From: a virus | Lineage: Duplodnaviria > Caudoviricetes | IMG/VR virus record: IMGVR_UViG_3300031951_000243 | Coordinates: 1 to 50,552 of that record | Length of the DNA stretch: 50,552 bases | Reading direction: 5' to 3' (one strand) | Shown: positions 1 through 50,552 of the stretch, in pieces | How the letters are laid out: each line of letters opens with the position of its first letter | How positions within the stretch are numbered: the first letter of the stretch is position 1 | Notes under the pieces: generated by a model | The model's input: only the letters and a program-made list of their open reading frames with translations | What the model was told of the DNA's origin: nothing | The model's database searches: none | Translations under genes and position numbers: made by a program

Positions 1-309
1 ACATTGAGTACCGTAAATTCGTTATATGTTCCAGCACTATGAACAAAGAAAAGCAAGCGTTTATGCGGGTTTGCAGCGTGTTTGTTTTATTGAGTACCAA
101 TGTTCATTAAATAAAACAACACAGAGCTAAAAAAATTTTTTTTCCATTAAAAAAAAGGGGGGTCGGTTTTTTTAATGGCGAGCGAGCTCGTCTGTTTTGG
201 CAAGGTGTATTTTTCCAATTTACGGAACAAAAGACAAAACCACACTCAAAACCCGCATGTTTCCTAGCTTTTTTCAAGTTTAGCGTCCGGAACATGCGGT
301 ACTCAATGT
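1..309. repeat. ~310-bp nested imperfect palindrome, AT-rich and non-coding (candidate origin or terminus region)
   Basis: Inverted pairs centred near 161: 1-13/297-309 (ACATTGAGTACCG), 26-32/289-295, 63-72/249-258 (ATGCGGGTTT) and 144-155/167-178 (CCATTAAAAAAA). Several GGAACA motifs recur. Confidence 0.7.
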
Positions 310-394
310 CACAAACAGCCCGAAAACCCGCACCAGCTCTATGCCTAATTTTTAATCAGCGGAACAGCCTTTTAAATCGCGGAACAGACCCAAC

Positions 395-417
395 AAAAAG
401 CCCGCACATGGCGGGCT
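395..417 (-). terminator. Intrinsic terminator for the leftward gene 447-713
   Basis: AGCCCGC/GCGGGCT stem (399-405/411-417), followed on the - strand by a U-tract (+ strand A-tract at 395-399). Confidence 0.7.
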
Positions 418-446
418 AAATGACAAATAACAAAGCAAACAAAAAT

Positions 447-713
447 TCATTCGCCAAGGTAGACTACCTGAAGTTCCATTGTTTCTTTGTCACGCAAACA
501 TCGGTATTGCCCACGGTTTAATTCTTTTGCAACTCGATGTACCGCCTGCCTAAGTGCGCCATGTGAGAACACATGCTCTGGAACAACTAAACCTTGCCCA
601 TATTCCAGCTTCGCCATCTTCACACGCAATGAATACATACGGTGGGTGTTCCTGTGTGACCTACGTACTTGTTCCGTAGGCATCTGCCGCACTTCAAAGT
701 CAATCGGTTCCAT
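447..713 (-). CDS. Small basic protein, divergently transcribed; possible DNA-binding regulator
   Basis: ATG at 713 preceded by a GGAG RBS; has its own promoter (751-779) and terminator (395-417). Function is inferred only. Confidence 0.65.
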   Translation of the reverse strand: MEPIDFEVRQMPTEQVRRSHRNTHRMYSLRVKMAKLEYGQGLVVPEHVFSHGALRQAVHRVAKELNRGQYRCLRDKETMELQVVYLGE

Positions 714-750
714 ATCATCTCCAAAATTGCCCGGCGAATGCCGTATCCGA

Positions 751-779
751 ACTATAAACAACAAACAAAATACGCGCAA
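751..779 (-). promoter_or_regulatory. Sigma70-type promoter, leftward
   Basis: TTGCGC-N17-TATAGT on the - strand, upstream of ORF 447-713. Confidence 0.6.
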
Positions 780-796
780 CAAAAAAGAACAAACAC

Positions 797-825
797 TTGA
801 CACAGAGAAAGATTTATGGCATAAT
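797..825 (+). promoter_or_regulatory. Strong sigma70-type early promoter P1
   Basis: TTGACA-N17-CATAAT with extended -10 TG and an A-rich UP-like region. Confidence 0.85.
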
Positions 826-861
826 ACGTTTCAGTTGGTGAAGCAAGCCAACAAAACGAAG

Positions 862-886
862 CAAACCTACTGACGATCAGTAACTT
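862..886 (+). promoter_or_regulatory. Palindromic element TACTGA-CGA-TCAGTA, copy 1
   Basis: 25 bp identical to 3087-3111; the core also occurs at 1701-1715. Intergenic and directly upstream of an RBS. Confidence 0.7.
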
Positions 887-897
887 TGGAGAACAAA

Positions 898-1698
898 ATG
901 ACAATACGCAAAGCAAAAGCCAAACAACCTAGCGGCTACATCATCTATCGTGGCCCTTCTCTACTCGACGGCAAACCCATTGTCGTTGTGGCAATCACCA
1001 AAGAATCCAAAAATGCCAAGACCGGCAACATGGTGCAGACATACATCTTGGTGGATAACGGACTAAGCCCGGTGGAATCGGCGCGGTCACTGGCTGATGT
1101 ATCAATCTGCGGTGACTGCAAACATCGGCGCGGTCTGGGCGGTGCGTGTTACGTAAACCTCGGTCAGGGTGCGCGGTCGGTGATGGACGGCGTGATGCGT
1201 GGCATCTATCCAAGTGTTCGCATACGTGAAGCGGCTGATGTGGTTGCTGGTAGGAAAGTGAGACTTGGCACGTACGGTGACCCAATGGCAGTGCCTGCCT
1301 ATATCTGGTGGGGCTTGCTCGAGCATGCCGATTCGCACACTGGCTATTCGCATCAGTGGAACCCAGACACCGAGATTGTCAAATCATTAAACATTCTGCA
1401 TCCCGGTCAGTATGACGAGATTCGCGAGCTGTGCATGGCATCGGTGGATAACGAGGATGAGTACGCACACGCAGTGTACGAAGGCTGGCGCACGTTCCGG
1501 GTACGTGGGCTGGATGATGCAGATAAGGCAAGTAATGAGTTTGTGTGCCCAGCATCCGAAGAAGCTGGCAAGAAAAAACAATGCCACGAGTGCATGGCAT
1601 GCAACGGTGTGGGTGTAGACGATGCGCGTAGCAAAAAAGCAACGGTCGTGATCACGGTGCATGGCTCATTAAAAAGCCGGTTTGAAGCACGGGTTTAA
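898..1698 (+). CDS. Conserved Cys-rich phage protein (Gp88-like or radical-SAM-like, tentative)
   Basis: NxKTG, CGDC..CYV, RLGTYGDP and CPA..CxxCxxC motifs; GGAGA RBS before ATG 898. Confidence 0.6.
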   Translation: MTIRKAKAKQPSGYIIYRGPSLLDGKPIVVVAITKESKNAKTGNMVQTYILVDNGLSPVESARSLADVSICGDCKHRRGLGGACYVNLGQGARSVMDGVMRGIYPSVRIREAADVVAGRKVRLGTYGDPMAVPAYIWWGLLEHADSHTGYSHQWNPDTEIVKSLNILHPGQYDEIRELCMASVDNEDEYAHAVYEGWRTFRVRGLDDADKASNEFVCPASEEAGKKKQCHECMACNGVGVDDARSKKATVVITVHGSLKSRFEARV

Positions 1699-1700
1699 CT

Positions 1701-1719
1701 TACTGACGATCAGTAACTT
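1701..1719 (+). promoter_or_regulatory. Palindromic element, copy 2
   Basis: TACTGACGATCAGTAACTT lies between stop 1698 and the GGAGG RBS. Confidence 0.7.
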
Positions 1720-1730
1720 TGGAGGATGAT

Positions 1731-2042
1731 ATGAGAACACTCGAGGCGCAATATCAAATAGAAAACATGGAGGCAGTCATGCAAGCAGCCAATGCAGTCA
1801 TCAAACCAAAAACGAATGTAGCTAGCTACAAGACCGGGACGCTGACCGGCAAGAACAAGTTCGACATCGAGCGGGCACTGGGCTTTCCGCCCAACGTGGA
1901 CGATGACCCGGACAAAGTGCGGTATAGCTGGGCATTCACAATCAACGGCAGGGAGTGTGCCATCTGGGATTGGAAAGGCTCGGCGGATCAGGATGTGTGG
2001 TCGGTGTATGACCCGGGCTTGGTGCTGTCAATCATTATGTGA
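1731..2042 (+). CDS. Hypothetical phage protein
   Basis: GGAGG RBS before ATG 1731; DDxDKV..W..IWDWK motif. Confidence 0.7.
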   Translation: MRTLEAQYQIENMEAVMQAANAVIKPKTNVASYKTGTLTGKNKFDIERALGFPPNVDDDPDKVRYSWAFTINGRECAIWDWKGSADQDVWSVYDPGLVLSIIM

Positions 2043-2052
2043 GGGGTGTGTG

Positions 2053-2247
2053 ATGGACTACGTATTGTTGATGGCGGCGGTGAATCTGGGGCTGGCAGGC
2101 TGGGTGCTGCTGTTACAACGCAGGAACCAGAGGCTAGAGGGTGCACTCGAGGGTGCGTTCATGATGATACGTGATCTGGCTGACGGGGAAGCCACGATTA
2201 CCAAAACTGCGGAGGGGTTCGTCGTGAGGAGGGTGAAAAATGGATAA
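2053..2247 (+). CDS. Small membrane-anchored protein
   Basis: GAGGGG RBS; hydrophobic N-terminal helix. Confidence 0.6.
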   Translation: MDYVLLMAAVNLGLAGWVLLLQRRNQRLEGALEGAFMMIRDLADGEATITKTAEGFVVRRVKNG

Positions 2248-2338
2248 GGAAGAATGGGTAATTCTCGCGGCTGCGTTCTTGGGTGCTGTGCTTGGCGCAG
2301 TGTTGGCGGTGTTACTAATGTTATATCGGAGCTTCTAA
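2240..2338 (+). CDS. 32-aa hydrophobic peptide (not in ORF track)
   Basis: MDKEEWVILAAAFLGAVLGAVLAVLLMLYRSF; GGAGGG RBS; overlaps both neighbours. Confidence 0.55.
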   Translation: MDKEEWVILAAAFLGAVLGAVLAVLLMLYRSF

Positions 2339-2421
2339 TGGATACATATGACTGGGTCGGTGTGATCTGTGCGCTGGTGTTGTTCGGTGTTCTATTAATG
2401 ACGTATGAGGGGGTGATATGA
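2338..2421 (+). CDS. 27-aa hydrophobic peptide (not in ORF track)
   Basis: MDTYDWVGVICALVLFGVLLMTYEGVI; TAATG and ATGA couplings on either side; GGAG upstream. Confidence 0.55.
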   Translation: MDTYDWVGVICALVLFGVLLMTYEGVI

Positions 2422-2735
2422 ATAAGGTAATTAAAGAGGGCAAGGTCGCAGTGCTGATCAGCCCCGGCTACGGTGCAGGTTGGTACACGTGGAATGAGTC
2501 TGAAGTAGGTGAACAAGCTTTGTTCAGTCCCGAGCTGGTGACGGCGGTGCTGGCTGGCGCAAAGCCACAAGAAGTGAAACAGCTGGCTGAGTCATTATTC
2601 CCTACTGCGTACTGTAGCGGGGTGCGTGATGTTGTTGTGGAGTGGGTGCCTGTCGGCAAGAAGTTTCGCGTAACAGAGTATGACGGCAACGAATCGCTAG
2701 AAATAATAGATGAAATGGACTGGCTTGTAGCATAA
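2418..2735 (+). CDS. Conserved hypothetical phage protein
   Basis: VAVLISPGYGAGWYTWN...EYDGxES motif, a family common in phage early regions. Confidence 0.75.
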   Translation: MNKVIKEGKVAVLISPGYGAGWYTWNESEVGEQALFSPELVTAVLAGAKPQEVKQLAESLFPTAYCSGVRDVVVEWVPVGKKFRVTEYDGNESLEIIDEMDWLVA

Positions 2736-2736
2736 C

Positions 2737-2765
2737 TTGACACAGAGAAAGCTTTCCACCATAAT
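2737..2765 (+). promoter_or_regulatory. Sigma70-type early promoter P2, paralogue of P1
   Basis: TTGACA-N17-CATAAT; shares ACTTGACACAGAGAAAG with P1. Confidence 0.85.
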
Positions 2766-2796
2766 ACAACCTGTAGCACAAACCTTGGAGAAAACA

Positions 2797-3084
2797 ATGA
2801 ACACAACGACACAATTCTCATCTGATGTAGATCGACTCGGCATCCTGCTGGCGCAGATCGCTGACCTAACCAAAGAAGCTAACAGCATCAAGGCTGACCT
2901 GAAAGGGTGGGCGCAGTTCAAGACGTTCGAGGGCAATCTGTTTCGCGCGGTGGTGATCGAGCAGGAAAAGATCACGTATGACACAGACGTACTGAAGACG
3001 GCGGCTGACCCTGCCATTCTCGAGCTGGCAAAGCGTGAGTCATTTGTAGTGTCGGTGAAGGTCACCGCACGTGCAGCCGACTAA
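2797..3084 (+). CDS. Hypothetical phage protein
   Basis: CCTTGGAGAAA RBS before ATG 2797. The ORF-track start at 2737 lies inside the promoter. Confidence 0.7.
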   Translation: MNTTTQFSSDVDRLGILLAQIADLTKEANSIKADLKGWAQFKTFEGNLFRAVVIEQEKITYDTDVLKTAADPAILELAKRESFVVSVKVTARAAD

Positions 3085-3086
3085 CC

Positions 3087-3111
3087 CAAACCTACTGACG
3101 ATCAGTAACTT
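3087..3111 (+). promoter_or_regulatory. Palindromic element, copy 3
   Basis: Identical to 862-886. Confidence 0.7.
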
Positions 3112-3144
3112 ACAACCATGACGTACTAACCTTGGAGAAACATC

Positions 3145-4263
3145 ATGTCACGTATCAATCTCAACACACGTGTATCACTCAAGCAGGCCAAAGCAGCAAT
3201 CGCAGCAATCGGTGCGCAGCGCACCGTCCTCTTGCAGGGCGAGCCGGGTATCGGCAAGTCGTGGCTACTCAAGGAACTCGCGGCTGAGTTTCCCACGCAT
3301 CGCCCGGTCTACATCGATTGCCAACTGCTACTGGATCAGGGTGACTTCTTCTACCCCTTCATTGCCGACACTGACGGCGGCAAGATCGCAGAGCGTGTGA
3401 TGCTCGAGGACTTTAACTTTCATAGCGATCAACCGCTGATCATCATGTTGGATGAGATCGGCAAGGCAAACAAGGCGGTAATGAACGTGCTGCTGACGCT
3501 GATGTATGACCGGCGCATTGGCTCGGTGCCGACACCCGAGGGCAGCATGGTGTTCGCGACTACTAACCTCAGCACCGATGGTGTGGGTGACTTCGTTGCA
3601 GCGCATGCACGTAGCCGGGTGATCCGACTCGAGGTGTCCAAGCCGCATGCCGGGTTCAACCCTGATAACACTGTCGATCCAGATTCATGGGGTCACTGGG
3701 CACTGGGTAACGACATTGCCCCTGAGTTGATCGCGTGGGTCAAGAGCAAGCCCGAGTGCTTGGACAGCTATCGCAACTACACCGCAGGTGAGAAGTGGGG
3801 CAATCCGTATGCGTTCCATCCTACGCAAGGTGCTGAGTCTTATGTCTGCCCACGCTCACTGCATGCAGCGTCTGATGTGGTCAAGCAGCGTGATGTGCTG
3901 GGACATGAGCTGACGTTGTCGCTACTGGCGGGTGCCGCAGGTGAGGCGTTTGCCCGTGACTTCTCTGCATGGTTGCTGGTCAAGGATCGTGTGGCTTCGA
4001 TGGATGCGGTGGTTGCTTCGCCTGAGTCGGCGGCGGTGCCAGAGAATCACGATGCGGTTGCGCTGTGTGTGATGGTGTTTAGTCTGGTGGCTGCAACGAC
4101 AGACAAAACAATCGTGCCGTTCACCACCTACATGCAGCGTCTGCCCAAGGAATATCAGGCGATGTACTCGCGCTCTGTGATGGCGAGTGAGGCCAAGCAG
4201 AAGGTAGCAATTGCATGCGAGAAGTTCCGCAAGTGGGCAATGGACAATCACTGGATGTTTTAA
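3145..4263 (+). CDS. MoxR-like AAA+ ATPase
   Basis: Walker A GEPGIGKS, Walker B IIMLDE, sensor ATTN, and CPRS motif. Confidence 0.9.
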   Translation: MSRINLNTRVSLKQAKAAIAAIGAQRTVLLQGEPGIGKSWLLKELAAEFPTHRPVYIDCQLLLDQGDFFYPFIADTDGGKIAERVMLEDFNFHSDQPLIIMLDEIGKANKAVMNVLLTLMYDRRIGSVPTPEGSMVFATTNLSTDGVGDFVAAHARSRVIRLEVSKPHAGFNPDNTVDPDSWGHWALGNDIAPELIAWVKSKPECLDSYRNYTAGEKWGNPYAFHPTQGAESYVCPRSLHAASDVVKQRDVLGHELTLSLLAGAAGEAFARDFSAWLLVKDRVASMDAVVASPESAAVPENHDAVALCVMVFSLVAATTDKTIVPFTTYMQRLPKEYQAMYSRSVMASEAKQKVAIACEKFRKWAMDNHWMF

Positions 4264-4272
4264 GGGGGCGTT

Positions 4273-5469
4273 ATGAGTTTATCTGCTGAACAACGGTTGA
4301 CCCGCTCTGTCGTGTGGTTGATGGGCGAGCCGAAGTACGCTGCGTTCTCTGGCCTGTACATGATGGGCAAGATCGAGGTCAACGATACGGTGCGCACTGC
4401 ATGCACCAACGGACGTGATGAGTTCTACGGACGTGCATTCGTGGAGTCGCTGACTGATGAGGAGGTGCGTGGTCTCAAGCTGCATGAGACGTGGCACAAA
4501 GCAGGGCGGCACTTCATGGTGTGGAAGCATCTCGCTGATGAAGACTCCAAGCTGGCAAACATGGCGATGGACTACGTGATCAATCTGTTTATTCATGACA
4601 GTGATCCGAAGGGCGAGGATGTGCGTCTACCCAAGGGTGGGCTGCTCGATGAGCGGTTCCGCAACATGGACATCGGTGAGGTGTACAAGGTACTCAAACA
4701 GGAGAAAGACAATGGACAGGGGAACGGTAAAGGGCAAGCAGGACAGAACACGCCGGGTGACGGCGGCGAGGGCGATACCTTGGATGAACATGACTGGGAT
4801 TCTGCGAGTAGCCTCAGTGCAGATGAGCAGGACAAGCTGGCAACAGAGATCGACGAATGCCTCCGGCAAGGTGCGCAAGTAGCAGGCAAGCTGGGTGCGA
4901 AGATGCCACGTGGGCTCGATGAGATTCTGCAACCCAAAGTAGATTGGCGTGAGCAACTGCGTGACTTCGTAGGTGCATTCGCTGCGGGTGCTGACTTGCC
5001 AAGCTATCGCAAACCTAACAGGCGCATGATGGGTGGGGGGCTGGTGATGCCGTCACATATCGCTGAGACTGTCGGCAAGCTGGTGGTTGCAGTGGATGCA
5101 TCGGGGTCAATCATGGGGGCTATGCTGACTGCGCTTTTGTCAGAGGTGAACAGCATCTGTGAAGTGGTCAAGCCCGAGTCGGTCGAGCTGTTGTACTGGG
5201 ACACCGAGGTCTGCCAGCATGAGACGTACGATCAGAACAGCTACGCTGGTCTGTTGACTTCGACTAAGCCACGTGGCGGTGGTGGCACCGATCCGCAGTG
5301 TGTGGTGGACTACATGAAGCAACGTGCTATTCGCGCTGAGTGTGTTGTCGTATTGACTGATGGGTATGTAAGTAGCTGGGGTGCAGATTGGCCGTGCCCT
5401 ACATTGTGGTGCATAACAGAGAAGCGCAAGGTGTCCCCTGTTGGACGTAGCGTACATATCGAGCTGTAA
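4273..5469 (+). CDS. Metallopeptidase-like + VWA domain protein (DUF2201-type)
   Basis: TACTNG, HETWH (HExxH), MIDAS DASGS, GGGGT and LTDG motifs; adjacent to the AAA ATPase. Confidence 0.85.
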   Translation: MSLSAEQRLTRSVVWLMGEPKYAAFSGLYMMGKIEVNDTVRTACTNGRDEFYGRAFVESLTDEEVRGLKLHETWHKAGRHFMVWKHLADEDSKLANMAMDYVINLFIHDSDPKGEDVRLPKGGLLDERFRNMDIGEVYKVLKQEKDNGQGNGKGQAGQNTPGDGGEGDTLDEHDWDSASSLSADEQDKLATEIDECLRQGAQVAGKLGAKMPRGLDEILQPKVDWREQLRDFVGAFAAGADLPSYRKPNRRMMGGGLVMPSHIAETVGKLVVAVDASGSIMGAMLTALLSEVNSICEVVKPESVELLYWDTEVCQHETYDQNSYAGLLTSTKPRGGGGTDPQCVVDYMKQRAIRAECVVVLTDGYVSSWGADWPCPTLWCITEKRKVSPVGRSVHIEL

Positions 5470-5492
5470 ACAATTTACCTTGGAGAACTATC

Positions 5493-6371
5493 ATGGCTAT
5501 TCAAAACACTTCTGTATTGGTTGACCTGCACATCACTGCATGGACTGGACGCAAGCTCGACAAGAAAGTATCGGGCGAGATCGACGCAAGCAAGAACACC
5601 AAGACCCGCGCTGGTAATTACCACAAGCACCTGCTGGCTGGCACTGACAAACTCGAGACCGTTCAACGTCTGGCTGGTGCGCTACGTACGTGGCACCACG
5701 AGAACACTCTGCCTTGGTCGGATGGTGGCTCGCGTCTGCTGCCGATGAAGAACTTCTTTGACTACAAGCAGGAGCTGTCAAAGCGTCAGCGCGAGTTCGA
5801 CGCAGCGGTGCAGGACTTTCTGGATCACTATCCAGAACTGGTTTCTTCTGCTGCCTTCCAGCTTGGCGCGTTGTTCAATCGCACCGATTACCCAGAGGTC
5901 GAGGACATCAAACGCAAGTTTTACATCGGCTACGTGTTCATGCCTGTACCAACCGCTAACGATTTTCGCATCGAGACTACCGATGAGACGATCAAGGAAC
6001 TGCAAGCGCAGGCTGATGCTGTGGTCAATGAGCGTGTGGCTACTGCGATGAAAGAAATGTGGGATCGCTTGCATGACCAGCTCACGCACATGTCGGACAA
6101 GCTGACTGATCTGGCGCAGCCACGTGTGAACAAGAAGGGCGAGGAGCGTTACAACCAAGTGTTCCGCGATTCGTTGGTGACCAATGCTATCGAGTTGTGT
6201 GGGCTGCTGACTCGACTCAACGTGACCAACGATCCGAAGCTGGAGCAGGCACGTGCGCATCTCGAGAAGACCATCAGCGGTGTGACGGCTGAAACACTGC
6301 GCGACGATGATCTGAAACGTGCCGAGGTCAAGGCTGAGGTAGACGCAATCCTAAAAGCATTTGAGTTCTAA
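5493..6371 (+). CDS. DUF3150-like helical protein often found with AAA/VWA pairs
   Basis: WTGRKLD, TLPWSDxGxRLLP and LNVTNDPxL motifs; gene context. Confidence 0.6.
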   Translation: MAIQNTSVLVDLHITAWTGRKLDKKVSGEIDASKNTKTRAGNYHKHLLAGTDKLETVQRLAGALRTWHHENTLPWSDGGSRLLPMKNFFDYKQELSKRQREFDAAVQDFLDHYPELVSSAAFQLGALFNRTDYPEVEDIKRKFYIGYVFMPVPTANDFRIETTDETIKELQAQADAVVNERVATAMKEMWDRLHDQLTHMSDKLTDLAQPRVNKKGEERYNQVFRDSLVTNAIELCGLLTRLNVTNDPKLEQARAHLEKTISGVTAETLRDDDLKRAEVKAEVDAILKAFEF

Positions 6372-6381
6372 GGAGACCAAC

Positions 6382-7218
6382 ATGGAAGACACAACAAAAA
6401 TCGTAGTACCCCAAGTCGCTGAACTGGCAAAAGAGTTCATGAGTAAGATTCGTTATTCGTTCGACACCGAAGTGGCGGGGCGGTTTGTCCGCTACGAAGG
6501 TGATAGCAACGAGCGCGTCGAGTACTACACTCGCTTGAATATTATTGACCCAGCTGCGCCGGAGATGAAACCGGTAGGGGCTATCGTGTGGGTAAGTGAC
6601 AATAATAGTGACAGGTTCCGTATCGTTACTCGCCACCTGTTGAACAACCGATTCAAAGATAGGGAGCGTAAGTATTCAGTTGAGACGGCTGACCCGAAAC
6701 GTGCGCTGCGGGAGATGTTAAGACACTTCAGCCCGTACACCATGCATGAGCTGGGTGCGCATCACATGTCGCATGGCAAGAGAGCGATTGATTGCTGGCG
6801 CGATGAGTCCTCGCTGGATGTGTCTACTTCACTGCGGGTGCCCAACTCCATCATGGTGCAGGAGATGAAAAACCTGATCGCACAGGGCGTGAGGTTTGCC
6901 ACGGCGGAGTTTCAGGGTATCGCTGAACGTACAGTAGCTGCGTATGACGAGATGGCGCGTCGAGCCAAGGTCAAGGTAGTCATGCACTTGGTGAAGTTCA
7001 TGCCGGATGACAGCATCAGGACGCTGGCTTATGCAGAGAACGGAGCGGGTGTGCCAGAAGTTAATAGGTATCTATCGTTCGCGCAGATGCCGGAGCGGTT
7101 GCAGCAGGGCGTGGGTATGTTGCGTATGTTGCAAGACAATACACGTATCGACGGGTTTGGTACGCGGGTCTCAGACACTACGTTCTGGGTGTTGGAGCGG
7201 GACGATGAAAATGTTTGA
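6382..7218 (+). CDS. Hypothetical protein
   Basis: AAGGAG RBS before ATG 6382; long ORF in operon. Confidence 0.75.
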   Translation: MEDTTKIVVPQVAELAKEFMSKIRYSFDTEVAGRFVRYEGDSNERVEYYTRLNIIDPAAPEMKPVGAIVWVSDNNSDRFRIVTRHLLNNRFKDRERKYSVETADPKRALREMLRHFSPYTMHELGAHHMSHGKRAIDCWRDESSLDVSTSLRVPNSIMVQEMKNLIAQGVRFATAEFQGIAERTVAAYDEMARRAKVKVVMHLVKFMPDDSIRTLAYAENGAGVPEVNRYLSFAQMPERLQQGVGMLRMLQDNTRIDGFGTRVSDTTFWVLERDDENV

Positions 7219-7242
7219 CACTTCTGAAAAATAGTATAGACT
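7215..7242 (+). promoter_or_regulatory. Sigma70-type promoter
   Basis: TTGACA-N16-TAGACT upstream of an AAGGAGGT RBS. Confidence 0.55.
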
Positions 7243-7263
7243 TCCAGAACGAAAGGAGGTGGT

Positions 7264-7575
7264 ATGGCGATAGGCGGGTACAGTTGGACAGACCACCGAG
7301 CATCAGAAGATTGGGGACTGACTTCTGGTGTAGACCCTGACAAGATGTATGCGAAGTGGTTCACCATCCGGCTGCGGTTCGAAGGTGATGTACTGAGAGA
7401 AGTGATGTCCGCAGCACCACATGTTTACGTACCCAATGAAGTACTCGAGCAAAAGCTGGCATTATTAAAGGTCGCCCCGGTCGGTAGCAAAGTGCCGGGG
7501 CTAGGCTGGCACAGGGGGAAAGGGCTTTTCTACCTGCGCATTTATGAGAATGATCTTAGCTTTTCTGGAGCGTAA
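7264..7575 (+). CDS. Hypothetical protein
   Basis: Perfect AAGGAGGT RBS. Confidence 0.7.
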   Translation: MAIGGYSWTDHRASEDWGLTSGVDPDKMYAKWFTIRLRFEGDVLREVMSAAPHVYVPNEVLEQKLALLKVAPVGSKVPGLGWHRGKGLFYLRIYENDLSFSGA

Positions 7576-7576
7576 A

Positions 7577-7882
7577 TTGAACTGTGAATGTGGCGGTACG
7601 ACGATGGTGATTGACACACGTACGATGGATGGTGTGTTACGAAGGAAGCGTAAGTGCAATGTTTGTAGTGATGTCTTTTTTACAAAGGAGGAGTTCTTGT
7701 ACAAGGCAGCGGATAACCCAAACAGACCACAACCAAAAGCTGAGAAACCGAAGGTGGTGTTTTCTGACAGCGTGGTCAAGGCAGTTAATCGCAAGAAGGT
7801 GGAAATAAGACGCAAGGTAGAAGACCTCAAGCAAGAAAGGAGGATGCGAGTACCTAGCTACTTCATCGAGGAGGATTACTAA
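7577..7882 (+). CDS. NrdR-like N-terminal zinc-ribbon protein
   Basis: CECGGxTxVIDTR...RRKRKCxxC...FxTxE; probable TTG start after GGAG. Confidence 0.7.
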   Translation: MNCECGGTTMVIDTRTMDGVLRRKRKCNVCSDVFFTKEEFLYKAADNPNRPQPKAEKPKVVFSDSVVKAVNRKKVEIRRKVEDLKQERRMRVPSYFIEEDY

Positions 7883-8064
7883 TGTTAAAAGATGGACGCT
7901 TTATCAAGGAATTACCGCCGAAGATAGGTGTGCATTACGTACCAAAAGCAGCAAGCATCAACCCAAGCAAAGAAGAGCAGTTCGTACAAAACATTTTGCT
8001 GGGGATTAGGGAACAACGGCAGTCTTTTCTATCGAAGGTACTCGGCTTTGTACTACGCGTATGA
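7882..8064 (+). CDS. Hypothetical protein
   Basis: GAGGAGG RBS; TAATG coupling. Confidence 0.6.
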   Translation: MLKDGRFIKELPPKIGVHYVPKAASINPSKEEQFVQNILLGIREQRQSFLSKVLGFVLRV

Positions 8065-8222
8065 GGTACGAAATCTACGATGAAGATGGAGTTCTGTTCC
8101 GCAGGTTCTGGGACAAGGAGTCTGCGGAGCGGTTCATGCAGGACGGGTGGAGGTTGATAGTGCAGCCAACACCTAGAAAGAAAGTGCCAACCGTAGAAGA
8201 GTACGGCGAAGCACGGTGGTAA
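8061..8222 (+). CDS. 53-aa hypothetical protein (not in ORF track)
   Basis: ATGA coupling; MRYEIYDEDGVLFRRFW...GEARW fills the gap between genes. Confidence 0.55.
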   Translation: MRYEIYDEDGVLFRRFWDKESAERFMQDGWRLIVQPTPRKKVPTVEEYGEARW

Positions 8223-8247
8223 TACAACTTAACCTTGGAGAAACATC

Positions 8248-8913
8248 ATGGATATGAAAGTCAAAGAAACAGCAGTCGTTATTTCCGCACCAAAGTTCAA
8301 CACCGTTGAGATTCTATTGCAGGGCACTGCCCCGCTGGTGGTCGCACGTTTCAGCAAGAAGGTTGACCTGATGATGAAGATGGCGCAGGGCACCACGGCT
8401 AAGAGTAAGAAAGAACGCAGCGCCCGTGACTATGACAAAGAAGCGGATGACGCACGTTACTACTCAATGGAGGGTTGGGAAGGTGTAAACGCAGCAGCAT
8501 TCCGCGCAGGGATGATCAGTGCATGCCGACTGGTCGGGTTCAAGATGACGCTGGCAAAGCTGTCGGTGTTTGTCGAGGCTGATGGTTGGGATAAGCAGGA
8601 TGGCATCCCACTGGTGCGCGTGTATGGCAAGTCCGAGACCTTCACTGCACACACCAGAAACGCTACAGGTGTAGTGGACGTGCGTAGCCGTCCGATGTAT
8701 CGCGACTGGGCTATCAAGTTACGTGTTCGCTTCGACGCAGATCAGTTCACCGCGCAGGATGTGTACAACTTAATTGCACGTGTTGGTGGGCAGGTCGGTC
8801 TGTGCGAAGGTCGCCCAGATTCCAAGTCTTCTGCGGGTTGTGGCTTCGGTACGTTTGAGGTGGTGCCGAATGACCGCCAGAAGGAAGTCAGCAAGAAGTT
8901 CGGCATTAAGTAA
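8248..8913 (+). CDS. Solo Cas7/RAMP-superfamily-like RNA-binding protein; candidate effector of the adjacent array
   Basis: N-terminal strand ILLQGTAPLVV; helix GVNAAAFRAGMISA, equivalent to the RAMP IPGSSLKGALR motif; C-terminal glycine-rich loop GGQVGLCEGRP...GCGFGTFEV. Sits immediately upstream of the repeat array. Confidence 0.75.
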   Translation: MDMKVKETAVVISAPKFNTVEILLQGTAPLVVARFSKKVDLMMKMAQGTTAKSKKERSARDYDKEADDARYYSMEGWEGVNAAAFRAGMISACRLVGFKMTLAKLSVFVEADGWDKQDGIPLVRVYGKSETFTAHTRNATGVVDVRSRPMYRDWAIKLRVRFDADQFTAQDVYNLIARVGGQVGLCEGRPDSKSSAGCGFGTFEVVPNDRQKEVSKKFGIK

Positions 8914-9078
8914 ATGTGCAAAGCGCCCGGATTCATAAGGACGAGAGGGAAGCTGGCATATCTGATCTTTAACTCTAGATAGACGTAGGGGCGCGAGAAA
9001 ATTCACTATGTCTATCAGCTCTGTAACGCGAAAGGGGGCGCGGAATATGCCTAACCCCCTAACAATCCCAAGGTGCGT
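8914..9078 (+). ncRNA. Structured leader of the array
   Basis: Stem 8978-8988/9006-9016 (11 bp, one G:U); GGCATAT 8955-8961/ATATGCC 9045-9051; AGGGGG 9033-9038/CCCCCT 9055-9060. Confidence 0.45.
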
Positions 9079-10263
9079 GGCGTGGCAGGTGGCGTGGGGA
9101 CAGGCGGCGCGCGGTGGCGTAAGGTGGGATTCGGTTTGGTTTGCCACGGTAAGGCAGGTGCGGCACGGCCCGGCCCGGTACGACGCGGTTGGTTCAGGTT
9201 CCGGTGTGGTCGGGTACGGTAAGGCAGGAGCGGCGTGGATCGTTGTGGTTTGTTCCCGTAGCGTCAGGTATGGTGGGTTAAGGCAGGTCCGGCGTGGTAG
9301 CGCAGGGTAGCGTATGTCTGCGTAGCGATAGGTGCGGTGAGATGGGGTAAGGCAGGTCGGGTTAGGCTGGGCTTCGTTCGGTGCGAAATGGTGCGGTGAG
9401 GCGGGGTGAAGTAAGGCAGGACCGGCAACGCCCGTTTAGGTTCGTTCGGGCCGGGTTTGGTTGGGTAAGGCAGGTATGGCATGTCATGGTCAGGCGAGGT
9501 GAGGTTGGGTTCGGTCCGGTGAGGTAGGGCAGGTATGGATTGGCATGTTCGCGTTCGGTGCGATGGGGTATGTTCGGGTAAGGCAGGTCTGGCTCGGCAA
9601 GGCTCGGTTGTGTATCGCAAGGTCTGGTAAGGCAGGTGAGGATCGGCACGGATAGTTCAGGCGCGATCTGGTGGGGTAAGGCAGGTTAGGCAGCGCAGGG
9701 CAAGGTGCGGTATCGCATGGTCAGGTTTGGATTGGTAAGGCAGGTGAGGTGTCGCAAGGCAAGGTTAGATGTCGTGCGGAATGGTAAGGCAGGTATGGCA
9801 AGGTGCGGTGCGTTGCAGTACGGAGTGGTTGGTTAAGGCAGGTGTGACCCGGCTCGGCAACGCGAGGTTTGGTGCGGCGAGATCAGGTAAGGCAGGTGAG
9901 GCAGCGTATGGACGGGCACGGTATGGTTGGGTGTGGTAGGGCAGGTATGGCAAGGCTCGGCAGGGTTAGAGAGCGGTAAGGCAGGTCAGTTCAGGCGAGG
10001 CTTGGTGGGGTATGGCGCGGTGGAATGCGGTCTGGTTCGGCGGGGTGAGGTGAGGCAGGTACGCCTACGCGTGGTATGGGTGCGTTCGGCTGGGTGAGGT
10101 GAGGCAGGTTAGGCGGGGCAACGTGGCGTTAGGCGTGGTGCCGTGCGGTCTGGTAACGCAGGTGAGGTGTGGCACGGAGCGGTACGGTCGGGCGGGTTGA
10201 GGTCCGGCAGGTTAGCTCTGGATGGGCGAGTTCTGGCGAGATAACGCAAGGTGAGGCAGGTAA
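9079..10263 (+). repeat. Non-coding GGY-NN pentamer array of 21 units delimited by GGTAAGGCA(GG); putative guide-RNA array (CRISPR-like but not a canonical CRISPR)
   Basis: Delimiters start at 9079, 9148, 9218, 9277, 9346, 9410, 9464, 9523, 9577, 9626, 9675, 9734, 9783, 9832, 9886, 9935, 9975, 10049, 10098, 10152, 10201 and 10250. Periods are 49/54/59/64/69/74 (5n+4) except one of 70 and one of 40. Confidence 0.92.
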
Positions 10264-10280
10264 ATAACTTGGAGGAAGCA

Positions 10281-10745
10281 ATGAAAGAAGAACGGAAGTT
10301 TTTAGAGCAACTAGCAAAACGCAACGGCGGCATGTTGATGGTAGAGGACGTGCTGAATGAAGCGAAAGACCCAAGGTGCATACTGCACAAACACTTTCAG
10401 TGGGATGACACCGCCGCAGCGGAATCGTATCGCAAGCTGCAAGCGCGTCAGCTAATCCAGAAGTGCGTGGTCACCGTAGAGAAGGCACCTGATGTGCCTA
10501 TTCGTGCGTTTGTTAGTCTGACTACTGATCAATACTCAGGTGGTGGCTATCGTATGACGGCAGAAGTTTTGTCGGACGATGACTTGAAGTCGCAGTTGCT
10601 GCATGACATGATGGTCACGCTGACCAAGTGGAAGAAACAGATTAACTTGATGGATAGGGAGACTGCTGCAATCATTGATCAACTGGAAGGCATTGTACGT
10701 ACCAAGACTAAACCCAAACACAAATCCGTAACGAGCAGAGTATGA
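10281..10745 (+). CDS. Conserved phage protein; candidate accessory of the RAMP/array locus
   Basis: GxLxxEDVLxEAKDPxxxLHxxFxWDDxxAAxxYRxxQARxLI motif; CTTGGAGG RBS directly after the array. Confidence 0.75.
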   Translation: MKEERKFLEQLAKRNGGMLMVEDVLNEAKDPRCILHKHFQWDDTAAAESYRKLQARQLIQKCVVTVEKAPDVPIRAFVSLTTDQYSGGGYRMTAEVLSDDDLKSQLLHDMMVTLTKWKKQINLMDRETAAIIDQLEGIVRTKTKPKHKSVTSRV

Positions 10746-10948
10746 AACTAAAGAACCCCGAGACCCTTGCTGTATATCTTGAAGATAACGCACGTAGTGA
10801 GATGGACAACGAAGCGGCTGCATCACTTCGCAAATTGTGGCGCGTGTACGAAGTTGCTAGTGAGATGGTTTGGGCTAAGACTCACGAACACAGTAAAGCT
10901 GCGTACGTGGAGATGATCGACTTGATAAAAGGCAAGCCGGGGGTCTAA
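10742..10948 (+). CDS. Hypothetical protein
   Basis: ATGA-coupled ORF. Confidence 0.6.
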   Translation: MKLKNPETLAVYLEDNARSEMDNEAAASLRKLWRVYEVASEMVWAKTHEHSKAAYVEMIDLIKGKPGV

Positions 10949-11148
10949 TGAAAGACGTACTCCAAGCATGGATGGATTACATAAAACCAATCGTAGGGGT
11001 AGACATCCAGCCCGCGCATTACAAAGCGTTCATGGCTGGCGCGGCAGCAGAGCGAGAAGAAGTTGCACTGCTGGTGGAGAGGATGGGGATTGAAGGCTAC
11101 GGCACACTGGCTATTGCAGCAGCAATCCGACAAAGGGGAAGAGCATGA
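10948..11148 (+). CDS. Hypothetical protein (AAAERE...AAIRxRG family)
   Basis: Coupled ORF; paralogous C-terminus with 11145-11354. Confidence 0.65.
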   Translation: MKDVLQAWMDYIKPIVGVDIQPAHYKAFMAGAAAEREEVALLVERMGIEGYGTLAIAAAIRQRGRA

Positions 11149-11354
11149 CTGATGAAGAAGTGGATCGTTTGTTGGCGCAAGCAGTCCGGGAGGCAGAGCC
11201 GAACGAACTTTATAAGTACCGCTTCGCCAAATTAGTCGCAGCAGCAGAGCGTGAGGCGTGTGCCAAGTTACTCGACGAGATGGCAGCGGCAGACAGGCTG
11301 TCGAACTATTACCAAGTAGCAGCACTAAGGATTAGAGAGCGGGGTGCGCCGTGA
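11145..11354 (+). CDS. Hypothetical protein (AAAEREACA...IRERG family)
   Basis: Coupled ORF with a typical small phage-protein motif. Confidence 0.65.
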   Translation: MTDEEVDRLLAQAVREAEPNELYKYRFAKLVAAAEREACAKLLDEMAAADRLSNYYQVAALRIRERGAP

Positions 11355-11590
11355 ACGAGGTTGCTTTGTATAACTTGACGTTTGCGCTGCCCATTTGTGC
11401 GGTATGCAACAAGCCGGTAGACAAGATGGAATCCATGTACTTGCCAGACTATGACGGCAAGCTGTTTAGAGCGCACTGCCATGGTAAGACAGAAGACTAC
11501 ATTCTTGGGTCTTACACGATGCTGGATGCCACAGAGATTACGTTTGGCAAAGCTTTTACTGCGCCACAATTAACAGGGGGTGCGCCATGA
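11351..11590 (+). CDS. Hypothetical Zn-binding-like protein
   Basis: CxxC...CHG; GTGA coupling. Confidence 0.6.
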   Translation: MNEVALYNLTFALPICAVCNKPVDKMESMYLPDYDGKLFRAHCHGKTEDYILGSYTMLDATEITFGKAFTAPQLTGGAP

Positions 11591-11772
11591 CTACGTTCGT
11601 TTTAGCTTGGGTGTTGGTGACGTTTGATTCATTTAACTCTGGTATGCAGTATTCACCACCGCTTCACACGCTGGAGGATTGCAAGCGGCTTCAAGAAGTA
11701 AGAAAACAACTCACGATTAAAGGGCTCGATCAATGCGTACAGCTAAACGTAATGAGAGGGGCGCAGCGATGA
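11587..11772 (+). CDS. Small hypothetical protein
   Basis: Coupled ORF; hydrophobic N-terminus; two Cys. Confidence 0.55.
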   Translation: MTTFVLAWVLVTFDSFNSGMQYSPPLHTLEDCKRLQEVRKQLTIKGLDQCVQLNVMRGAQR

Positions 11773-12077
11773 CAATCACACTAACCCGCGAGGAAGCGCA
11801 GCAGGCGCTGGATGCGTTGGACAAGGTTTTTGACCATAACGCTTGGGACTGTTGGCAAACAGCAGTTGATTTGCTCCGCGCCCGACTCGCGCAGCCTGAA
11901 CCGGAGCCGGTGATGTTGATGGATGCGCCATTGCTTCTAAATGGTCAACCACTCTACACCGCCCCACCACAGCGCGAACGAGTGCAGTTTCCGACGATGC
12001 TACGCAAGATGTGGAGCGGCACCGAGGTTCAGGCGTGGCTGGACGAGAACGTAAATCAGGAGAACAACAATGAGTAG
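11769..12077 (+). CDS. Mosaic hypothetical protein (TLTREEAQQ / QPEPEPV / PLYTAPPQRE modules)
   Basis: ATGA coupling; shares DNA modules with downstream genes. Confidence 0.65.
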   Translation: MTITLTREEAQQALDALDKVFDHNAWDCWQTAVDLLRARLAQPEPEPVMLMDAPLLLNGQPLYTAPPQRERVQFPTMLRKMWSGTEVQAWLDENVNQENNNE

Positions 12078-12228
12078 TCATGTGTACCCGATAAATGATT
12101 TGCGTGAGCACGATACGGAGGGTGGAGGCTGTTGGTGCAATCCGCAGTACGACGAAGAGCATGACTTGTTTATACACAACAGCATGGACAGGCGCGAAGA
12201 ATACGAAGAAGGGAGAAAACCAACATGA
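12070..12228 (+). CDS. 52-aa His/Cys protein (not in ORF track)
   Basis: MSSHVYPINDLREH...CWCNP...HNSMDRRE; AGGAG RBS. Confidence 0.6.
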   Translation: MSSHVYPINDLREHDTEGGGCWCNPQYDEEHDLFIHNSMDRREEYEEGRKPT

Positions 12229-12542
12229 CAGTCACACTAACCCGCGAGGAAGCGCAGCAGGTGTTGAATGCGTTGGAGAAAGTCACCAAACAAATGCTAT
12301 CGGCAAGGGATGAACTGGCAGAACGTGGTGCGAGGCCAGTCACTAACACTCACCATCAAAAGATATGGGACAGAGCATCTGAAGCCTATACGGATCAAGC
12401 GATTCCAGCGGCTGAAACCCTCCGCGCCAAGGTTAGGCGCGTTGAAATATGGGAAAACCGCGACCTGAGCAAATGCGAATGTGACCGTAACGAATACTGC
12501 CAACACTGCTGGCCGTTAGAACTAAGGGAAAATAAAACATGA
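12225..12542 (+). CDS. Mosaic hypothetical protein
   Basis: N-terminus near-identical to that of 11769; C-terminal CxC..CxxC. Confidence 0.65.
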   Translation: MTVTLTREEAQQVLNALEKVTKQMLSARDELAERGARPVTNTHHQKIWDRASEAYTDQAIPAAETLRAKVRRVEIWENRDLSKCECDRNEYCQHCWPLELRENKT

Positions 12543-13246
12543 ACATCACAATAAAACAGTACGAGCAAGCCGCAGACGAGAAAGTGTCCATTGGCGGGAT
12601 TAAGTGGCAACAAAAATTTGATGTTTGCATTCAATGTGATAGCCGTGAGGAAGCGAAAGCTATTCAAGCCCAATTTAATCGAGATTGGGATTCAGATGCC
12701 TATGGCTATGCAAAACGTCTTGCTGAAGCTATTTACCAAAAACACTACAAACAAGACTCACCGGAGTGGAAACCACTTGATACTACTCTTGGGGTATTAA
12801 CGCAGATAGACAACATGACCAGCGGGCTTGTAAAGAAGCCTTTAGAACAAAAGCCTGTGGTGTGGATGTACCAAGACAAAAGCACAAATGAAGTGCGTTT
12901 TCAAAAACACATGAGGGATTTTGTAGATCATGGGCAAACATACGAAACGCCACTTTATGCTAACGAATGGGTCAAAGAACCGCTTGATAAGATTATGCCA
13001 ATACCGCAGCCTGAACCGGAGCCGGTGGCGTGGCATGAACCCGGAGCATACGGTAACGTGACTGTATATAAAAAATGGGCTGAAGAAAATGGGTGGTTGC
13101 CACTCTACACCGCCCCACCACAGCGCGAATGGCAGGGGCTGACGGATGATGAGATTTACGAGATGTACAGCGAACCGTGTAGCGATGCAGAAATGGTTGC
13201 GTTTGCAAGAGAAATCGAAGCCAATCTGAAGGAGAAGAACACATGA
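12539..13246 (+). CDS. Mosaic hypothetical protein
   Basis: Contains QPEPEPV, PLYTAPPQREWQGLTD and IEAxLKEKN modules. Confidence 0.7.
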   Translation: MNITIKQYEQAADEKVSIGGIKWQQKFDVCIQCDSREEAKAIQAQFNRDWDSDAYGYAKRLAEAIYQKHYKQDSPEWKPLDTTLGVLTQIDNMTSGLVKKPLEQKPVVWMYQDKSTNEVRFQKHMRDFVDHGQTYETPLYANEWVKEPLDKIMPIPQPEPEPVAWHEPGAYGNVTVYKKWAEENGWLPLYTAPPQREWQGLTDDEIYEMYSEPCSDAEMVAFAREIEANLKEKNT

Positions 13247-13467
13247 GCAAACTGAAAACCGCAACCATTCCTGACCATCACAAAGTACAGGCAAAGATTA
13301 TTCTGAACGAAGCTATCGACGAGGAACCAGACAGCGTAATTGTGCTGTGCTTCTGGAAAGACCGAGGGCAGTTCAAGATCAAGGCTAGTACAGCATCTGA
13401 TCGGCTTGTAATTATTGGTGCGTTAGAAGAAGCGAAACTTAAATTTCAGATGGATGGGTATGTATGA
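13243..13467 (+). CDS. Hypothetical protein
   Basis: AAGGAG RBS; coupled. Confidence 0.6.
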   Translation: MSKLKTATIPDHHKVQAKIILNEAIDEEPDSVIVLCFWKDRGQFKIKASTASDRLVIIGALEEAKLKFQMDGYV

Positions 13468-13805
13468 AACCAATAGCATGGATAAAGATACGAGAGCTAT
13501 CGTATATGCAAGCCGTTAAAGCGTATGGCAAAGACGATTGGCAGACGAACCTTGGTTTGAAGCCTGAGCCTGATGATGAAGGTTTGTACACAGAAACACA
13601 GGTGCAGAAGATGCGGGAGAGTTTCGAGCAGTCTGTTACCGATCCTGAGAATCAACCAAGCCAGTACGGTACGGTGCTAATGAAAGAATGGCAGGGGCTG
13701 ACGGATGAGGAAATCACTGCTTTGAAGCGCAACGGCGAGAGATACATCAGTTCGCAAGACTTTGCCCGAGCCATCGAAGCCAAGCTAAAGGAGAAAAATG
13801 CCTGA
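13464..13805 (+). CDS. Mosaic hypothetical protein
   Basis: EWQGLTDEE...ARAIEAKLKEKN module. Confidence 0.65.
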   Translation: MKPIAWIKIRELSYMQAVKAYGKDDWQTNLGLKPEPDDEGLYTETQVQKMRESFEQSVTDPENQPSQYGTVLMKEWQGLTDEEITALKRNGERYISSQDFARAIEAKLKEKNA

Positions 13806-14034
13806 CATCAAACTCTACGACTACCAGAAGATTCCGCACCCGCGAGTCAAGGAGACGCTGAACTACTTTGTGCCGGAGAAGAAGACCAGCTTAGTCCTAG
13901 CACCAAAAGCACCGTGGGTAGATGGCAATATGTTCTGCTGCTACTACGATGAGAAGGGCAAGTTGATCGGCGTTAGGTTTGTTTACAAGGACGGTACATA
14001 CAAGGATTTGATTGAGATAGAGGAAAAACCATGA
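13798..14034 (+). CDS. Hypothetical protein
   Basis: AAGGAG RBS. Confidence 0.55.
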   Translation: MPDIKLYDYQKIPHPRVKETLNYFVPEKKTSLVLAPKAPWVDGNMFCCYYDEKGKLIGVRFVYKDGTYKDLIEIEEKP

Positions 14035-14249
14035 AAGCATTTCCGCTTAAAGCAGTAAATAAGTTTGACGATAGCGAGGGCATGGACCTGCGTGATTACT
14101 TTGCAGCCCAAGCTCTTACAGGCGCACAGATTTGGGATGCTGTGTTAAATGGACGCAACTCTGTTTTAGCAGCAAATGGCGTAGATACTTTGGCAGAAGT
14201 AGCTTACGCAGTCGCAGACGCAATGATGAAAGCAAGGGAAAAACTATGA
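14031..14249 (+). CDS. Conserved small phage protein (GMxLRDYFAA family)
   Basis: AFP...GMDLRDYFAAQAL...AYAVADAMMKAR. Confidence 0.8.
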   Translation: MKAFPLKAVNKFDDSEGMDLRDYFAAQALTGAQIWDAVLNGRNSVLAANGVDTLAEVAYAVADAMMKAREKL

Positions 14250-14473
14250 GAAACACTGTAATACCAAGTAACGCACTGCTTGACTACTTGATTAAACACC
14301 TTGAGTTGAAGAACAACCGTGCGCTGGCACAACATCTGGGGGTAACCCAGAGTGCTATCAGTAAGATTCGATACAGAACTAACCCACCATCAGCGGAGTT
14401 TATTTTGTTGGTGTACGACAAAACCGGTTTGAGTATCGAAGAGATTCGTAAACTGATCAAGCGAGACAGTTAA
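14246..14473 (+). CDS. XRE/Cro-like HTH protein
   Basis: NRALAQHLGVTQSAISKIR helix-turn-helix. Confidence 0.8.
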   Translation: MRNTVIPSNALLDYLIKHLELKNNRALAQHLGVTQSAISKIRYRTNPPSAEFILLVYDKTGLSIEEIRKLIKRDS

Positions 14474-14788
14474 ATGGCAGCAACACCTGAGAAGAAGGTC
14501 AAAGACAAAGTCAGGAAAATGCTGACCGAGTCCGGTGCGTTTCACTTCATGCCTGCTACGCATGGCTACGGCACGTCTGGGGTTCCGGATATTGTCGGCT
14601 GCTACAAGGGCAGGATGTTTGCCATCGAGTGCAAGGCTGGGGATAACAAACCCACGGCGCTCCAGCTAAAGAACCTATCCGCAATTGCTGCGGCGGGTGG
14701 GTATACCGAAGTGATCAACGAGACCAATCTCGAGGATGTAGGTGCGCTGTTGGCGAGGATAGCCCGCGATGCCCAAGGGAAACACTAA
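14474..14788 (+). CDS. VRR-NUC (PD-(D/E)XK) nuclease, Holliday-junction resolvase-like
   Basis: TPE..VK, GVPDIV, AIECKA and PTALQ motifs. Confidence 0.85.
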   Translation: MAATPEKKVKDKVRKMLTESGAFHFMPATHGYGTSGVPDIVGCYKGRMFAIECKAGDNKPTALQLKNLSAIAAAGGYTEVINETNLEDVGALLARIARDAQGKH

Positions 14789-15011
14789 TACTAAAACATG
14801 CCGCAAGCTGGAGATTCTAACGATCCTGAAACGGGAACACGCGTTGTCTGCAACGGAACTTTCCTCGAGGATGAAGATGACAGTGCGAAGCATACATAGA
14901 TTCTTGGTGGAGTTACGCACAGAGAAGAAAATCTACCGCCGCTATCAGTTGAGGGATGCTGAAGCCAAGCGGCCTACGTTTTACTACAGCTTACGAAGGA
15001 ACAGGGTATGA
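14769..15011 (+). CDS. Winged-HTH protein
   Basis: ILTILK..LSATELS..MTVRSIHRFLVEL. Confidence 0.65.
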   Translation: MPKGNTNTKTCRKLEILTILKREHALSATELSSRMKMTVRSIHRFLVELRTEKKIYRRYQLRDAEAKRPTFYYSLRRNRV

Positions 15012-15316
15012 CAACAAATGAGATCGTCGCACTATCAGACGTGCTTAATCGATTAGAAACCAAATTCGATTTGACACAACACAAGGTGCACATGCTACGC
15101 ATGATGGTGGATCGCTGGGAGAAGAACACGCCGGTATATGTGCTGGACGTGGTGAATGGGTTTGACCGCGTGTCTCACGCCACAACACATCGGATGCTCA
15201 AGGAACTGGTCTCAGTAAAACTAGTCAAGGAAACTGTCGGTGCGCATGATCGACGCACACGGCTGCTCACACCGGGCGCAAAATTTGAAAGCTGCTTGAA
15301 GGAGTTGAGAAAATGA
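15008..15316 (+). CDS. MarR-like winged-HTH protein
   Basis: SHATTHRMLKELV...DRRTRLLT. Confidence 0.7.
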   Translation: MTTNEIVALSDVLNRLETKFDLTQHKVHMLRMMVDRWEKNTPVYVLDVVNGFDRVSHATTHRMLKELVSVKLVKETVGAHDRRTRLLTPGAKFESCLKELRK

Positions 15317-15678
15317 TTTCCAAAGCCGTGCAGACTTTGCTTGACCGCATGAACGAATTCCCAAACGAGTTCGTCGATTCAGAATTTAATATGGCAAACG
15401 ATACGTTTTGCACGGTGTGGGAGCGTACGCGCTGGGCAGGCGCAACCAAGCAGATGTTGGAGGACGATGACCACAATGTGTTCACCAACGAGGAAAGAGA
15501 ATGCTACCTGATGCGGCTACGTGCCATAGTCCGCGCAAAGTTTGATGAGGATGTGTGCAGGGCGTTGTTGGAGGCTCAGGAAAGAAAAGAGTTTTACGCA
15601 AAGCAAATGGAGCTGCCGTTTAGCCCAGATGAGATACAGACCTTCACTCAATGGAAGCTAGGCAGACTAAAACCATGA
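15313..15678 (+). CDS. Hypothetical protein
   Basis: AAGGAG RBS; coupled ORF. Confidence 0.65.
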   Translation: MISKAVQTLLDRMNEFPNEFVDSEFNMANDTFCTVWERTRWAGATKQMLEDDDHNVFTNEERECYLMRLRAIVRAKFDEDVCRALLEAQERKEFYAKQMELPFSPDEIQTFTQWKLGRLKP

Positions 15679-17582
15679 ATTTAATTACAGTGGACTTCGA
15701 GTCCTACTACAGCAAGGAGTTCGGCTTCTCAAAGCTAACAACTGAGGAGTACGTACGGGATGACAGATTTGAAGTGATTGGTGTGGGGATAAAAGAGAAT
15801 GGCGAGGAGACCAAATGGTTCAGCGGGACTCACAATGAAATACAGGCGGTTTTCGGTAACTACAACTGGAAAGATTCTTTCGTCCTCGCACACAACACCG
15901 CGTTTGATGGGGCCATACTGTCGTGGATTTTTGGGATTCGCCCGAAGGGTTGGCTGGACACTCTTTCGATGGCGCGTGCTATTCATGGAGTCAGTGTCGG
16001 CGGTAGTCTCGCGAAGCTGGCGGAACATTACAACGTGGGCGTCAAAGGCGAAGAAGTAATCAACGCGCTGGGGCTGCGTAGGCAAGACTTTCCTGCTGCA
16101 CAACTTGCCCGGTATGGTGAGTACTGCAAGAACGATGTTGACCTGTGCTACGACATCTTCCACCTGATGCTGGGTGCTGGGTTCCCTAAACAAGAACTGA
16201 AGGTGATTGACGCTACGCTGCGAATGTTTATCGAGCCATCGTTGGAGCTGGACTTACCACTACTCGAGCAGCACTTGGAAGAAGTCAAGGCGCGGAAGGA
16301 ACGCTTGCTGGAGGCAGCGGCAGCGGACAAAGACACGCTGATGTCGAACGACAAGTTTGCTGAACTGTTGCTGGGGCTGCGGGTTAAAGAAACAGGGGAG
16401 CCGGTGTTTAAGTCCGCTTCCATGCTGCCCCGCAAGGTTAGTCCGAAGACAGGTAAAGAAGCTTGGGCATTCGCCAAGACTGACGAGGCGTTTAAGGAAT
16501 TGGCAAAGCACCCTGACCCACGGGTGCAAGTGCTGGTGTCCGCTCGGCTGGGGAACAAGACCACGCTGGAGGAGACCCGGACGCAACGCTTCATCGACAT
16601 TGCCAAGCGCGGCAAGTTACCGGTGCCACTTAAATATTACGCAGCCCATACAGGTCGGTGGGGCGGGGATGACAAGGTCAACCTACAGAATCTGCCAAGC
16701 CGAGGAGACAACGCAGGCAAACTGAAGAAGGCAATCTGTGCCCCCAAGGGCTACGTGATGATCGACGCTGACTCCTCGCAGATTGAGGCGCGGACGCTGG
16801 CGTGGCTGGCTGGGCAGGATGATTTGGTCGAGTTCTTCGAAAAGAACAACGCAGAGATTGCTGCCGGGGTGCCGAAAAAGGATATGAAGTATGACCCGTA
16901 CAAGATCATGGCGGCGCAGATTTACAACAAGCAGGTAGACCAGATCGCAGACAACGAACGCTTTGTTGGTAAAACGACAATCCTTGGGGCGGGCTATGGC
17001 ATGGGCGGCGAAAAGTTCCAAGCCCAGCTAAAGACCTTCAACGTGGACATTCCGTTGGATGAATGTAAGCGAATTATCGACGTATACCGGCGCACGTACA
17101 GCAAGATACCGCAGCTATGGCAGGCAGCAAACAGCTCACTGGAGGCCATGCTGAATCGACGTTTTGCTTCCGTTGGGCGGGAAGGCGTGATAAAGTTTGA
17201 CGCAGAAGGGTGTGGCTTTGTCCTCCCAAACGGGCTTCCTTTACGCTACGCAGAGTTACGCAGGGTGTTGGATGCACAGGGGCGGGCGCAGTACGAGTAC
17301 AAGACTCGGATGGGCTTCACCAAGGTGTACGGCGGTAAGGTAGTGGAGAACCTATGCCAAGCACTTGCCCGATGTGTTATTGCAGAACAGATGTTAAAGA
17401 TCGGTAAACGGTACAAAACCGTACTTACCGTGCATGATGCCGTCGCTTGTATTGCACCGAAAGAAGAAGCAGATGTGGCGCAAGCGTATGTTGAGGACTG
17501 TATGCGATGGACACCCGCGTGGGCAACCGGTCTACCGCTCAACTGCGAATCAGGAGTCGCTGAATCCTATGGGGAATGTTAA
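15675..17582 (+). CDS. polA: Family A DNA polymerase with 3'-5' exonuclease domain
   Basis: Exo motifs DFE, AHNxxFD and YCxND; HTGRW and NLQN; motif A DSSQIEAR, motif B RFVGKTTILGAGYG, motif C TVHD. Confidence 0.95.
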   Translation: MNLITVDFESYYSKEFGFSKLTTEEYVRDDRFEVIGVGIKENGEETKWFSGTHNEIQAVFGNYNWKDSFVLAHNTAFDGAILSWIFGIRPKGWLDTLSMARAIHGVSVGGSLAKLAEHYNVGVKGEEVINALGLRRQDFPAAQLARYGEYCKNDVDLCYDIFHLMLGAGFPKQELKVIDATLRMFIEPSLELDLPLLEQHLEEVKARKERLLEAAAADKDTLMSNDKFAELLLGLRVKETGEPVFKSASMLPRKVSPKTGKEAWAFAKTDEAFKELAKHPDPRVQVLVSARLGNKTTLEETRTQRFIDIAKRGKLPVPLKYYAAHTGRWGGDDKVNLQNLPSRGDNAGKLKKAICAPKGYVMIDADSSQIEARTLAWLAGQDDLVEFFEKNNAEIAAGVPKKDMKYDPYKIMAAQIYNKQVDQIADNERFVGKTTILGAGYGMGGEKFQAQLKTFNVDIPLDECKRIIDVYRRTYSKIPQLWQAANSSLEAMLNRRFASVGREGVIKFDAEGCGFVLPNGLPLRYAELRRVLDAQGRAQYEYKTRMGFTKVYGGKVVENLCQALARCVIAEQMLKIGKRYKTVLTVHDAVACIAPKEEADVAQAYVEDCMRWTPAWATGLPLNCESGVAESYGEC

Positions 17583-17787
17583 CGTGCTGACAGAAATGGT
17601 GGACTACAAGAAGGTGTTGGCCTTCATAAATAACGTCTGGGCGAAGTCGCTATGGGCGGTCGTGATGCTCCTGCTGGGGTTGTGGATAGGCTCTGTCCAA
17701 ACTGAAGGGCGTATCGCTGGTGATTGCAAATTCGCTGGTGCGTTCCGTGTGGACATTCAGGCGTTCGCATGCCAGAGAAAAATATGA
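17569..17787 (+). CDS. Small membrane protein
   Basis: Single hydrophobic segment; lies between polymerase and exonuclease; start uncertain. Confidence 0.55.
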   Translation: MGNVNVLTEMVDYKKVLAFINNVWAKSLWAVVMLLLGLWIGSVQTEGRIAGDCKFAGAFRVDIQAFACQRKI

Positions 17788-18452
17788 AGTACACATGGTC
17801 GTATAGCAGCATCAACTTGTTCCAGCAGTGCCCTCAGAAGTACTACCGACTGCGGATAAAAAAGGATATTGTTGAGCCACCACAAGAGCATCTGCTGTAT
17901 GGTACTGCGGTACACACTGCTGCTGAAGAATATGTACGGGACGGCAAAGAGATACCAGCTAAGTATGCATTCATCAAGCCGCAGCTAGATGCGTTGGTAA
18001 AGATTAAAGGCGAGAAGCATTGCGAGTATGAGATGGGGCTGACCAAGAACCTGCAACCTTGCGGGTTCAAGGCGGAAGATGTTTGGTGGCGGGGTATCGC
18101 TGACCTGATTATCATCAACGACGATAAGTGCTTCCTTGTAGATTACAAGACAAGTAAGTCCAGCAAGTATGCGGACACAAAGCAGTTGGAGCTTCTGTCA
18201 CTGGCAATCTTCAAGCACTTTCCGCAAGTGAAGAAGATCAAGGCAGGGCTGTTGTTTTTAGTAGTGAATGACTTCGTCACCCGTGAATACGAGAACGATG
18301 AAGGTAAGGGTAAAGCGTGGCTGCAATGGTTGGATGCAACGCACACGCTGGAGACTTGCATGACAGCAAACGTGTGGAACGCAAAACCGAATTTCACCTG
18401 CAAGAATTTCTGCCCAGTGATTGACTGCATCCATAATGGAAAGGCTCACTGA
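17784..18452 (+). CDS. Cas4-like / RecB-family PD-(D/E)XK exonuclease
   Basis: WSYSS..QCP, GTAVH, RGIADL, VDYKT and C-terminal CxxxCxxxxC. Confidence 0.9.
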   Translation: MKYTWSYSSINLFQQCPQKYYRLRIKKDIVEPPQEHLLYGTAVHTAAEEYVRDGKEIPAKYAFIKPQLDALVKIKGEKHCEYEMGLTKNLQPCGFKAEDVWWRGIADLIIINDDKCFLVDYKTSKSSKYADTKQLELLSLAIFKHFPQVKKIKAGLLFLVVNDFVTREYENDEGKGKAWLQWLDATHTLETCMTANVWNAKPNFTCKNFCPVIDCIHNGKAH

Positions 18453-18453
18453 T

Positions 18454-18708
18454 ATGCCGTACACTAAATCCCCTCGGCCTTACAAGCACGAGTACGAAAT
18501 GCAAAAGAAGCGTGGCGAGAATCCTGATAGGATGGAACGCCAACGTGCCCGTAGAAAGCTAGACAAGGAAGGTGTCAGCCGTAAAGGTAAAGACATTGAC
18601 CACGTCAAGATGTTGAGCAAAGGCGGTAGCAACGCCGATGGAATCAGATTAGTATCACCCTCAAAGAACCGTGCACGTAACGGACACAAGAAGGGCGAAA
18701 AGAAGTAA
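18454..18708 (+). CDS. Small HNH-like endonuclease
   Basis: DIDHxKxLSKGGSN...NRARN. Confidence 0.75.
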   Translation: MPYTKSPRPYKHEYEMQKKRGENPDRMERQRARRKLDKEGVSRKGKDIDHVKMLSKGGSNADGIRLVSPSKNRARNGHKKGEKK

Positions 18709-18794
18709 GTAGTTGTAGTACCGCAGTACACAATTTGAAACGCAGCAGGCTATTGTGAAAATGTCACTTTAGCCTGTTCCCCCTTGGAGCAAGC

Positions 18795-20357
18795 ATGCAA
18801 ATCATCGAAGACAAAGCACTATTACTAAAAGTGCGGCACCCGGAGCGGATCACGGAAGTGATACCGAAAAGCAAAGTACTAAACAACGGCGAGGTGCTGG
18901 TCAAGTGGGGGCTGGAGGAAGCGCAGGTGCTGAAGAATCTGCGCATCAAGAATGTGCCGTCACCCATCATGTCGCACTACCACTGGCCCGGCCTGTACCG
19001 TCCGTTTGATCACCAGAAAGAAACCGCATCATTTTTGACCCTGCACCGGAGGGCATTTTGTTTTAACGAACAGGGCACCGGTAAGACAGGCAGTGTGATC
19101 TGGGCGGCGGACTATCTAATGTCGTTGGGCCACATACGTAGAGTGCTTGTCCTGTGTCCGCTGTCGATCATGCAGTCAGCTTGGCAGAATGATTTGTTCA
19201 GGTTCGCCATGCACCGCACGGTGGCAATTGCCCACAGCCACTCCCGCCAGAAAAGAATCGACGCAGTATGCAGCGATGCGGAGTTCGTCATCTGTAACTT
19301 TGATGGGCTAGACATCATCAAGGACGCGATAAAAGAAAACGAATTTGATCTCATCGTCGTTGATGAAGCCAACGCATACAAAACGGTTTCCACGAAACGG
19401 TGGAAGGTGCTGAACCAAATACTGACACCCAGCACATGGGTCTGGATGATGACGGGCACCCCTGCTTCGCAGTCCCCCACGGACGCATATGGGCTGGCGC
19501 GTATCGTCAACCCATCGTCGGTGCCTAAGTTCTTTGGGTCGTTCCGCGACATGGTGATGCAGAAGATCACAACCTTTAAGTACGTGCCACGCCCACAGGC
19601 AGAGTCCATCGTGCATAACGTACTACAGCCAGCGATCAGGTACACCAAAGAAGAATGCCTTGACCTGCCGGAGATGACGTACACCACCCGTAACATACCG
19701 CTCACCCCTCAGCAGATGAAGTATTACGAGACGCTGCGTAAGCACATGGTGGCGGTCGCTGCCGGGGAAGAGATCACAACAGTCAACGCCGCTGCTAGTC
19801 TGAACAAACTCCTACAACTCTCTTGTGGTGCGGTGTACTCTGATAGTGGAGAGGTCGTTGCGTTCGATGCATCTAATCGCATTGCAGCATTAAAAGAAGT
19901 TATCGATGAAGCTACGCACAAGGTGATCGTATTTGCTCCCTATAAACATAGCATTCATATAATTAGCGAAGAGCTAAAGAAGTCTGGTTATACCTGTGAG
20001 GTAATTAGCGGAGACGTGTCTGTTGGCAAACGCACCGAAATCTTTGCCAAATTCCAAACAGAACCTGACCCAAAAGTTTTGGTAATCCAGCCACAAGCGG
20101 CCTCGCATGGTGTAACCTTAACTGCTGCCAACGTGATTGTGTACTGGTCGCCCGTCATGAGCGTGGAGACCTACCTACAAGCTAACGCACGAACCCACCG
20201 TGCTGGGCAACGCAACCCCTGTACCGTAGTTCACCTGCAAGGCTCCCCCGTAGAGAAACGTATGTACGCCATGCTGGAGGCGAAGATTGATATTCACTCC
20301 CGTGTGGTCGATCTATATAAAAATTTCCTTGATCCTCTTGACAGTGTCAAAGAATAG
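18795..20357 (+). CDS. SNF2-family (SF2) helicase
   Basis: QGTGKT, VVDEA, MTGTP, HGVTLT and QANARTHRAGQ motifs. Confidence 0.92.
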   Translation: MQIIEDKALLLKVRHPERITEVIPKSKVLNNGEVLVKWGLEEAQVLKNLRIKNVPSPIMSHYHWPGLYRPFDHQKETASFLTLHRRAFCFNEQGTGKTGSVIWAADYLMSLGHIRRVLVLCPLSIMQSAWQNDLFRFAMHRTVAIAHSHSRQKRIDAVCSDAEFVICNFDGLDIIKDAIKENEFDLIVVDEANAYKTVSTKRWKVLNQILTPSTWVWMMTGTPASQSPTDAYGLARIVNPSSVPKFFGSFRDMVMQKITTFKYVPRPQAESIVHNVLQPAIRYTKEECLDLPEMTYTTRNIPLTPQQMKYYETLRKHMVAVAAGEEITTVNAAASLNKLLQLSCGAVYSDSGEVVAFDASNRIAALKEVIDEATHKVIVFAPYKHSIHIISEELKKSGYTCEVISGDVSVGKRTEIFAKFQTEPDPKVLVIQPQAASHGVTLTAANVIVYWSPVMSVETYLQANARTHRAGQRNPCTVVHLQGSPVEKRMYAMLEAKIDIHSRVVDLYKNFLDPLDSVKE

Positions 20358-20366
20358 TTCTAATCT
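20338..20366 (+). promoter_or_regulatory. Sigma70-type promoter whose -35 lies in a palindrome
   Basis: TTGACA-N17-TAATCT; TTGACA-G-TGTCAA is a perfect inverted repeat (20338-20350). Confidence 0.55.
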
Positions 20367-20394
20367 GTAGCCGTAGTTACCCTTGGAGATCGAC

Positions 20395-20811
20395 ATGACT
20401 GAAGAAGCACTAGCAGAGGTGCCTGTCATCCCAACTGACAAGCTGGTGAAAGCGTACATTAAGATACGCGATGCCCGTAAGACGTTGGCTGACAAGTACG
20501 AGAAAGAAGACGCTGACCTCAAAGAGTCGCTGGAAGCAATTGAAAGCCAGCTTCTCGAAGCATGCAAAGTGGTCGGTAGTGACAGCTTACGAACACCATT
20601 CGGTACGGTCAGCCGCCGTGTATTAAAACGGTTCTGGACAAACGATTGGCATTCGTTCCACGAGTTCTTGAAGGAGCACGAAGCCTTGGAGTTACTGGAG
20701 AAGCGAATCTCGCAATCCAACATGGCTACGTTTCTTGAAGAAAACCCTGACCTGCATCCGCCGGGTCTAAATGTTGACAGCCGTTACGCGGTTGTTGTTC
20801 GTCGTAAATAA
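20395..20811 (+). CDS. Conserved coiled-coil phage replication-module protein
   Basis: KLVKAYIKIRD...SLRTPFGT...LLEKRISQ...PPGLN; CCCTTGGAG RBS. Confidence 0.75.
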   Translation: MTEEALAEVPVIPTDKLVKAYIKIRDARKTLADKYEKEDADLKESLEAIESQLLEACKVVGSDSLRTPFGTVSRRVLKRFWTNDWHSFHEFLKEHEALELLEKRISQSNMATFLEENPDLHPPGLNVDSRYAVVVRRK

Positions 20812-20822
20812 GGAGAAAGACA

Positions 20823-21707
20823 ATGAGCGAACTTGCTCTATTTAATCAGAATCTTCCAGCACACCTGCGTAACGCGGAGATGGATGAAACAACCAAAGCC
20901 TTGATGGGTAGTGGCGGCGGTGGCAGCAAGCGCATCTCTATCGAGGGCGGCGTTTGGCGCATGATGGTCAACGGCAAGGAAGTTGCACAGAACGAAGACC
21001 GTGCCATGAATGTAGTCATCGTTGCGGCTGCACAGAAAGTCTCGCGTATCTTCTACGCAGGCACCTACAAGAAAGGCGTTATCAGCGCCCCAGATTGCTG
21101 GTCACCTGATGGCGAAGTACCAGATGCCAAGGCCAAGAACCCGCAAAGCAAGTCGTGCGCTACTTGCCCACAGAACGTAAAAGGTTCGGGTAACGGCGAT
21201 ACACGTGCATGCCGCTTCCAGCAGCGTCTGGCTGTGGTATTGGAGAACGATGTTGCTGGTGATGTGTATCAGCTTGCGCTGCCATCCACGTCGATCTTTG
21301 GTGCAGGCGAGAACGGCAAGTGGCCTCTGCAAACCTACGCCAAGATGATCGCAAGCAAGGGTGTGCCTATTACGTCCGTCGTAACAGAGATGCGCTTCGA
21401 CACTAGCAGCTCGACACCGAAGCTGACGTTCAAGCCAGTGCGTTATCTGGAGACGGATGACTTCAATACCGCACTGGAGCAGGGCAAGTCCCCGGCGGCT
21501 ATCAGCGCAATCACCATGACTGTCGCGCAGACCGATGGTGTTAAGGATGACGGCGAGGAGTTCGAACAGAAAGCACCCGCTGCCAAAGTTGAAGCAGCAG
21601 AACCTGCGGAAGTGCCAGAGCCTACTAAACGCGCAAGCAAGAAGGAGGAAGCCCCAGCACCCAAGAAGGACGTAAGCAAAATCCTCGAAGAGTGGGACGA
21701 TGAGTAA
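20823..21707 (+). CDS. Putative ssDNA-binding/annealing protein
   Basis: CWSxDG...CATCPQN..GS...RAC Zn motif; acidic, aromatic C-terminal tail (EEWDDE); located in the replication module. Confidence 0.6.
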   Translation: MSELALFNQNLPAHLRNAEMDETTKALMGSGGGGSKRISIEGGVWRMMVNGKEVAQNEDRAMNVVIVAAAQKVSRIFYAGTYKKGVISAPDCWSPDGEVPDAKAKNPQSKSCATCPQNVKGSGNGDTRACRFQQRLAVVLENDVAGDVYQLALPSTSIFGAGENGKWPLQTYAKMIASKGVPITSVVTEMRFDTSSSTPKLTFKPVRYLETDDFNTALEQGKSPAAISAITMTVAQTDGVKDDGEEFEQKAPAAKVEAAEPAEVPEPTKRASKKEEAPAPKKDVSKILEEWDDE

Positions 21708-21942
21708 CGGGTACGCATCCCGGTTCATTAAAGCTGTGAATTCAGCGGACACTAACAAGCTTGGTGTCCAGCTTGGCAACCTGTGCATAGAAAACGACAT
21801 ACCAGCACAGGACGTGGCGGAGCACTTTGGAGTAACCCGCACCACGATATACAACTGGTTCAAAGGGCTGACGAATGTTCCGCCCATGCATCAGGAAACC
21901 GTTGCCAAGGCTATCAAAGTGCTGCTGGATAAACGGAAATAG
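21700..21942 (+). CDS. XRE-family HTH protein
   Basis: AQDVAEHFGVTRTTIYNWFKG. Confidence 0.85.
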   Translation: MSNGYASRFIKAVNSADTNKLGVQLGNLCIENDIPAQDVAEHFGVTRTTIYNWFKGLTNVPPMHQETVAKAIKVLLDKRK

Positions 21943-21950
21943 CGCAGGTT

Positions 21951-22024
21951 TGGGGGGCTAGGGCGCGCACCCGAAGAGGGTAGTTGCCGTCACTATCCCT
22001 GCCCACCCATTTTTAAAAGACGGC
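21951..22024 (+). promoter_or_regulatory. Structured 5' leader of primase-helicase (candidate cis-regulatory RNA)
   Basis: Outer stem 21951-21958/22001-22009; inner stem 21977-21984/21992-22000; loop GCCGTC complementary to GACGGC at 22019-22024. Confidence 0.5.
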
Positions 22025-22035
22025 TTGGGGCGGCT

Positions 22036-24897
22036 ATGCTTACGAGGACAGACTTCCTGTCTTTAGTTTTACCACCTACGGGGCACTATTGCGTAGTGGG
22101 GCTAAAGAAGGATGCAAAACCAAAACAAATATTCGTGTCGTCAGTAGAGGAGATTGATCTCTATGCGGATGCGCTGGTGCACAAAGGGTACGACGCGTAC
22201 TTTGCACTTGCTTCGTTCACTGAAGACGCGGGACGGACTGCTGCCAATGCAGCACAACTAAATTCTTTCTTTCTCGATCTCGATTGCGGTCTTGGTAAGC
22301 CTTATGCTGACCAAGCGGATGGTATTGCCGCGCTCAAAGAGTTTGTGAAAAAAGTTGGTATGCCGAAGCCAACTGCGATTGTGAACTCCGGACGTGGAGT
22401 GCATGCGTACTGGGTGGTAGAGCAGCCAATCGAGAAAGCCGAGTGGCGTGGGTTAGCGGAGGGTCTCAAGGCACTGTGCACAGCGCACAACCTGCATGCC
22501 GATCCAGCAGTCACCGCTGACGTTGCGCGTATCTTGCGTATACCGAACACGCTGAACTTTAAGAACTCGGATGATCCGTCACCCGTGAAGCTTGTCATGG
22601 CTGGGTCTCGCGTAGGTGTGGAAGCATTACGGGATAAGTTCGTAGTGAACGAGCTGCACATCCCCGGCGAGAAACCGTTTCAGCGGGAGATGGACCCAAC
22701 CACGCTGGCGCTGCTAGGCAACTATCAGTCCAAGTTCAAGACCATTCTGATCAAATCAGTACAAGGAGAAGGCTGTGCTCAGATTGCGCACATTTACCAA
22801 AATCAGGACTCCGTGGAGGAACCGCTATGGAGGGCGGGCTTATCAATTGCTCACCACTGCGCCGACGCAGCAAAAGCCATCCACATTCTCTCGAACAAAC
22901 ATCCGGAATATGATGCGCGTACAACTGAAAAGAAAGCAGCGCAGACCAAAGGTCCATACACTTGCGAGACCTTTAAAAAGCTATCACCTGCGTTATGCGA
23001 GGGCTGTGCGGTCAAGGTTACCTCTCCTATACAAATCGGACGAGAAGTTATCCATCCCGACGAAAATGCGGATGACCCGGTTGTACAGGACGTTGAGCCT
23101 GTTACCCAAGAAGTGCGTCAGTACACGATACCTAAATACCCTTTTCCTTTCTTTCGTGGGAACGTAGGTGGCATCTATTTACAGGTAGAGCCGAAGAAGA
23201 ATAAAGACGGTACGGTGGAGAGCGCGGAAGACATACTAGTTTTTCCGCACGACTTTTATGTTGTGAAGCGACTGCACGATCCTGAAGAAGGCGAGTGCAT
23301 CATGATGCGGCTGCATCTACCAAAAGACGGTGTGCGTGAGTTCATCATGCCGCTGCGGGAAGTTATATCCAAAGACAGATTTATGGGTGAGATTGCCAAA
23401 CATGGAGTGGCACTCATAGGTAAAAAACAGGAGGCAATGATGTTGTACACCACCCGCTGGGTTGAGGAGCTTCAAGCAATCGGCAAAGCTGAGATTGCTC
23501 GAAAGCAGTTTGGTTGGCTGTCAGATAACAGCGCGTTTATTCTGGGCGATAAAGAAGTCCGGCACGATGCTATTGAGTACAGCCCGCCTTCCGCTGCGAC
23601 GCTACCTTTGATACCCGCGTTCGGTGTGCGTGGTGACTTCCACGTGTGGAAAGATGTGGTCAACCATTACCGGCATCCCGGCATGGAGCTTCGTGCATTG
23701 GCACTCTTTATGGGTTTTGGTGGGCCGCTGATGAAGTTCGTGGCAGGCGGTGCGCTGAATGGGTTCCTGCTGAATCTGGTCAGTAAAGAAGGTGGCACCG
23801 GTAAATCAACGCTGCTGCAAGCAATCAATAGCATCTACGGCAACCCTGATGCGCTGATGATGTCCTACAAGGATACGCACAACTTCCGCTTGCAGCGGTT
23901 TGGCAGCATGCAGAACATCACCGCGACGATTGATGAGCTGACCAACATGAAGCCGGAGATGATGTCCGATCTGGTGTACGACATTACGTCAGGTAAGGGC
24001 AAAGGCCGGATGTCCGCCAAAGCTAACGTGGAGCGGGTTAACAATACGACATGGCAGCTACCGGTGGTCTCTTCATCCAACAAGGTGATTCGGGATGCGC
24101 TGCTGTCGATCAAGTCCTTCCCCGAACCGGAACTGCTGCGCATACTGGAGGCAAATTTAGCTATCGATAATTCGCTCGATGCAGTGCAGGCCAAGCAGCA
24201 CTTTGGCAGGCTGCCAAGCAACTACGGACACGCAATCATCCCCTACATCCAACACGTACAAAGTGACTTACCTGCGATGATTGAATTGTTGAATGGTGTG
24301 AACGAAAAGTTAGATCGGGCGGCAGGCATCATGGGCAACGAGCGGTTCTGGTCTGCCGGTATGGCGATTGGCCTGACAGGGGGCATCATCGCGGCTCGGT
24401 TGGGGTTGCACGATATTCCGGTCAAGCCGGTGATGGACTGCGCGGTGCAGTTGATTCAGAACAGCCGCCGCAGTAACAAGGAGTCAATGTTCGACAGTGA
24501 AGATTTCCTTGGCGCGTTCCTACAGCGTCACTTCCACGAGATTCTGGTGATCAACGGGTCGAAGGACAACAAGACCGGGCTGGAGCATGCGCCTATCCGG
24601 GAACCCCGTGGCCCACTAACCGTACGGTATGAGCCAGATACCAAGCTGTTATTTGTGTCGGTGCGCCCGTACCGGGAAGATTGCAGCAAGTATTCGATGA
24701 GCTATGACGGGTCGCTGGAGCCATACCAGAAAGCCGGTGCCTATCTTGGGATGAAGCGTAAGCGGATGTTTGCAGGCACGATTACCAACACTGCGCAGAA
24801 CGTACACGCGCTGGTGTTCGACGCTTCGAAGCTGGACTTTTTTAACGAGGATGTCCTGCTAAATGCTCCGGATTCTATCCCTTCCGATTTCGATTGA
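22036..24897 (+). CDS. Primase-helicase (AEP/RepB-like primase, DUF927-like region, P-loop helicase)
   Basis: FLDLD, NSGRGVHAYW, RILRIP, Cys cluster, Walker A GGTGKST and Walker B TIDE. Confidence 0.9.
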   Translation: MLTRTDFLSLVLPPTGHYCVVGLKKDAKPKQIFVSSVEEIDLYADALVHKGYDAYFALASFTEDAGRTAANAAQLNSFFLDLDCGLGKPYADQADGIAALKEFVKKVGMPKPTAIVNSGRGVHAYWVVEQPIEKAEWRGLAEGLKALCTAHNLHADPAVTADVARILRIPNTLNFKNSDDPSPVKLVMAGSRVGVEALRDKFVVNELHIPGEKPFQREMDPTTLALLGNYQSKFKTILIKSVQGEGCAQIAHIYQNQDSVEEPLWRAGLSIAHHCADAAKAIHILSNKHPEYDARTTEKKAAQTKGPYTCETFKKLSPALCEGCAVKVTSPIQIGREVIHPDENADDPVVQDVEPVTQEVRQYTIPKYPFPFFRGNVGGIYLQVEPKKNKDGTVESAEDILVFPHDFYVVKRLHDPEEGECIMMRLHLPKDGVREFIMPLREVISKDRFMGEIAKHGVALIGKKQEAMMLYTTRWVEELQAIGKAEIARKQFGWLSDNSAFILGDKEVRHDAIEYSPPSAATLPLIPAFGVRGDFHVWKDVVNHYRHPGMELRALALFMGFGGPLMKFVAGGALNGFLLNLVSKEGGTGKSTLLQAINSIYGNPDALMMSYKDTHNFRLQRFGSMQNITATIDELTNMKPEMMSDLVYDITSGKGKGRMSAKANVERVNNTTWQLPVVSSSNKVIRDALLSIKSFPEPELLRILEANLAIDNSLDAVQAKQHFGRLPSNYGHAIIPYIQHVQSDLPAMIELLNGVNEKLDRAAGIMGNERFWSAGMAIGLTGGIIAARLGLHDIPVKPVMDCAVQLIQNSRRSNKESMFDSEDFLGAFLQRHFHEILVINGSKDNKTGLEHAPIREPRGPLTVRYEPDTKLLFVSVRPYREDCSKYSMSYDGSLEPYQKAGAYLGMKRKRMFAGTITNTAQNVHALVFDASKLDFFNEDVLLNAPDSIPSDFD

Positions 24898-25063
24898 CTG
24901 GAAGAACTTCCGCCCGGATACCTCAATCTTCATACCCTGTCTGGATTACCGCCCAGTGCAGGAGTTTGTGGAGGCTGAGGCTACCCGGCTGCGGATGCAG
25001 GTTGTTTGCAAACGGGTAATAGAAAACCGTAAGTACGGATTGCGTGTCTGGAGATTGGCATGA
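24863..25063 (+). CDS. Small conserved hypothetical protein
   Basis: GAGG RBS; SIFIPC...GLRVWR motif. Confidence 0.6.
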   Translation: MLRILSLPISIDWKNFRPDTSIFIPCLDYRPVQEFVEAEATRLRMQVVCKRVIENRKYGLRVWRLA

Positions 25064-25069
25064 TATGCT
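25040..25069 (+). promoter_or_regulatory. Candidate promoter for the small RNA
   Basis: TTGCGT-N18-TATGCT with extended -10 TG; no + strand ORF downstream. Confidence 0.5.
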
Positions 25070-25074
25070 TGGCG

Positions 25075-25147
25075 CACTCACTGCTTTCTCCAAGGGAAGT
25101 TGAGTTCGCCCCCGAGTGCTTCTCCCCTTTGCACCGGGGGCTTTTTT
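25075..25147 (+). ncRNA. Candidate two-hairpin sRNA with anti-RBS loops, ending in an intrinsic terminator
   Basis: Hairpin 1 (ACTCA/TGAGT) encloses TTTCTCCAAGGG. Hairpin 2 (GCCCCCG-A-GTGC/GCAC-CGGGGGC) has loop TTCTCCCCTTT and is followed by T6. Confidence 0.55.
25108..25147 (+). terminator. Intrinsic terminator at the convergence of the two genome arms
   Basis: GC-rich stem 25108-25119/25131-25141 followed by TTTTTT. Confidence 0.85.
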
Positions 25148-28100
25148 ACATCCTCGCCATCTGCTTCATCCTCGGTATATTGTAGGCTTCAAGGAATTCT
25201 TTCTCTACCCGCAAAATCTCATCTGTCTTTTCCCGTTTTTCTGCCGGAGATAGATCAGAATCATTAGCAATGATGTTGCGGTACTTCCGTAGCTTGGCTA
25301 GGTGGTCCTCAATTTTATTGACTGCACCTCTCATAGCATACAGCTTCAGTTTGTCTTCGGTCAGATATTCCTGCAATTCTTCTGTACGCCCTTCGCGCTT
25401 GAAGGTATTAACTGAGTTAACCACCTTGTCAACGCGCTCACGGAATTCGTAAAACTCTGTCTTGTACCCACGCCCAGTATCGTCATACATGAACGTCTTG
25501 ATCAATGGCAGCTTGTTGACAGGTTTAGCTATCCGATTGGGATCACCTACCGCATCAGTCACATCCAGTATCACCCCACCCACGGTGCCAAGATAGCCAC
25601 GCATTAGATAGTCAACCTTCATCGGCGATAGCCCAACATACCCAAACAGCTTAGCTAGTTCTGACGTGTGGTCGTTGAACTGTAAGTAAGTTTCCTTACC
25701 TGCCATGTTGATGCCGACAATCGGATTATCCGTAAAGAACGAATAGTTCGTAGCTACCTCAATAGCAGGCTTGAGCAACTGCGGCGTAAGGTTGACCCCA
25801 CCATAGGCGTTGATGGCAGCATTTCGCATGCTCTTCATGAAAGTCGTAGCGTCTACTGGGCGGTCAGTGCCCTCACGTGCAATCGCCTGATAGATACGCT
25901 CTGGGATAACTTTGAACAAGAAACCAATTTCAGGTGCCACAGGCAGTTTCATACCCGTGCCGGGGATGATGAAGTTGAAGTCACGCTCACGGTCATCCAG
26001 ACCTTTGTAGTCATCATCGTCGCCCACCAACGCAGCGTAGAGCATGGATAGTGCAGCAACCTTGGCACCGGTGCCGAAGAACAAAGCCATAGCAGCCTTG
26101 CGATCCTCCATCGCCAACCCTTTACCTTGGATAGTGCGATACAGCACGTCCATACCTTGGATGTAGGCGTTCATGAAGGGGACAATCTGACGCAGGATAC
26201 GTACTGTCTGCCCGTTGCCGGAAGTCTTGAAGTTGATGTACTCCTTAGCACGATGGAAAGCCAGCACTCGGTCGCCGGTCTCTTTCATGGTCTGGTCGTA
26301 GATAGCAGCACGTACCGCCATGTCCGCTGCCAGCGAGAAGTCTTCCAGCTTGTCCCAGAAACGCTTAATAGCTGCGCGGTCTTGCAGCCCATGCCGCTCA
26401 CGCACTTTACGCATGACGTGATCAGGCATCCCATCATAAGCGCCGGTAATACCTAGTCCCTGAATATCGGATTCGCTGCCGGTGACTGCTTTGTAGAAGT
26501 TACCCAGCACCTGCGTGGGTAGCGAGAACGGATGCTTCACGCCCGACAAGAACATCGCACGTACCGTATCCTGTACAAGCTGACTAAGCGCAAAGGTCGG
26601 CATGTGGGTAACGAAGCTACGTAGCCCAGTAGCAGCCACGGTAAACGCTTTTAATGCAGGCCCTGCTACATCTACCACGTTGGAGAACGCCGCCAAGTCT
26701 TCTTGGTTCTGCAAGCGGAATGCCACGCGCTCACCATCGCGGTAGGCAAACACTACCAAGTGCCGGTTGTTTTTCAGCTCGCGGTCAACCTCATCCTGTG
26801 TCTTTAGCTCATCAGCAGATGGCAACGCCTCAAGCGTCTTGATAGCCGCACGGTTCTTCAAACCAGAGCGCATCGCCCAGATAGTGTGCCCCACCATGTT
26901 GTCCATCACGTTGCGGATTTCTTTGGAACTACCTTCCTTGTCCAGTGTCGGAAGGCTAGTCAAATGCACGTTACCGGTACGAATCTTAGTAAGCCCGTCT
27001 ACCTTATTGTCTTCTTCCTCGATACGCGTCCACGGCACATAACCAATATTGTCTTTCCAAGCCTGCGCTTCTGCTGGGCTTAACCGCCCCATAGCTACCA
27101 AGAAGTCGGTGATGCCTTCGTTGTATTTAGTGAATACGTCAAACGCTTGCTTCAGTTCTGGGAACTCACGCATCGCCTCGAGGCCAGCATCGATCTCTTC
27201 CTGTGAAGCACGGACTTGTACAATTTGATCACGAAGTAGTTTAGCCGCACGCTTATTACCTTTGGCTTCCGCAGCATCGGCTTGCTGGCGCAAAGTTTCT
27301 GCACGTTTGTTCAGCTCATTCGCACGTTGCGCGATAAACGCACGATGTGCAAGAGTGATGGCGGTATTAGCCGATCCAAGTTTCGCACCTAGTTCTTCCG
27401 TGATGATTTCAAACACACGGTCAAGACTAATCTGCTGCCCATTTTCTACGCGGTCATAGACTTCGACTAACCCATCTTTACCAACACGCACACCACCCCT
27501 ACGCATCAGTTGATCAGCTACACCAGTCGCTTCCTGTGCCTGTTCGTTCAGGATGTCAGGGCGGATATTGCCTAATGCATCGGTTACTTTGTTTTGATAG
27601 GCGGCTGCAATCTGCTCTTTGACCGGAGCGTCTTTATCTACCACTGCCTGTCGAACTGCCATCGGCAGACCTTTGGTTTTACCTGCAAGCAGCGTTACGC
27701 GGTCTAGTAGCGTCTGGTCAACATCAGGCTCCGGCTCATTACCGATACCCTTCATGCGATCATTCAGCGCAGCAGCACGTTGCCCTTCGGGGGTTAGTGG
27801 CTCTTCCTTTCGACGGCGGTACAGGATGCGGCCTTCTTTCTGACCGTACGCGCCTGTATTGAACGGAGACTTTAGCTGGCTGCTGTTGTAGACAGCGAGG
27901 TTCTTGCGACGGCCTTCAAAAACGTAGAAACCATCGAAGCCAGCAAATCGAATAGCTTCCTGCACATCTGGGGATTCAATAGCCCCCCAACTACCCCGCT
28001 GAATGTCTGCAAACGTGCCTGCATCAAGAGAAATCGTACGCTTTAATTCCGCGAGGTGCGCTGGGTTATCGTAGTCAAATGGCTTTTGTGCGCTGACATA

Positions 28101-31100
28101 GACCGGGATAATGTTTGCACGACTGGGTAACTGATTTAACAATATCTGATTTAACTCAGACTCGATTGAATATGGGGATAACCCATAAGAAGCATCAACT
28201 TGATCTAAATCTCGTGTAATTTCAGCCGCTTCTTTTTTAGTAATGTTGCCATTTGCTAATGCAAGCCGTGTAGCTTCCTTAATCCACCCCGCACGTTGTT
28301 CAGGAGTAGCTTGATTAAAAAGCTGCGTAATCATGTAATTTTCGCTGGCGTGGCTAAACGACCTAGCAAACGCTGGCGAGTCTGTAACAAAAATAGCATT
28401 CGCCTGCTTAGGGCGAAATTCTTCAATATCCTGAGCCGTGCCGTGATACATCAGCTTCGGTGAGCCATCTGGATTGCGGACAACGGAGTTGCCGAACCAT
28501 TTCTTGAATGCATCGGTGCCGACACGGTACAGGGGCTTGCCTTTAAACGCAGCAACACCTTCAGCTTTCGGGCCACCTGCAACAACAAACCGCTGTGCGT
28601 TAGCCAGCAGCTCACGAACTTCAGTGTCGGTTACTTTGCTTGGGTTAAACCCAAGGCGGCGGATGAATTGGCGGATTGCGTTAAAGATGCGCTGGATGGC
28701 GTTGTTATACACCCCAGCTTCTGCCATTTCAGCAAGCACTTCTTCGACGGCGGTGTGCTTATCCAAGCCTTCCGCTATTTTTGCTTTTGCTGCTTCGCGG
28801 ACTTTAGCGTTGCCGTTGTAAATGTCATCCATCACTTTGCCGTAGGTATTGCCCAATATGGACTGAATACCAAAGTGGCCTAACGCTTCGTGGGTTAGCG
28901 TCAGCACCGCTTCTTTTACGTTCGGGATGTTGTCAGCAATTAAATAGACGGTCTGCGTGTTCGGGTCATACACCCCCGGTGCGCTAAGTGCATTGTCCCT
29001 GAGCATCTGTTGCAGCAACTGTGGCGGCAGCTCTTGGATGTCCTGAACAACTTCAGTCTTGGGTGCGTTCTTCCAGCGGGCGATGATGCCGTTGACAACC
29101 TTCTCAACCGCAGACTTGGGCATGCCCTCATCGATTGGGTTCTCTGGCGTACGATATAGCGCCCGTTTAGTTTCCTCGGCAATACCCTCTTCTTCCTTAC
29201 GAGCAGCCATCTGCGTTTTTGCAGCAACAGCGGACGGGGTGCCGGGTACAGTCTTGGTAACTTCTCTAGTTACTTCTGGCGCAGCTTGGCGAGTCAGATC
29301 ACCAGCTTTTACTGCTTTACCACGCACGAAGTCCATGACAGCGTTCTGATTGTCAGGGACGATGAACAGTTTTGCACCGTCCATCTGCTTCTCGTAGTTA
29401 TCTAGCAGGAACTTGTACGTCGTCTTGTCTACATTGATGCAACCGAAAGAGTAGCGCGAGTCTTCTGGGCTATCTTTAGCCAGCGCCTTTTGTCGGGCTT
29501 GTGCATCCGACATCTTAGTGTAGACGGAATGGAATAGCGTGATGGAATATTCACCATCAATTGCTTTATCCAAAACGAATACTTTGCCAAAGTCATAATC
29601 ACCAGCGGTCACCGCTTCGCCTTTGCTACGGGTCGCGTCACGCAGGCCCATAGTGAACAAACCAGCAGGAGTAAGGCGGTTAGCTTTTACATCCGTGTTG
29701 CCCTTGTAGTAATCCCCGGTCTGCAAACCAAGCAGTACCTTCTTATCAAGGATAGGTTGCCCATTAGCATCGAACACAAACACACGGGCGTTTGGCTTGT
29801 CGGTGAGAACGAACAGCTTATTGTTCTTCTGAAGGTCTGCTTGGATAGCAGGCATGATGTTGGCATACGCTTGTTGCGCAGCGGGGGACATCCGCGCCTT
29901 TACTGCTTCTGGCACCTGAGCAAGAACCTGCTCAACTGTGGTTACGTTCTTTGGAATCGCTACCTGATAGCCGGGGCCGATGTAGTTAGGGTTCAGAATG
30001 ACGGCAGCAGCCAGCACAGAAGCATGCAATTTCTTGATGATGCTGCGGATTGCTTTGTCAATCGCCTGTGCGCCTTTGGTCGCAAACTTGACGATGTCTT
30101 CACGAACCTTGGCAAGGAACGCTGGGCTGTTTACCGGCTCGCCATAATGCTCGGCAAGCTTTTGCTGTTCAGGCGATGAAAGTTGTAAAACAGCAGGTGC
30201 AACGGTCTCTTCGTCGATTACACGGAACTGCCCTTCAATCACGTTGCTTAAATCTTCAAGCGCGACTGAATTATCGTATGGGTCGGCTACGTTACGAACA
30301 AAATCCACCGCTTCTTTGCGGGTGTAGCCATTAAACACAAGTTGCGAAATAGCATTGTCTGCACTGACTCGATTTTCTGCTAGTGCGGGAACGCCAGCAG
30401 CTTCAGCAGTAGTCGGTGCTTGTATTTCTTGGGCAGTGGGAGGTTGTACAGGAAACGGTACATCCGGAGCAGCAGGTTGTTCAGTAGGGGTCGCACTTGG
30501 AGGCACCGTTAATGCAGTTGACTGTACTCCCGCTCCGACATCAGGCTGTTGAGCAGCCCCTCCAGTAACATCCACTCCACCGGGGAGAGGTGCTGTAATT
30601 CCTCCGGGGGGTGCGGCTCCGCGTTCGCCAGCCATTGCAGTGCTAGGCTCAGCTGCTGGTTCGACAAGCTCTGTAGGTTGGATGACATCGGTTGCCTCCT
30701 TTGCTTTTTTAGCACGTGGCTTTCTTGGTGGGCGCAGATCAAGTTCACCTTGCTCCATGAACACCGGGCTGCTCAAAAAGCTGTTAACCCCTTCGATCAG
30801 CTTGGGGCTACGGTTAGGGTTGTTAGCAAAATCAGTCAGCACTTCTTGAACTTCGGCGCGTTGGGCGGGATCAGCCAAGTCCTTGCCCATAATAGCTTCA
30901 CGCAGTCTCTTATTAGTCTTGCCGATACCCATCGCCTTGAAGTCAGCTTCGGTAACCGGGCGAGTTTCAACCGCCTCCTCCATCGCAGGTGCAGGTTGAA
31001 TGTACTGTGGACCAAGACGGAACCCCGGCTCTTCTTCAGGAACTACTAGTTCAGGTGCTGGCTGCGACTCAAACAGTGCGCGTTGCTCGCGCTCGTTCAT

Positions 31101-32630
31101 CTGTAAGAACGCACGGTCAGCGTCTGTAATTGCCTGACCGGCACTCAGTCTGCTTTGGATGTCCTGTATGCGCTGTTGCCTGAAAAACTCTGTCTGTTCA
31201 GGTGTGATACCTGCGGGGGCAGCAGGCGTTTCTCCAAGCACAACACCTTCACCTGTGCGCTGGCGCGGCATGACAGGAGCTTCAAAGTCCAGCCCCATCT
31301 GCCCCGGTTCTGGTGCAGCACCCGCACGTTCTGCACCTTCCAAACCTTTAGATAGTTGCTTGATCTGTTTTTCCAGACCGGCACGGGCAGTGTTTAGCTC
31401 GTTTGCTTGGTTGAGGATAGCGGTCTTTTGTTCATCAGAAGCTGCGGTCTCGAACTGCCCTTTCAGGCGGTCAACTTCACGCATCAGCACATCATGCTGA
31501 TCCCGCAACTCAGTAATCTGGAACAGCCGATTCTGACGTTCAGCTTCTTTCTCTTCAGCTTCACGGTATGGCTCTGGTGGTGCGCGGAACCCTTCGTATC
31601 CTTCACTCAGCTCAGGCACTTGCCCAAGCGGTAGTTGTTCTCCTTTTCCTGCGGTGTACGCGGCCTCTTTTCTAGCAGCCTCTCGATCTTCTGCTGCGTA
31701 TTTTTCCCGCGCAACCGATCTTTCTAACGCACGTCCGGGTATAGAAATACCCCCGCCGAGGATGGCACCACCAATAAAGTTGTCGAAGTATTCTTTACGT
31801 GCCTGCGCATCTGTTAACTGAAGGCCCGCTTGCGCACGCTCGAACACCTGCTGCGCGGCTTCTGTAAGTCCTTCGGTGCCCATCGCCTTTAGCGTAGATG
31901 GGCCGTAAGCTTTGACTGTATTTACAGTGGTGCCGATGATACCGTTGCGCACAATATGTGCAGCTTCTTCACGGGTAAGCTCTCTACCAGCCTGCTTAAA
32001 AATACGTTGAATGCCGGGGATGTATTTCAGACCAATTGTATCTAGCGCAGCTTGAGGTATGGACGCGCCAACCGCAGCCATCGCGTTCACGTCATTTGGC
32101 TTTATCCCTTCTTCTATTTGCCGAGAAATATTTGAACCAGTGAACTGCGCAGCCGATGTACCAAACGCAGCAAGTGCAGCAGAACCTATCCCGGCAACTG
32201 CAAGTTCAGGCGCGGCAACCGCAGCCGCAGCCCCCGCAGCAAGTGGTGCCCCCATGTAGGCAAGCGACTGCCCCGCCAATCCTTTTACGTACTCAAACGG
32301 GGCTTCAGTAAGTTCTGGCTGTTTGTAGATTTGTGCTGCTTTTTCTTTATATTCTTTACGTGCAGCTTCAGCACCTGCTACTCCAAGCGGAATACCAAGT
32401 GCCGCAACGTCCCCTTTTAGGCTTTCAAACCCACCTTTTAGTCCAGCAAAAAATCCAGTTTGCGGACCTTTCGCGCCCGGTGCCCCCATCAAATGCTGAA
32501 TAAGCTCCGAGTCGTTATACCCAGCTTGGCGAGCGCCAGTAACATCAAATTTTTTCTGCTGCCCAAGATAGTCAACTACCTCTGGCAGAGTGTAACCAGC
32601 GCGGAGAGCACCTTCGACATCAAATGCCAT
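25146..32630 (-). CDS. Giant polyvalent internal-virion/ejection protein (L,D-transpeptidase-like, zincin metallopeptidase, ADP-ribosyltransferase-like and LPD38-like regions)
   Basis: TPAGLF..FHSVY..SFGCINV; HEALGH..EEVLAE; PKLMYHGT..IFVTDSP..A; C-terminal IVPFMNAYIQG..NYSFFTDNPIV. Confidence 0.8.
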   Translation of the reverse strand: MAFDVEGALRAGYTLPEVVDYLGQQKKFDVTGARQAGYNDSELIQHLMGAPGAKGPQTGFFAGLKGGFESLKGDVAALGIPLGVAGAEAARKEYKEKAAQIYKQPELTEAPFEYVKGLAGQSLAYMGAPLAAGAAAAVAAPELAVAGIGSAALAAFGTSAAQFTGSNISRQIEEGIKPNDVNAMAAVGASIPQAALDTIGLKYIPGIQRIFKQAGRELTREEAAHIVRNGIIGTTVNTVKAYGPSTLKAMGTEGLTEAAQQVFERAQAGLQLTDAQARKEYFDNFIGGAILGGGISIPGRALERSVAREKYAAEDREAARKEAAYTAGKGEQLPLGQVPELSEGYEGFRAPPEPYREAEEKEAERQNRLFQITELRDQHDVLMREVDRLKGQFETAASDEQKTAILNQANELNTARAGLEKQIKQLSKGLEGAERAGAAPEPGQMGLDFEAPVMPRQRTGEGVVLGETPAAPAGITPEQTEFFRQQRIQDIQSRLSAGQAITDADRAFLQMNEREQRALFESQPAPELVVPEEEPGFRLGPQYIQPAPAMEEAVETRPVTEADFKAMGIGKTNKRLREAIMGKDLADPAQRAEVQEVLTDFANNPNRSPKLIEGVNSFLSSPVFMEQGELDLRPPRKPRAKKAKEATDVIQPTELVEPAAEPSTAMAGERGAAPPGGITAPLPGGVDVTGGAAQQPDVGAGVQSTALTVPPSATPTEQPAAPDVPFPVQPPTAQEIQAPTTAEAAGVPALAENRVSADNAISQLVFNGYTRKEAVDFVRNVADPYDNSVALEDLSNVIEGQFRVIDEETVAPAVLQLSSPEQQKLAEHYGEPVNSPAFLAKVREDIVKFATKGAQAIDKAIRSIIKKLHASVLAAAVILNPNYIGPGYQVAIPKNVTTVEQVLAQVPEAVKARMSPAAQQAYANIMPAIQADLQKNNKLFVLTDKPNARVFVFDANGQPILDKKVLLGLQTGDYYKGNTDVKANRLTPAGLFTMGLRDATRSKGEAVTAGDYDFGKVFVLDKAIDGEYSITLFHSVYTKMSDAQARQKALAKDSPEDSRYSFGCINVDKTTYKFLLDNYEKQMDGAKLFIVPDNQNAVMDFVRGKAVKAGDLTRQAAPEVTREVTKTVPGTPSAVAAKTQMAARKEEEGIAEETKRALYRTPENPIDEGMPKSAVEKVVNGIIARWKNAPKTEVVQDIQELPPQLLQQMLRDNALSAPGVYDPNTQTVYLIADNIPNVKEAVLTLTHEALGHFGIQSILGNTYGKVMDDIYNGNAKVREAAKAKIAEGLDKHTAVEEVLAEMAEAGVYNNAIQRIFNAIRQFIRRLGFNPSKVTDTEVRELLANAQRFVVAGGPKAEGVAAFKGKPLYRVGTDAFKKWFGNSVVRNPDGSPKLMYHGTAQDIEEFRPKQANAIFVTDSPAFARSFSHASENYMITQLFNQATPEQRAGWIKEATRLALANGNITKKEAAEITRDLDQVDASYGLSPYSIESELNQILLNQLPSRANIIPVYVSAQKPFDYDNPAHLAELKRTISLDAGTFADIQRGSWGAIESPDVQEAIRFAGFDGFYVFEGRRKNLAVYNSSQLKSPFNTGAYGQKEGRILYRRRKEEPLTPEGQRAAALNDRMKGIGNEPEPDVDQTLLDRVTLLAGKTKGLPMAVRQAVVDKDAPVKEQIAAAYQNKVTDALGNIRPDILNEQAQEATGVADQLMRRGGVRVGKDGLVEVYDRVENGQQISLDRVFEIITEELGAKLGSANTAITLAHRAFIAQRANELNKRAETLRQQADAAEAKGNKRAAKLLRDQIVQVRASQEEIDAGLEAMREFPELKQAFDVFTKYNEGITDFLVAMGRLSPAEAQAWKDNIGYVPWTRIEEEDNKVDGLTKIRTGNVHLTSLPTLDKEGSSKEIRNVMDNMVGHTIWAMRSGLKNRAAIKTLEALPSADELKTQDEVDRELKNNRHLVVFAYRDGERVAFRLQNQEDLAAFSNVVDVAGPALKAFTVAATGLRSFVTHMPTFALSQLVQDTVRAMFLSGVKHPFSLPTQVLGNFYKAVTGSESDIQGLGITGAYDGMPDHVMRKVRERHGLQDRAAIKRFWDKLEDFSLAADMAVRAAIYDQTMKETGDRVLAFHRAKEYINFKTSGNGQTVRILRQIVPFMNAYIQGMDVLYRTIQGKGLAMEDRKAAMALFFGTGAKVAALSMLYAALVGDDDDYKGLDDRERDFNFIIPGTGMKLPVAPEIGFLFKVIPERIYQAIAREGTDRPVDATTFMKSMRNAAINAYGGVNLTPQLLKPAIEVATNYSFFTDNPIVGINMAGKETYLQFNDHTSELAKLFGYVGLSPMKVDYLMRGYLGTVGGVILDVTDAVGDPNRIAKPVNKLPLIKTFMYDDTGRGYKTEFYEFRERVDKVVNSVNTFKREGRTEELQEYLTEDKLKLYAMRGAVNKIEDHLAKLRKYRNIIANDSDLSPAEKREKTDEILRVEKEFLEAYNIPRMKQMARM

Positions 32631-32645
32631 AGTGTTACTCCTAAA

Positions 32646-34349
32646 TTATCGCCCAAACGAAGATAGCGGGGGTCTATTACTTGGCGGTGCTGTTTGTGGC
32701 GCTGGGCCCTGTCCGGTAGGAGCATTCCTCATAAACTGCTCTGCTAACCGCTGTGCATACGCCATAGCATCTTGTTGTAGTAGTTGTGGACTGTTAAGGT
32801 ACACGGATTTATCCCCGTTATTTTTAATAAACGAGTCCGCCGCCTCAATCAAAGTACGTGCACGGCGCTCATCAAGTTGCCCTAACCGAAGTGCATTTGT
32901 ATAGGCACTTTGAACTCGTGCCGACAGATCGGCTTTATATTTTTCCATCTCGAGTTGGGCTTGCGACGTAGTTGCGGATTGCCGAGTTTGGTACAGATCA
33001 ACATCTCGCTTAGTCTCAGCAGAGAATACTTGTGAAGAAACTAGCGCACTAGTCTTATTCAAGTCATTCTGCGCTTTTGCTTTTTCCATCTTGGCGGCTT
33101 CAAATCTATCTTTCGCAGCATCCCGACGAGCAATGTCTTTCTCAGCACCGGTTTGTTTAGCCTGCTGATCCGCCATACGAAGTGTTTCAATCCGCTCATC
33201 GTATTTTTCTTCCGCAGCCCGTAGGTCTTTTACGTCCTGCTTGTAAGCGGTAAGCGCAGAACGACCTGCTTCGCTCAAAGCTTGGAACTCTTGCCCCCGC
33301 CGTGCGCCCATCACGCCAAGACCTGCCATCATGAGAGCTTCGCCTTTAGCTTCACCTTTGCGCTTCTCAAGCTTACCTTTTCTACCTTCGACATCGGTAA
33401 TCATCTTGGAGATTAAATTAGGATCAACCCCCTGCGATCTCAGGTAGTCAGCACGCTCTCTTCCGTAATCAGCAAGTTCTTTAGGGGCTTCACCTTCATA
33501 AAACTCCCCAGCTATTTTTATCGCGTTGGGGTTAAACGGTTTAAATGTAGGTGCGTCTAACAATATAGATTTACTTTGCGCTGGGGCGGGTGCGGATGGC
33601 CCTCTACGTCCAGCAGTCGGAACTGAAGGTGGTGGGGGTTGTTGGTTATCTCCAGCAGGGAGAGCATTGCTCACATTAGTAAATGTAGCTGCGCCACGAG
33701 CGCCTTCACTAGGATAGCTTTGAGACAAACGCTCAGTCAAAACTTTACGCCCTTGCTCAAGACGTTGGCGTTCCGCACTTGATATGCTCGGGTCCATTAA
33801 CCGCTGCTCAATATTTTGCAGCTCCTTATTGCTCCGCATCGCTGGGCTTTCTTGGAACGGTAGCGTATTCCGCTGAAATGCGCCAAGGAAAGAATTTTCT
33901 GGGAACATAAACCCACGCTCAAACAACCCCGGTTTATACCTGACAAGGCTTTCATCTTCCCCGGCGTATCCCGGCACATCGCCGCCATCACCAAACGCAA
34001 CGATGCCACCACCAGCATACTCACCTACGCCACCAGCGGATAAATTAAGTAGCCCACCTTCAGCCGCTTCCATCATTAGTGGAGGAGCCGGAGGAGTGCC
34101 GATACCGGGAGAAGAGCGTAACTGTGGGGTTATGTTTTGTGGCCCAACTGCCAGTGTAGGCAGTCCAAGCACGTCTTGCGCGGCAGTAGTTTGCGGGGGT
34201 TTTGTATCTTGCTTAGCAATACGGTCACGCATCATGCCCGCCATCATTGCCTTTTGTGGCTCAAGCATGCCCAACTGCACCATGCGCCCAAGCTCTTCTT
34301 TGGAGTACTTAATGGCTAAGTCTTTAATTTCTTGCAGTTGTCTTTGCAT
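32646..34349 (-). CDS. Internal virion / DNA-ejection protein
   Basis: AxGG motifs followed by long coiled coils; position in the ejection-protein cluster. Confidence 0.65.
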   Translation of the reverse strand: MQRQLQEIKDLAIKYSKEELGRMVQLGMLEPQKAMMAGMMRDRIAKQDTKPPQTTAAQDVLGLPTLAVGPQNITPQLRSSPGIGTPPAPPLMMEAAEGGLLNLSAGGVGEYAGGGIVAFGDGGDVPGYAGEDESLVRYKPGLFERGFMFPENSFLGAFQRNTLPFQESPAMRSNKELQNIEQRLMDPSISSAERQRLEQGRKVLTERLSQSYPSEGARGAATFTNVSNALPAGDNQQPPPPSVPTAGRRGPSAPAPAQSKSILLDAPTFKPFNPNAIKIAGEFYEGEAPKELADYGRERADYLRSQGVDPNLISKMITDVEGRKGKLEKRKGEAKGEALMMAGLGVMGARRGQEFQALSEAGRSALTAYKQDVKDLRAAEEKYDERIETLRMADQQAKQTGAEKDIARRDAAKDRFEAAKMEKAKAQNDLNKTSALVSSQVFSAETKRDVDLYQTRQSATTSQAQLEMEKYKADLSARVQSAYTNALRLGQLDERRARTLIEAADSFIKNNGDKSVYLNSPQLLQQDAMAYAQRLAEQFMRNAPTGQGPAPQTAPPSNRPPLSSFGR

Positions 34350-34352
34350 GAT

Positions 34353-35414
34353 TTACCCCTGCGCCAACTTGTTAGCAGCAATACTTGCGAGACCGCCCGG
34401 CACAACACCACCTTTAGCACCAAATAGCCCAGCCTGTTTTGCGCCAAGATATGTAAGCCCCGCCCCTCCTAGCTGCCCAAGCATAGACGGAGGTTGTTGA
34501 TACATCGTTTGCGAGTACTGAGCCAACGGCAGACCACGTAGCATATCTGACATGAATGCCACTTGCTGGTATGGGTGTTGTCGTTGGTTTTGGAAGTCTT
34601 GGTACGCTTGGCTAAGTCTTTGTTGCTCAAGTTCACGTTGCTGCGCACCTGCTGCCATTTGCCCTTGCAGGATATCTTTCTGCTGCCCGAATTCCGCCTG
34701 CCCTAATTGACCTAATGCGCCTGCGGCTTGTAGCCCAGCAGCCGTACCACGCAAACCTAAATCAGCGCCGAACTGCTGCGCTTGACGAGCCTGTTCAAAC
34801 GCGGTCTGCATCCCCCGCCCATAAATGTCTGCTTGTTGTTGCCCAAGATTACGTTGGCGCTCTGCTTCAATTAATGCGGACCTTGAACCACCAAATGCGC
34901 CGCGCTGAACCGCTTGGGCTTGATTCATTTGGCCTTCCATAGCTGAACGACGCGCAGCCTCACGCATTTGCGGCTCAAGCGCAAGATTCATATAAGGCGA
35001 CATATACGCACCCATCGCACCCGGCGACGTAGCTTGCTGTGCATATTGCTGACCTGCACCAAGACCTTGCAGCCCCGCGAGGCCCGCCATCTGCGTACCG
35101 GTACCAAGCTGCGACGCAGTTTGCATATTTTGAACACCCTGAAAAGCTTGCTGTTGCATGGGTGTAAAACCAGCAATTCGTTCGCCGCCGTAAGCTTGAT
35201 AGGGAGTCTCCGTTAACGCCTCGGTTTTACCAAGCATTCTTTCGACATACGGCTTGGCATACTCGGGGATGGTGGTCGTAGTCTGGGTAGTGTTAGTAGG
35301 CTGCGAAGGCGGGCCACCACCGTGCAACTTAATCTTGCCACCTTCTTTTTTGAATGCATCAGCAGGCAAGTCAGGTATGCCTAGCAACGCCATCGAACGA
35401 TCATTGAATCTCAT
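34353..35414 (-). CDS. DNA-transfer (pilot-like) virion protein
   Basis: Gln/Gly/Ala-rich; YMSPY and GAFGGSR motifs. Confidence 0.65.
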   Translation of the reverse strand: MRFNDRSMALLGIPDLPADAFKKEGGKIKLHGGGPPSQPTNTTQTTTTIPEYAKPYVERMLGKTEALTETPYQAYGGERIAGFTPMQQQAFQGVQNMQTASQLGTGTQMAGLAGLQGLGAGQQYAQQATSPGAMGAYMSPYMNLALEPQMREAARRSAMEGQMNQAQAVQRGAFGGSRSALIEAERQRNLGQQQADIYGRGMQTAFEQARQAQQFGADLGLRGTAAGLQAAGALGQLGQAEFGQQKDILQGQMAAGAQQRELEQQRLSQAYQDFQNQRQHPYQQVAFMSDMLRGLPLAQYSQTMYQQPPSMLGQLGGAGLTYLGAKQAGLFGAKGGVVPGGLASIAANKLAQG

Positions 35415-35815
35415 AGTTTTGCTCCTGCAACCCGGTACTTTTCTTTAAGCCCGAACCGCTCCCATAGTCTTGCTGCCGATTCACGAGACGCACCTTCGAT
35501 GTAAGTTGCGCCAAATGCTTTTAACAAATCAGAAAATTGCGTGTAAGTTTCTTGGCCTGTAATTAACCTGCCACCCATCGTTACAACAAAAGCGACTCTA
35601 TCGTTCGGACGGTTGTAAAACATTACTGTTGCAGCGCCGTGAACATTACCCACATCATCTAGGGCAACTATCAATGTCCAAGTGCCGTTTGTTACATATA
35701 CTTTAGCGTGCTCTACGTTGTAGTCGTCTTGATACGCCAAGGCCGCTTCGATGAATTTCTCCACCTGCGGCCATATTTGATTCACATAATTAATGTCTAC
35801 GTGCTGAATTCTCAT
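35411..35815 (-). CDS. GNAT-fold-like virion assembly protein
   Basis: Size, position before ejection proteins, and GATYIEG..R..ARLW.RFG pattern. Confidence 0.55.
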   Translation of the reverse strand: MRIQHVDINYVNQIWPQVEKFIEAALAYQDDYNVEHAKVYVTNGTWTLIVALDDVGNVHGAATVMFYNRPNDRVAFVVTMGGRLITGQETYTQFSDLLKAFGATYIEGASRESAARLWERFGLKEKYRVAGAKL

Positions 35816-37512
35816 GCAGGCAAATGTTTATCCGCTCTAGTATTTGTTGCAACTCGATTCTTACCAACTGTCTTACGCCGCGCTTTCTGCACTCGATCCA
35901 TCATGGCGTAAAGTTTACGAGCGCCAGCTTCAGTTGACCCATTACCTAGTTCAGACACGATGCGGGCGGGCACTACAAACTCACCATCAGCGAGACGAGC
36001 AGGTTGACGGTTGCCAATAACAGCAGGGATAGAATCAGAAACTCCATCACCGGGCCCTTTCAACAAACGACCACCATCGGAATAGCCACCAAGATCAGAC
36101 AAGCCGCCCATAGCAAACTTCTGTTCCCCAGTGTATGCACCTACTGCTGGGCCTTCACCGGGGGATATAACATTAACCGCCTCTGGACGCTGCACCATTG
36201 GGTTGCTATATAGCGCCGTTTGCAGCCCTGCTTGCGGGTACATCATATTGCCACCTACGGAGTTTTGCGCAGACATCGTCTCAACTGGGCCGCCAACTGC
36301 TAACCCCATAATCCCGCCTTCGGCTGCTTTTTTGTATTCCGGCCCCGGTGCAGCGTATGGTTTTTGTGCGGTGAATGTATCGTTGAAATAAAGTCGTTCA
36401 GCACTCGAACCCGGCGCTGCTGAATAGATGGGTGCACCCATATCAAACACGCCCGGACGGGTTTCTCGAGTAAATGTATATGGGCGAATTAACCCCGGCG
36501 ACCCTTCTGGTGGTTTCTCTTCGTCAGGTTTTAGCGCGTTGTATGCCATGTACGCCGCCCCTGCTGTTGCCATCGGGTGCTCTTTAGCGTAATCAATTGC
36601 CGCATCTACGCTTGGGTCTTTTACTAAATTACCAAGATTTTGCAGGAAGTTCTGCCCTTTTATGATGGGTGATGCTGGGGTGTAGGGCGCTGGACCTGCT
36701 GCCAACCCCGGAGAAGCTTTTGCTGCCCCACCAGCTACGTTCTCCGTAATTGCCTCTAGCATCTTGGCTTGGGTGTTTGCAAGGTTTGCATCCGCCGCAG
36801 CTTTATTTAGCGCCGTATTTATTGTTTGTGTAGTACCGCCACCTATCACATTAGCCTTCGCTGCTTGCGCTAATGGGGCATTAAACGCGCTAGGGGAAAG
36901 AGAACCAAGACCGCCCGCCACATTTTGGTTAATAGCGTTCAACATACTACCCTGCATATTGGCAAGGTTTGTACTAGCGGCGAGTTGGTTTGCTCCAAAT
37001 AACGGGTTTGCGCCTGCGGCTTGTAGAAGGGGTGTCGAAGCAGCAGGGATTGTTTGCACAGCACCGGCAAGTGACGGGACTGCACCTGTGATGCCTGAAC
37101 CAAGTCCCGGTATGACTGTGCCAGCAGGAAGTCCGCCCAAAGCAGGTGCAGCGTTAGCAAAAATACTACCTAAACCTGTCGCAGCACTTTTAGCTGCAAC
37201 GGTGGGGATGACGGTACCTGCTGACAAACCACCCAACGCAGGGGCAGCAGCACTGAAAATACCCGGAGCAGCAGCACCTAACCCAGCTGCCGTTGTAGCC
37301 GCAGGAGCTGCCGCCAGCAAACTCGCACTAGCAGGCAACGTAGAAGCCATACCCCCGAGGGCATTTAGACCAAGCCCCCCAAGAACCCCTGAACTCGCTG
37401 CGCCTGTTCCCAGAATAGTACCTGCGGATAAACCCGTAGCAAGGGCACCGCCCGTGGCAGCAGCACCGGCAGCAGTGCCGCCAGCAGCAGCAAGAGGGGC
37501 TAAAAAGGCCAT
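35812..37512 (-). CDS. Ala/Gly-rich virion (ejection) protein
   Basis: Low-complexity N-terminus; C-terminal GPGDGVSDSIPA...LADGEFVVPA domain. Confidence 0.65.
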   Translation of the reverse strand: MAFLAPLAAAGGTAAGAAATGGALATGLSAGTILGTGAASSGVLGGLGLNALGGMASTLPASASLLAAAPAATTAAGLGAAAPGIFSAAAPALGGLSAGTVIPTVAAKSAATGLGSIFANAAPALGGLPAGTVIPGLGSGITGAVPSLAGAVQTIPAASTPLLQAAGANPLFGANQLAASTNLANMQGSMLNAINQNVAGGLGSLSPSAFNAPLAQAAKANVIGGGTTQTINTALNKAAADANLANTQAKMLEAITENVAGGAAKASPGLAAGPAPYTPASPIIKGQNFLQNLGNLVKDPSVDAAIDYAKEHPMATAGAAYMAYNALKPDEEKPPEGSPGLIRPYTFTRETRPGVFDMGAPIYSAAPGSSAERLYFNDTFTAQKPYAAPGPEYKKAAEGGIMGLAVGGPVETMSAQNSVGGNMMYPQAGLQTALYSNPMVQRPEAVNVISPGEGPAVGAYTGEQKFAMGGLSDLGGYSDGGRLLKGPGDGVSDSIPAVIGNRQPARLADGEFVVPARIVSELGNGSTEAGARKLYAMMDRVQKARRKTVGKNRVATNTRADKHLPA

Positions 37513-37562
37513 GATTTCACCTCAATGTCAATTGCAAGAAGTTTAGCACTTCAGCACGCTAA

Positions 37563-37883
37563 TTACCCAACTTTCCAATCGGTTCCGTCAGAATAAACCG
37601 GCACTTTTGTGCTGCCCCCTCCAGCCACTGTGGTGCCAAATGTTGATACCGACGAGTCAATAACAAACGCTCTTGCTCCTGCACCAAGCGCAGCCGCTCC
37701 GGGTAGTGTTGCTACTGTGAAAACGCCACTCAAACAAAACTGCGCGGCAATATTGTCAACCGTAGCGAAGTACTGGCGCAGAATATTGTTGAGAGTATCG
37801 TGGTATGCGCGGTCATACTGAACTGGCGCAAACGGCAACAGCGGTGTGCTGGTAAGTGCTATGGTTTTTAAGCGGGTTGTCAT
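37563..37883 (-). CDS. Small virion protein
   Basis: TVATLP...VPVYSDGTDW motif. Confidence 0.6.
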   Translation of the reverse strand: MTTRLKTIALTSTPLLPFAPVQYDRAYHDTLNNILRQYFATVDNIAAQFCLSGVFTVATLPGAAALGAGARAFVIDSSVSTFGTTVAGGGSTKVPVYSDGTDWKVG

Positions 37884-40064
37884 TTATTGTCGTCCGTCTG
37901 GTCGAACATCGATACGGGGTACGCCTAGTTGCCACTGTGTGCCAAGCGTATCTGAACTAACCTTAAACGCCATCTGTCGCCCACGAATCCTGCTGTACAC
38001 AATCTCGGTAAATTCCTGCACGGTGTAGGTTGTCTGACCAGCGTAGCTCTGCGCTGATTTGACTGTTGGCGATGGAGATACACCATACCCTGATCCCGGG
38101 TTCTGCCGAGGACGTACCGTAAACTGGACTGCTGGATTTACTGTTGTGGAGCCTGTGGTGTTAGAACCATCAAAGGTAATGTCGGGGATGATCCGCCACA
38201 CAAACCCATAGTTATGCCCGTCGTTAATATCAAAGTCGGATGACTGCACGTACGCATTGATCGGGCTTGGTGGGTTTGTAGTGCCGTCATCAATCGCCGC
38301 CTCGTGGTACACCATCAAGTTCTTACCTGTAGTCGCAACAGGGAACTGCCGCAGCGGGGAGTCAAGCCATGCCGTGCGATCCATTGAGCCGTAATACCAA
38401 ACACGGTCAAGGTAGTTGAAAATTACATAGCGGTCAATGATGTCTGAATTAGCAGAACAGTAGAACCACCAGACCTCTGAGTACCCCTCGTTGGTGCCCG
38501 CCTGAATTTGCGCAAACTGATTGCGGTTAATATCGTTGTAGATATACGTGCGCACCGAGCATGGCAACGTCTCAACCCGACCAGAGTAGATATAAAACTT
38601 GTCCACCCCCATCCAGTACACAACGCCAGACGCGGTTGCCATAGCGTTGGGCGAAGCGATTGAAATGTTGTCAGCGAGTAGTGTGATCTGCCAAACCAGC
38701 GGCGGGCCAATATACTGCATGGCGTAGATAGCCGCATCTGTCCAGACGTTAATTTCCTGTCGGGTTTGCAATGCCCCAACGATCTGTGAACCATGCGATA
38801 GCCGCTGATCACCTGCTTGGTTGGTAGCTTGCGGCTCCCAAACTGTATAGCTTTCTTGCGCAGACCAACGAATCTGCATCGGATCAAGCTCAGTCGTTGC
38901 GTACGTACCGCTCGGGTCGTTACAACCAAAACAAATGACGATCCGCGACTGATCCGATACAAGGATTTCATTGATGAGAGACGGCGTATATGTGCCGGAT
39001 ACAACGGTGCCGCGAGTGCCGTAGGCAGGAGTTGAGCCTGAACCCGGTGCCCACTCATATAAAGAGCCGCCACGCGGGTTAAACAGCAGAATTTCACCAA
39101 AGTTAGATTGACTCCAAAGCCGCAGCTGTAAGCCAAAACCGGTGGTAAACCCAGAACCCCACGTACCACGCGACCATGATCCTGTACCCCAACCAGTACC
39201 TATGGTGTATATGGGGTAGCCTGTATTGATCTGATACGCAGCGTCAGTCGCCGATCCTCCAGTACCCGAATCAGACGCATTGGAAAAAACAGTAAAGTAC
39301 AGTGCCTGAAGCCCGGTGCCTTCGCTAGTTAACGTAATTGGTGCGCCGCCACTTGTCAGCGACAGTTGGCAAGTATTACCAGCAACATTCACCAAGTAAT
39401 ACGTAACGGCGTAGTTCAATCCACCCGGAGCGCCAGCGCCTCCACCAATTACCAGCGCGACAGTATCGCCGTTAGCCATCACGGTACCGACTGGCAGTGA
39501 GATAGTGGACGTTGTTGTGTTTACCGTGAAGTTAAGCCCAGCGACAGACGTGCCCGCTGCACGGGCCACAATCGTATATACCGTCCCAGATGTAACGGAC
39601 TGTATTTGATACTCTTGGTCAAGAATAGTGTTAGTTATATTCCCGCCGAGACTTGCCGAGTTTGAAAATGTGACAAAGTCGCCAGCTTGCAAACTAGACG
39701 CACTAGAGTCAGTAACGGTAATAAACGGAGAAAAAGGTGAAGACGTAACCGCTGCAAAAGTAGTTGAATTTAAGTTAGTCACACGAATAGGTGTGATGTC
39801 GTAGTACACGCCACCGTTCTCAACATAAAACTTTGCATTAGTGCCAACGCCCATCAGGTTAAAACCTTTGAGCGTTACCCAGTTCCACAATGAGCGGCAG
39901 TAACCAAGAAAGGTAGTGTAAGTTTCAACCGCCCATCCACCTATCTTTTCAGGGAAGCCCGAACGAAAGCGAACCTTATCGCAGTCATACCAACCACCTT
40001 CGTTGGCAAGCGTAGTCCCTTCACGGTTTACGCCGGGGCGAAATTGTAGTTTCTGTAGGGGCAC
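37884..40064 (-). CDS. Tail nozzle / head-stabilisation (tail tubular B-like) protein
   Basis: KVRFRSGFPEKIGGW, IRWSxQE, VYWMG and EVWWFY; beta-propeller-like composition. Confidence 0.75.
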   Translation of the reverse strand: MPLQKLQFRPGVNREGTTLANEGGWYDCDKVRFRSGFPEKIGGWAVETYTTFLGYCRSLWNWVTLKGFNLMGVGTNAKFYVENGGVYYDITPIRVTNLNSTTFAAVTSSPFSPFITVTDSSASSLQAGDFVTFSNSASLGGNITNTILDQEYQIQSVTSGTVYTIVARAAGTSVAGLNFTVNTTTSTISLPVGTVMANGDTVALVIGGGAGAPGGLNYAVTYYLVNVAGNTCQLSLTSGGAPITLTSEGTGLQALYFTVFSNASDSGTGGSATDAAYQINTGYPIYTIGTGWGTGSWSRGTWGSGFTTGFGLQLRLWSQSNFGEILLFNPRGGSLYEWAPGSGSTPAYGTRGTVVSGTYTPSLINEILVSDQSRIVICFGCNDPSGTYATTELDPMQIRWSAQESYTVWEPQATNQAGDQRLSHGSQIVGALQTRQEINVWTDAAIYAMQYIGPPLVWQITLLADNISIASPNAMATASGVVYWMGVDKFYIYSGRVETLPCSVRTYIYNDINRNQFAQIQAGTNEGYSEVWWFYCSANSDIIDRYVIFNYLDRVWYYGSMDRTAWLDSPLRQFPVATTGKNLMVYHEAAIDDGTTNPPSPINAYVQSSDFDINDGHNYGFVWRIIPDITFDGSNTTGSTTVNPAVQFTVRPRQNPGSGYGVSPSPTVKSAQSYAGQTTYTVQEFTEIVYSRIRGRQMAFKVSSDTLGTQWQLGVPRIDVRPDGRQ

Positions 40065-40073
40065 GGCGGCTCC

Positions 40074-41156
40074 TTACGTCTTGATGATGAAGTTGATGCC
40101 GAGATATGGAGGCATGTTTGCGTTAGTGCCGGATGAACCTTCTGTGCTGTTAGATACAGAAATCCCAGTGCCCACGGTTGTAGTTGCCTGTGTTTTGTTT
40201 GTCGCATCCTGTCGATCACCACCGCCCCAAGCAGGGTTTGTATTGCCAGCGTTAGAGCCACGCCAGACATTTAACGTCATGCTATGCGAGTGCCCCGGAT
40301 CAGTGACCGTTGCTGTGTGGGTGTGGCTTACAACAATCGCGTCTTTGGAGCCGCCTGTAGCGCCGATTGAAGCAGCGATAGTGTTTGCCCCAATAGGCAT
40401 CCTGTCCCGATAGTCGGGTAAATTAAAGGTTGTAGTCGTGTCTCCTGCGCCAAACGTCGTACCAATCACAGCAAACAAAGCTGCATAGGTGGTGCGAGAT
40501 ACCGCCGCACCGTTACATAACAGCCATCCAGTAGGCGCGGTACCAGTGGACCACATAGTAAGTACCCCAGTAGGAACACCACTAGCAACCGCTGAGTCTA
40601 CGTATTGTTTGGGAGCCGCTTGTAATGCGAGTGTTGGATTAGCATTAAGCGTTACCGTGCTGCCAAATGTAGCTGCACCAGAAAAAGTAGTTGCCCCGCC
40701 AACACTAAAACCGCCTACAACCTGATTTAATTGTTCAACGATATTTGTGCCGTCCGAGCGCAAAAGAACCGATTTGCCTGCGGGAACCGCAACACCCGTA
40801 CCCGCTGCCGTAGTATTGCCAAGAACTGTAGAGCAGTAGACTGTAGCCGTATAGGTAGAGTCTGTATTACGTACAACGTACAACTTAGTAACCGGGGGTA
40901 CATAAACATTAAAGTTAGCGGGAGAACCCCATGCACCTATTGAGAGGTCTATCGCAGCACACCGTGCTTCATCCGCCGATCCGTTTGATGCAGTTAAAGC
41001 TTGATTAGCAGAGGTAACTGAAACTGAAGCCCGTCCAGCAATAGCATCTTCAATCAGCGTGCCAAGATTAGTGTTGGTCGTAGTTCCCCACGTACCTGAC
41101 TGTTCGCCGTTGGCAATGAGTTCGATCCGTAGATCGGGAGAGTATGTACTAGGCAT
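40074..41156 (-). CDS. Tail fibre with tail-collar domain
   Basis: GEQSGTWG N-terminus; PTGWLLCNGAAVSRTTYAALFAVIGTTFG..FNLPD; NMPPYLGINFIIKT. Confidence 0.88.
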   Translation of the reverse strand: MPSTYSPDLRIELIANGEQSGTWGTTTNTNLGTLIEDAIAGRASVSVTSANQALTASNGSADEARCAAIDLSIGAWGSPANFNVYVPPVTKLYVVRNTDSTYTATVYCSTVLGNTTAAGTGVAVPAGKSVLLRSDGTNIVEQLNQVVGGFSVGGATTFSGAATFGSTVTLNANPTLALQAAPKQYVDSAVASGVPTGVLTMWSTGTAPTGWLLCNGAAVSRTTYAALFAVIGTTFGAGDTTTTFNLPDYRDRMPIGANTIAASIGATGGSKDAIVVSHTHTATVTDPGHSHSMTLNVWRGSNAGNTNPAWGGGDRQDATNKTQATTTVGTGISVSNSTEGSSGTNANMPPYLGINFIIKT

Positions 41157-41158
41157 CG

Positions 41159-41419
41159 CTATTCCTTACTTTTGCCTGACGGCGTTGTATTGTTTAAGGC
41201 AGGTTTTAAGCTCTGATTGGAGTTCTGCTGCGAGGGCAGATTCCCCTGCAAAAGCTTCTGCGTGTTCCCTATAAAGTCGTGCTCCAGTACACCATCCCGA
41301 GGCATCGGTAAGTCCGGCAGTACTGGACATGGCACCATCTTGGGCGGGGCGCTCCGGCCTGTCGCGCAAGCTGTTAGTAAGAGCGGTAGCGCGAGCATTA
41401 ATATTCCTGATTTCCGCAT
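41159..41419 (-). CDS. Rz1: o-spanin lipoprotein, largely embedded in Rz
   Basis: Lipobox LLTAC; Pro-rich; alternative frame within the i-spanin gene. Confidence 0.75.
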   Translation of the reverse strand: MRKSGILMLALPLLLTACATGRSAPPKMVPCPVLPDLPMPRDGVLEHDFIGNTQKLLQGNLPSQQNSNQSLKPALNNTTPSGKSKE

Positions 41420-41648
41420 CTTTCTCTCTCCGTAGCTTGTCCGCCGCCTGTTGCATTTCTTGCTCACGTTGTCGGGCTTCTTCCTGCCCCTTGGCGTAAG
41501 CGGCGTACTGCTCAGCCTTCTCTTTATCCCACGCCTGCTGCACCTCGGCTTTGCCCGCAGAATTGCCTTTATAATACCCGCCCCCAGCCGCACCGGCAAT
41601 CGCCAGTACGAGCGTCAACAGCACCCACGGGTTGAAAAACGCAGTCAC
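41166..41648 (-). CDS. Rz: i-spanin
   Basis: N-terminal TM, coiled coil and C-terminal Cys residues; overlaps the lipoprotein gene. Confidence 0.8.
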   Translation of the reverse strand: MTAFFNPWVLLTLVLAIAGAAGGGYYKGNSAGKAEVQQAWDKEKAEQYAAYAKGQEEARQREQEMQQAADKLRREKDAEIRNINARATALTNSLRDRPERPAQDGAMSSTAGLTDASGWCTGARLYREHAEAFAGESALAAELQSELKTCLKQYNAVRQK

Positions 41649-41830
41649 TTAGTAGGCACCTTGGTAGCGTCTAATTTCTTGTGGACTCGGACTTCTCTAC
41701 AGACCTGCACTTCCTTACCCTTCTTGTCCTTCTGGGCGTTGCAGACCTTCTTGGTCTCGGCAGCGTGAATCTGGAAAGCCAAGACAGCACTTAGTAAAAC
41801 AGTAACAGCCATGCGTAGGTAGATAAACAT
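41645..41830 (-). CDS. Small exported basic protein
   Basis: Signal peptide (IHA-AE), two Cys, Lys-rich. Confidence 0.6.
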   Translation of the reverse strand: MFIYLRMAVTVLLSAVLAFQIHAAETKKVCNAQKDKKGKEVQVCREVRVHKKLDATKVPTK

Positions 41831-42300
41831 TACGAAATCTCCGGGTGAGGTGGTTGCACTGGGGCTGGTTTGCCGCCATAGCCTGTGGCTACAGACGGCG
41901 CTGAACTGATAGGGTCGATGGTTGGCTCCATACGCACGGGTGTTTGCGTAGGTGCAGGTGCCTTGGGGGCGGGTGGCGTCGGCTTATCGTCACGCTCTTC
42001 TTTGGTAGACAGGCCGGGCGGTACAAACTGCTGGAGCGCATCTTTGCCCTTAACCGCCAACAACGTAGCCAGTGAGCCAAGAATATATTTGCTCATGTCT
42101 GACAGGATCAGGAAGAACTGCTTGTCCGCTGGGGCCATTCCGCTCATCGGTTGCTCGACGAATACGACTGAATACAAGCTCACACCCACCATGATAATCA
42201 CGGTGCAGCAGAACGTAACCGCGATACAGAACTTAATTACTGCATCGTGTTGTTCCTGCGTCATTGCAAGGAACTGGCTTATTAGTTTTAGCGGGTTCAT
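41830..42300 (-). CDS. Two-TM membrane protein, holin candidate
   Basis: Two hydrophobic segments and a Pro-rich tail; within the lysis cassette. Confidence 0.55.
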   Translation of the reverse strand: MNPLKLISQFLAMTQEQHDAVIKFCIAVTFCCTVIIMVGVSLYSVVFVEQPMSGMAPADKQFFLILSDMSKYILGSLATLLAVKGKDALQQFVPPGLSTKEERDDKPTPPAPKAPAPTQTPVRMEPTIDPISSAPSVATGYGGKPAPVQPPHPEIS

Positions 42301-42484
42301 TGGGTTCCTCTTTCAGCATTTCCGGTTTGAGCAACTGATCCGGGCAGGTTCCTGTTACAGCACATTGTGGGCGTTGGCATCGCGGTTTGTCCCAGTTTTC
42401 GGGGTTCTGACAAAAGTACCGAACCCGCTCACACCCACTAAGCCAAACGACTGCCAGTATCAAGCATAGCCAACGCAATTTCAT
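42233..42484 (-). CDS. Small Cys-rich lipoprotein
   Basis: Lipobox LSGC; RYFCQxPxNW..C.RP.C...G.CP. Confidence 0.65.
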   Translation of the reverse strand: MKLRWLCLILAVVWLSGCERVRYFCQNPENWDKPRCQRPQCAVTGTCPDQLLKPEMLKEEPNEPAKTNKPVPCNDAGTTRCSN

Positions 42485-43091
42485 AGTGATGCTCCCTATC
42501 TGCCAATCCAATATAGCCACCGTTAATCGCACGGGTTAAGCCTTTGAAGTCGTTGCCATCCACAAACTTATTCAACTTGTTCGTCTCCCAGAACCAGCAC
42601 GCGCTCTGGGCTGCGCCCTCGAAGGTCTCCAAGTATTCAGCCGCTTCTTCTGGCGTGATTTCCAACGACGCTGCGAACCAAAAATAGTTGTCCTTGCCAG
42701 TTAGCTGCAAAATCCCTCTTCCCCGGTAGGCAAAGCCCTCGGCAGACGCCTCATCCCCATTACCCATCCTGTTAGCGTATACCCGGCTGGCGATCTTCTT
42801 AGGGTTACGTTCGTACTGCTTGGCAAGCTCAAGAGTCGGGAAGTACTTCGGGAACACGCGCATGAGCCCTGACGCTGAGTAGTTCAGGTTCTCAGTCACA
42901 AACACAAAGCCGCCTGACTCGTGTCCACACTGTGCCAAGAAAGCCGCAACGCGCTTCGGGGTGTTGACCTGATACTCATCTAGGAGAGACTTGCCACCAA
43001 ACTCAGTCTGCGGGCCGAACAGCGTGTCGTACCACTGCTGGGCATACTTAGTATGCGGGGCGAACTTCTTGAACTGTGCCAACGTAATCAT
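42438..43091 (-). CDS. Glycoside hydrolase family 19 endolysin
   Basis: FLAQCGHESGG, ENLNYS, YRGRGILQLTGKDNY and INGG..GLADR. Confidence 0.93.
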   Translation of the reverse strand: MITLAQFKKFAPHTKYAQQWYDTLFGPQTEFGGKSLLDEYQVNTPKRVAAFLAQCGHESGGFVFVTENLNYSASGLMRVFPKYFPTLELAKQYERNPKKIASRVYANRMGNGDEASAEGFAYRGRGILQLTGKDNYFWFAASLEITPEEAAEYLETFEGAAQSACWFWETNKLNKFVDGNDFKGLTRAINGGYIGLADREHHYEIALAMLDTGSRLA

Positions 43092-43393
43092 CTGTCGTAC
43101 ATCCTCTCAATCAGTATCTCTTTGCGCAGTTCCCGCATCTTTCTTACCTCATGCACCGCCGCTTGGGTTGCGTAGTACATGTCGTAGTACATAAACGCCA
43201 AGACCGGCATCACAATAAAGAACATCAGCACCACTGCCAGCACGACAGTAATCAGTGACCAAGGGACGTTCTCGTAATCATGCTTCTTGTCGTTAGCCAC
43301 ATTAGACCCACCGCCCATACTATTACGAAGAGTACTGCCGAAACCCACATTGCCTTTGCCCTGATTTCCGCTATTCTTTTTCTGCGTCGCCAT
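43088..43393 (-). CDS. Single-TM protein (holin/antiholin candidate); start uncertain
   Basis: Long hydrophobic segment; coupled to the endolysin start. Confidence 0.55.
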   Translation of the reverse strand: MATQKKNSGNQGKGNVGFGSTLRNSMGGGSNVANDKKHDYENVPWSLITVVLAVVLMFFIVMPVLAFMYYDMYYATQAAVHEVRKMRELRKEILIERMYDR

Positions 43394-43938
43394 GTTGCTA
43401 TCTGTGCCAGTCTAAGTTCCTCTGCGTGGGCTATCTCCTGCTCGGCAATGATCTCCTGCCGCATCTCATCAAACTTGCTCCACAGCGCACCCAACTCCGG
43501 TGGGGCTTTGTACACCATAGTCTCTCTGACCTCGGCCCATATCGCATCCAGCCTTGAGTTGATCAGTATCCGGCGCAACGCCCGCTTACCTATGCTGTCG
43601 TCCCCCTTGTATACCGTCTTTGCTTCTAACTGCTCCTTCAACAACAGCTTGGCAATCTCGTCATGCGTATCCATCAAAGCGCCTAACTGAGTGCCGATGT
43701 CGGTGAATACGTCGTTCGGATCAGCCTTTGCTATCTGTTGAACTCGTTCAACCTCCGCCAGATATTGCTGCTTTTGAGTTGTTGTCGGGTTGGTTAGGTT
43801 GTCGTATTGCGCCTTTAAGTCTTTCAGTACATCGCTAACATCCCCCGCCGCGCCCTTGATGTCTTTGTAAAGTTTGCAACCAGCCTTTACTGCGGCGACA
43901 GCGGCATTTGCAGCGGCGAGTAGCGTTAACGGGTCAAT
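43252..43938 (-). CDS. 228-aa coiled-coil membrane protein with an apparent ATT start
   Basis: Frame is open 87 codons upstream of the ORF-track start: GGAGG-TATAA-ATT GAC CCG (xDPLTLLAAANAAV...). C-terminal TM. Confidence 0.65.
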   Translation of the reverse strand: MDPLTLLAAANAAVAAVKAGCKLYKDIKGAAGDVSDVLKDLKAQYDNLTNPTTTQKQQYLAEVERVQQIAKADPNDVFTDIGTQLGALMDTHDEIAKLLLKEQLEAKTVYKGDDSIGKRALRRILINSRLDAIWAEVRETMVYKAPPELGALWSKFDEMRQEIIAEQEIAHAEELRLAQIATWRRRKRIAEIRAKAMWVSAVLFVIVWAVGLMWLTTRSMITRTSLGH

Positions 43939-44304
43939 TTATACCTCCGGTTTTGGGTACTTTGCTTTCACCGCCAGACAGTCCGCTATGTACTTAGCTA
44001 TTTGCACCTGATCACCTTTTACAACCCCATCAAGATAATCCGCCATTGGTGGGTATTCCATAGCCCGCTTCTCAGCGTATGTCCATTCTAGCTCTGGTTC
44101 TGGCTCGGATTCTGGGTCTGACGGCGGGTCTTCAAACACCCATTCACCATTCCATTTTGCTAACTTGCCTTCAGGTATATCTGGGATAGAGGCATCAATC
44201 GTCCCAGCGGGGTATAAATAAACGCCCGGCTCTAATGGAGATTCATCGGCGACTGTCACCCCAAAAAAATAACCATCTTCATCTAGCTGAATTACTTGTT
44301 TCAT
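43939..44304 (-). CDS. Tail-fibre assembly/chaperone-like protein
   Basis: ADESPLEPGVYLxP..WNGEW; R..EYP..DYLD..VKAKYPK; follows the fibre genes. Confidence 0.7.
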   Translation of the reverse strand: MKQVIQLDEDGYFFGVTVADESPLEPGVYLYPAGTIDASIPDIPEGKLAKWNGEWVFEDPPSDPESEPEPELEWTYAEKRAMEYPPMADYLDGVVKGDQVQIAKYIADCLAVKAKYPKPEV

Positions 44305-44312
44305 AATCTACC

Positions 44313-45257
44313 CTAAAATTTAATACACGCTAACAAAGCCACGTTAGTTGGTCGAGATTCGCTCCCTGAAGGGCTACTATTACCTTGGTTCGCATCGCCA
44401 GTTGCTATACCCGAAAGGTTAGGTTTGAAGTTATTAATATTTATTGGGTTGTAGTTCCCGGATATAAAGTTTGAAGCGGATAAGTTTTGGGTTCTACTGG
44501 CGCTATTAATAACATAATGTCTATGCGACGTAATACCAGCACCCTGATTAGACCCAAACCCGCGCCCCGGATCAAGTCCACGTCCATCGTCCCACGAACG
44601 TATAAATCGCGCCCTAAGATCAGGTACATTAAAACTACTACCTCCACCACCGAATGTATAACCAATAGCAGCAAATAAATTAGGATAAGTAGCTGTTGAA
44701 AGTGAAGCCCCGTTTGCCTTCAGATAACCCGTGGGGGGTGTACTCGCCGCGTAGAAAATAACATCCCCAGTTGAAACCGAAAAATTAGCACTATTCGCCC
44801 ATATAGGCGCACCTGCGCCCCCAGAGGTAAGTATTTGCCCAGACGTACCAGCAGCTAACAACGAAAATACATTTGTACCTGACGCATACAATAATTGCCC
44901 CGTAGATGCCCCAAGCCCAAACGTATCTATAGTTGATCCATCTACACTCACCGAACGTGCTGCGGTATAGGTTACAAATACATCTTTAGTGCCGCTGGAA
45001 AAATTTGTCTTAGTCGGCGCACCTGCACTTGAAGCTAATACCGTGTCACGAGAAAGTGTTGTACCAGAAGCGGTGTACGTACCAATACCTACTTCCCACT
45101 CCGACGTACCCTGCCCAGCTATACAATAATAGGTGGTGTTGCCATCACCGATAACAGTAAAAGACTGAAAGCCCGTAACTGCGCCAAGAAGCGTAACGGC
45201 CCCTGTACCTGTAGTGGTAGTAGTTTCTTTTACACGATCCGTTAGTACTAAAGGCAT
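44313..45257 (-). CDS. Tail fibre / collar-domain protein, paralogue 3
   Basis: [13 protein letters not shown] N-terminus; collar PTGYLKANG..FNVPDLR..RxWDDGRG; [13 protein letters not shown]. Confidence 0.85.
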   Translation of the reverse strand: MPLVLTDRVKETTTTTGTGAVTLLGAVTGFQSFTVIGDGNTTYYCIAGQGTSEWEVGIGTYTASGTTLSRDTVLASSAGAPTKTNFSSGTKDVFVTYTAARSVSVDGSTIDTFGLGASTGQLLYASGTNVFSLLAAGTSGQILTSGGAGAPIWANSANFSVSTGDVIFYAASTPPTGYLKANGASLSTATYPNLFAAIGYTFGGGGSSFNVPDLRARFIRSWDDGRGLDPGRGFGSNQGAGITSHRHYVINSASRTQNLSASNFISGNYNPININNFKPNLSGIATGDANQGNSSPSGSESRPTNVALLACIKF

Positions 45258-45269
45258 CTTTATATATAG

Positions 45270-46217
45270 TTAAAATTTAATACATGCAAGTAAAGCGGTG
45301 TTTAATGGTCTAGTTTCGCTAGTTCCAAAAGCACTACTAAGACCATAGTTAGCATCGCCGGTAGCTACGCCCGAAAGGTTTGCTCTAGTGTTATCTCTAT
45401 TACCGGGGTTATAGTCCCCAGACCAAGCATTTATATCACTTAAGTTCTGGGTTCTACCGGCGCTATTAACTGCATAATGGCGGTGAGCTAAAAAATCACT
45501 ACCCTGATTAGAACCAAACCCACGACCGGGGTCTAGCCCGCGCCCATCATCCCAACCACGTATAAACTGCCCTCTAAGATCAGGTACATTAAAACTACCG
45601 CCCCCACCGCCAAACGTATAACCAATAGCAGCAAATAAATCAGGATAAGTAGCTGTTGAAAGTGATGCTCCGTTTGCCTTCAAATACCCTGTTGGAGGTG
45701 TGCTAACTGCGCTGTATGTAATGCTGCCCGCAGGTACAACATATGATGAAGAAGTTATCCATGAAGGTGCACCCGCCCCGCCAGAAGTAAATATTTGCCC
45801 TAACGCCCCAGCAGCTAACAACGAAAATACATCCGTACCAGAGGCATATAGCAGTTGACCCGCAGATGCTCCGAGCCCAAACGTATCTATAGTTGACCCA
45901 TCTACATTTACTGAACGGGTAGCTGTATAAGATACGAATACGTCTTTAGTTCCGCCAGAAAAATTTGTCTTAGTCGGCGCTCCCGCGCTAGATGCTAATA
46001 CAGTATCACGAGACAACGTAGTTCCAGAAGCTGTGTAAGTACCAATACCTACTTCCCATTCATTAGTACCTTGACCTGCTATGCAATAGTAGGTGGTGTT
46101 GCCATCGCCAATTACCGCAAAAGATTGAAACCCTAAGACCGCACCAGCAAGCGTAACAGTACCAGTACCAGTTGTAATGGTAGTTTCTTTTATGCGATCT
46201 GCTAGTACTAAAGGCAT
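45270..46217 (-). CDS. Tail fibre / collar-domain protein, paralogue 2
   Basis: Same architecture as its neighbours. Confidence 0.85.
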   Translation of the reverse strand: MPLVLADRIKETTITTGTGTVTLAGAVLGFQSFAVIGDGNTTYYCIAGQGTNEWEVGIGTYTASGTTLSRDTVLASSAGAPTKTNFSGGTKDVFVSYTATRSVNVDGSTIDTFGLGASAGQLLYASGTDVFSLLAAGALGQIFTSGGAGAPSWITSSSYVVPAGSITYSAVSTPPTGYLKANGASLSTATYPDLFAAIGYTFGGGGGSFNVPDLRGQFIRGWDDGRGLDPGRGFGSNQGSDFLAHRHYAVNSAGRTQNLSDINAWSGDYNPGNRDNTRANLSGVATGDANYGLSSAFGTSETRPLNTALLACIKF

Positions 46218-46229
46218 ATTTATCTACTG

Positions 46230-47174
46230 TTAAAATTTAATACACGCAAGTAAAGCTACGTTAGTTGGCCGAGACTCACCACCGCCTGCGGAACTCATTA
46301 GACCAAAGTTTGGAGTACCAACTACGCCCGCGAGAACAGGCTTAAAATTATCGTTATTTATCGGGTTATAAAACCCGGATAGAAAATTTGAAGCAGATAA
46401 ATTCTGAGTTCGAGAGCCGTTGTTTACTACGTAGTGAAGGTGGAAAGCATTATCACCACCTTGGTTTGTTCCGAATCCCCGCCCCGAATCAATCCCCCGA
46501 CCATCATCCCAAGTTCGTATAAATTGCCCCCTGAGATCGGGAACATTAAAACTAGCCCCACCCCCGCCGAACGTATAACCAATAGCGGAAAATAGATTGG
46601 AGTAAGTAGTTGTTGAAAGTGATGCTCCGTTTGCTTTTAAATAGCCAGCGGGCGGCGTACTAGCGGCAAAACACCAGACAGTCCCCGCAGGCACACCATA
46701 CGATGAAGCATTAGCCCATGAAGGGGCTGCGGTCGAATTAGAAACTAAAAATTGCCCAGACGTGCCAGCAGCTAGTAGCGAGAATACATCTGTACCTGAC
46801 GCGTATAGCAATTGACCAGCAGATGCTCCTAATCCAGCCGTATCTATGTTTGAGCCGTCAACATTTACGGAACGCGAAGCAGGGTAAGTTACAAATACGT
46901 CTTTAGTCCCACCTGAGAACGTAGTCTTAGTCGGCGCACCTGCACTCGATGCAAGTACGGTATCACGGGACAGTGTTGTACCGGAGGCTGTATAGGTGCC
47001 AATACCCACCTCCCACTCGTTAGTACCTTGACCTGCTATGCAATAGTAGGTGGTATTGCCATCACCAATAACAGAAAAAGACTGAAAGCCAGTTGAAGCA
47101 CCGAGAAGCGTAACAGTGCCAGTACCATTAGTGGTAGTCGTTTCCTTAACACGATCCGCTAATACCAACGGCAT
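46230..47174 (-). CDS. Tail fibre / collar-domain protein, paralogue 1
   Basis: Same architecture as its neighbours. Confidence 0.85.
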
Positions 47175-47182
47175 TGTTTACC

Positions 47183-48697
47183 TCAAACTGTGTCTATTAC
47201 TTGCCAGTCGCCGGGCTCGTCCGTATTTACCGCACTCCAACTCGGTGATGTGTCGGTGTCTATGTTTTGCCAATTGTTTGTCTGCTCTGTACCAATTAGC
47301 CCCCAGCCCGGAGTCGTAGTGCTATTTATATCTTGCCAGTCCGCGTTCTGTGCATCGTTAATTAATTCCCACAGGTACCGCGCAAAGTTTGAGTCGAAGA
47401 GTCTAGCTTGCTCTTGTACCGCCGCAAGTATGTTTGCTGTTGCTACTTGTATATTATTTAACTGTACATCCTCGTCAATATCTGCTGCAAAATCAGCTTG
47501 CGCGGCTTGAGCCGCACTTAAATTAGCTTCTTCTGCAACCGCGCTTACAAAATCAACTTGTGCTGCTTCTGTATCACTAAAGTCTGCTGTCTCGTCCTGC
47601 GTTGCGTTAACTGTGGCTATCGCGGCAGTAATCGCATCAAACTGAACCTCCTCGTCTATGTTAGCGCTAAAGTCCGCTTGCGCTGAAGCCGCTGCACTTG
47701 CGTTAACTTCTTCGTCTTGCGCTGCTACAAAGTCTGCTTGTGCTGCTTCGGTGCTACTTACATTTATTGACTCGCTACGCGCAGCAGAGGTGATCCGTAG
47801 GCCAGCAACTGTTGCGTCAAACTGAACGTCTTCATCTATATCTACGTTTAAGTTAACTTGCGTTGCAGCCGTTGCACTCGCATTAACTTCCTCCGCCTGC
47901 GCTGCTATAAAACTAGCCTGTACCGCAAAAGTTGCGCTTGTGTCTACTTCTTCTGCTATAGAGCCAAATGCGGTCTGTACGCCAGAAACCGTGCTAACCA
48001 TCGCAACACGGTCTTCAACAACATTGATAAGTACCGAAGTTCCGATATTTAAATCATAAGCCGTTATTGCTTCGTCAATAGCCGCCGCACCTAAAATGTC
48101 TGCGTCTACGGCGCTACTGACATGCCCTTCTTCGGTTATTGCACCGTTTGCTGTTTGTGCGCCTGATACTACTGCATTAAACGACGCAGACTCTGCTAAT
48201 GCGCTAACAAAATTAACTTGGCTAACATCTACCCAACTGAAATTTGCCGCTTCTGCTACTACAGCGCCAGCCGTCTGTAACCCTGATACGACCGCGTCAA
48301 ACTGTGCGTCCTCATCAATCTGCCCATCAAACACTACTTGCGCTGAAAGCGCCGCACTTACGTTTATAGACTCAGCACTATCCGCAAATACAAACCGCTC
48401 GTCGTTAACTGCGTCTAATAAATTAACTGTTTCAGCTACTACTCCAACAGCGGTTTGCGCCCCGGATACAACAGCGTCAAACTGAGCATCTTCGTCAATC
48501 TGCCCGTCGAATACTACTTGCGCTGCAAATACTTCGCTTACATTAAGTGCTTCCGCTCTTGCCGCTACAAACGTAACAACACTGCTTTCTACCGAAGAAC
48601 AGTTTACTGCTTCATCAACATTAACGTATAAGACTTGCCCGCCGGTTACGGGTAACGCGGAAAAAGGCGCTTCTGAGAGAGCCGAAAACCCAAACAT
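47183..48697 (-). CDS. Acidic repetitive virion-associated protein
   Basis: FGFSALSEAPFS N-terminus; ~18-aa repeats (IDEDxQFDA / AQxDF); Trp-spaced C-terminal repeats. Confidence 0.7.
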   Translation of the reverse strand: MFGFSALSEAPFSALPVTGGQVLYVNVDEAVNCSSVESSVVTFVAARAEALNVSEVFAAQVVFDGQIDEDAQFDAVVSGAQTAVGVVAETVNLLDAVNDERFVFADSAESINVSAALSAQVVFDGQIDEDAQFDAVVSGLQTAGAVVAEAANFSWVDVSQVNFVSALAESASFNAVVSGAQTANGAITEEGHVSSAVDADILGAAAIDEAITAYDLNIGTSVLINVVEDRVAMVSTVSGVQTAFGSIAEEVDTSATFAVQASFIAAQAEEVNASATAATQVNLNVDIDEDVQFDATVAGLRITSAARSESINVSSTEAAQADFVAAQDEEVNASAAASAQADFSANIDEEVQFDAITAAIATVNATQDETADFSDTEAAQVDFVSAVAEEANLSAAQAAQADFAADIDEDVQLNNIQVATANILAAVQEQARLFDSNFARYLWELINDAQNADWQDINSTTTPGWGLIGTEQTNNWQNIDTDTSPSWSAVNTDEPGDWQVIDTV

Positions 48698-48712
48698 GCG
48701 CCTTTACCCTTT

Positions 48713-48892
48713 TTACGCAGCAGTCAGTTCTGCCTCATCAAACCAACGAGAATGCGCCGCGCCATTAGTATCAGTCCATGAAATAAGGTACGAAAAATTA
48801 CCATCCTCATCCATACGTAAAGCCTCAACCGGGCCTTGCGGCACTACCGCAATCAACTTAACAGTGTCGCCCTTTTTAAACATGGTAGCCAT
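48713..48892 (-). CDS. 59-aa small beta protein, YodC/DUF2158-like (not in ORF track)
   Basis: AGGAG RBS; FKKGDTVKL...W.....RWFDEAEL. Confidence 0.65.
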   Translation of the reverse strand: MATMFKKGDTVKLIAVVPQGPVEALRMDEDGNFSYLISWTDTNGAAHSRWFDEAELTAA

Positions 48893-48905
48893 AGTTACTC
48901 CTTAA

Positions 48906-49478
48906 TTAAACAGCGTCAGCCGAGAAGGTGTAAGTGACGTTCAGCGTATCGCCGCTTGCCACAAGTTTGTCACCGCCAGTGAAATCACCTTCCGAGAACA
49001 GGATGCCTGATGTACCCGACGCCACCGTCGCCAAGAATGCGCCCGCAACAGTTGTCGTGTTGTTGATGTTAAACACCGCAGGGCTACCAGAGTTATCGAT
49101 CACAGACGGGTCAGCCAAGGTGGGCGTGCCAAACGTCACAGCCTTACGACTACCAGAATAGTTTGTATCTTCCGTCCAGCCAACGTGCGACGCTAGGGTA
49201 TCTGTAGGATCGAACACCGTGCCCGAGCCGGGGCCAAGCACTAGGCCCAGATACCAAGCAGCGGTATAGCCCGACGCTTTGAAGTATTTGTTGTTCAGGT
49301 CTTGCAGACCTTCGTTAACGACGAGGTTGTGGAAATTGTCTTCCCACTTCTTTACACCGTCAGGGCCGAAGCACTCGACCTTAAATACACCACCTAGTTT
49401 TACGCGACCATCGCTAGTCGTGAGTGCGCCCACGCCAGCCTGAACAGTCTCACCCATTTGCGATTTTGCGATAGGCAT
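48906..49478 (-). CDS. Virion structural protein
   Basis: AGGAG RBS before ATG 49478; KWED..NLVVNEG..WYLGL..GDTLNVTYT. Confidence 0.75.
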   Translation of the reverse strand: MPIAKSQMGETVQAGVGALTTSDGRVKLGGVFKVECFGPDGVKKWEDNFHNLVVNEGLQDLNNKYFKASGYTAAWYLGLVLGPGSGTVFDPTDTLASHVGWTEDTNYSGSRKAVTFGTPTLADPSVIDNSGSPAVFNINNTTTVAGAFLATVASGTSGILFSEGDFTGGDKLVASGDTLNVTYTFSADAV

Positions 49479-49489
49479 GATTACACTCC

Positions 49490-49921
49490 TCAAGGAAAAC
49501 GAATTAAAGCCGTCGTTGCCGTATTCGCTGGCATAGTGACGGTGTTGTTTGTCGAAGTAAACGTCTTGTCCGAACCAAAGTCCAGCACTGCTACGGTCTT
49601 GTTACTACGAGTGGTGTTGTAGATCAGCGCACCACGCGCTGTGAAGTTAGCACCGGGCCATGACACATCAGCAAAGTCCACATACACCGTGCCAGCGTTA
49701 GGGCCTGTAGTCTGGGTGCTAATAGTCACGCCCGTCATGGTCACGCCGCCCGCTGTATAACCTGTACCGGTCACTTCATTCGCCGTTGTGTACACAGTAG
49801 TCAACTGCCCAATATCAGAGAACGCCGTGTACAACGCCATCTTCAACGTGTCGGTCGCCAAGTTCTGCCCCGCTTGGAGCATCTCTTGTTTGAAGCTGTT
49901 TGTCAGTCCTTGCTGGATCAC
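49490..49921 (-). CDS. Virion structural protein
   Basis: SFKQEML..LKMALYT..YTAGG..ARGALIYN..VLDFGSDKT. Confidence 0.75.
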   Translation of the reverse strand: MIQQGLTNSFKQEMLQAGQNLATDTLKMALYTAFSDIGQLTTVYTTANEVTGTGYTAGGVTMTGVTISTQTTGPNAGTVYVDFADVSWPGANFTARGALIYNTTRSNKTVAVLDFGSDKTFTSTNNTVTMPANTATTALIRFP

Positions 49922-50550
49922 GGCATCACCTTAATCTTCGCCTGACCATCGCGGTACGCATCGCCACGCTCCAGACCTGTACCCAGACGATTGAGCTGAC
50001 CCATAGCCTCTTGGTATTTCTTCTCGTACTGAGCCGTCATATCCTGCTCACCTTTCAAGAAGGTGTACGCCTCAACCAACGTGCCATATAACAGAACGGG
50101 CGAGTAGTTGTCGCCCAGCCACGTGCGCCCATCAGCAGCAGTCGTGATTGACTCAGGGTAGTAGTAATAATGCAGCTCGACGTTGTACAGGATGTCAGGG
50201 GTCGGGCCAAGAATAAAACTTAGCTCATCTGAAATAACGCTGGATGCAACGGTTGGGCCAAACAACGCGTAATACTTCGGAATCCCTGTGGTACTCGGAT
50301 TTGGGTATGCAGCCCGGATGAAGTTCACATCTTTGTTCAGCAAGTACTCATAGTTGCCATCGCCATCGATTACTGCCATCGAGAAGACTGACAAGAAGTC
50401 AGTCGGGCAGGACAAGTATTGATTGCCGCCGGTGGTAACACCCGTGACGTTCTTGCGGAGCGCAGGAATCTGTACCGTGTTGTAAACGCGCTCTTCAGCT
50501 TGCTGGATAAACAGGTCAATCTGATCAGTACCATCAGACGTAATAAGTCC
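49918..50550 (-). CDS. Head-tail adaptor / tail tubular A-like protein, 5'-truncated by the window end
   Basis: Frame stays open to the window edge (FIQQAEERVYN..LRKN); GIPKYYA, LGPTPD and LLYGTLVEAY motifs. Confidence 0.7.
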   Translation of the reverse strand, partial: GLITSDGTDQIDLFIQQAEERVYNTVQIPALRKNVTGVTTGGNQYLSCPTDFLSVFSMAVIDGDGNYEYLLNKDVNFIRAAYPNPSTTGIPKYYALFGPTVASSVISDELSFILGPTPDILYNVELHYYYYPESITTAADGRTWLGDNYSPVLLYGTLVEAYTFLKGEQDMTAQYEKKYQEAMGQLNRLGTGLERGDAYRDGQAKIKVMP

Positions 50551-50552
50551 TG

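Follow-up and report, generated by a model that had tools for sequence, protein, structure and literature searches.

A 21-unit staggered VIPR array in a phage genome, with units that match foreign integrase, DNA polymerase and ATPase genes under a one-base-skip code

Introduction

VIPR, described for the first time in 2026, is a CRISPR-related system. Its hallmarks are non-coding GGY/NN (YNNGG) repeats, about 9-16 per guide, whose NN match foreign DNA on either strand when one nucleotide, at the wobble position, is skipped; its Vap protein is predicted to bind DNA or to be a nuclease (10.64898/2026.04.26.720920). In that work the legend of fig. S18 pictures staggered vrRNA arrays as individually processed RNAs, the small-RNA confirmation in the text covers the ribozyme-spaced and single-guide layouts only, and natural targets are reported for types II, III and V only (10.64898/2026.04.26.720920). 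A SUSP1 guide that silences a satellite recombinase is described in the accessible part of a later report (10.64898/2026.10.15.759431). Our literature search returned no VIPR paper beyond these two and 10.64898/2026.04.26.720927, and the word 'staggered' is absent from the accessible text of 10.64898/2026.04.26.720927 and 10.64898/2026.10.15.759431.

Here we analysed a 50.5-kb virus record, the whole of which we call the window, and found a system that belongs to the already described VIPR kind in its staggered layout. As in staggered-array VIPR, a phage-borne vipr gene is accompanied by one partner gene and by GGY/NN units (7-14 repeats here) with a wobble skip, and neighbouring guides overlap by 1 nt, which gives a 5n+4 period. 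With the type II VIPR of SUSP1 and P. fulva the locus shares a homologous Vipr, the same code and a guide against the recombinase of an integrated element. In contrast to SUSP, in which each of the 3-4 guides has a structured tail of about 40 nt, the units in the window abut and have a 9-nt constant end; the structured 3' tail on every guide that defines type II, and that SUSP2 has, is thus absent from the window. The RAMP fold with thumb and G-loop is shared with class 1 CRISPR-Cas RAMPs (Csm3/Cas7), but there is no repeat-spacer array: constant and variable bases are interleaved with a period of 5 nt, the code is non-contiguous, and reading with skip 0, as for contiguous class 1 spacers, gave no target enrichment.

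Results

The features of the locus are collected in Table 1.

Table 1. Coordinates of the VIPR locus in the window and of the units with assigned targets.
Feature	Position	Strand	Basis
vipr homolog, putative 221-aa stand-alone RAMP (Cas7-like) protein	8248..8913	+	Homology to SUSP1 Vipr; predicted fold
Unusually long leader with predicted pseudoknot	8914..9083	+	GGCATAT at 8955 with ATATGCC; GGGGG at 9034 with CCCCC
Staggered vrRNA array	9084..10259	+	21 units of (GGY-NN)n + GGCA; pentamer parsing, per-position entropy
Likely guide, P4-like integrase (PIWxxKTETA), antisense strand	9227..9285	+	18/20 in L108 and L183; beats 60 shuffles
Likely guide, tyrosine integrase (SAYLQxLLL), antisense strand	9286..9354	+	20/24 in L310, beats 60 shuffles; 18/24 in L373 integrase
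Likely guide, tyrosine integrase (KPSAIAEKHYR), antisense strand	9355..9418	+	18/22 in L310
Likely guide, P4-like integrases (RIPA[ED]RMKM), antisense strand	9532..9585	+	Exact scan
Likely guide, motif A of family-A DNA polymerase of mobile islands (QQEFGIAGALSGD), sense strand	9984..10057	+	26/26 in L100
Likely guide, phage AAA_24 ATPase motif (YGKGYVAAL), sense strand	10107..10160	+	Exact scan of unit family
Conserved partner gene (vap candidate), 154-157 aa	10272..10745	+	Homolog after array in relatives

The array is built of pentamers with a one-base register shift

The original prediction, made from the letters of the window, described 21 units with about 217 pentamers and lengths quantised at 5n+4, and reparsing returned the same picture. 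A first GGCA boundary occupies 9084-9087, and the stretch 9088-10258 contains 21 units, each of 7-14 pentamers and together of 217. The 5n+4 rule is followed by 18 of the 20 periods measured from unit end to unit end and by 19 of 21 once the first boundary (period 69) is added, the exceptions being 70 and 40. GGTAA, given as the usual last pentamer, closes 12 of the 21 units, and the tetramer is GGCA in 20 and CGCA in one. Entropy in the 5-nt register was 0.68, 0.78, 1.23, 1.94 and 1.98 bits at positions 1-5, as expected of a constant triplet and a variable dinucleotide. The claim that positions 4 and 5 vary freely held at inner pentamers (3.7-3.9 bits per NN) and failed at the last pentamer, where NN is mostly AA (2.78 bits). 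GGY pairs at a lag of 5 numbered 93, against a mean of 10.5 and a maximum of 22 in 500 dinucleotide shuffles, and elsewhere in the window we saw only two isolated four-pentamer matches of the GGY/NN kind. Tandem Repeats Finder reported only four short fragments inside the array, and an Rfam search of the window returned no family.

The array is G-rich and skewed, and short open reading frames cross it on both strands, features that would suit a degenerate minisatellite or a coding region of low complexity, with no role as guides. We consider this explanation extremely improbable. The homogenisation by slippage that the original prediction had named as evidence against itself was not found: adjacent NN were identical in 224 of 3078 cases across arrays (7.3%, with 7.2% expected), and the window by itself was slightly above expectation (17/159, or 10.7% against 7.1%). 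Among the 19 window units that parsed cleanly, any pair has at most 4 NN in common in register, in line with the claim that no units repeat. The -1 shift is moreover fixed in 39 arrays, the array is tied to vipr, and the explanation is refuted by the target enrichment in foreign genes that is specific to a skip of one base.

We next compared related loci. We collected 48 viral loci and parsed 46 of them, leaving out L047 and L048, in which the gene is cut by the contig end. The comparison with related phages that had been proposed as a check gave a GGY/NN array in 46 of 46 parsed loci, directly 3' of the vipr homolog in 45 and after the partner gene in L045. Together with the window, and after removal of 8 duplicates, these make 39 distinct arrays, among which the 21-unit array of the window is the largest. 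Register shifts in the 39 arrays were of -1 in 399 of 414 cases, and the closing tetramer was GGCA in 352 of 405 units (38 arrays, L045 dropped). For six of the 19 window units that parsed cleanly, other arrays contain relatives with at least 6 common NN, at different ranks. The proposal that GGCA marks unit boundaries is borne out by this reappearance of related units at other ranks in the arrays of other phages, by the retention of the -1 shift and by the decoding of single units to single target sites. Its further suggestion, that these points may be processing sites, would fit the published drawing of staggered arrays. Divergence between homologous guides was 17.7% for the triplet and 5.7% for NN, figures biased by the choice of pairs through common NN. 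Since a 40-nt unit with an extra base occurs both in the window (9944-9983) and in L010 (7661-7700), its off-register base is inherited. Among the assembled contigs of three metatranscriptome runs (5-6% of words), five short ones overlap vipr, its partner and the flanks, and none covers the array.

In a GenBank cyanophage, Cy-LDV1 (BK059895; L053 3621-4590), we noticed vipr, a staggered GGY/NN array, the partner and a second array, all unannotated.

The array lies between a Vipr homolog and a conserved partner

By sequence and structural model, the 8248-8913 product is a stand-alone RAMP homologous to Vipr, with a predicted RRM core, thumb and G-loop. A phmmer search matched it to SUSP1 Vipr (36pp_D) at E=5.5e-4, and a profile of 85 sequences did so at E=2.7e-7, the sole PDB sequence match of note; hhalign of the Vipr profile with the SUSP2 homolog gave 95.7% over 173 columns. 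The model has a pLDDT of 92, and its top-ranking folds are all RAMPs, including Csm3 (Z 10.2, rmsd 4.2, 147 aligned); the fold libraries end in April 2026 and no Vipr chain was among the matches listed. Identity to SUSP1 Vipr is about 23%. Arg148 in the thumb and Arg189 in the G-loop vary little or not at all across 85 homologs and align with SUSP1 R138 and R179, which touch GGY according to the accessible part of the cryo-EM work (10.64898/2026.04.26.720927). The G-loop DW of SUSP1 differs, being EG in the window: W178 corresponds to Gly, and D177 to Glu (Ala in the consensus of close relatives). The family is large, with 4708 matches and 1948 clusters at 50%, and Vipr matched no Pfam or NCBIfam family.

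The locus, which is virus-borne, is minimal and has a single conserved accessory gene, a vap candidate. A partner homolog lies within 200 nt 3' of the array in 44 of the 45 related loci with room for it, and also adjoins the vipr homolog in mycobacteriophages and Cy-LDV1. For the partner, no Pfam or NCBIfam family scored above cut-off, nuclease families included, and an Atlas search gave nothing informative. The partner model reached a pTM of 0.44, with a fold search returning generic helical matches only (Z up to 7.2), and we detected no similarity to the partner of SUSP1 or to the SUSP2 gene adjoining vipr.

Between vipr and the array lies a gap of about 170-174 nt, against 6-23 nt in most relatives. 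The leader that fills it resembles one in L008 (10568-10720), where the 7-bp stem carries two double-sided changes. A long leader with a predicted pseudoknot occurs in 2 of the 39 distinct arrays, and the motif is present in only 2 viral contigs. The leader matched nothing in Rfam, in phage records or in five related records, and its MFE z-score of 0.52 indicates that it is not unusually stable.

Units read with one skipped base spell foreign genes

We decoded the units with the published one-base-skip rule, leaving out the near-constant NN of the last pentamer. Read in this way, the NN of 6 of the 21 units spell a site in foreign DNA. The skipped base falls on the wobble position of the codon, so that what a unit encodes is a protein motif and not one allele. 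Scored on 34 island loci, four of the 21 units beat all 60 shuffles: 9227 (18/20), 9286 (20/24), 9355 (18/22) and 9984 (25/26). For the 9984 family, a 10-NN pattern had 4 exact matches in viral contigs, each of them in frame on motif A of PolA, and an 11-NN version had at least 120 in metagenomes and at least 120 in genomes; among the matches listed, 242 of 244 sites have the context D[WYF]xxQQEFGIA, and two further NN on the 3' side that no pattern included (GG, GA) are both matched at 166 of the 244. Patterns for the 9984 and 10107 families were picked because these units recur in relatives. The 10107 family gave at least 120 matches, with 120 of the 120 fetched in the sense frame and the listed contexts all being GYGKGYVAA of AAA_24 proteins; all 18 bases of the full window unit match in 69 among the matches listed, and one target example scored E=1.6e-53 with Pfam AAA_24.

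Patterns for 9532, 9355 and 9419 were picked after partial integrase matches had been seen. Unit 9532 had 60 matches, with the antisense frame longer in 60 of 60 and all listed contexts reading RIPA[ED]RMKM, and a 10-NN scan with unit 9355 had a single match, KPSAIAEKHYR (20/22). The one match of unit 9419 has stops in both frames and was rejected as chance. The remaining 15 of 21 units have no firm target: three gave suggestive partial matches only (9586, 14/16; 9792, 14/16; 9419, 15/18) and twelve gave none.

An unseeded test, from which 10 seeded guides had been removed, placed 306 unique guides on 244 loci. Skip 1 gave 174 matches, while skips 0, 2 and 3 gave 20, 18 and 26; one locus can have up to 12 guide matches. 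On 182 further loci, 34 guides matched at skip 1 (about 5 of them from seeded families), against 2, 6 and 3 at the other skips, and the guides of relatives matched more integrase motifs and genes beside AAA_24. Skips 0, 2 and 3 were scored on the fetched loci only. For self-targeting, no skip-1 match at E<0.01 was found in the window or the 48 related loci; two skip-2 matches at that threshold, from 316 guides under 4 rules, were discarded as chance. A tblastn search of the window with three target proteins returned no match, and its own PolA differs at motif A. These results indicate that the pentamer-repeat units likely act as guide RNAs.

The strands of the targets also bear on what the complex may do. 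In the library searched, the solved folds nearest to the model are type III Csm3/Cmr subunits, and the partner has no assigned function, which would leave room for a complex that destroys or blocks RNA or DNA, with the partner as effector, instead of repressing transcription. We regard this as improbable, since targets are found on the sense strand (PolA, AAA_24) as well as on the antisense strand (integrase), a pattern that suits DNA binding, the partner matches no nuclease family, and the nearest sequence match of the RAMP protein is the solved SUSP1 Vipr. Transcription repression by a DNA-binding complex is the reading we follow below.

Guides of related phages tile an integrase-PolA island

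The guides of relatives tile an island of about 5 kb with a P4-like integrase, two small ORFs, a PolA of about 580 aa, a small HTH-like ORF and an ORF with an HGGxSTG domain. It was found at L068 440-5750, L108 7258-12721, L247 1-3528 (in a Limnohabitans genome), L120, L181 and L305. The island PolA is rare (3/401, 5/127, 4/301 and 4/55 genomes searched), and an integrase lies within about 6 kb of PolA in 25 of 67 long loci (three queries). The module thus sits in varied elements across phyla. The viral contigs searched with the island PolA held no confirmed relative, and a literature search on the island found no paper. We infer that the island is a satellite, possibly an undescribed one. The guides mark a small integrative island with PolA as a probable parasite of phages. 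Because of where the multi-guide matches fall, the host is probably a freshwater betaproteobacterium, and the matched elements would be ones that this phage meets.

The window further encodes PolA, an SNF2 helicase, a DUF927 protein and tail-collar genes, and a Pfam scan of 24 window proteins found no cas gene. In the region 43939-47174, three paralogous tail-collar genes of 314-315 aa stand next to each other (44313-47174), and a fourth lies at 40074-41156. The minus strand at 25146-32630 encodes a 2494-aa polyvalent protein with ART-PolyVal and LPD38 domains, and upstream of the locus (3145-6371) stands a trio of MoxR-like AAA, DUF2201 (peptidase + vWA) and DUF3150 genes.

Discussion

The array, set between a RAMP-fold vipr and a conserved partner, is very probably the guide store of a phage VIPR system, which likely silences rival mobile elements. 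If the system works as SUSP1 does, the array would be transcribed together with vipr, one Vipr protomer would take up each pentamer with GGY hidden and NN presented, and the resulting filament would bind double-stranded DNA, blocking transcription. The one-base slip at GGCA|GG, with its shared G, may end one filament and start the next and is probably a cut site, and the near-constant GGTAA-GGCA end would take the place of the structured tail of SUSP-type guides. A likely role is to keep resident integrative islands from excising or replicating, through the integrase and PolA targets, and to hamper co-infecting phages through the AAA_24 target.

Alternatively, the transcript could stay uncut, with several Vipr filaments on one long RNA and the slip serving only as insulation. 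No structured tails, promoter-like sites (0 found) or ribozymes lie between units and no nuclease is evident in the locus, but staggered arrays have been drawn as individually processed RNAs (10.64898/2026.04.26.720920) and the constancy of the first and last pentamers is reminiscent of a cut-site motif, and we judge an uncut transcript unlikely. Cutting at the slip is also part of a wider proposal, which we put forward tentatively and hold to be somewhat doubtful as a whole: that in a freshwater phage clade the staggered VIPRs serve as a broad-spectrum memory for protein motifs. Its tail-less guides, cut by Vipr or the partner at the one-base slip, would tile the integrase-PolA-HTH-HGGxSTG island, which would be a satellite of these phages not described before, and would also strike at the replication module with AAA_24 in rival phages, a single guide thereby covering scores of unrelated elements.

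To the described staggered VIPR this analysis adds the PolA-island and AAA_24 targets, the largest of the sampled arrays and clade-wide support for skip 1 with controls. The 1-nt-skip code is thereby extended to a distant, tail-less, staggered VIPR, and guide-target pairs are at hand for questions of staggered-array processing and guide acquisition. With 21 guides in units of 49-74 nt, the array may amount to a natural multiplexed silencer. Homologs of vipr (33%) and of the partner lie side by side in Mycobacterium phage Pippy (L497 1354-2831) and in 24 other mycobacteriophage records, and such cultured mycobacteriophages offer a tractable bench model.

What the first reader, a model, noticed from the sequence alone, without database searches (positions are those of the whole stretch)
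9088..9156. Unit 1 dinucleotides decode to a helicase-type Walker A motif when read as codon positions 1-2
Seen: the NN series is GG GG CA GG GC GG AA GG TC TT TT AC AA. Inserting one free base after each NN gives G-G-(Q/H)-G-A-G-(K/N)-G-S-(F/L)-(F/L)-T-(K/N), which is compatible with GxQGxGKG(S)FF. Established: GxQGxGK P-loops occur in SF3/VirE-type primase-helicases of phages and satellites. It does not match this phage's own P-loops (GEPGIGKS, EGGTGKST, QGTGKT). Inference: the guide specifies a gapped NNx target that skips the wobble base of a conserved essential motif in a competitor, so synonymous changes would not allow escape. This pattern was found post hoc.
Basis: partly seen in the sequence, partly recalled or inferred. 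Interest (0 to 1): 0.9.

Follow-up and report, generated by a model that had tools for sequence, protein, structure and literature searches.

The report
Phage guide RNA spells helicase motif
This 69-base stretch is the first repeat unit of a phage's VIPR array (a CRISPR-like gene-silencing system described in 2026); read by the published skip-one-base code it spells the ATP-binding loop of a large family of primase-helicases, so the phage likely uses it to silence a rival element's replication gene, although the exact target DNA was not found.

Summary
Unit 1 (9088-9156) has 13 GGY/NN pentamers with the stated dinucleotides. It opens a 21-unit staggered array beside a RAMP-fold gene whose only PDB sequence match is SUSP1 Vipr, so this is a VIPR system. 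The Walker A decode beats chance (13 of 20,000 array shuffles, post-hoc motif). It fits DUF5906/VapE primase-helicases: best 22/24 at protein level, 21/24 in DNA. No exact target was found. The best DNA scores (22/24) lie antisense to GAFTGA motifs of unrelated bacteria. Independent support: unit 17 matches motif A of a mobile family A DNA polymerase at 25/26 bases, in frame, wobble skipped. 'Escape-proof' is overstated: only five of twelve codons are near-invariant. This scan noted a Walker A guide before in another genome (e1-9753742). Verdict: new member of a known kind; replication-enzyme motifs as targets were not found in the papers searched.

The parts
9088..9156 (+). Unit 1, predicted vrRNA guide: 13 GGY/NN pentamers plus GGCA junction; decodes to a DUF5906/VapE-type Walker A loop
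8248..8913 (+). vipr gene, 221 aa, RAMP (Cas7/Csm3-like) fold
   Evidence: only PDB sequence hit SUSP1 Vipr 36pp_D, E 5.5e-4 and 1.6e-4 with a profile; model pLDDT 76.7 matches type III and VII CRISPR subunits; phrog_4652
8914..9087 (+). 174-base leader between vipr and unit 1; most relatives start the array about 10 bases after the stop codon; role unknown
   Evidence: no Rfam match, folding z -0.70, no sigma-70-like promoter
9088..10258 (+). Staggered VIPR array, 21 units of length 5n-1 (units 2 and 16 carry one extra base)
   Evidence: 564 of 577 junctions across the clade are 4-base steps
9984..10057 (+). Unit 17, predicted guide matching motif A of a mobile family A DNA polymerase; internal control for the code in this array
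10281..10745 (+). Candidate vap accessory gene, 154 aa from ATG; function not tested
   Evidence: phrog_15946; no Pfam match; position directly after the array

Best explanation
Unit 1 is a repeat unit of a phage VIPR array whose variable dinucleotides spell the Walker A loop of DUF5906/VapE primase-helicases, and it likely acts as a guide RNA that would silence such a gene in a rival phage, prophage or satellite. Shown here: the array, the Vipr-like protein, the decode, the family fit, and the one-base-skip, wobble-phase code for a second unit of the same array. Taken from the papers on SUSP1 and inferred for this phage: Vipr subunits coat the RNA one per pentamer and bury the GGY triplets; each NN pairs with two bases of the gene's template strand and every third base is flipped out; the bound filament blocks transcription without cutting. 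Inferred only: the target gene has about this P-loop sequence, lies in an element that shares this phage's host, and its silencing limits that element's replication. The guide exploits conserved codons in DNA; it does not recognise the protein motif.
For: VIPR membership: and the papers. Decode beyond chance. Family fit: gapped patterns hit in-frame DUF5906-like helicase genes in 33 of 57 and 16 of 21 viral stretches; Pfam PF19263 confirmed for 6 of 6 tested; third codon positions vary freely at these sites. Two sites reach 21/24 (L082, L056), above the 80% cut-off of the discovery paper. 52 of 384 family proteins are at least 80% compatible, best 22/24; unit 1 ranks first of 498 unit-orientation tests and 0 of 2000 shuffles match as well. 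Code in this array: unit 17 matches polymerase motif A at 25/26 in 3 of 3 hits, including 4 bases not in the search pattern; gap 1 gives 19-25/26 in 12 of 14 polymerase loci, gaps 0, 2, 3 at most 18. Clade dinucleotide usage follows codon positions 1-2 (Spearman 0.57 sense, 0.66 antisense) rather than 2-3 (0.35, 0.21) or 3-1 (negative). No self-target, none in 48 kin contigs.
Against: No exact target: 0 viral hits for the 24-base and the 18-base core patterns; none of the 5 exact 20-base hits in genomes and metagenomes is a helicase. The GKGS[FL][FL] pattern hit a DUF5906 helicase in only 1 of 11 stretches; Ser at codon 9 occurs in 6 of 384 proteins. The protein sets and the HMM were seeded from hits of the unit 1 pattern, so the family tests are partly circular. 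No other guide matched the flanks of the helicase loci above shuffled guides. The polymerase elements carry no DUF5906 gene in 5 of 5 partial contigs. Unit 1 occurs only in the window and L001 among the parsed arrays. Six of 13 scaffold triplets are non-canonical. Expression and processing were not shown.
Confidence: 0.8

Rival explanations
1. The guide reads a Walker A loop, but of another P-loop NTPase of a mobile element rather than a DUF5906/VapE helicase.
For: The GKGS[FL][FL] pattern also hit in-frame P-loop-like stretches in long ORFs outside the DUF5906 profile (L141, L143, L144); Ser at codon 9 is rare in DUF5906.
Against: Those sites reach only 18-19/24. Q at codon 3, G at 8 and F/L at 10-11 are typical of DUF5906 (287, 363, 360, 215 of 384).
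Confidence: 0.08
2. The Walker A reading is a coincidence of a GG-rich unit; the real target is something else, or the unit is a decayed guide.
For: Post-hoc motif; within-unit shuffle P is only 0.018; no exact target; 6 of 13 non-canonical scaffold triplets.
Against: Array-wide P 0.00065; the fit extends beyond the glycines; dinucleotides unchanged in three later samples, one of which replaced 704 bases of downstream units (both changes falling in scaffold has about 0.39 chance alone, so weak).
Confidence: 0.08
3. The guide binds the opposite strand of the GAFTGA motif of host sigma-54 activators and silences a host regulator or acts as a decoy.
For: 4 of 5 exact 20-base hits in genomes and metagenomes are antisense to this motif, two at 22/24, the highest DNA scores found. 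Host-directed decoy guides are published.
Against: The skipped base is codon position 1, so the match needs particular wobble bases; only 3 hits among 185,579 genomes, in a spirochaete, a gut Bacteroidota bin and Paenibacillus; these activators are very common (own knowledge), so a few such hits are expected.
Confidence: 0.04

Closest known systems
VIPR systems with staggered vrRNA arrays (bioRxiv 10.64898/2026.04.26.720920, fig. S18 legend; also PMC13142463)
   Same: Phage-borne RAMP gene plus small accessory gene; GGY/NN pentamers; units offset by one base; one-base skip; skip on the wobble position; no self-target.
   Different: Uncultured freshwater phage clade; 21 units; no long structured tail between units; targets are replication-enzyme motifs. 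I could not assign a VIPR type (figures and data files not seen).
SUSP1 type II VIPR against F5 satellites (bioRxiv 10.64898/2026.10.15.759431; structures in 10.64898/2026.04.26.720927, PDB 36pp)
   Same: A guide reading codon positions 1-2 of a catalytic region of an essential gene in a competitor, argued to block synonymous escape.
   Different: SUSP1 has four vrRNAs with a pseudoknot tail and a tested recombinase target; here the predicted targets are a helicase Walker A and polymerase motif A, untested, and the Vipr similarity is distant (51 residues aligned).
DUF5906 (PF19263, NrS-1-like) / VapE-like (PF05272) primase-helicases
   Same: Walker A consensus G-x-Q-G-x-G-K-G-x-[FL]-F agrees with the decode.
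   Different: No sampled member matches at all 12 codons; best 22/24 (P0152). The family has at least 28,410 clusters at E 1e-10, of which 384 proteins were examined.

Membership tests
VIPR | Stand-alone RAMP-fold (Vipr) protein without CRISPR array or cas genes | tested here: met
   no cas operon among 32 ORFs scanned (one weak Cas4-like match on the phage exonuclease)
VIPR | Adjacent array of alternating GGY/NN pentamers, about 9-16 per unit | tested here: met
   21 units, unit 1 has 13
VIPR | One-base-skip code, skip mostly on the wobble position | tested here: met
   unit 17; clade composition:
VIPR | Accessory vap gene | tested here: inconclusive
   154-aa ORF directly after the array, phrog_15946; not compared with published Vap proteins
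VIPR | No self-target in the encoding genome | tested here: met
VIPR | Array transcribed and processed into small RNAs bound by Vipr | not testable with these tools
   only assembled contigs of three RNA runs were available
VIPR | Guide-directed DNA binding and transcriptional repression | not testable with these tools
   needs bench work
Natural vrRNA target (published rule: at least 80% NN match, gapless) | Site at 80% or better in a mobile element | tested here: met
   21/24 in L082 and L056 helicase genes
Natural vrRNA target (published rule: at least 80% NN match, gapless) | Target element shares the phage's host and several guides converge on it | tested here: inconclusive
   host unknown; no excess of other guides on the fetched flanks

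The most novel reading that the evidence does not exclude
This freshwater phage clade uses its staggered arrays as a library of family-wide guides aimed at the catalytic motifs of replication enzymes (helicase Walker A and B, polymerase motifs A and B) of integrated satellites, so one guide covers many unrelated elements and guide variants track amino-acid variants of the motif. Arrays could then be read as peptide patterns to map which uncultured elements fight which phages.
Probability: 0.45. Interest if true: 0.55.

Novelty: new member of a known kind. Interest (0 to 1): 0.33.

Why it matters
The code and the wobble argument are published, so the mechanism is no surprise. What this adds is a target class: catalytic motifs of replication enzymes (helicase P-loop, polymerase motif A) rather than recombinases or repressors. 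It also shows that guides can be assigned to protein families by reading them as degenerate peptides when the target genome is not sequenced. That gives a testable route to the satellites and rivals of uncultured lake phages.

Tried and rejected
Exact viral scans with 24 and 18 fixed bases: 0 hits. Exact 20-base scans: 2 metagenome and 3 genome hits, none a helicase. Unit 1 pattern with up to 3 mismatches over 5 polymerase-bearing contigs and 48 kin contigs: 0; most are fragments. All 334 clean units against the flanks of unit 1 hits and against the window: no excess over shuffled guides. The polymerase family has no close record among annotated phages or plasmids. Two sister guides decode to a Walker A-like (L017, locus position 4983; 2 of 2000 shuffles) and a Walker B-like stretch (L010, 4970; 1 of 2000) of the same helicase family, but about 0.5 such results are expected among 498 tests, so they are only suggestive. 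RNA runs X18-X20 had small shares of words and covered pieces of vipr and the accessory gene at depth about 2, not the array; this says nothing on expression. No Rfam family, no unusual fold and no sigma-70 promoter in the leader. Dropped before counts: loci L045, L047, L048 (no usable array) and units with a frame slip or fewer than 6 dinucleotides (2 of 21 window units).

Full report
Setting. The window is a whole 50.5 kb virus record with a family A polymerase, a DUF927 primase, ejection and tail fibre genes; near-identical DNA is in freshwater runs. A 221-aa gene at 8248-8913 is followed by a 174-base leader, an array at 9088-10258 and a 154-aa gene at 10281-10745. The array is 21 units of GGY/NN pentamers, each ending in a 4-base GGCA step so the phase shifts by one base.

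Observation. Shuffling dinucleotides over the 19 clean window units gave a GxxGxGK[STG] decode in 13 of 20,000 trials; looser motifs gave 0.012 and 0.116, and shuffling inside the unit 0.018. The motif was picked afterwards. Contigs from X12, X15 and X17 carry the unit with the same dinucleotides; X15 and X17 differ at 9129 and 9144, both scaffold bases, and X17 has 704 bases of later units replaced by 124; X13 did not cover the unit.

What the system is. The protein's only PDB sequence match is SUSP1 Vipr, and its model matches CRISPR RAMP subunits. Forty-eight viral loci encode relatives, 45 with usable arrays. This is VIPR. I read the whole held text of the discovery preprint (10.64898/2026.04.26.720920) and term-searched its supplement PDF. 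It reports the one-base skip, skip bases on the wobble position, the argument about synonymous escape, and staggered arrays with one-base overlap. I read parts 1-3 of 8 of 10.64898/2026.10.15.759431 and term-searched its main text: a SUSP1 guide reads codons of a recombinase active site; helicase, primase, polymerase and Walker occur 0 times. I read parts 1-2 of 6 of the structure preprint 10.64898/2026.04.26.720927 and passages of 10.64898/2026.10.21.760802. Searches for VIPR with Walker A and helicase (two unrelated listings) and for VIPR, vrRNA and DNA polymerase (none) found no report of such targets; the discovery paper's data files and the other preprints' supplements were not seen and may list some.

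Target search for unit 1. The full pattern and an 18-base core had no exact viral hit. Looser patterns gave 57, 11 and 21 stretches, of which 33, 1 and 16 lie in frame in DUF5906-like helicases by a profile built from 23 of these hits; Pfam confirmed 6 of 6 tested. The best helicase sites match 21 of 24 bases (L082, and L056, refound as L148); L082 lies beside repressor, ParB and integrase genes. Among 384 family proteins from three searches the best fit is 22/24 and 52 reach 80%. Unit 1 was the top of 498 unit-orientation tests and beat 2000 of 2000 shuffles. These sets were seeded from unit 1 hits, so the test shows a family fit, not a target. Codons 1, 4, 6, 7, 8 are near-invariant; 3, 10, 11 are common; 2, 5, 9, 12 are minority residues, Ser at 9 in only 6 of 384. 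The family is huge, so missing the exact member is expected, but it is still missing.

A competing match. The exact 20-base scans of metagenomes and genomes gave 5 hits. Four lie on the strand opposite an ELFG[HY]EKGAFTGA stretch, the sigma-54 activator motif (name from my own knowledge, not from a family scan), two at 22/24, with the skip on codon position 1. The three named genomes are unrelated, non-lake lineages. I read these as chance, but cannot exclude them without the host.

Internal control. Clustering guides showed 202 overlaps against 1 in shuffles, none in opposite orientation. The largest cluster, 11 guides including window unit 17, was searched as a pattern: 3 hits, all in frame in a family A polymerase, 25/26 bases, with four bases outside the pattern also matching. 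The site is the D-x-x-Q-x-E stretch of motif A (motif name from my own knowledge). Unit 17 is fully compatible with 2 of 121 family proteins and at least 80% compatible with all 121; sister guide variants match natural variants of the motif, one at 24/24 in DNA (L014 guide on L118). Gap 1 scored 19-25/26 in 12 of 14 polymerase loci, other gaps at most 18; those loci were fetched with peptide words that partly overlap the site, and three are the contigs. One locus shows integrase, polymerase and small terminase genes together (L120), a satellite-like layout. None of five such partial contigs has a DUF5906 gene, so units 1 and 17 may aim at different elements.

How it most likely works. By analogy with SUSP1, the array is transcribed and cut into unit RNAs, Vipr coats each RNA, and the dinucleotides pair with the template strand of the rival's helicase gene, skipping each wobble base, to block transcription. 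The decode, family fit and code are shown; expression, binding, repression and the identity of the rival are inferred. Confidence 0.8. Escape is narrowed, not closed: ten of the 24 read bases sit in near-invariant codons.

Earlier scan notes, looked up after this analysis: none on this genome; e1-9753742 reports a Walker A guide in another VIPR phage, and two others report integrase-motif guides. I did not check them and do not count them as support.

Verdict. A correct observation of a known mechanism; new member of a known kind. The modest new element is the target class. Interest 0.33.

Noticed in passing
window 9984-10057 (unit 17) and related guides in L006, L007, L009, L010, L013-L016, L018, L042: Guide family matching motif A of a mobile family A DNA polymerase (25/26 in DNA); variants follow natural amino-acid variants; the polymerase sits in integrase-polymerase-small terminase elements (L120).
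   Followed up: yes
L008 guide at locus position 5114: Decodes to the V-Q-Y-G-M-G stretch (motif B region) of the same polymerase family; 14/14 on L122; short, so weaker.
   Followed up: partly
window 10107-10160 (unit 19) and L002, L004, L006, L014, L017: Recurrent guide family decoding to G-Y-G-[KN]-G-Y-V-A-A-[LF]; target not found. Units at 9586 and 10161 are also shared with sister arrays.
   Followed up: no
L017 position 4983 and L010 position 4970: Sister guides that decode to Walker A-like and Walker B-like helicase stretches; suggestive only after 498 tests.
   Followed up: partly
window 8914-9087; L008 4664-4810: A leader of 150-170 bases between vipr and the array, with a shared G-run/C-run end, is present in the window and L008 but absent in most relatives; run X2 and X17 contigs show other sequences after the vipr stop.
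   Followed up: partly
window 9229-9932 in run X17: A later population has this part of the array replaced by 124 bases while units 1-2 and the 3' units are kept: array turnover in the middle.
   Followed up: no
clade arrays L001-L046: Scaffold triplets are often non-canonical and depend on the preceding dinucleotide: after GG, 70 of 227 do not start with GG against 624 of 2900 after others (P 0.002, related units not independent).
   Followed up: partly
GenBank BK059895.1 and 25 Mycobacterium phage records: Vipr relatives at 56% (cyanophage Cy-LDV1) and 33% identity, annotated as hypothetical in the 20 rows shown.
   Followed up: no
window 44313-47174 (minus strand): Three tandem paralogous tail collar fibre genes of 314-315 aa, plus a fourth related gene at 40074-41156.
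   Followed up: no

Follow-up and report, generated by a model that had tools for sequence, protein, structure and literature searches.

A predicted small-RNA gene, which would act on the phage's own early and replication genes, lies where the two gene blocks of this virus converge. The window, that is, the whole stretch of 50,552 bases analysed here, is a virus record that is about 80% complete. In the window and its relatives, a unit made of a promoter-like box, a CU-rich 5' part and a terminator is conserved, single-copy and oriented along the plus strand, and its seed changes between lineages in step with the start regions of a subset of early and replication genes. On these comparisons the element is real and conserved, and there is good comparative support for tying it to start regions of the phage itself. 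The original prediction, a discrete small RNA antisense to a ribosome-binding site (RBS) class shared by early and middle genes, is thus borne out at the level of a predicted RNA, as the unit is conserved and the seed covaries. The features of the locus, in window positions, are as follows.

898-25063, plus strand: early and replication block (AAA ATPase, DUF2201 protein, DUF3150, DNA polymerase, exonuclease, SNF2 helicase, DUF927 primase)
Last gene ending at 25146, minus strand: structural and lysis block, convergent with the replication block (open reading frames [ORFs] and family search)
24863-25063, plus strand: ORF of 66 aa, the last gene of the replication block, whose 3' end carries the promoter-like element
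25040-25045, plus strand: -35-like hexamer TTGCGT within Leu-Arg codons, with an 18-base spacer; putative promoter element
25061-25069, plus strand: putative extended -10 box TG-A-TATGCT, overlapping the TGA stop codon of the 66-aa gene
25075-25147, plus strand: predicted small RNA of about 73 bases, the 5' end placed by promoter spacing
25076-25105, plus strand: hairpin 1 of the predicted fold; a weak stem takes up part of the seed GCUUUCUCCAAGGG (25083-25096)
25108-25147, plus strand: intrinsic-terminator-like hairpin and U-tract of the predicted fold, with the open loop UUCUCCCCUUU at 25120-25130

For a complete relative, the closest terminase and capsid are those of the Pelagibacter phages HTVC023P/027P, DSL-LC04 and Pag-Yong1/MinM2 (48-57% and 61-74%), and an Rz-like spanin in the window would imply a Gram-negative host. 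Searches of bacterial genomes found no relatives of the primase, and a DNA pattern scan gave one match, without phage genes or a U-tract, which is regarded as chance. Three tandem tail-collar-fibre paralogs of 314-315 aa lie at 44313-47174, and a related domain lies at 40074-41156.

The neighbouring primase occurs in about 1200 stored viral stretches (an index-scan estimate that counts stretches, not genomes). Four scans of viral contigs for this primase, after removal of 13 duplicates and of loci ending too early, leave 122 distinct contigs, including the window. The -10 box, the CU-rich 5' part and the terminator follow the small gene in 118 of them, down to 30% primase identity. Beyond these, L202 has the unit at another offset and was added by eye, and a distant clade at 32% identity that was missed by the filter carries it as well. 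Three contigs of one clade (L077, L189 and L199, all incomplete records) lack promoter, RNA and terminator; the stop codon of the small gene abuts a convergent giant gene there, a natural knockout. This clade has lost the GAGTGC spacer at phrog_13900 that its neighbours keep, an observation on one clade and one gene. RNA length in a set of 48 representatives (90% primase identity) ranges from 51 to 101 bases (median 61.5); two hairpin loops occur in 45 of the predicted folds, CTCC in 46 of the RNAs and a CACTC leader in 42. The longest variant (L152 and L153, about 101 bases) has one more hairpin, and its CU/U-rich middle section is different. A covariance model from 45 relatives, which is mostly a sequence profile because it holds only 3 pairs, detects a single significant copy in the window as well as two relatives that had been held out; no paralog of the element is significant with this approach across 48 sources. 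The model gives no match below E 0.1 in the cultured relatives Pag-Yong1 (1-44000 of 65014) and DSL-LC04 (14000-61547), and inspection by eye reveals no such unit at the convergence point of Pag-Yong1 or behind the primase of two further cultured phages, Rollin and RHph_TM3_14A.

The two hairpins and the U-tract originally described are recovered in the fold of 25075-25147 (-33.2 kcal/mol, z -4.6, none of 200 shuffles equally stable). The interval first proposed, 25040-25147, shortens to an RNA of about 25075-25147, with 25040-25063 being the coding end of the 66-aa gene. The seed is present in hairpin 1 (CTGCTTTCTCCAAGGG is located at 25081-25096), and UUCUCC is invariant in 14 close relatives, but it does not lie in an open loop, about 5.8 kcal/mol being needed to open 25085-25095. 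Across single folds of relatives this cost ranges from 0.8 to 6.6 kcal/mol, and CACUC or CUCC is unpaired with a probability of at least 0.5 in 33 of the 48 representatives. For most relatives it is the 5' leader that forms the seed. The window clade differs in having its leader paired within the outer stem and its seed displaced to the top of the hairpin. Folding an alignment of 12 close relatives recovers the terminator and not hairpin 1. When sequences are folded one by one, an outer stem appears in which some of the changes are paired (CCUCA/UGAGG in L198 and CCUCG/CGAGG in L200, for example). No Rfam family matches the window at the gathering level.

All 122 contigs have an ortholog of the gene in which the putative promoter is embedded. 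The -35 position overlies a Leu codon, and this is TTG or TTA in all 42 representatives with Leu there, relatives not being independent, against a background of 646 of 2032 Leu codons (32%) in the primase genes of the same representatives. Although TAnnnT was sought at five offsets, so that those three letters are partly selected, 117 of the 118 contigs have it at either of two neighbouring offsets, and unselected positions of the box fit too (G at -2 in 43/48, A at position 4 in 36/48). The box is kept both after the stop codon and inside the variable C-terminal tail of the gene. The claim of a promoter-like sequence is thus favoured by the -10 conservation and the -35 codon bias, but a simple promoter scan leaves it below threshold and unlisted, while the early promoters at 797 and 2737 score 11/12. 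The latter is TTGACA/CATAAT, and 2797-3084 is the first gene after it; the two near-consensus sigma-70 promoters, 797-825 and 2737-2765, have TTGACACAGAGAAAG in common. The putative promoter of the element looks like the host sigma-70 type and not like a late promoter. As for the 66-aa protein itself, Pfam has no family for it, a phage collection holds no match, and its structure model (pLDDT 92) has no fold match at E<=0.001. A role as an RNA chaperone was considered and dropped, the fold search being empty and the gene being kept where the RNA is lost.

Every match listed in the original prediction is present in the window, each just upstream of a start codon, with the second weak site now placed at 1717-1726 (1719 in the prediction). 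One site, GGAGAAAG at 20812-20819, is new. All sites are on the plus strand.

2783-2793, plus strand: predicted target, RBS of 2797-3084; 11/11, net -7.5 kcal/mol
3130-3140, plus strand: predicted target, RBS of the AAA_5/MoxR-like ATPase gene 3145-4263; 11/11, covaries
5478-5487, plus strand: predicted target, RBS of the DUF3150 gene 5493-6371; 10/10, covaries
8233-8243, plus strand: predicted target, RBS of the RAMP/Vipr-like accessory gene 8248-8913; 11/11
10268-10280, plus strand: predicted target, RBS of 10281-10745 (phrog_15946); 12 Watson-Crick pairs and one G:U
18781-18795, plus strand: predicted target, RBS of the SNF2-type helicase gene 18795-20357; 14/15, best net energy in the window (-10.3 kcal/mol), covaries
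20380-20389, plus strand: predicted target, RBS of 20395-20811 (phrog_13900); 10/10, strongest covariation
20812-20819, plus strand: predicted weak target, RBS of 20823-21707 (phrog_27714); 8 bases, net -2.1 kcal/mol, covaries
11131-11139, plus strand: complement of the terminator loop, CAAAGGGGA, RBS of 11145-11354; 9/9, net -9.9 kcal/mol
886-893, plus strand: weak site before 898-1698; net -3.9 kcal/mol
1717-1726, plus strand: weak site before 1731-2042; net -4.9 kcal/mol

The 11-mer CCTTGGAGAAA has three copies on the plus strand (2783, 3130 and 8233), all at an RBS, and one on the minus strand, which is the element itself, where an order-3 Markov model expects 0.03. Selection on the GGAG core as a Shine-Dalgarno site makes this null exaggerate how surprising the count is, and the comparison between phages, not the count of the 11-mer, is the real test. 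The net energies in the window are modest (-10 to -2 kcal/mol; -10.3 to -3.9 for the sites originally listed), and the 13 best of the 62 window genes are all on the early strand. The phrog_13900 protein has a weak Mu Gam-like match below the cut-off, and no ortholog of phrog_15946 was found among the relatives for covariation. The terminator loop had been proposed as a second anti-Shine-Dalgarno sequence; its 9/9 complement at 11131-11139 is present, but the CU-rich terminator motif occurs in only 9 of 48 representatives, and the loop would be a lineage-specific second anti-Shine-Dalgarno sequence. L164 has a second loop, whose complement, AACAGGAGTTAAC, represents a motif class present 7 times in its genome. 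A short inverted repeat, TACTGACGATCAGTAACTT, has three exact copies (868, 1701 and 3093) just upstream of early ribosome-binding sites and is a possible operator, processing site or cassette end.

As the seed varies from lineage to lineage, orthologous genes show matching changes in their start regions. The window clade has the loop UUUCUCCAAGG and sites CCTTGGAGAAA, L016 has the seed AUCACUCUCCU and site AGGAGAGTGAT, and L028 has the seed CGUCACUCUCC and site GGAGAGTGACG; a perfect 14-base match, GCGGAGAACAGAAT, is seen at the helicase gene of L118, and an 11-base match, GGAGAAATATA, at phrog_27714 of L011. The mean duplex energy with the own RNA, compared with foreign RNAs, is -17.7 versus -14.2 for the helicase gene (n=43), -19.4 versus -15.2 for phrog_13900 (n=47) and -15.5 versus -13.7 for phrog_27714 (n=46), each with a permutation p of 2e-4. 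Six control genes (HTH, primase, small gene, gene at 18454, exonuclease and polymerase) show no own-RNA effect (p 0.07-0.94). When these three replication-block genes are summed, the own RNA is better than the swapped one in 15 of 16 independent pairs at a distance of at least 0.25 (p 3e-4) and in 19 of 24 at a distance of at least 0.1 (p 3e-3); the helicase gene and phrog_13900 had been named in the original prediction, and phrog_27714 was picked after seeing the data. Single genes alone are mostly not significant: the helicase gene gives 11/15 and 13/22 pairs, which is not significant, and phrog_13900 gives 15/17, with one pair against and one tie. Three decoy stretches from the same genomes show no own-versus-swapped trend. 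Among 28 longer contigs, the own RNA is better in 5/6 independent pairs for the ATPase, 7/7 for DUF3150 and 5/7 for the DUF2201 gene, as compared with 3/7 for the 6382-7218 family and 3/5 for the gene at 7264; three early genes summed give 7 of 8. Covariation of the loop with the RBS motif, as foreseen originally, is therefore found for both the replication genes (15/16) and the early genes (7/8). A helix of at least 9 pairs is predicted for 140 of 866 starts on the early strand as against 6 of 334 on the late strand, some starts of the gene caller being wrong. The own RNA beats the foreign average in 24 of 28 genomes, and duplexes are most frequent at positions -11 to -5 relative to the start codon.

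Among the other purposes that the same pairing could serve, the RNA might mainly silence the early genes of an incoming related phage, in which case the seed and RBS classes would be exclusion groups. Seed and sites diverge quickly and jointly, even between close relatives, and in those 24 of 28 genomes foreign RNAs match fewer starts than the own RNA. The c4 RNA of P1/P7 is a phage RNA that acts in trans on its own RBS region, and c4 sequence differences that separate related phages underlie P1/P7 heteroimmunity, according to the accessible part of the source (PMC12197685); the element is likewise complementary to such regions and covaries with them. Exclusion as the main purpose is nevertheless unlikely: no integrase was found in the proteins searched, which gives no sign of a long-lived resident state, and self-regulation alone also forces covariation. 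There are also differences from c4, which controls the antirepressor mRNA of temperate phages, whereas the element matches about 8-11 start regions over a 20-kb block. Its matched genes (ATPase, DUF3150, helicase, phrog_13900 and phrog_27714) include no antirepressor, no antirepressor family matches the window or relatives' proteins searched, and the Rfam C4 models do not match the element in the window or the relatives' loci scanned. c4 is processed from a precursor.

It is quite unlikely that the RNA is chiefly a host-directed anti-Shine-Dalgarno RNA, with the phage sites being secondary, in the manner of the toxic double-hairpin RNAs of Betaproteobacteria. Those RNAs (RF02278; ncS03, ncS05, ncS27 and ncS62 of Burkholderia cenocepacia) are about 60 bases long, with two hairpins, a terminator and CU-rich stretches complementary to ribosome-binding sites, all like the element, and they slow growth when overexpressed, as far as the accessible part of PMC5688073 describes them. 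The RF02278 model aligns over its full length to the element in many relatives, and in 26 of 37 records it matches at E<=1 with the element as the best match (15-33 bits; by coordinates, checked in G007, G008, G012, G029 and G037); none of the 37 reaches the 50-bit cut-off (best 33 bits, and 33.5 bits over all scans), and a control was matched in 10 of 14 genomes at this loose level. The window's own copy gives no match at E<=10. The CTCC present in nearly all representatives also suits a host target. On the other hand, a host target leaves the tracking of the phage's own start regions by the seed unexplained, and the matching sites are retained by the phage, not lost. RF02278 RNAs are chromosomal in Betaproteobacteria, whereas the element is phage-encoded, single-copy, variable in its seed and tied to the phage's own genes. 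The likeness may reflect shared ancestry or convergence. The element would function like c4 and looks like a double-hairpin RNA and is a member of neither.

Pairing might also be illusory, the match being one of DNA or of sense RNA, i.e. a repeated protein-binding site with an inverted copy, or a sense decoy in the late minus-strand trailer. DNA-level matching predicts equal numbers of G:U and A:C mismatches, and RNA-level pairing should favour G:U; the G:U to A:C counts of 38:27, 30:24 and 21:20 at three thresholds (p 0.04, 0.22 and 0.22 against shuffled RNA) do not separate the two. RBS classes without a complement in the RNA do exist. The extended class TAACAGGAGTT is present in 10 of the 28 genomes, only 2 of which have its complement in the RNA; since it is mostly without a complement, extended RBS classes can arise without the RNA. 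This class is found in the early block of G025, G029, G028, G038, G039, G042, G047 and three more records, and it can fold with GGA in a small loop, which resembles a CsrA/RsmA site. Against such DNA-level readings, the promoter-like box and the U-tract are both oriented along the plus strand, the promoter has nothing else to transcribe ahead of the terminator, and all gene copies sit on a Shine-Dalgarno site in the sense orientation, which makes them just as improbable as a host target.

A plain 3' untranslated end of the operon with its terminator, where the CU-rich stretch arose by chance or neutral copying, is very unlikely. The element does end the operon, and any CUCC matches any Shine-Dalgarno site. 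It is also free of transcript signal in four RNA runs compared with 21000-29000, where a single 183-base contig (25353-25535) lies off the element, which is neither support nor absence. However, the promoter-like codon bias and the gene-specific covariation with null decoys would be unexpected for a mere terminator. Finally, the idea that the motif serves a 52-codon minus-strand gene from GTG 25081 as its RBS, which the original prediction had named as a refutation of the RNA, is scarcely credible and largely refuted, since, for all the canonical spacing in the window (GGAG, 6 bases, GTG) and the open frame of 52 codons, the ORF is not conserved: no start follows such a site in 13 of the 48 representatives, the others give 2-79 codons in three frames, and the position is a start codon in 4 of 10 close relatives, each open for 29-30 codons.

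The small RNA probably pairs in trans with a fixed subset of early and replication genes and blocks their translation, as a delayed negative feedback; we infer transcription by the host sigma-70 polymerase, the pairing and the repression from the sequence features described above. Host polymerase would read a short RNA from the promoter embedded in the last replication gene, and this RNA would pair over the Shine-Dalgarno site and the spacer to keep 30S subunits off. Block of translation by pairing over a Shine-Dalgarno site is established. The RNA would accumulate as genomes are copied, since the number of templates rises, and the ATPase/DUF3150, helicase and phrog_13900/27714 genes would then be expressed less, the late structural genes being spared. 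The original prediction of an early-to-late switch can be entertained by inference only, and delayed feedback is more plausible than a dedicated late switch because the promoter is weaker-looking than the two early ones. A lysis/dormancy switch, also proposed, finds no support: no integrase family matches any of the 53 window proteins (the window being about 80% of the genome) or 72 chosen from the 127 listed proteins of two complete relatives. One complete relative has a transposase-family gene and an excisionase/HTH-like gene.

Feedback from the 3' end of an operon has a parallel in OppZ and CarZ of Vibrio cholerae, described in the accessible part of PMC7398697 as operon 3'-end RNAs that inhibit translation of their own transcript. 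The element resembles them in its place at the 3' end of an operon and in its complementarity to start regions upstream, but OppZ and CarZ are cut by RNase E from host operons (PMC7398697), whereas the element has its own promoter-like box and many sites. RNAs of the OppZ/CarZ type depend on Hfq. The conserved -10 box points to a primary transcript rather than a cleavage product. VpdS of VP882 and PreS of lambda are Hfq-dependent trans-acting phage sRNAs that tune the lytic cycle; they act on host mRNAs or by Hfq competition, and the accessible part of PMC12197685, in which phage sRNAs act on one phage gene or on host genes, describes no standardised phage RBS class for them. Titles and openings of abstracts, with subscription papers sparsely covered, contain no description of the element.

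The early block also contains another putative RNA-based system.

VIPR-like locus: phrog_4652 gene 8248-8913; array about 9060-10260; phrog_15946 gene 10281-10745

The array consists mostly of 49-70-base units with a GGCAGG handle and has GGY at a 5-base spacing in 93 of 176 gaps, and the locus fits the VIPR description in the accessible part of the published account (10.64898/2026.04.26.720920). Family and Atlas searches did not confirm the RAMP identity of 8248-8913. The guide RNA of VIPR (vrRNA) has alternating GGY/NN repeats beside the vipr gene, whereas the element is CU-rich, about 15 kb from the array and present in genomes without a RAMP-like gene. The RAMP had been proposed as a target; its 11/11 site at 8233 is present, but such a gene occurs in 2 of 17 genomes spanning the early block, both of which have the same RBS-region site before it, so that it is not a general target. 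It and the terminator-loop motif would be local additions. Separately, 8 of the 11 scanned loci carry the Rfam int-alpA motif between primase and HTH gene (for example L070:2105-2170, L045:1398-1468 and L001:2713-2785), in one case above the cut-off; the corresponding region of the window (about 21950-22025) gives no match at E<=0.5.

A broader picture can be offered tentatively. A widespread, integrase-less phage lineage might carry standardised extended RBS tags on its early and replication genes together with one programmable anti-Shine-Dalgarno RNA, possibly a captured betaproteobacterial double-hairpin sRNA, with seed and tags being rewritten together; such an RNA-only regulon would time infection and may define exclusion groups. 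Early gene shutdown is usually credited to proteins. If true, this would be a protein-free shutdown of early gene expression in uncultured phages, and the dozens of natural seed and site variants would be ready-made orthogonal RNA-RBS pairs.
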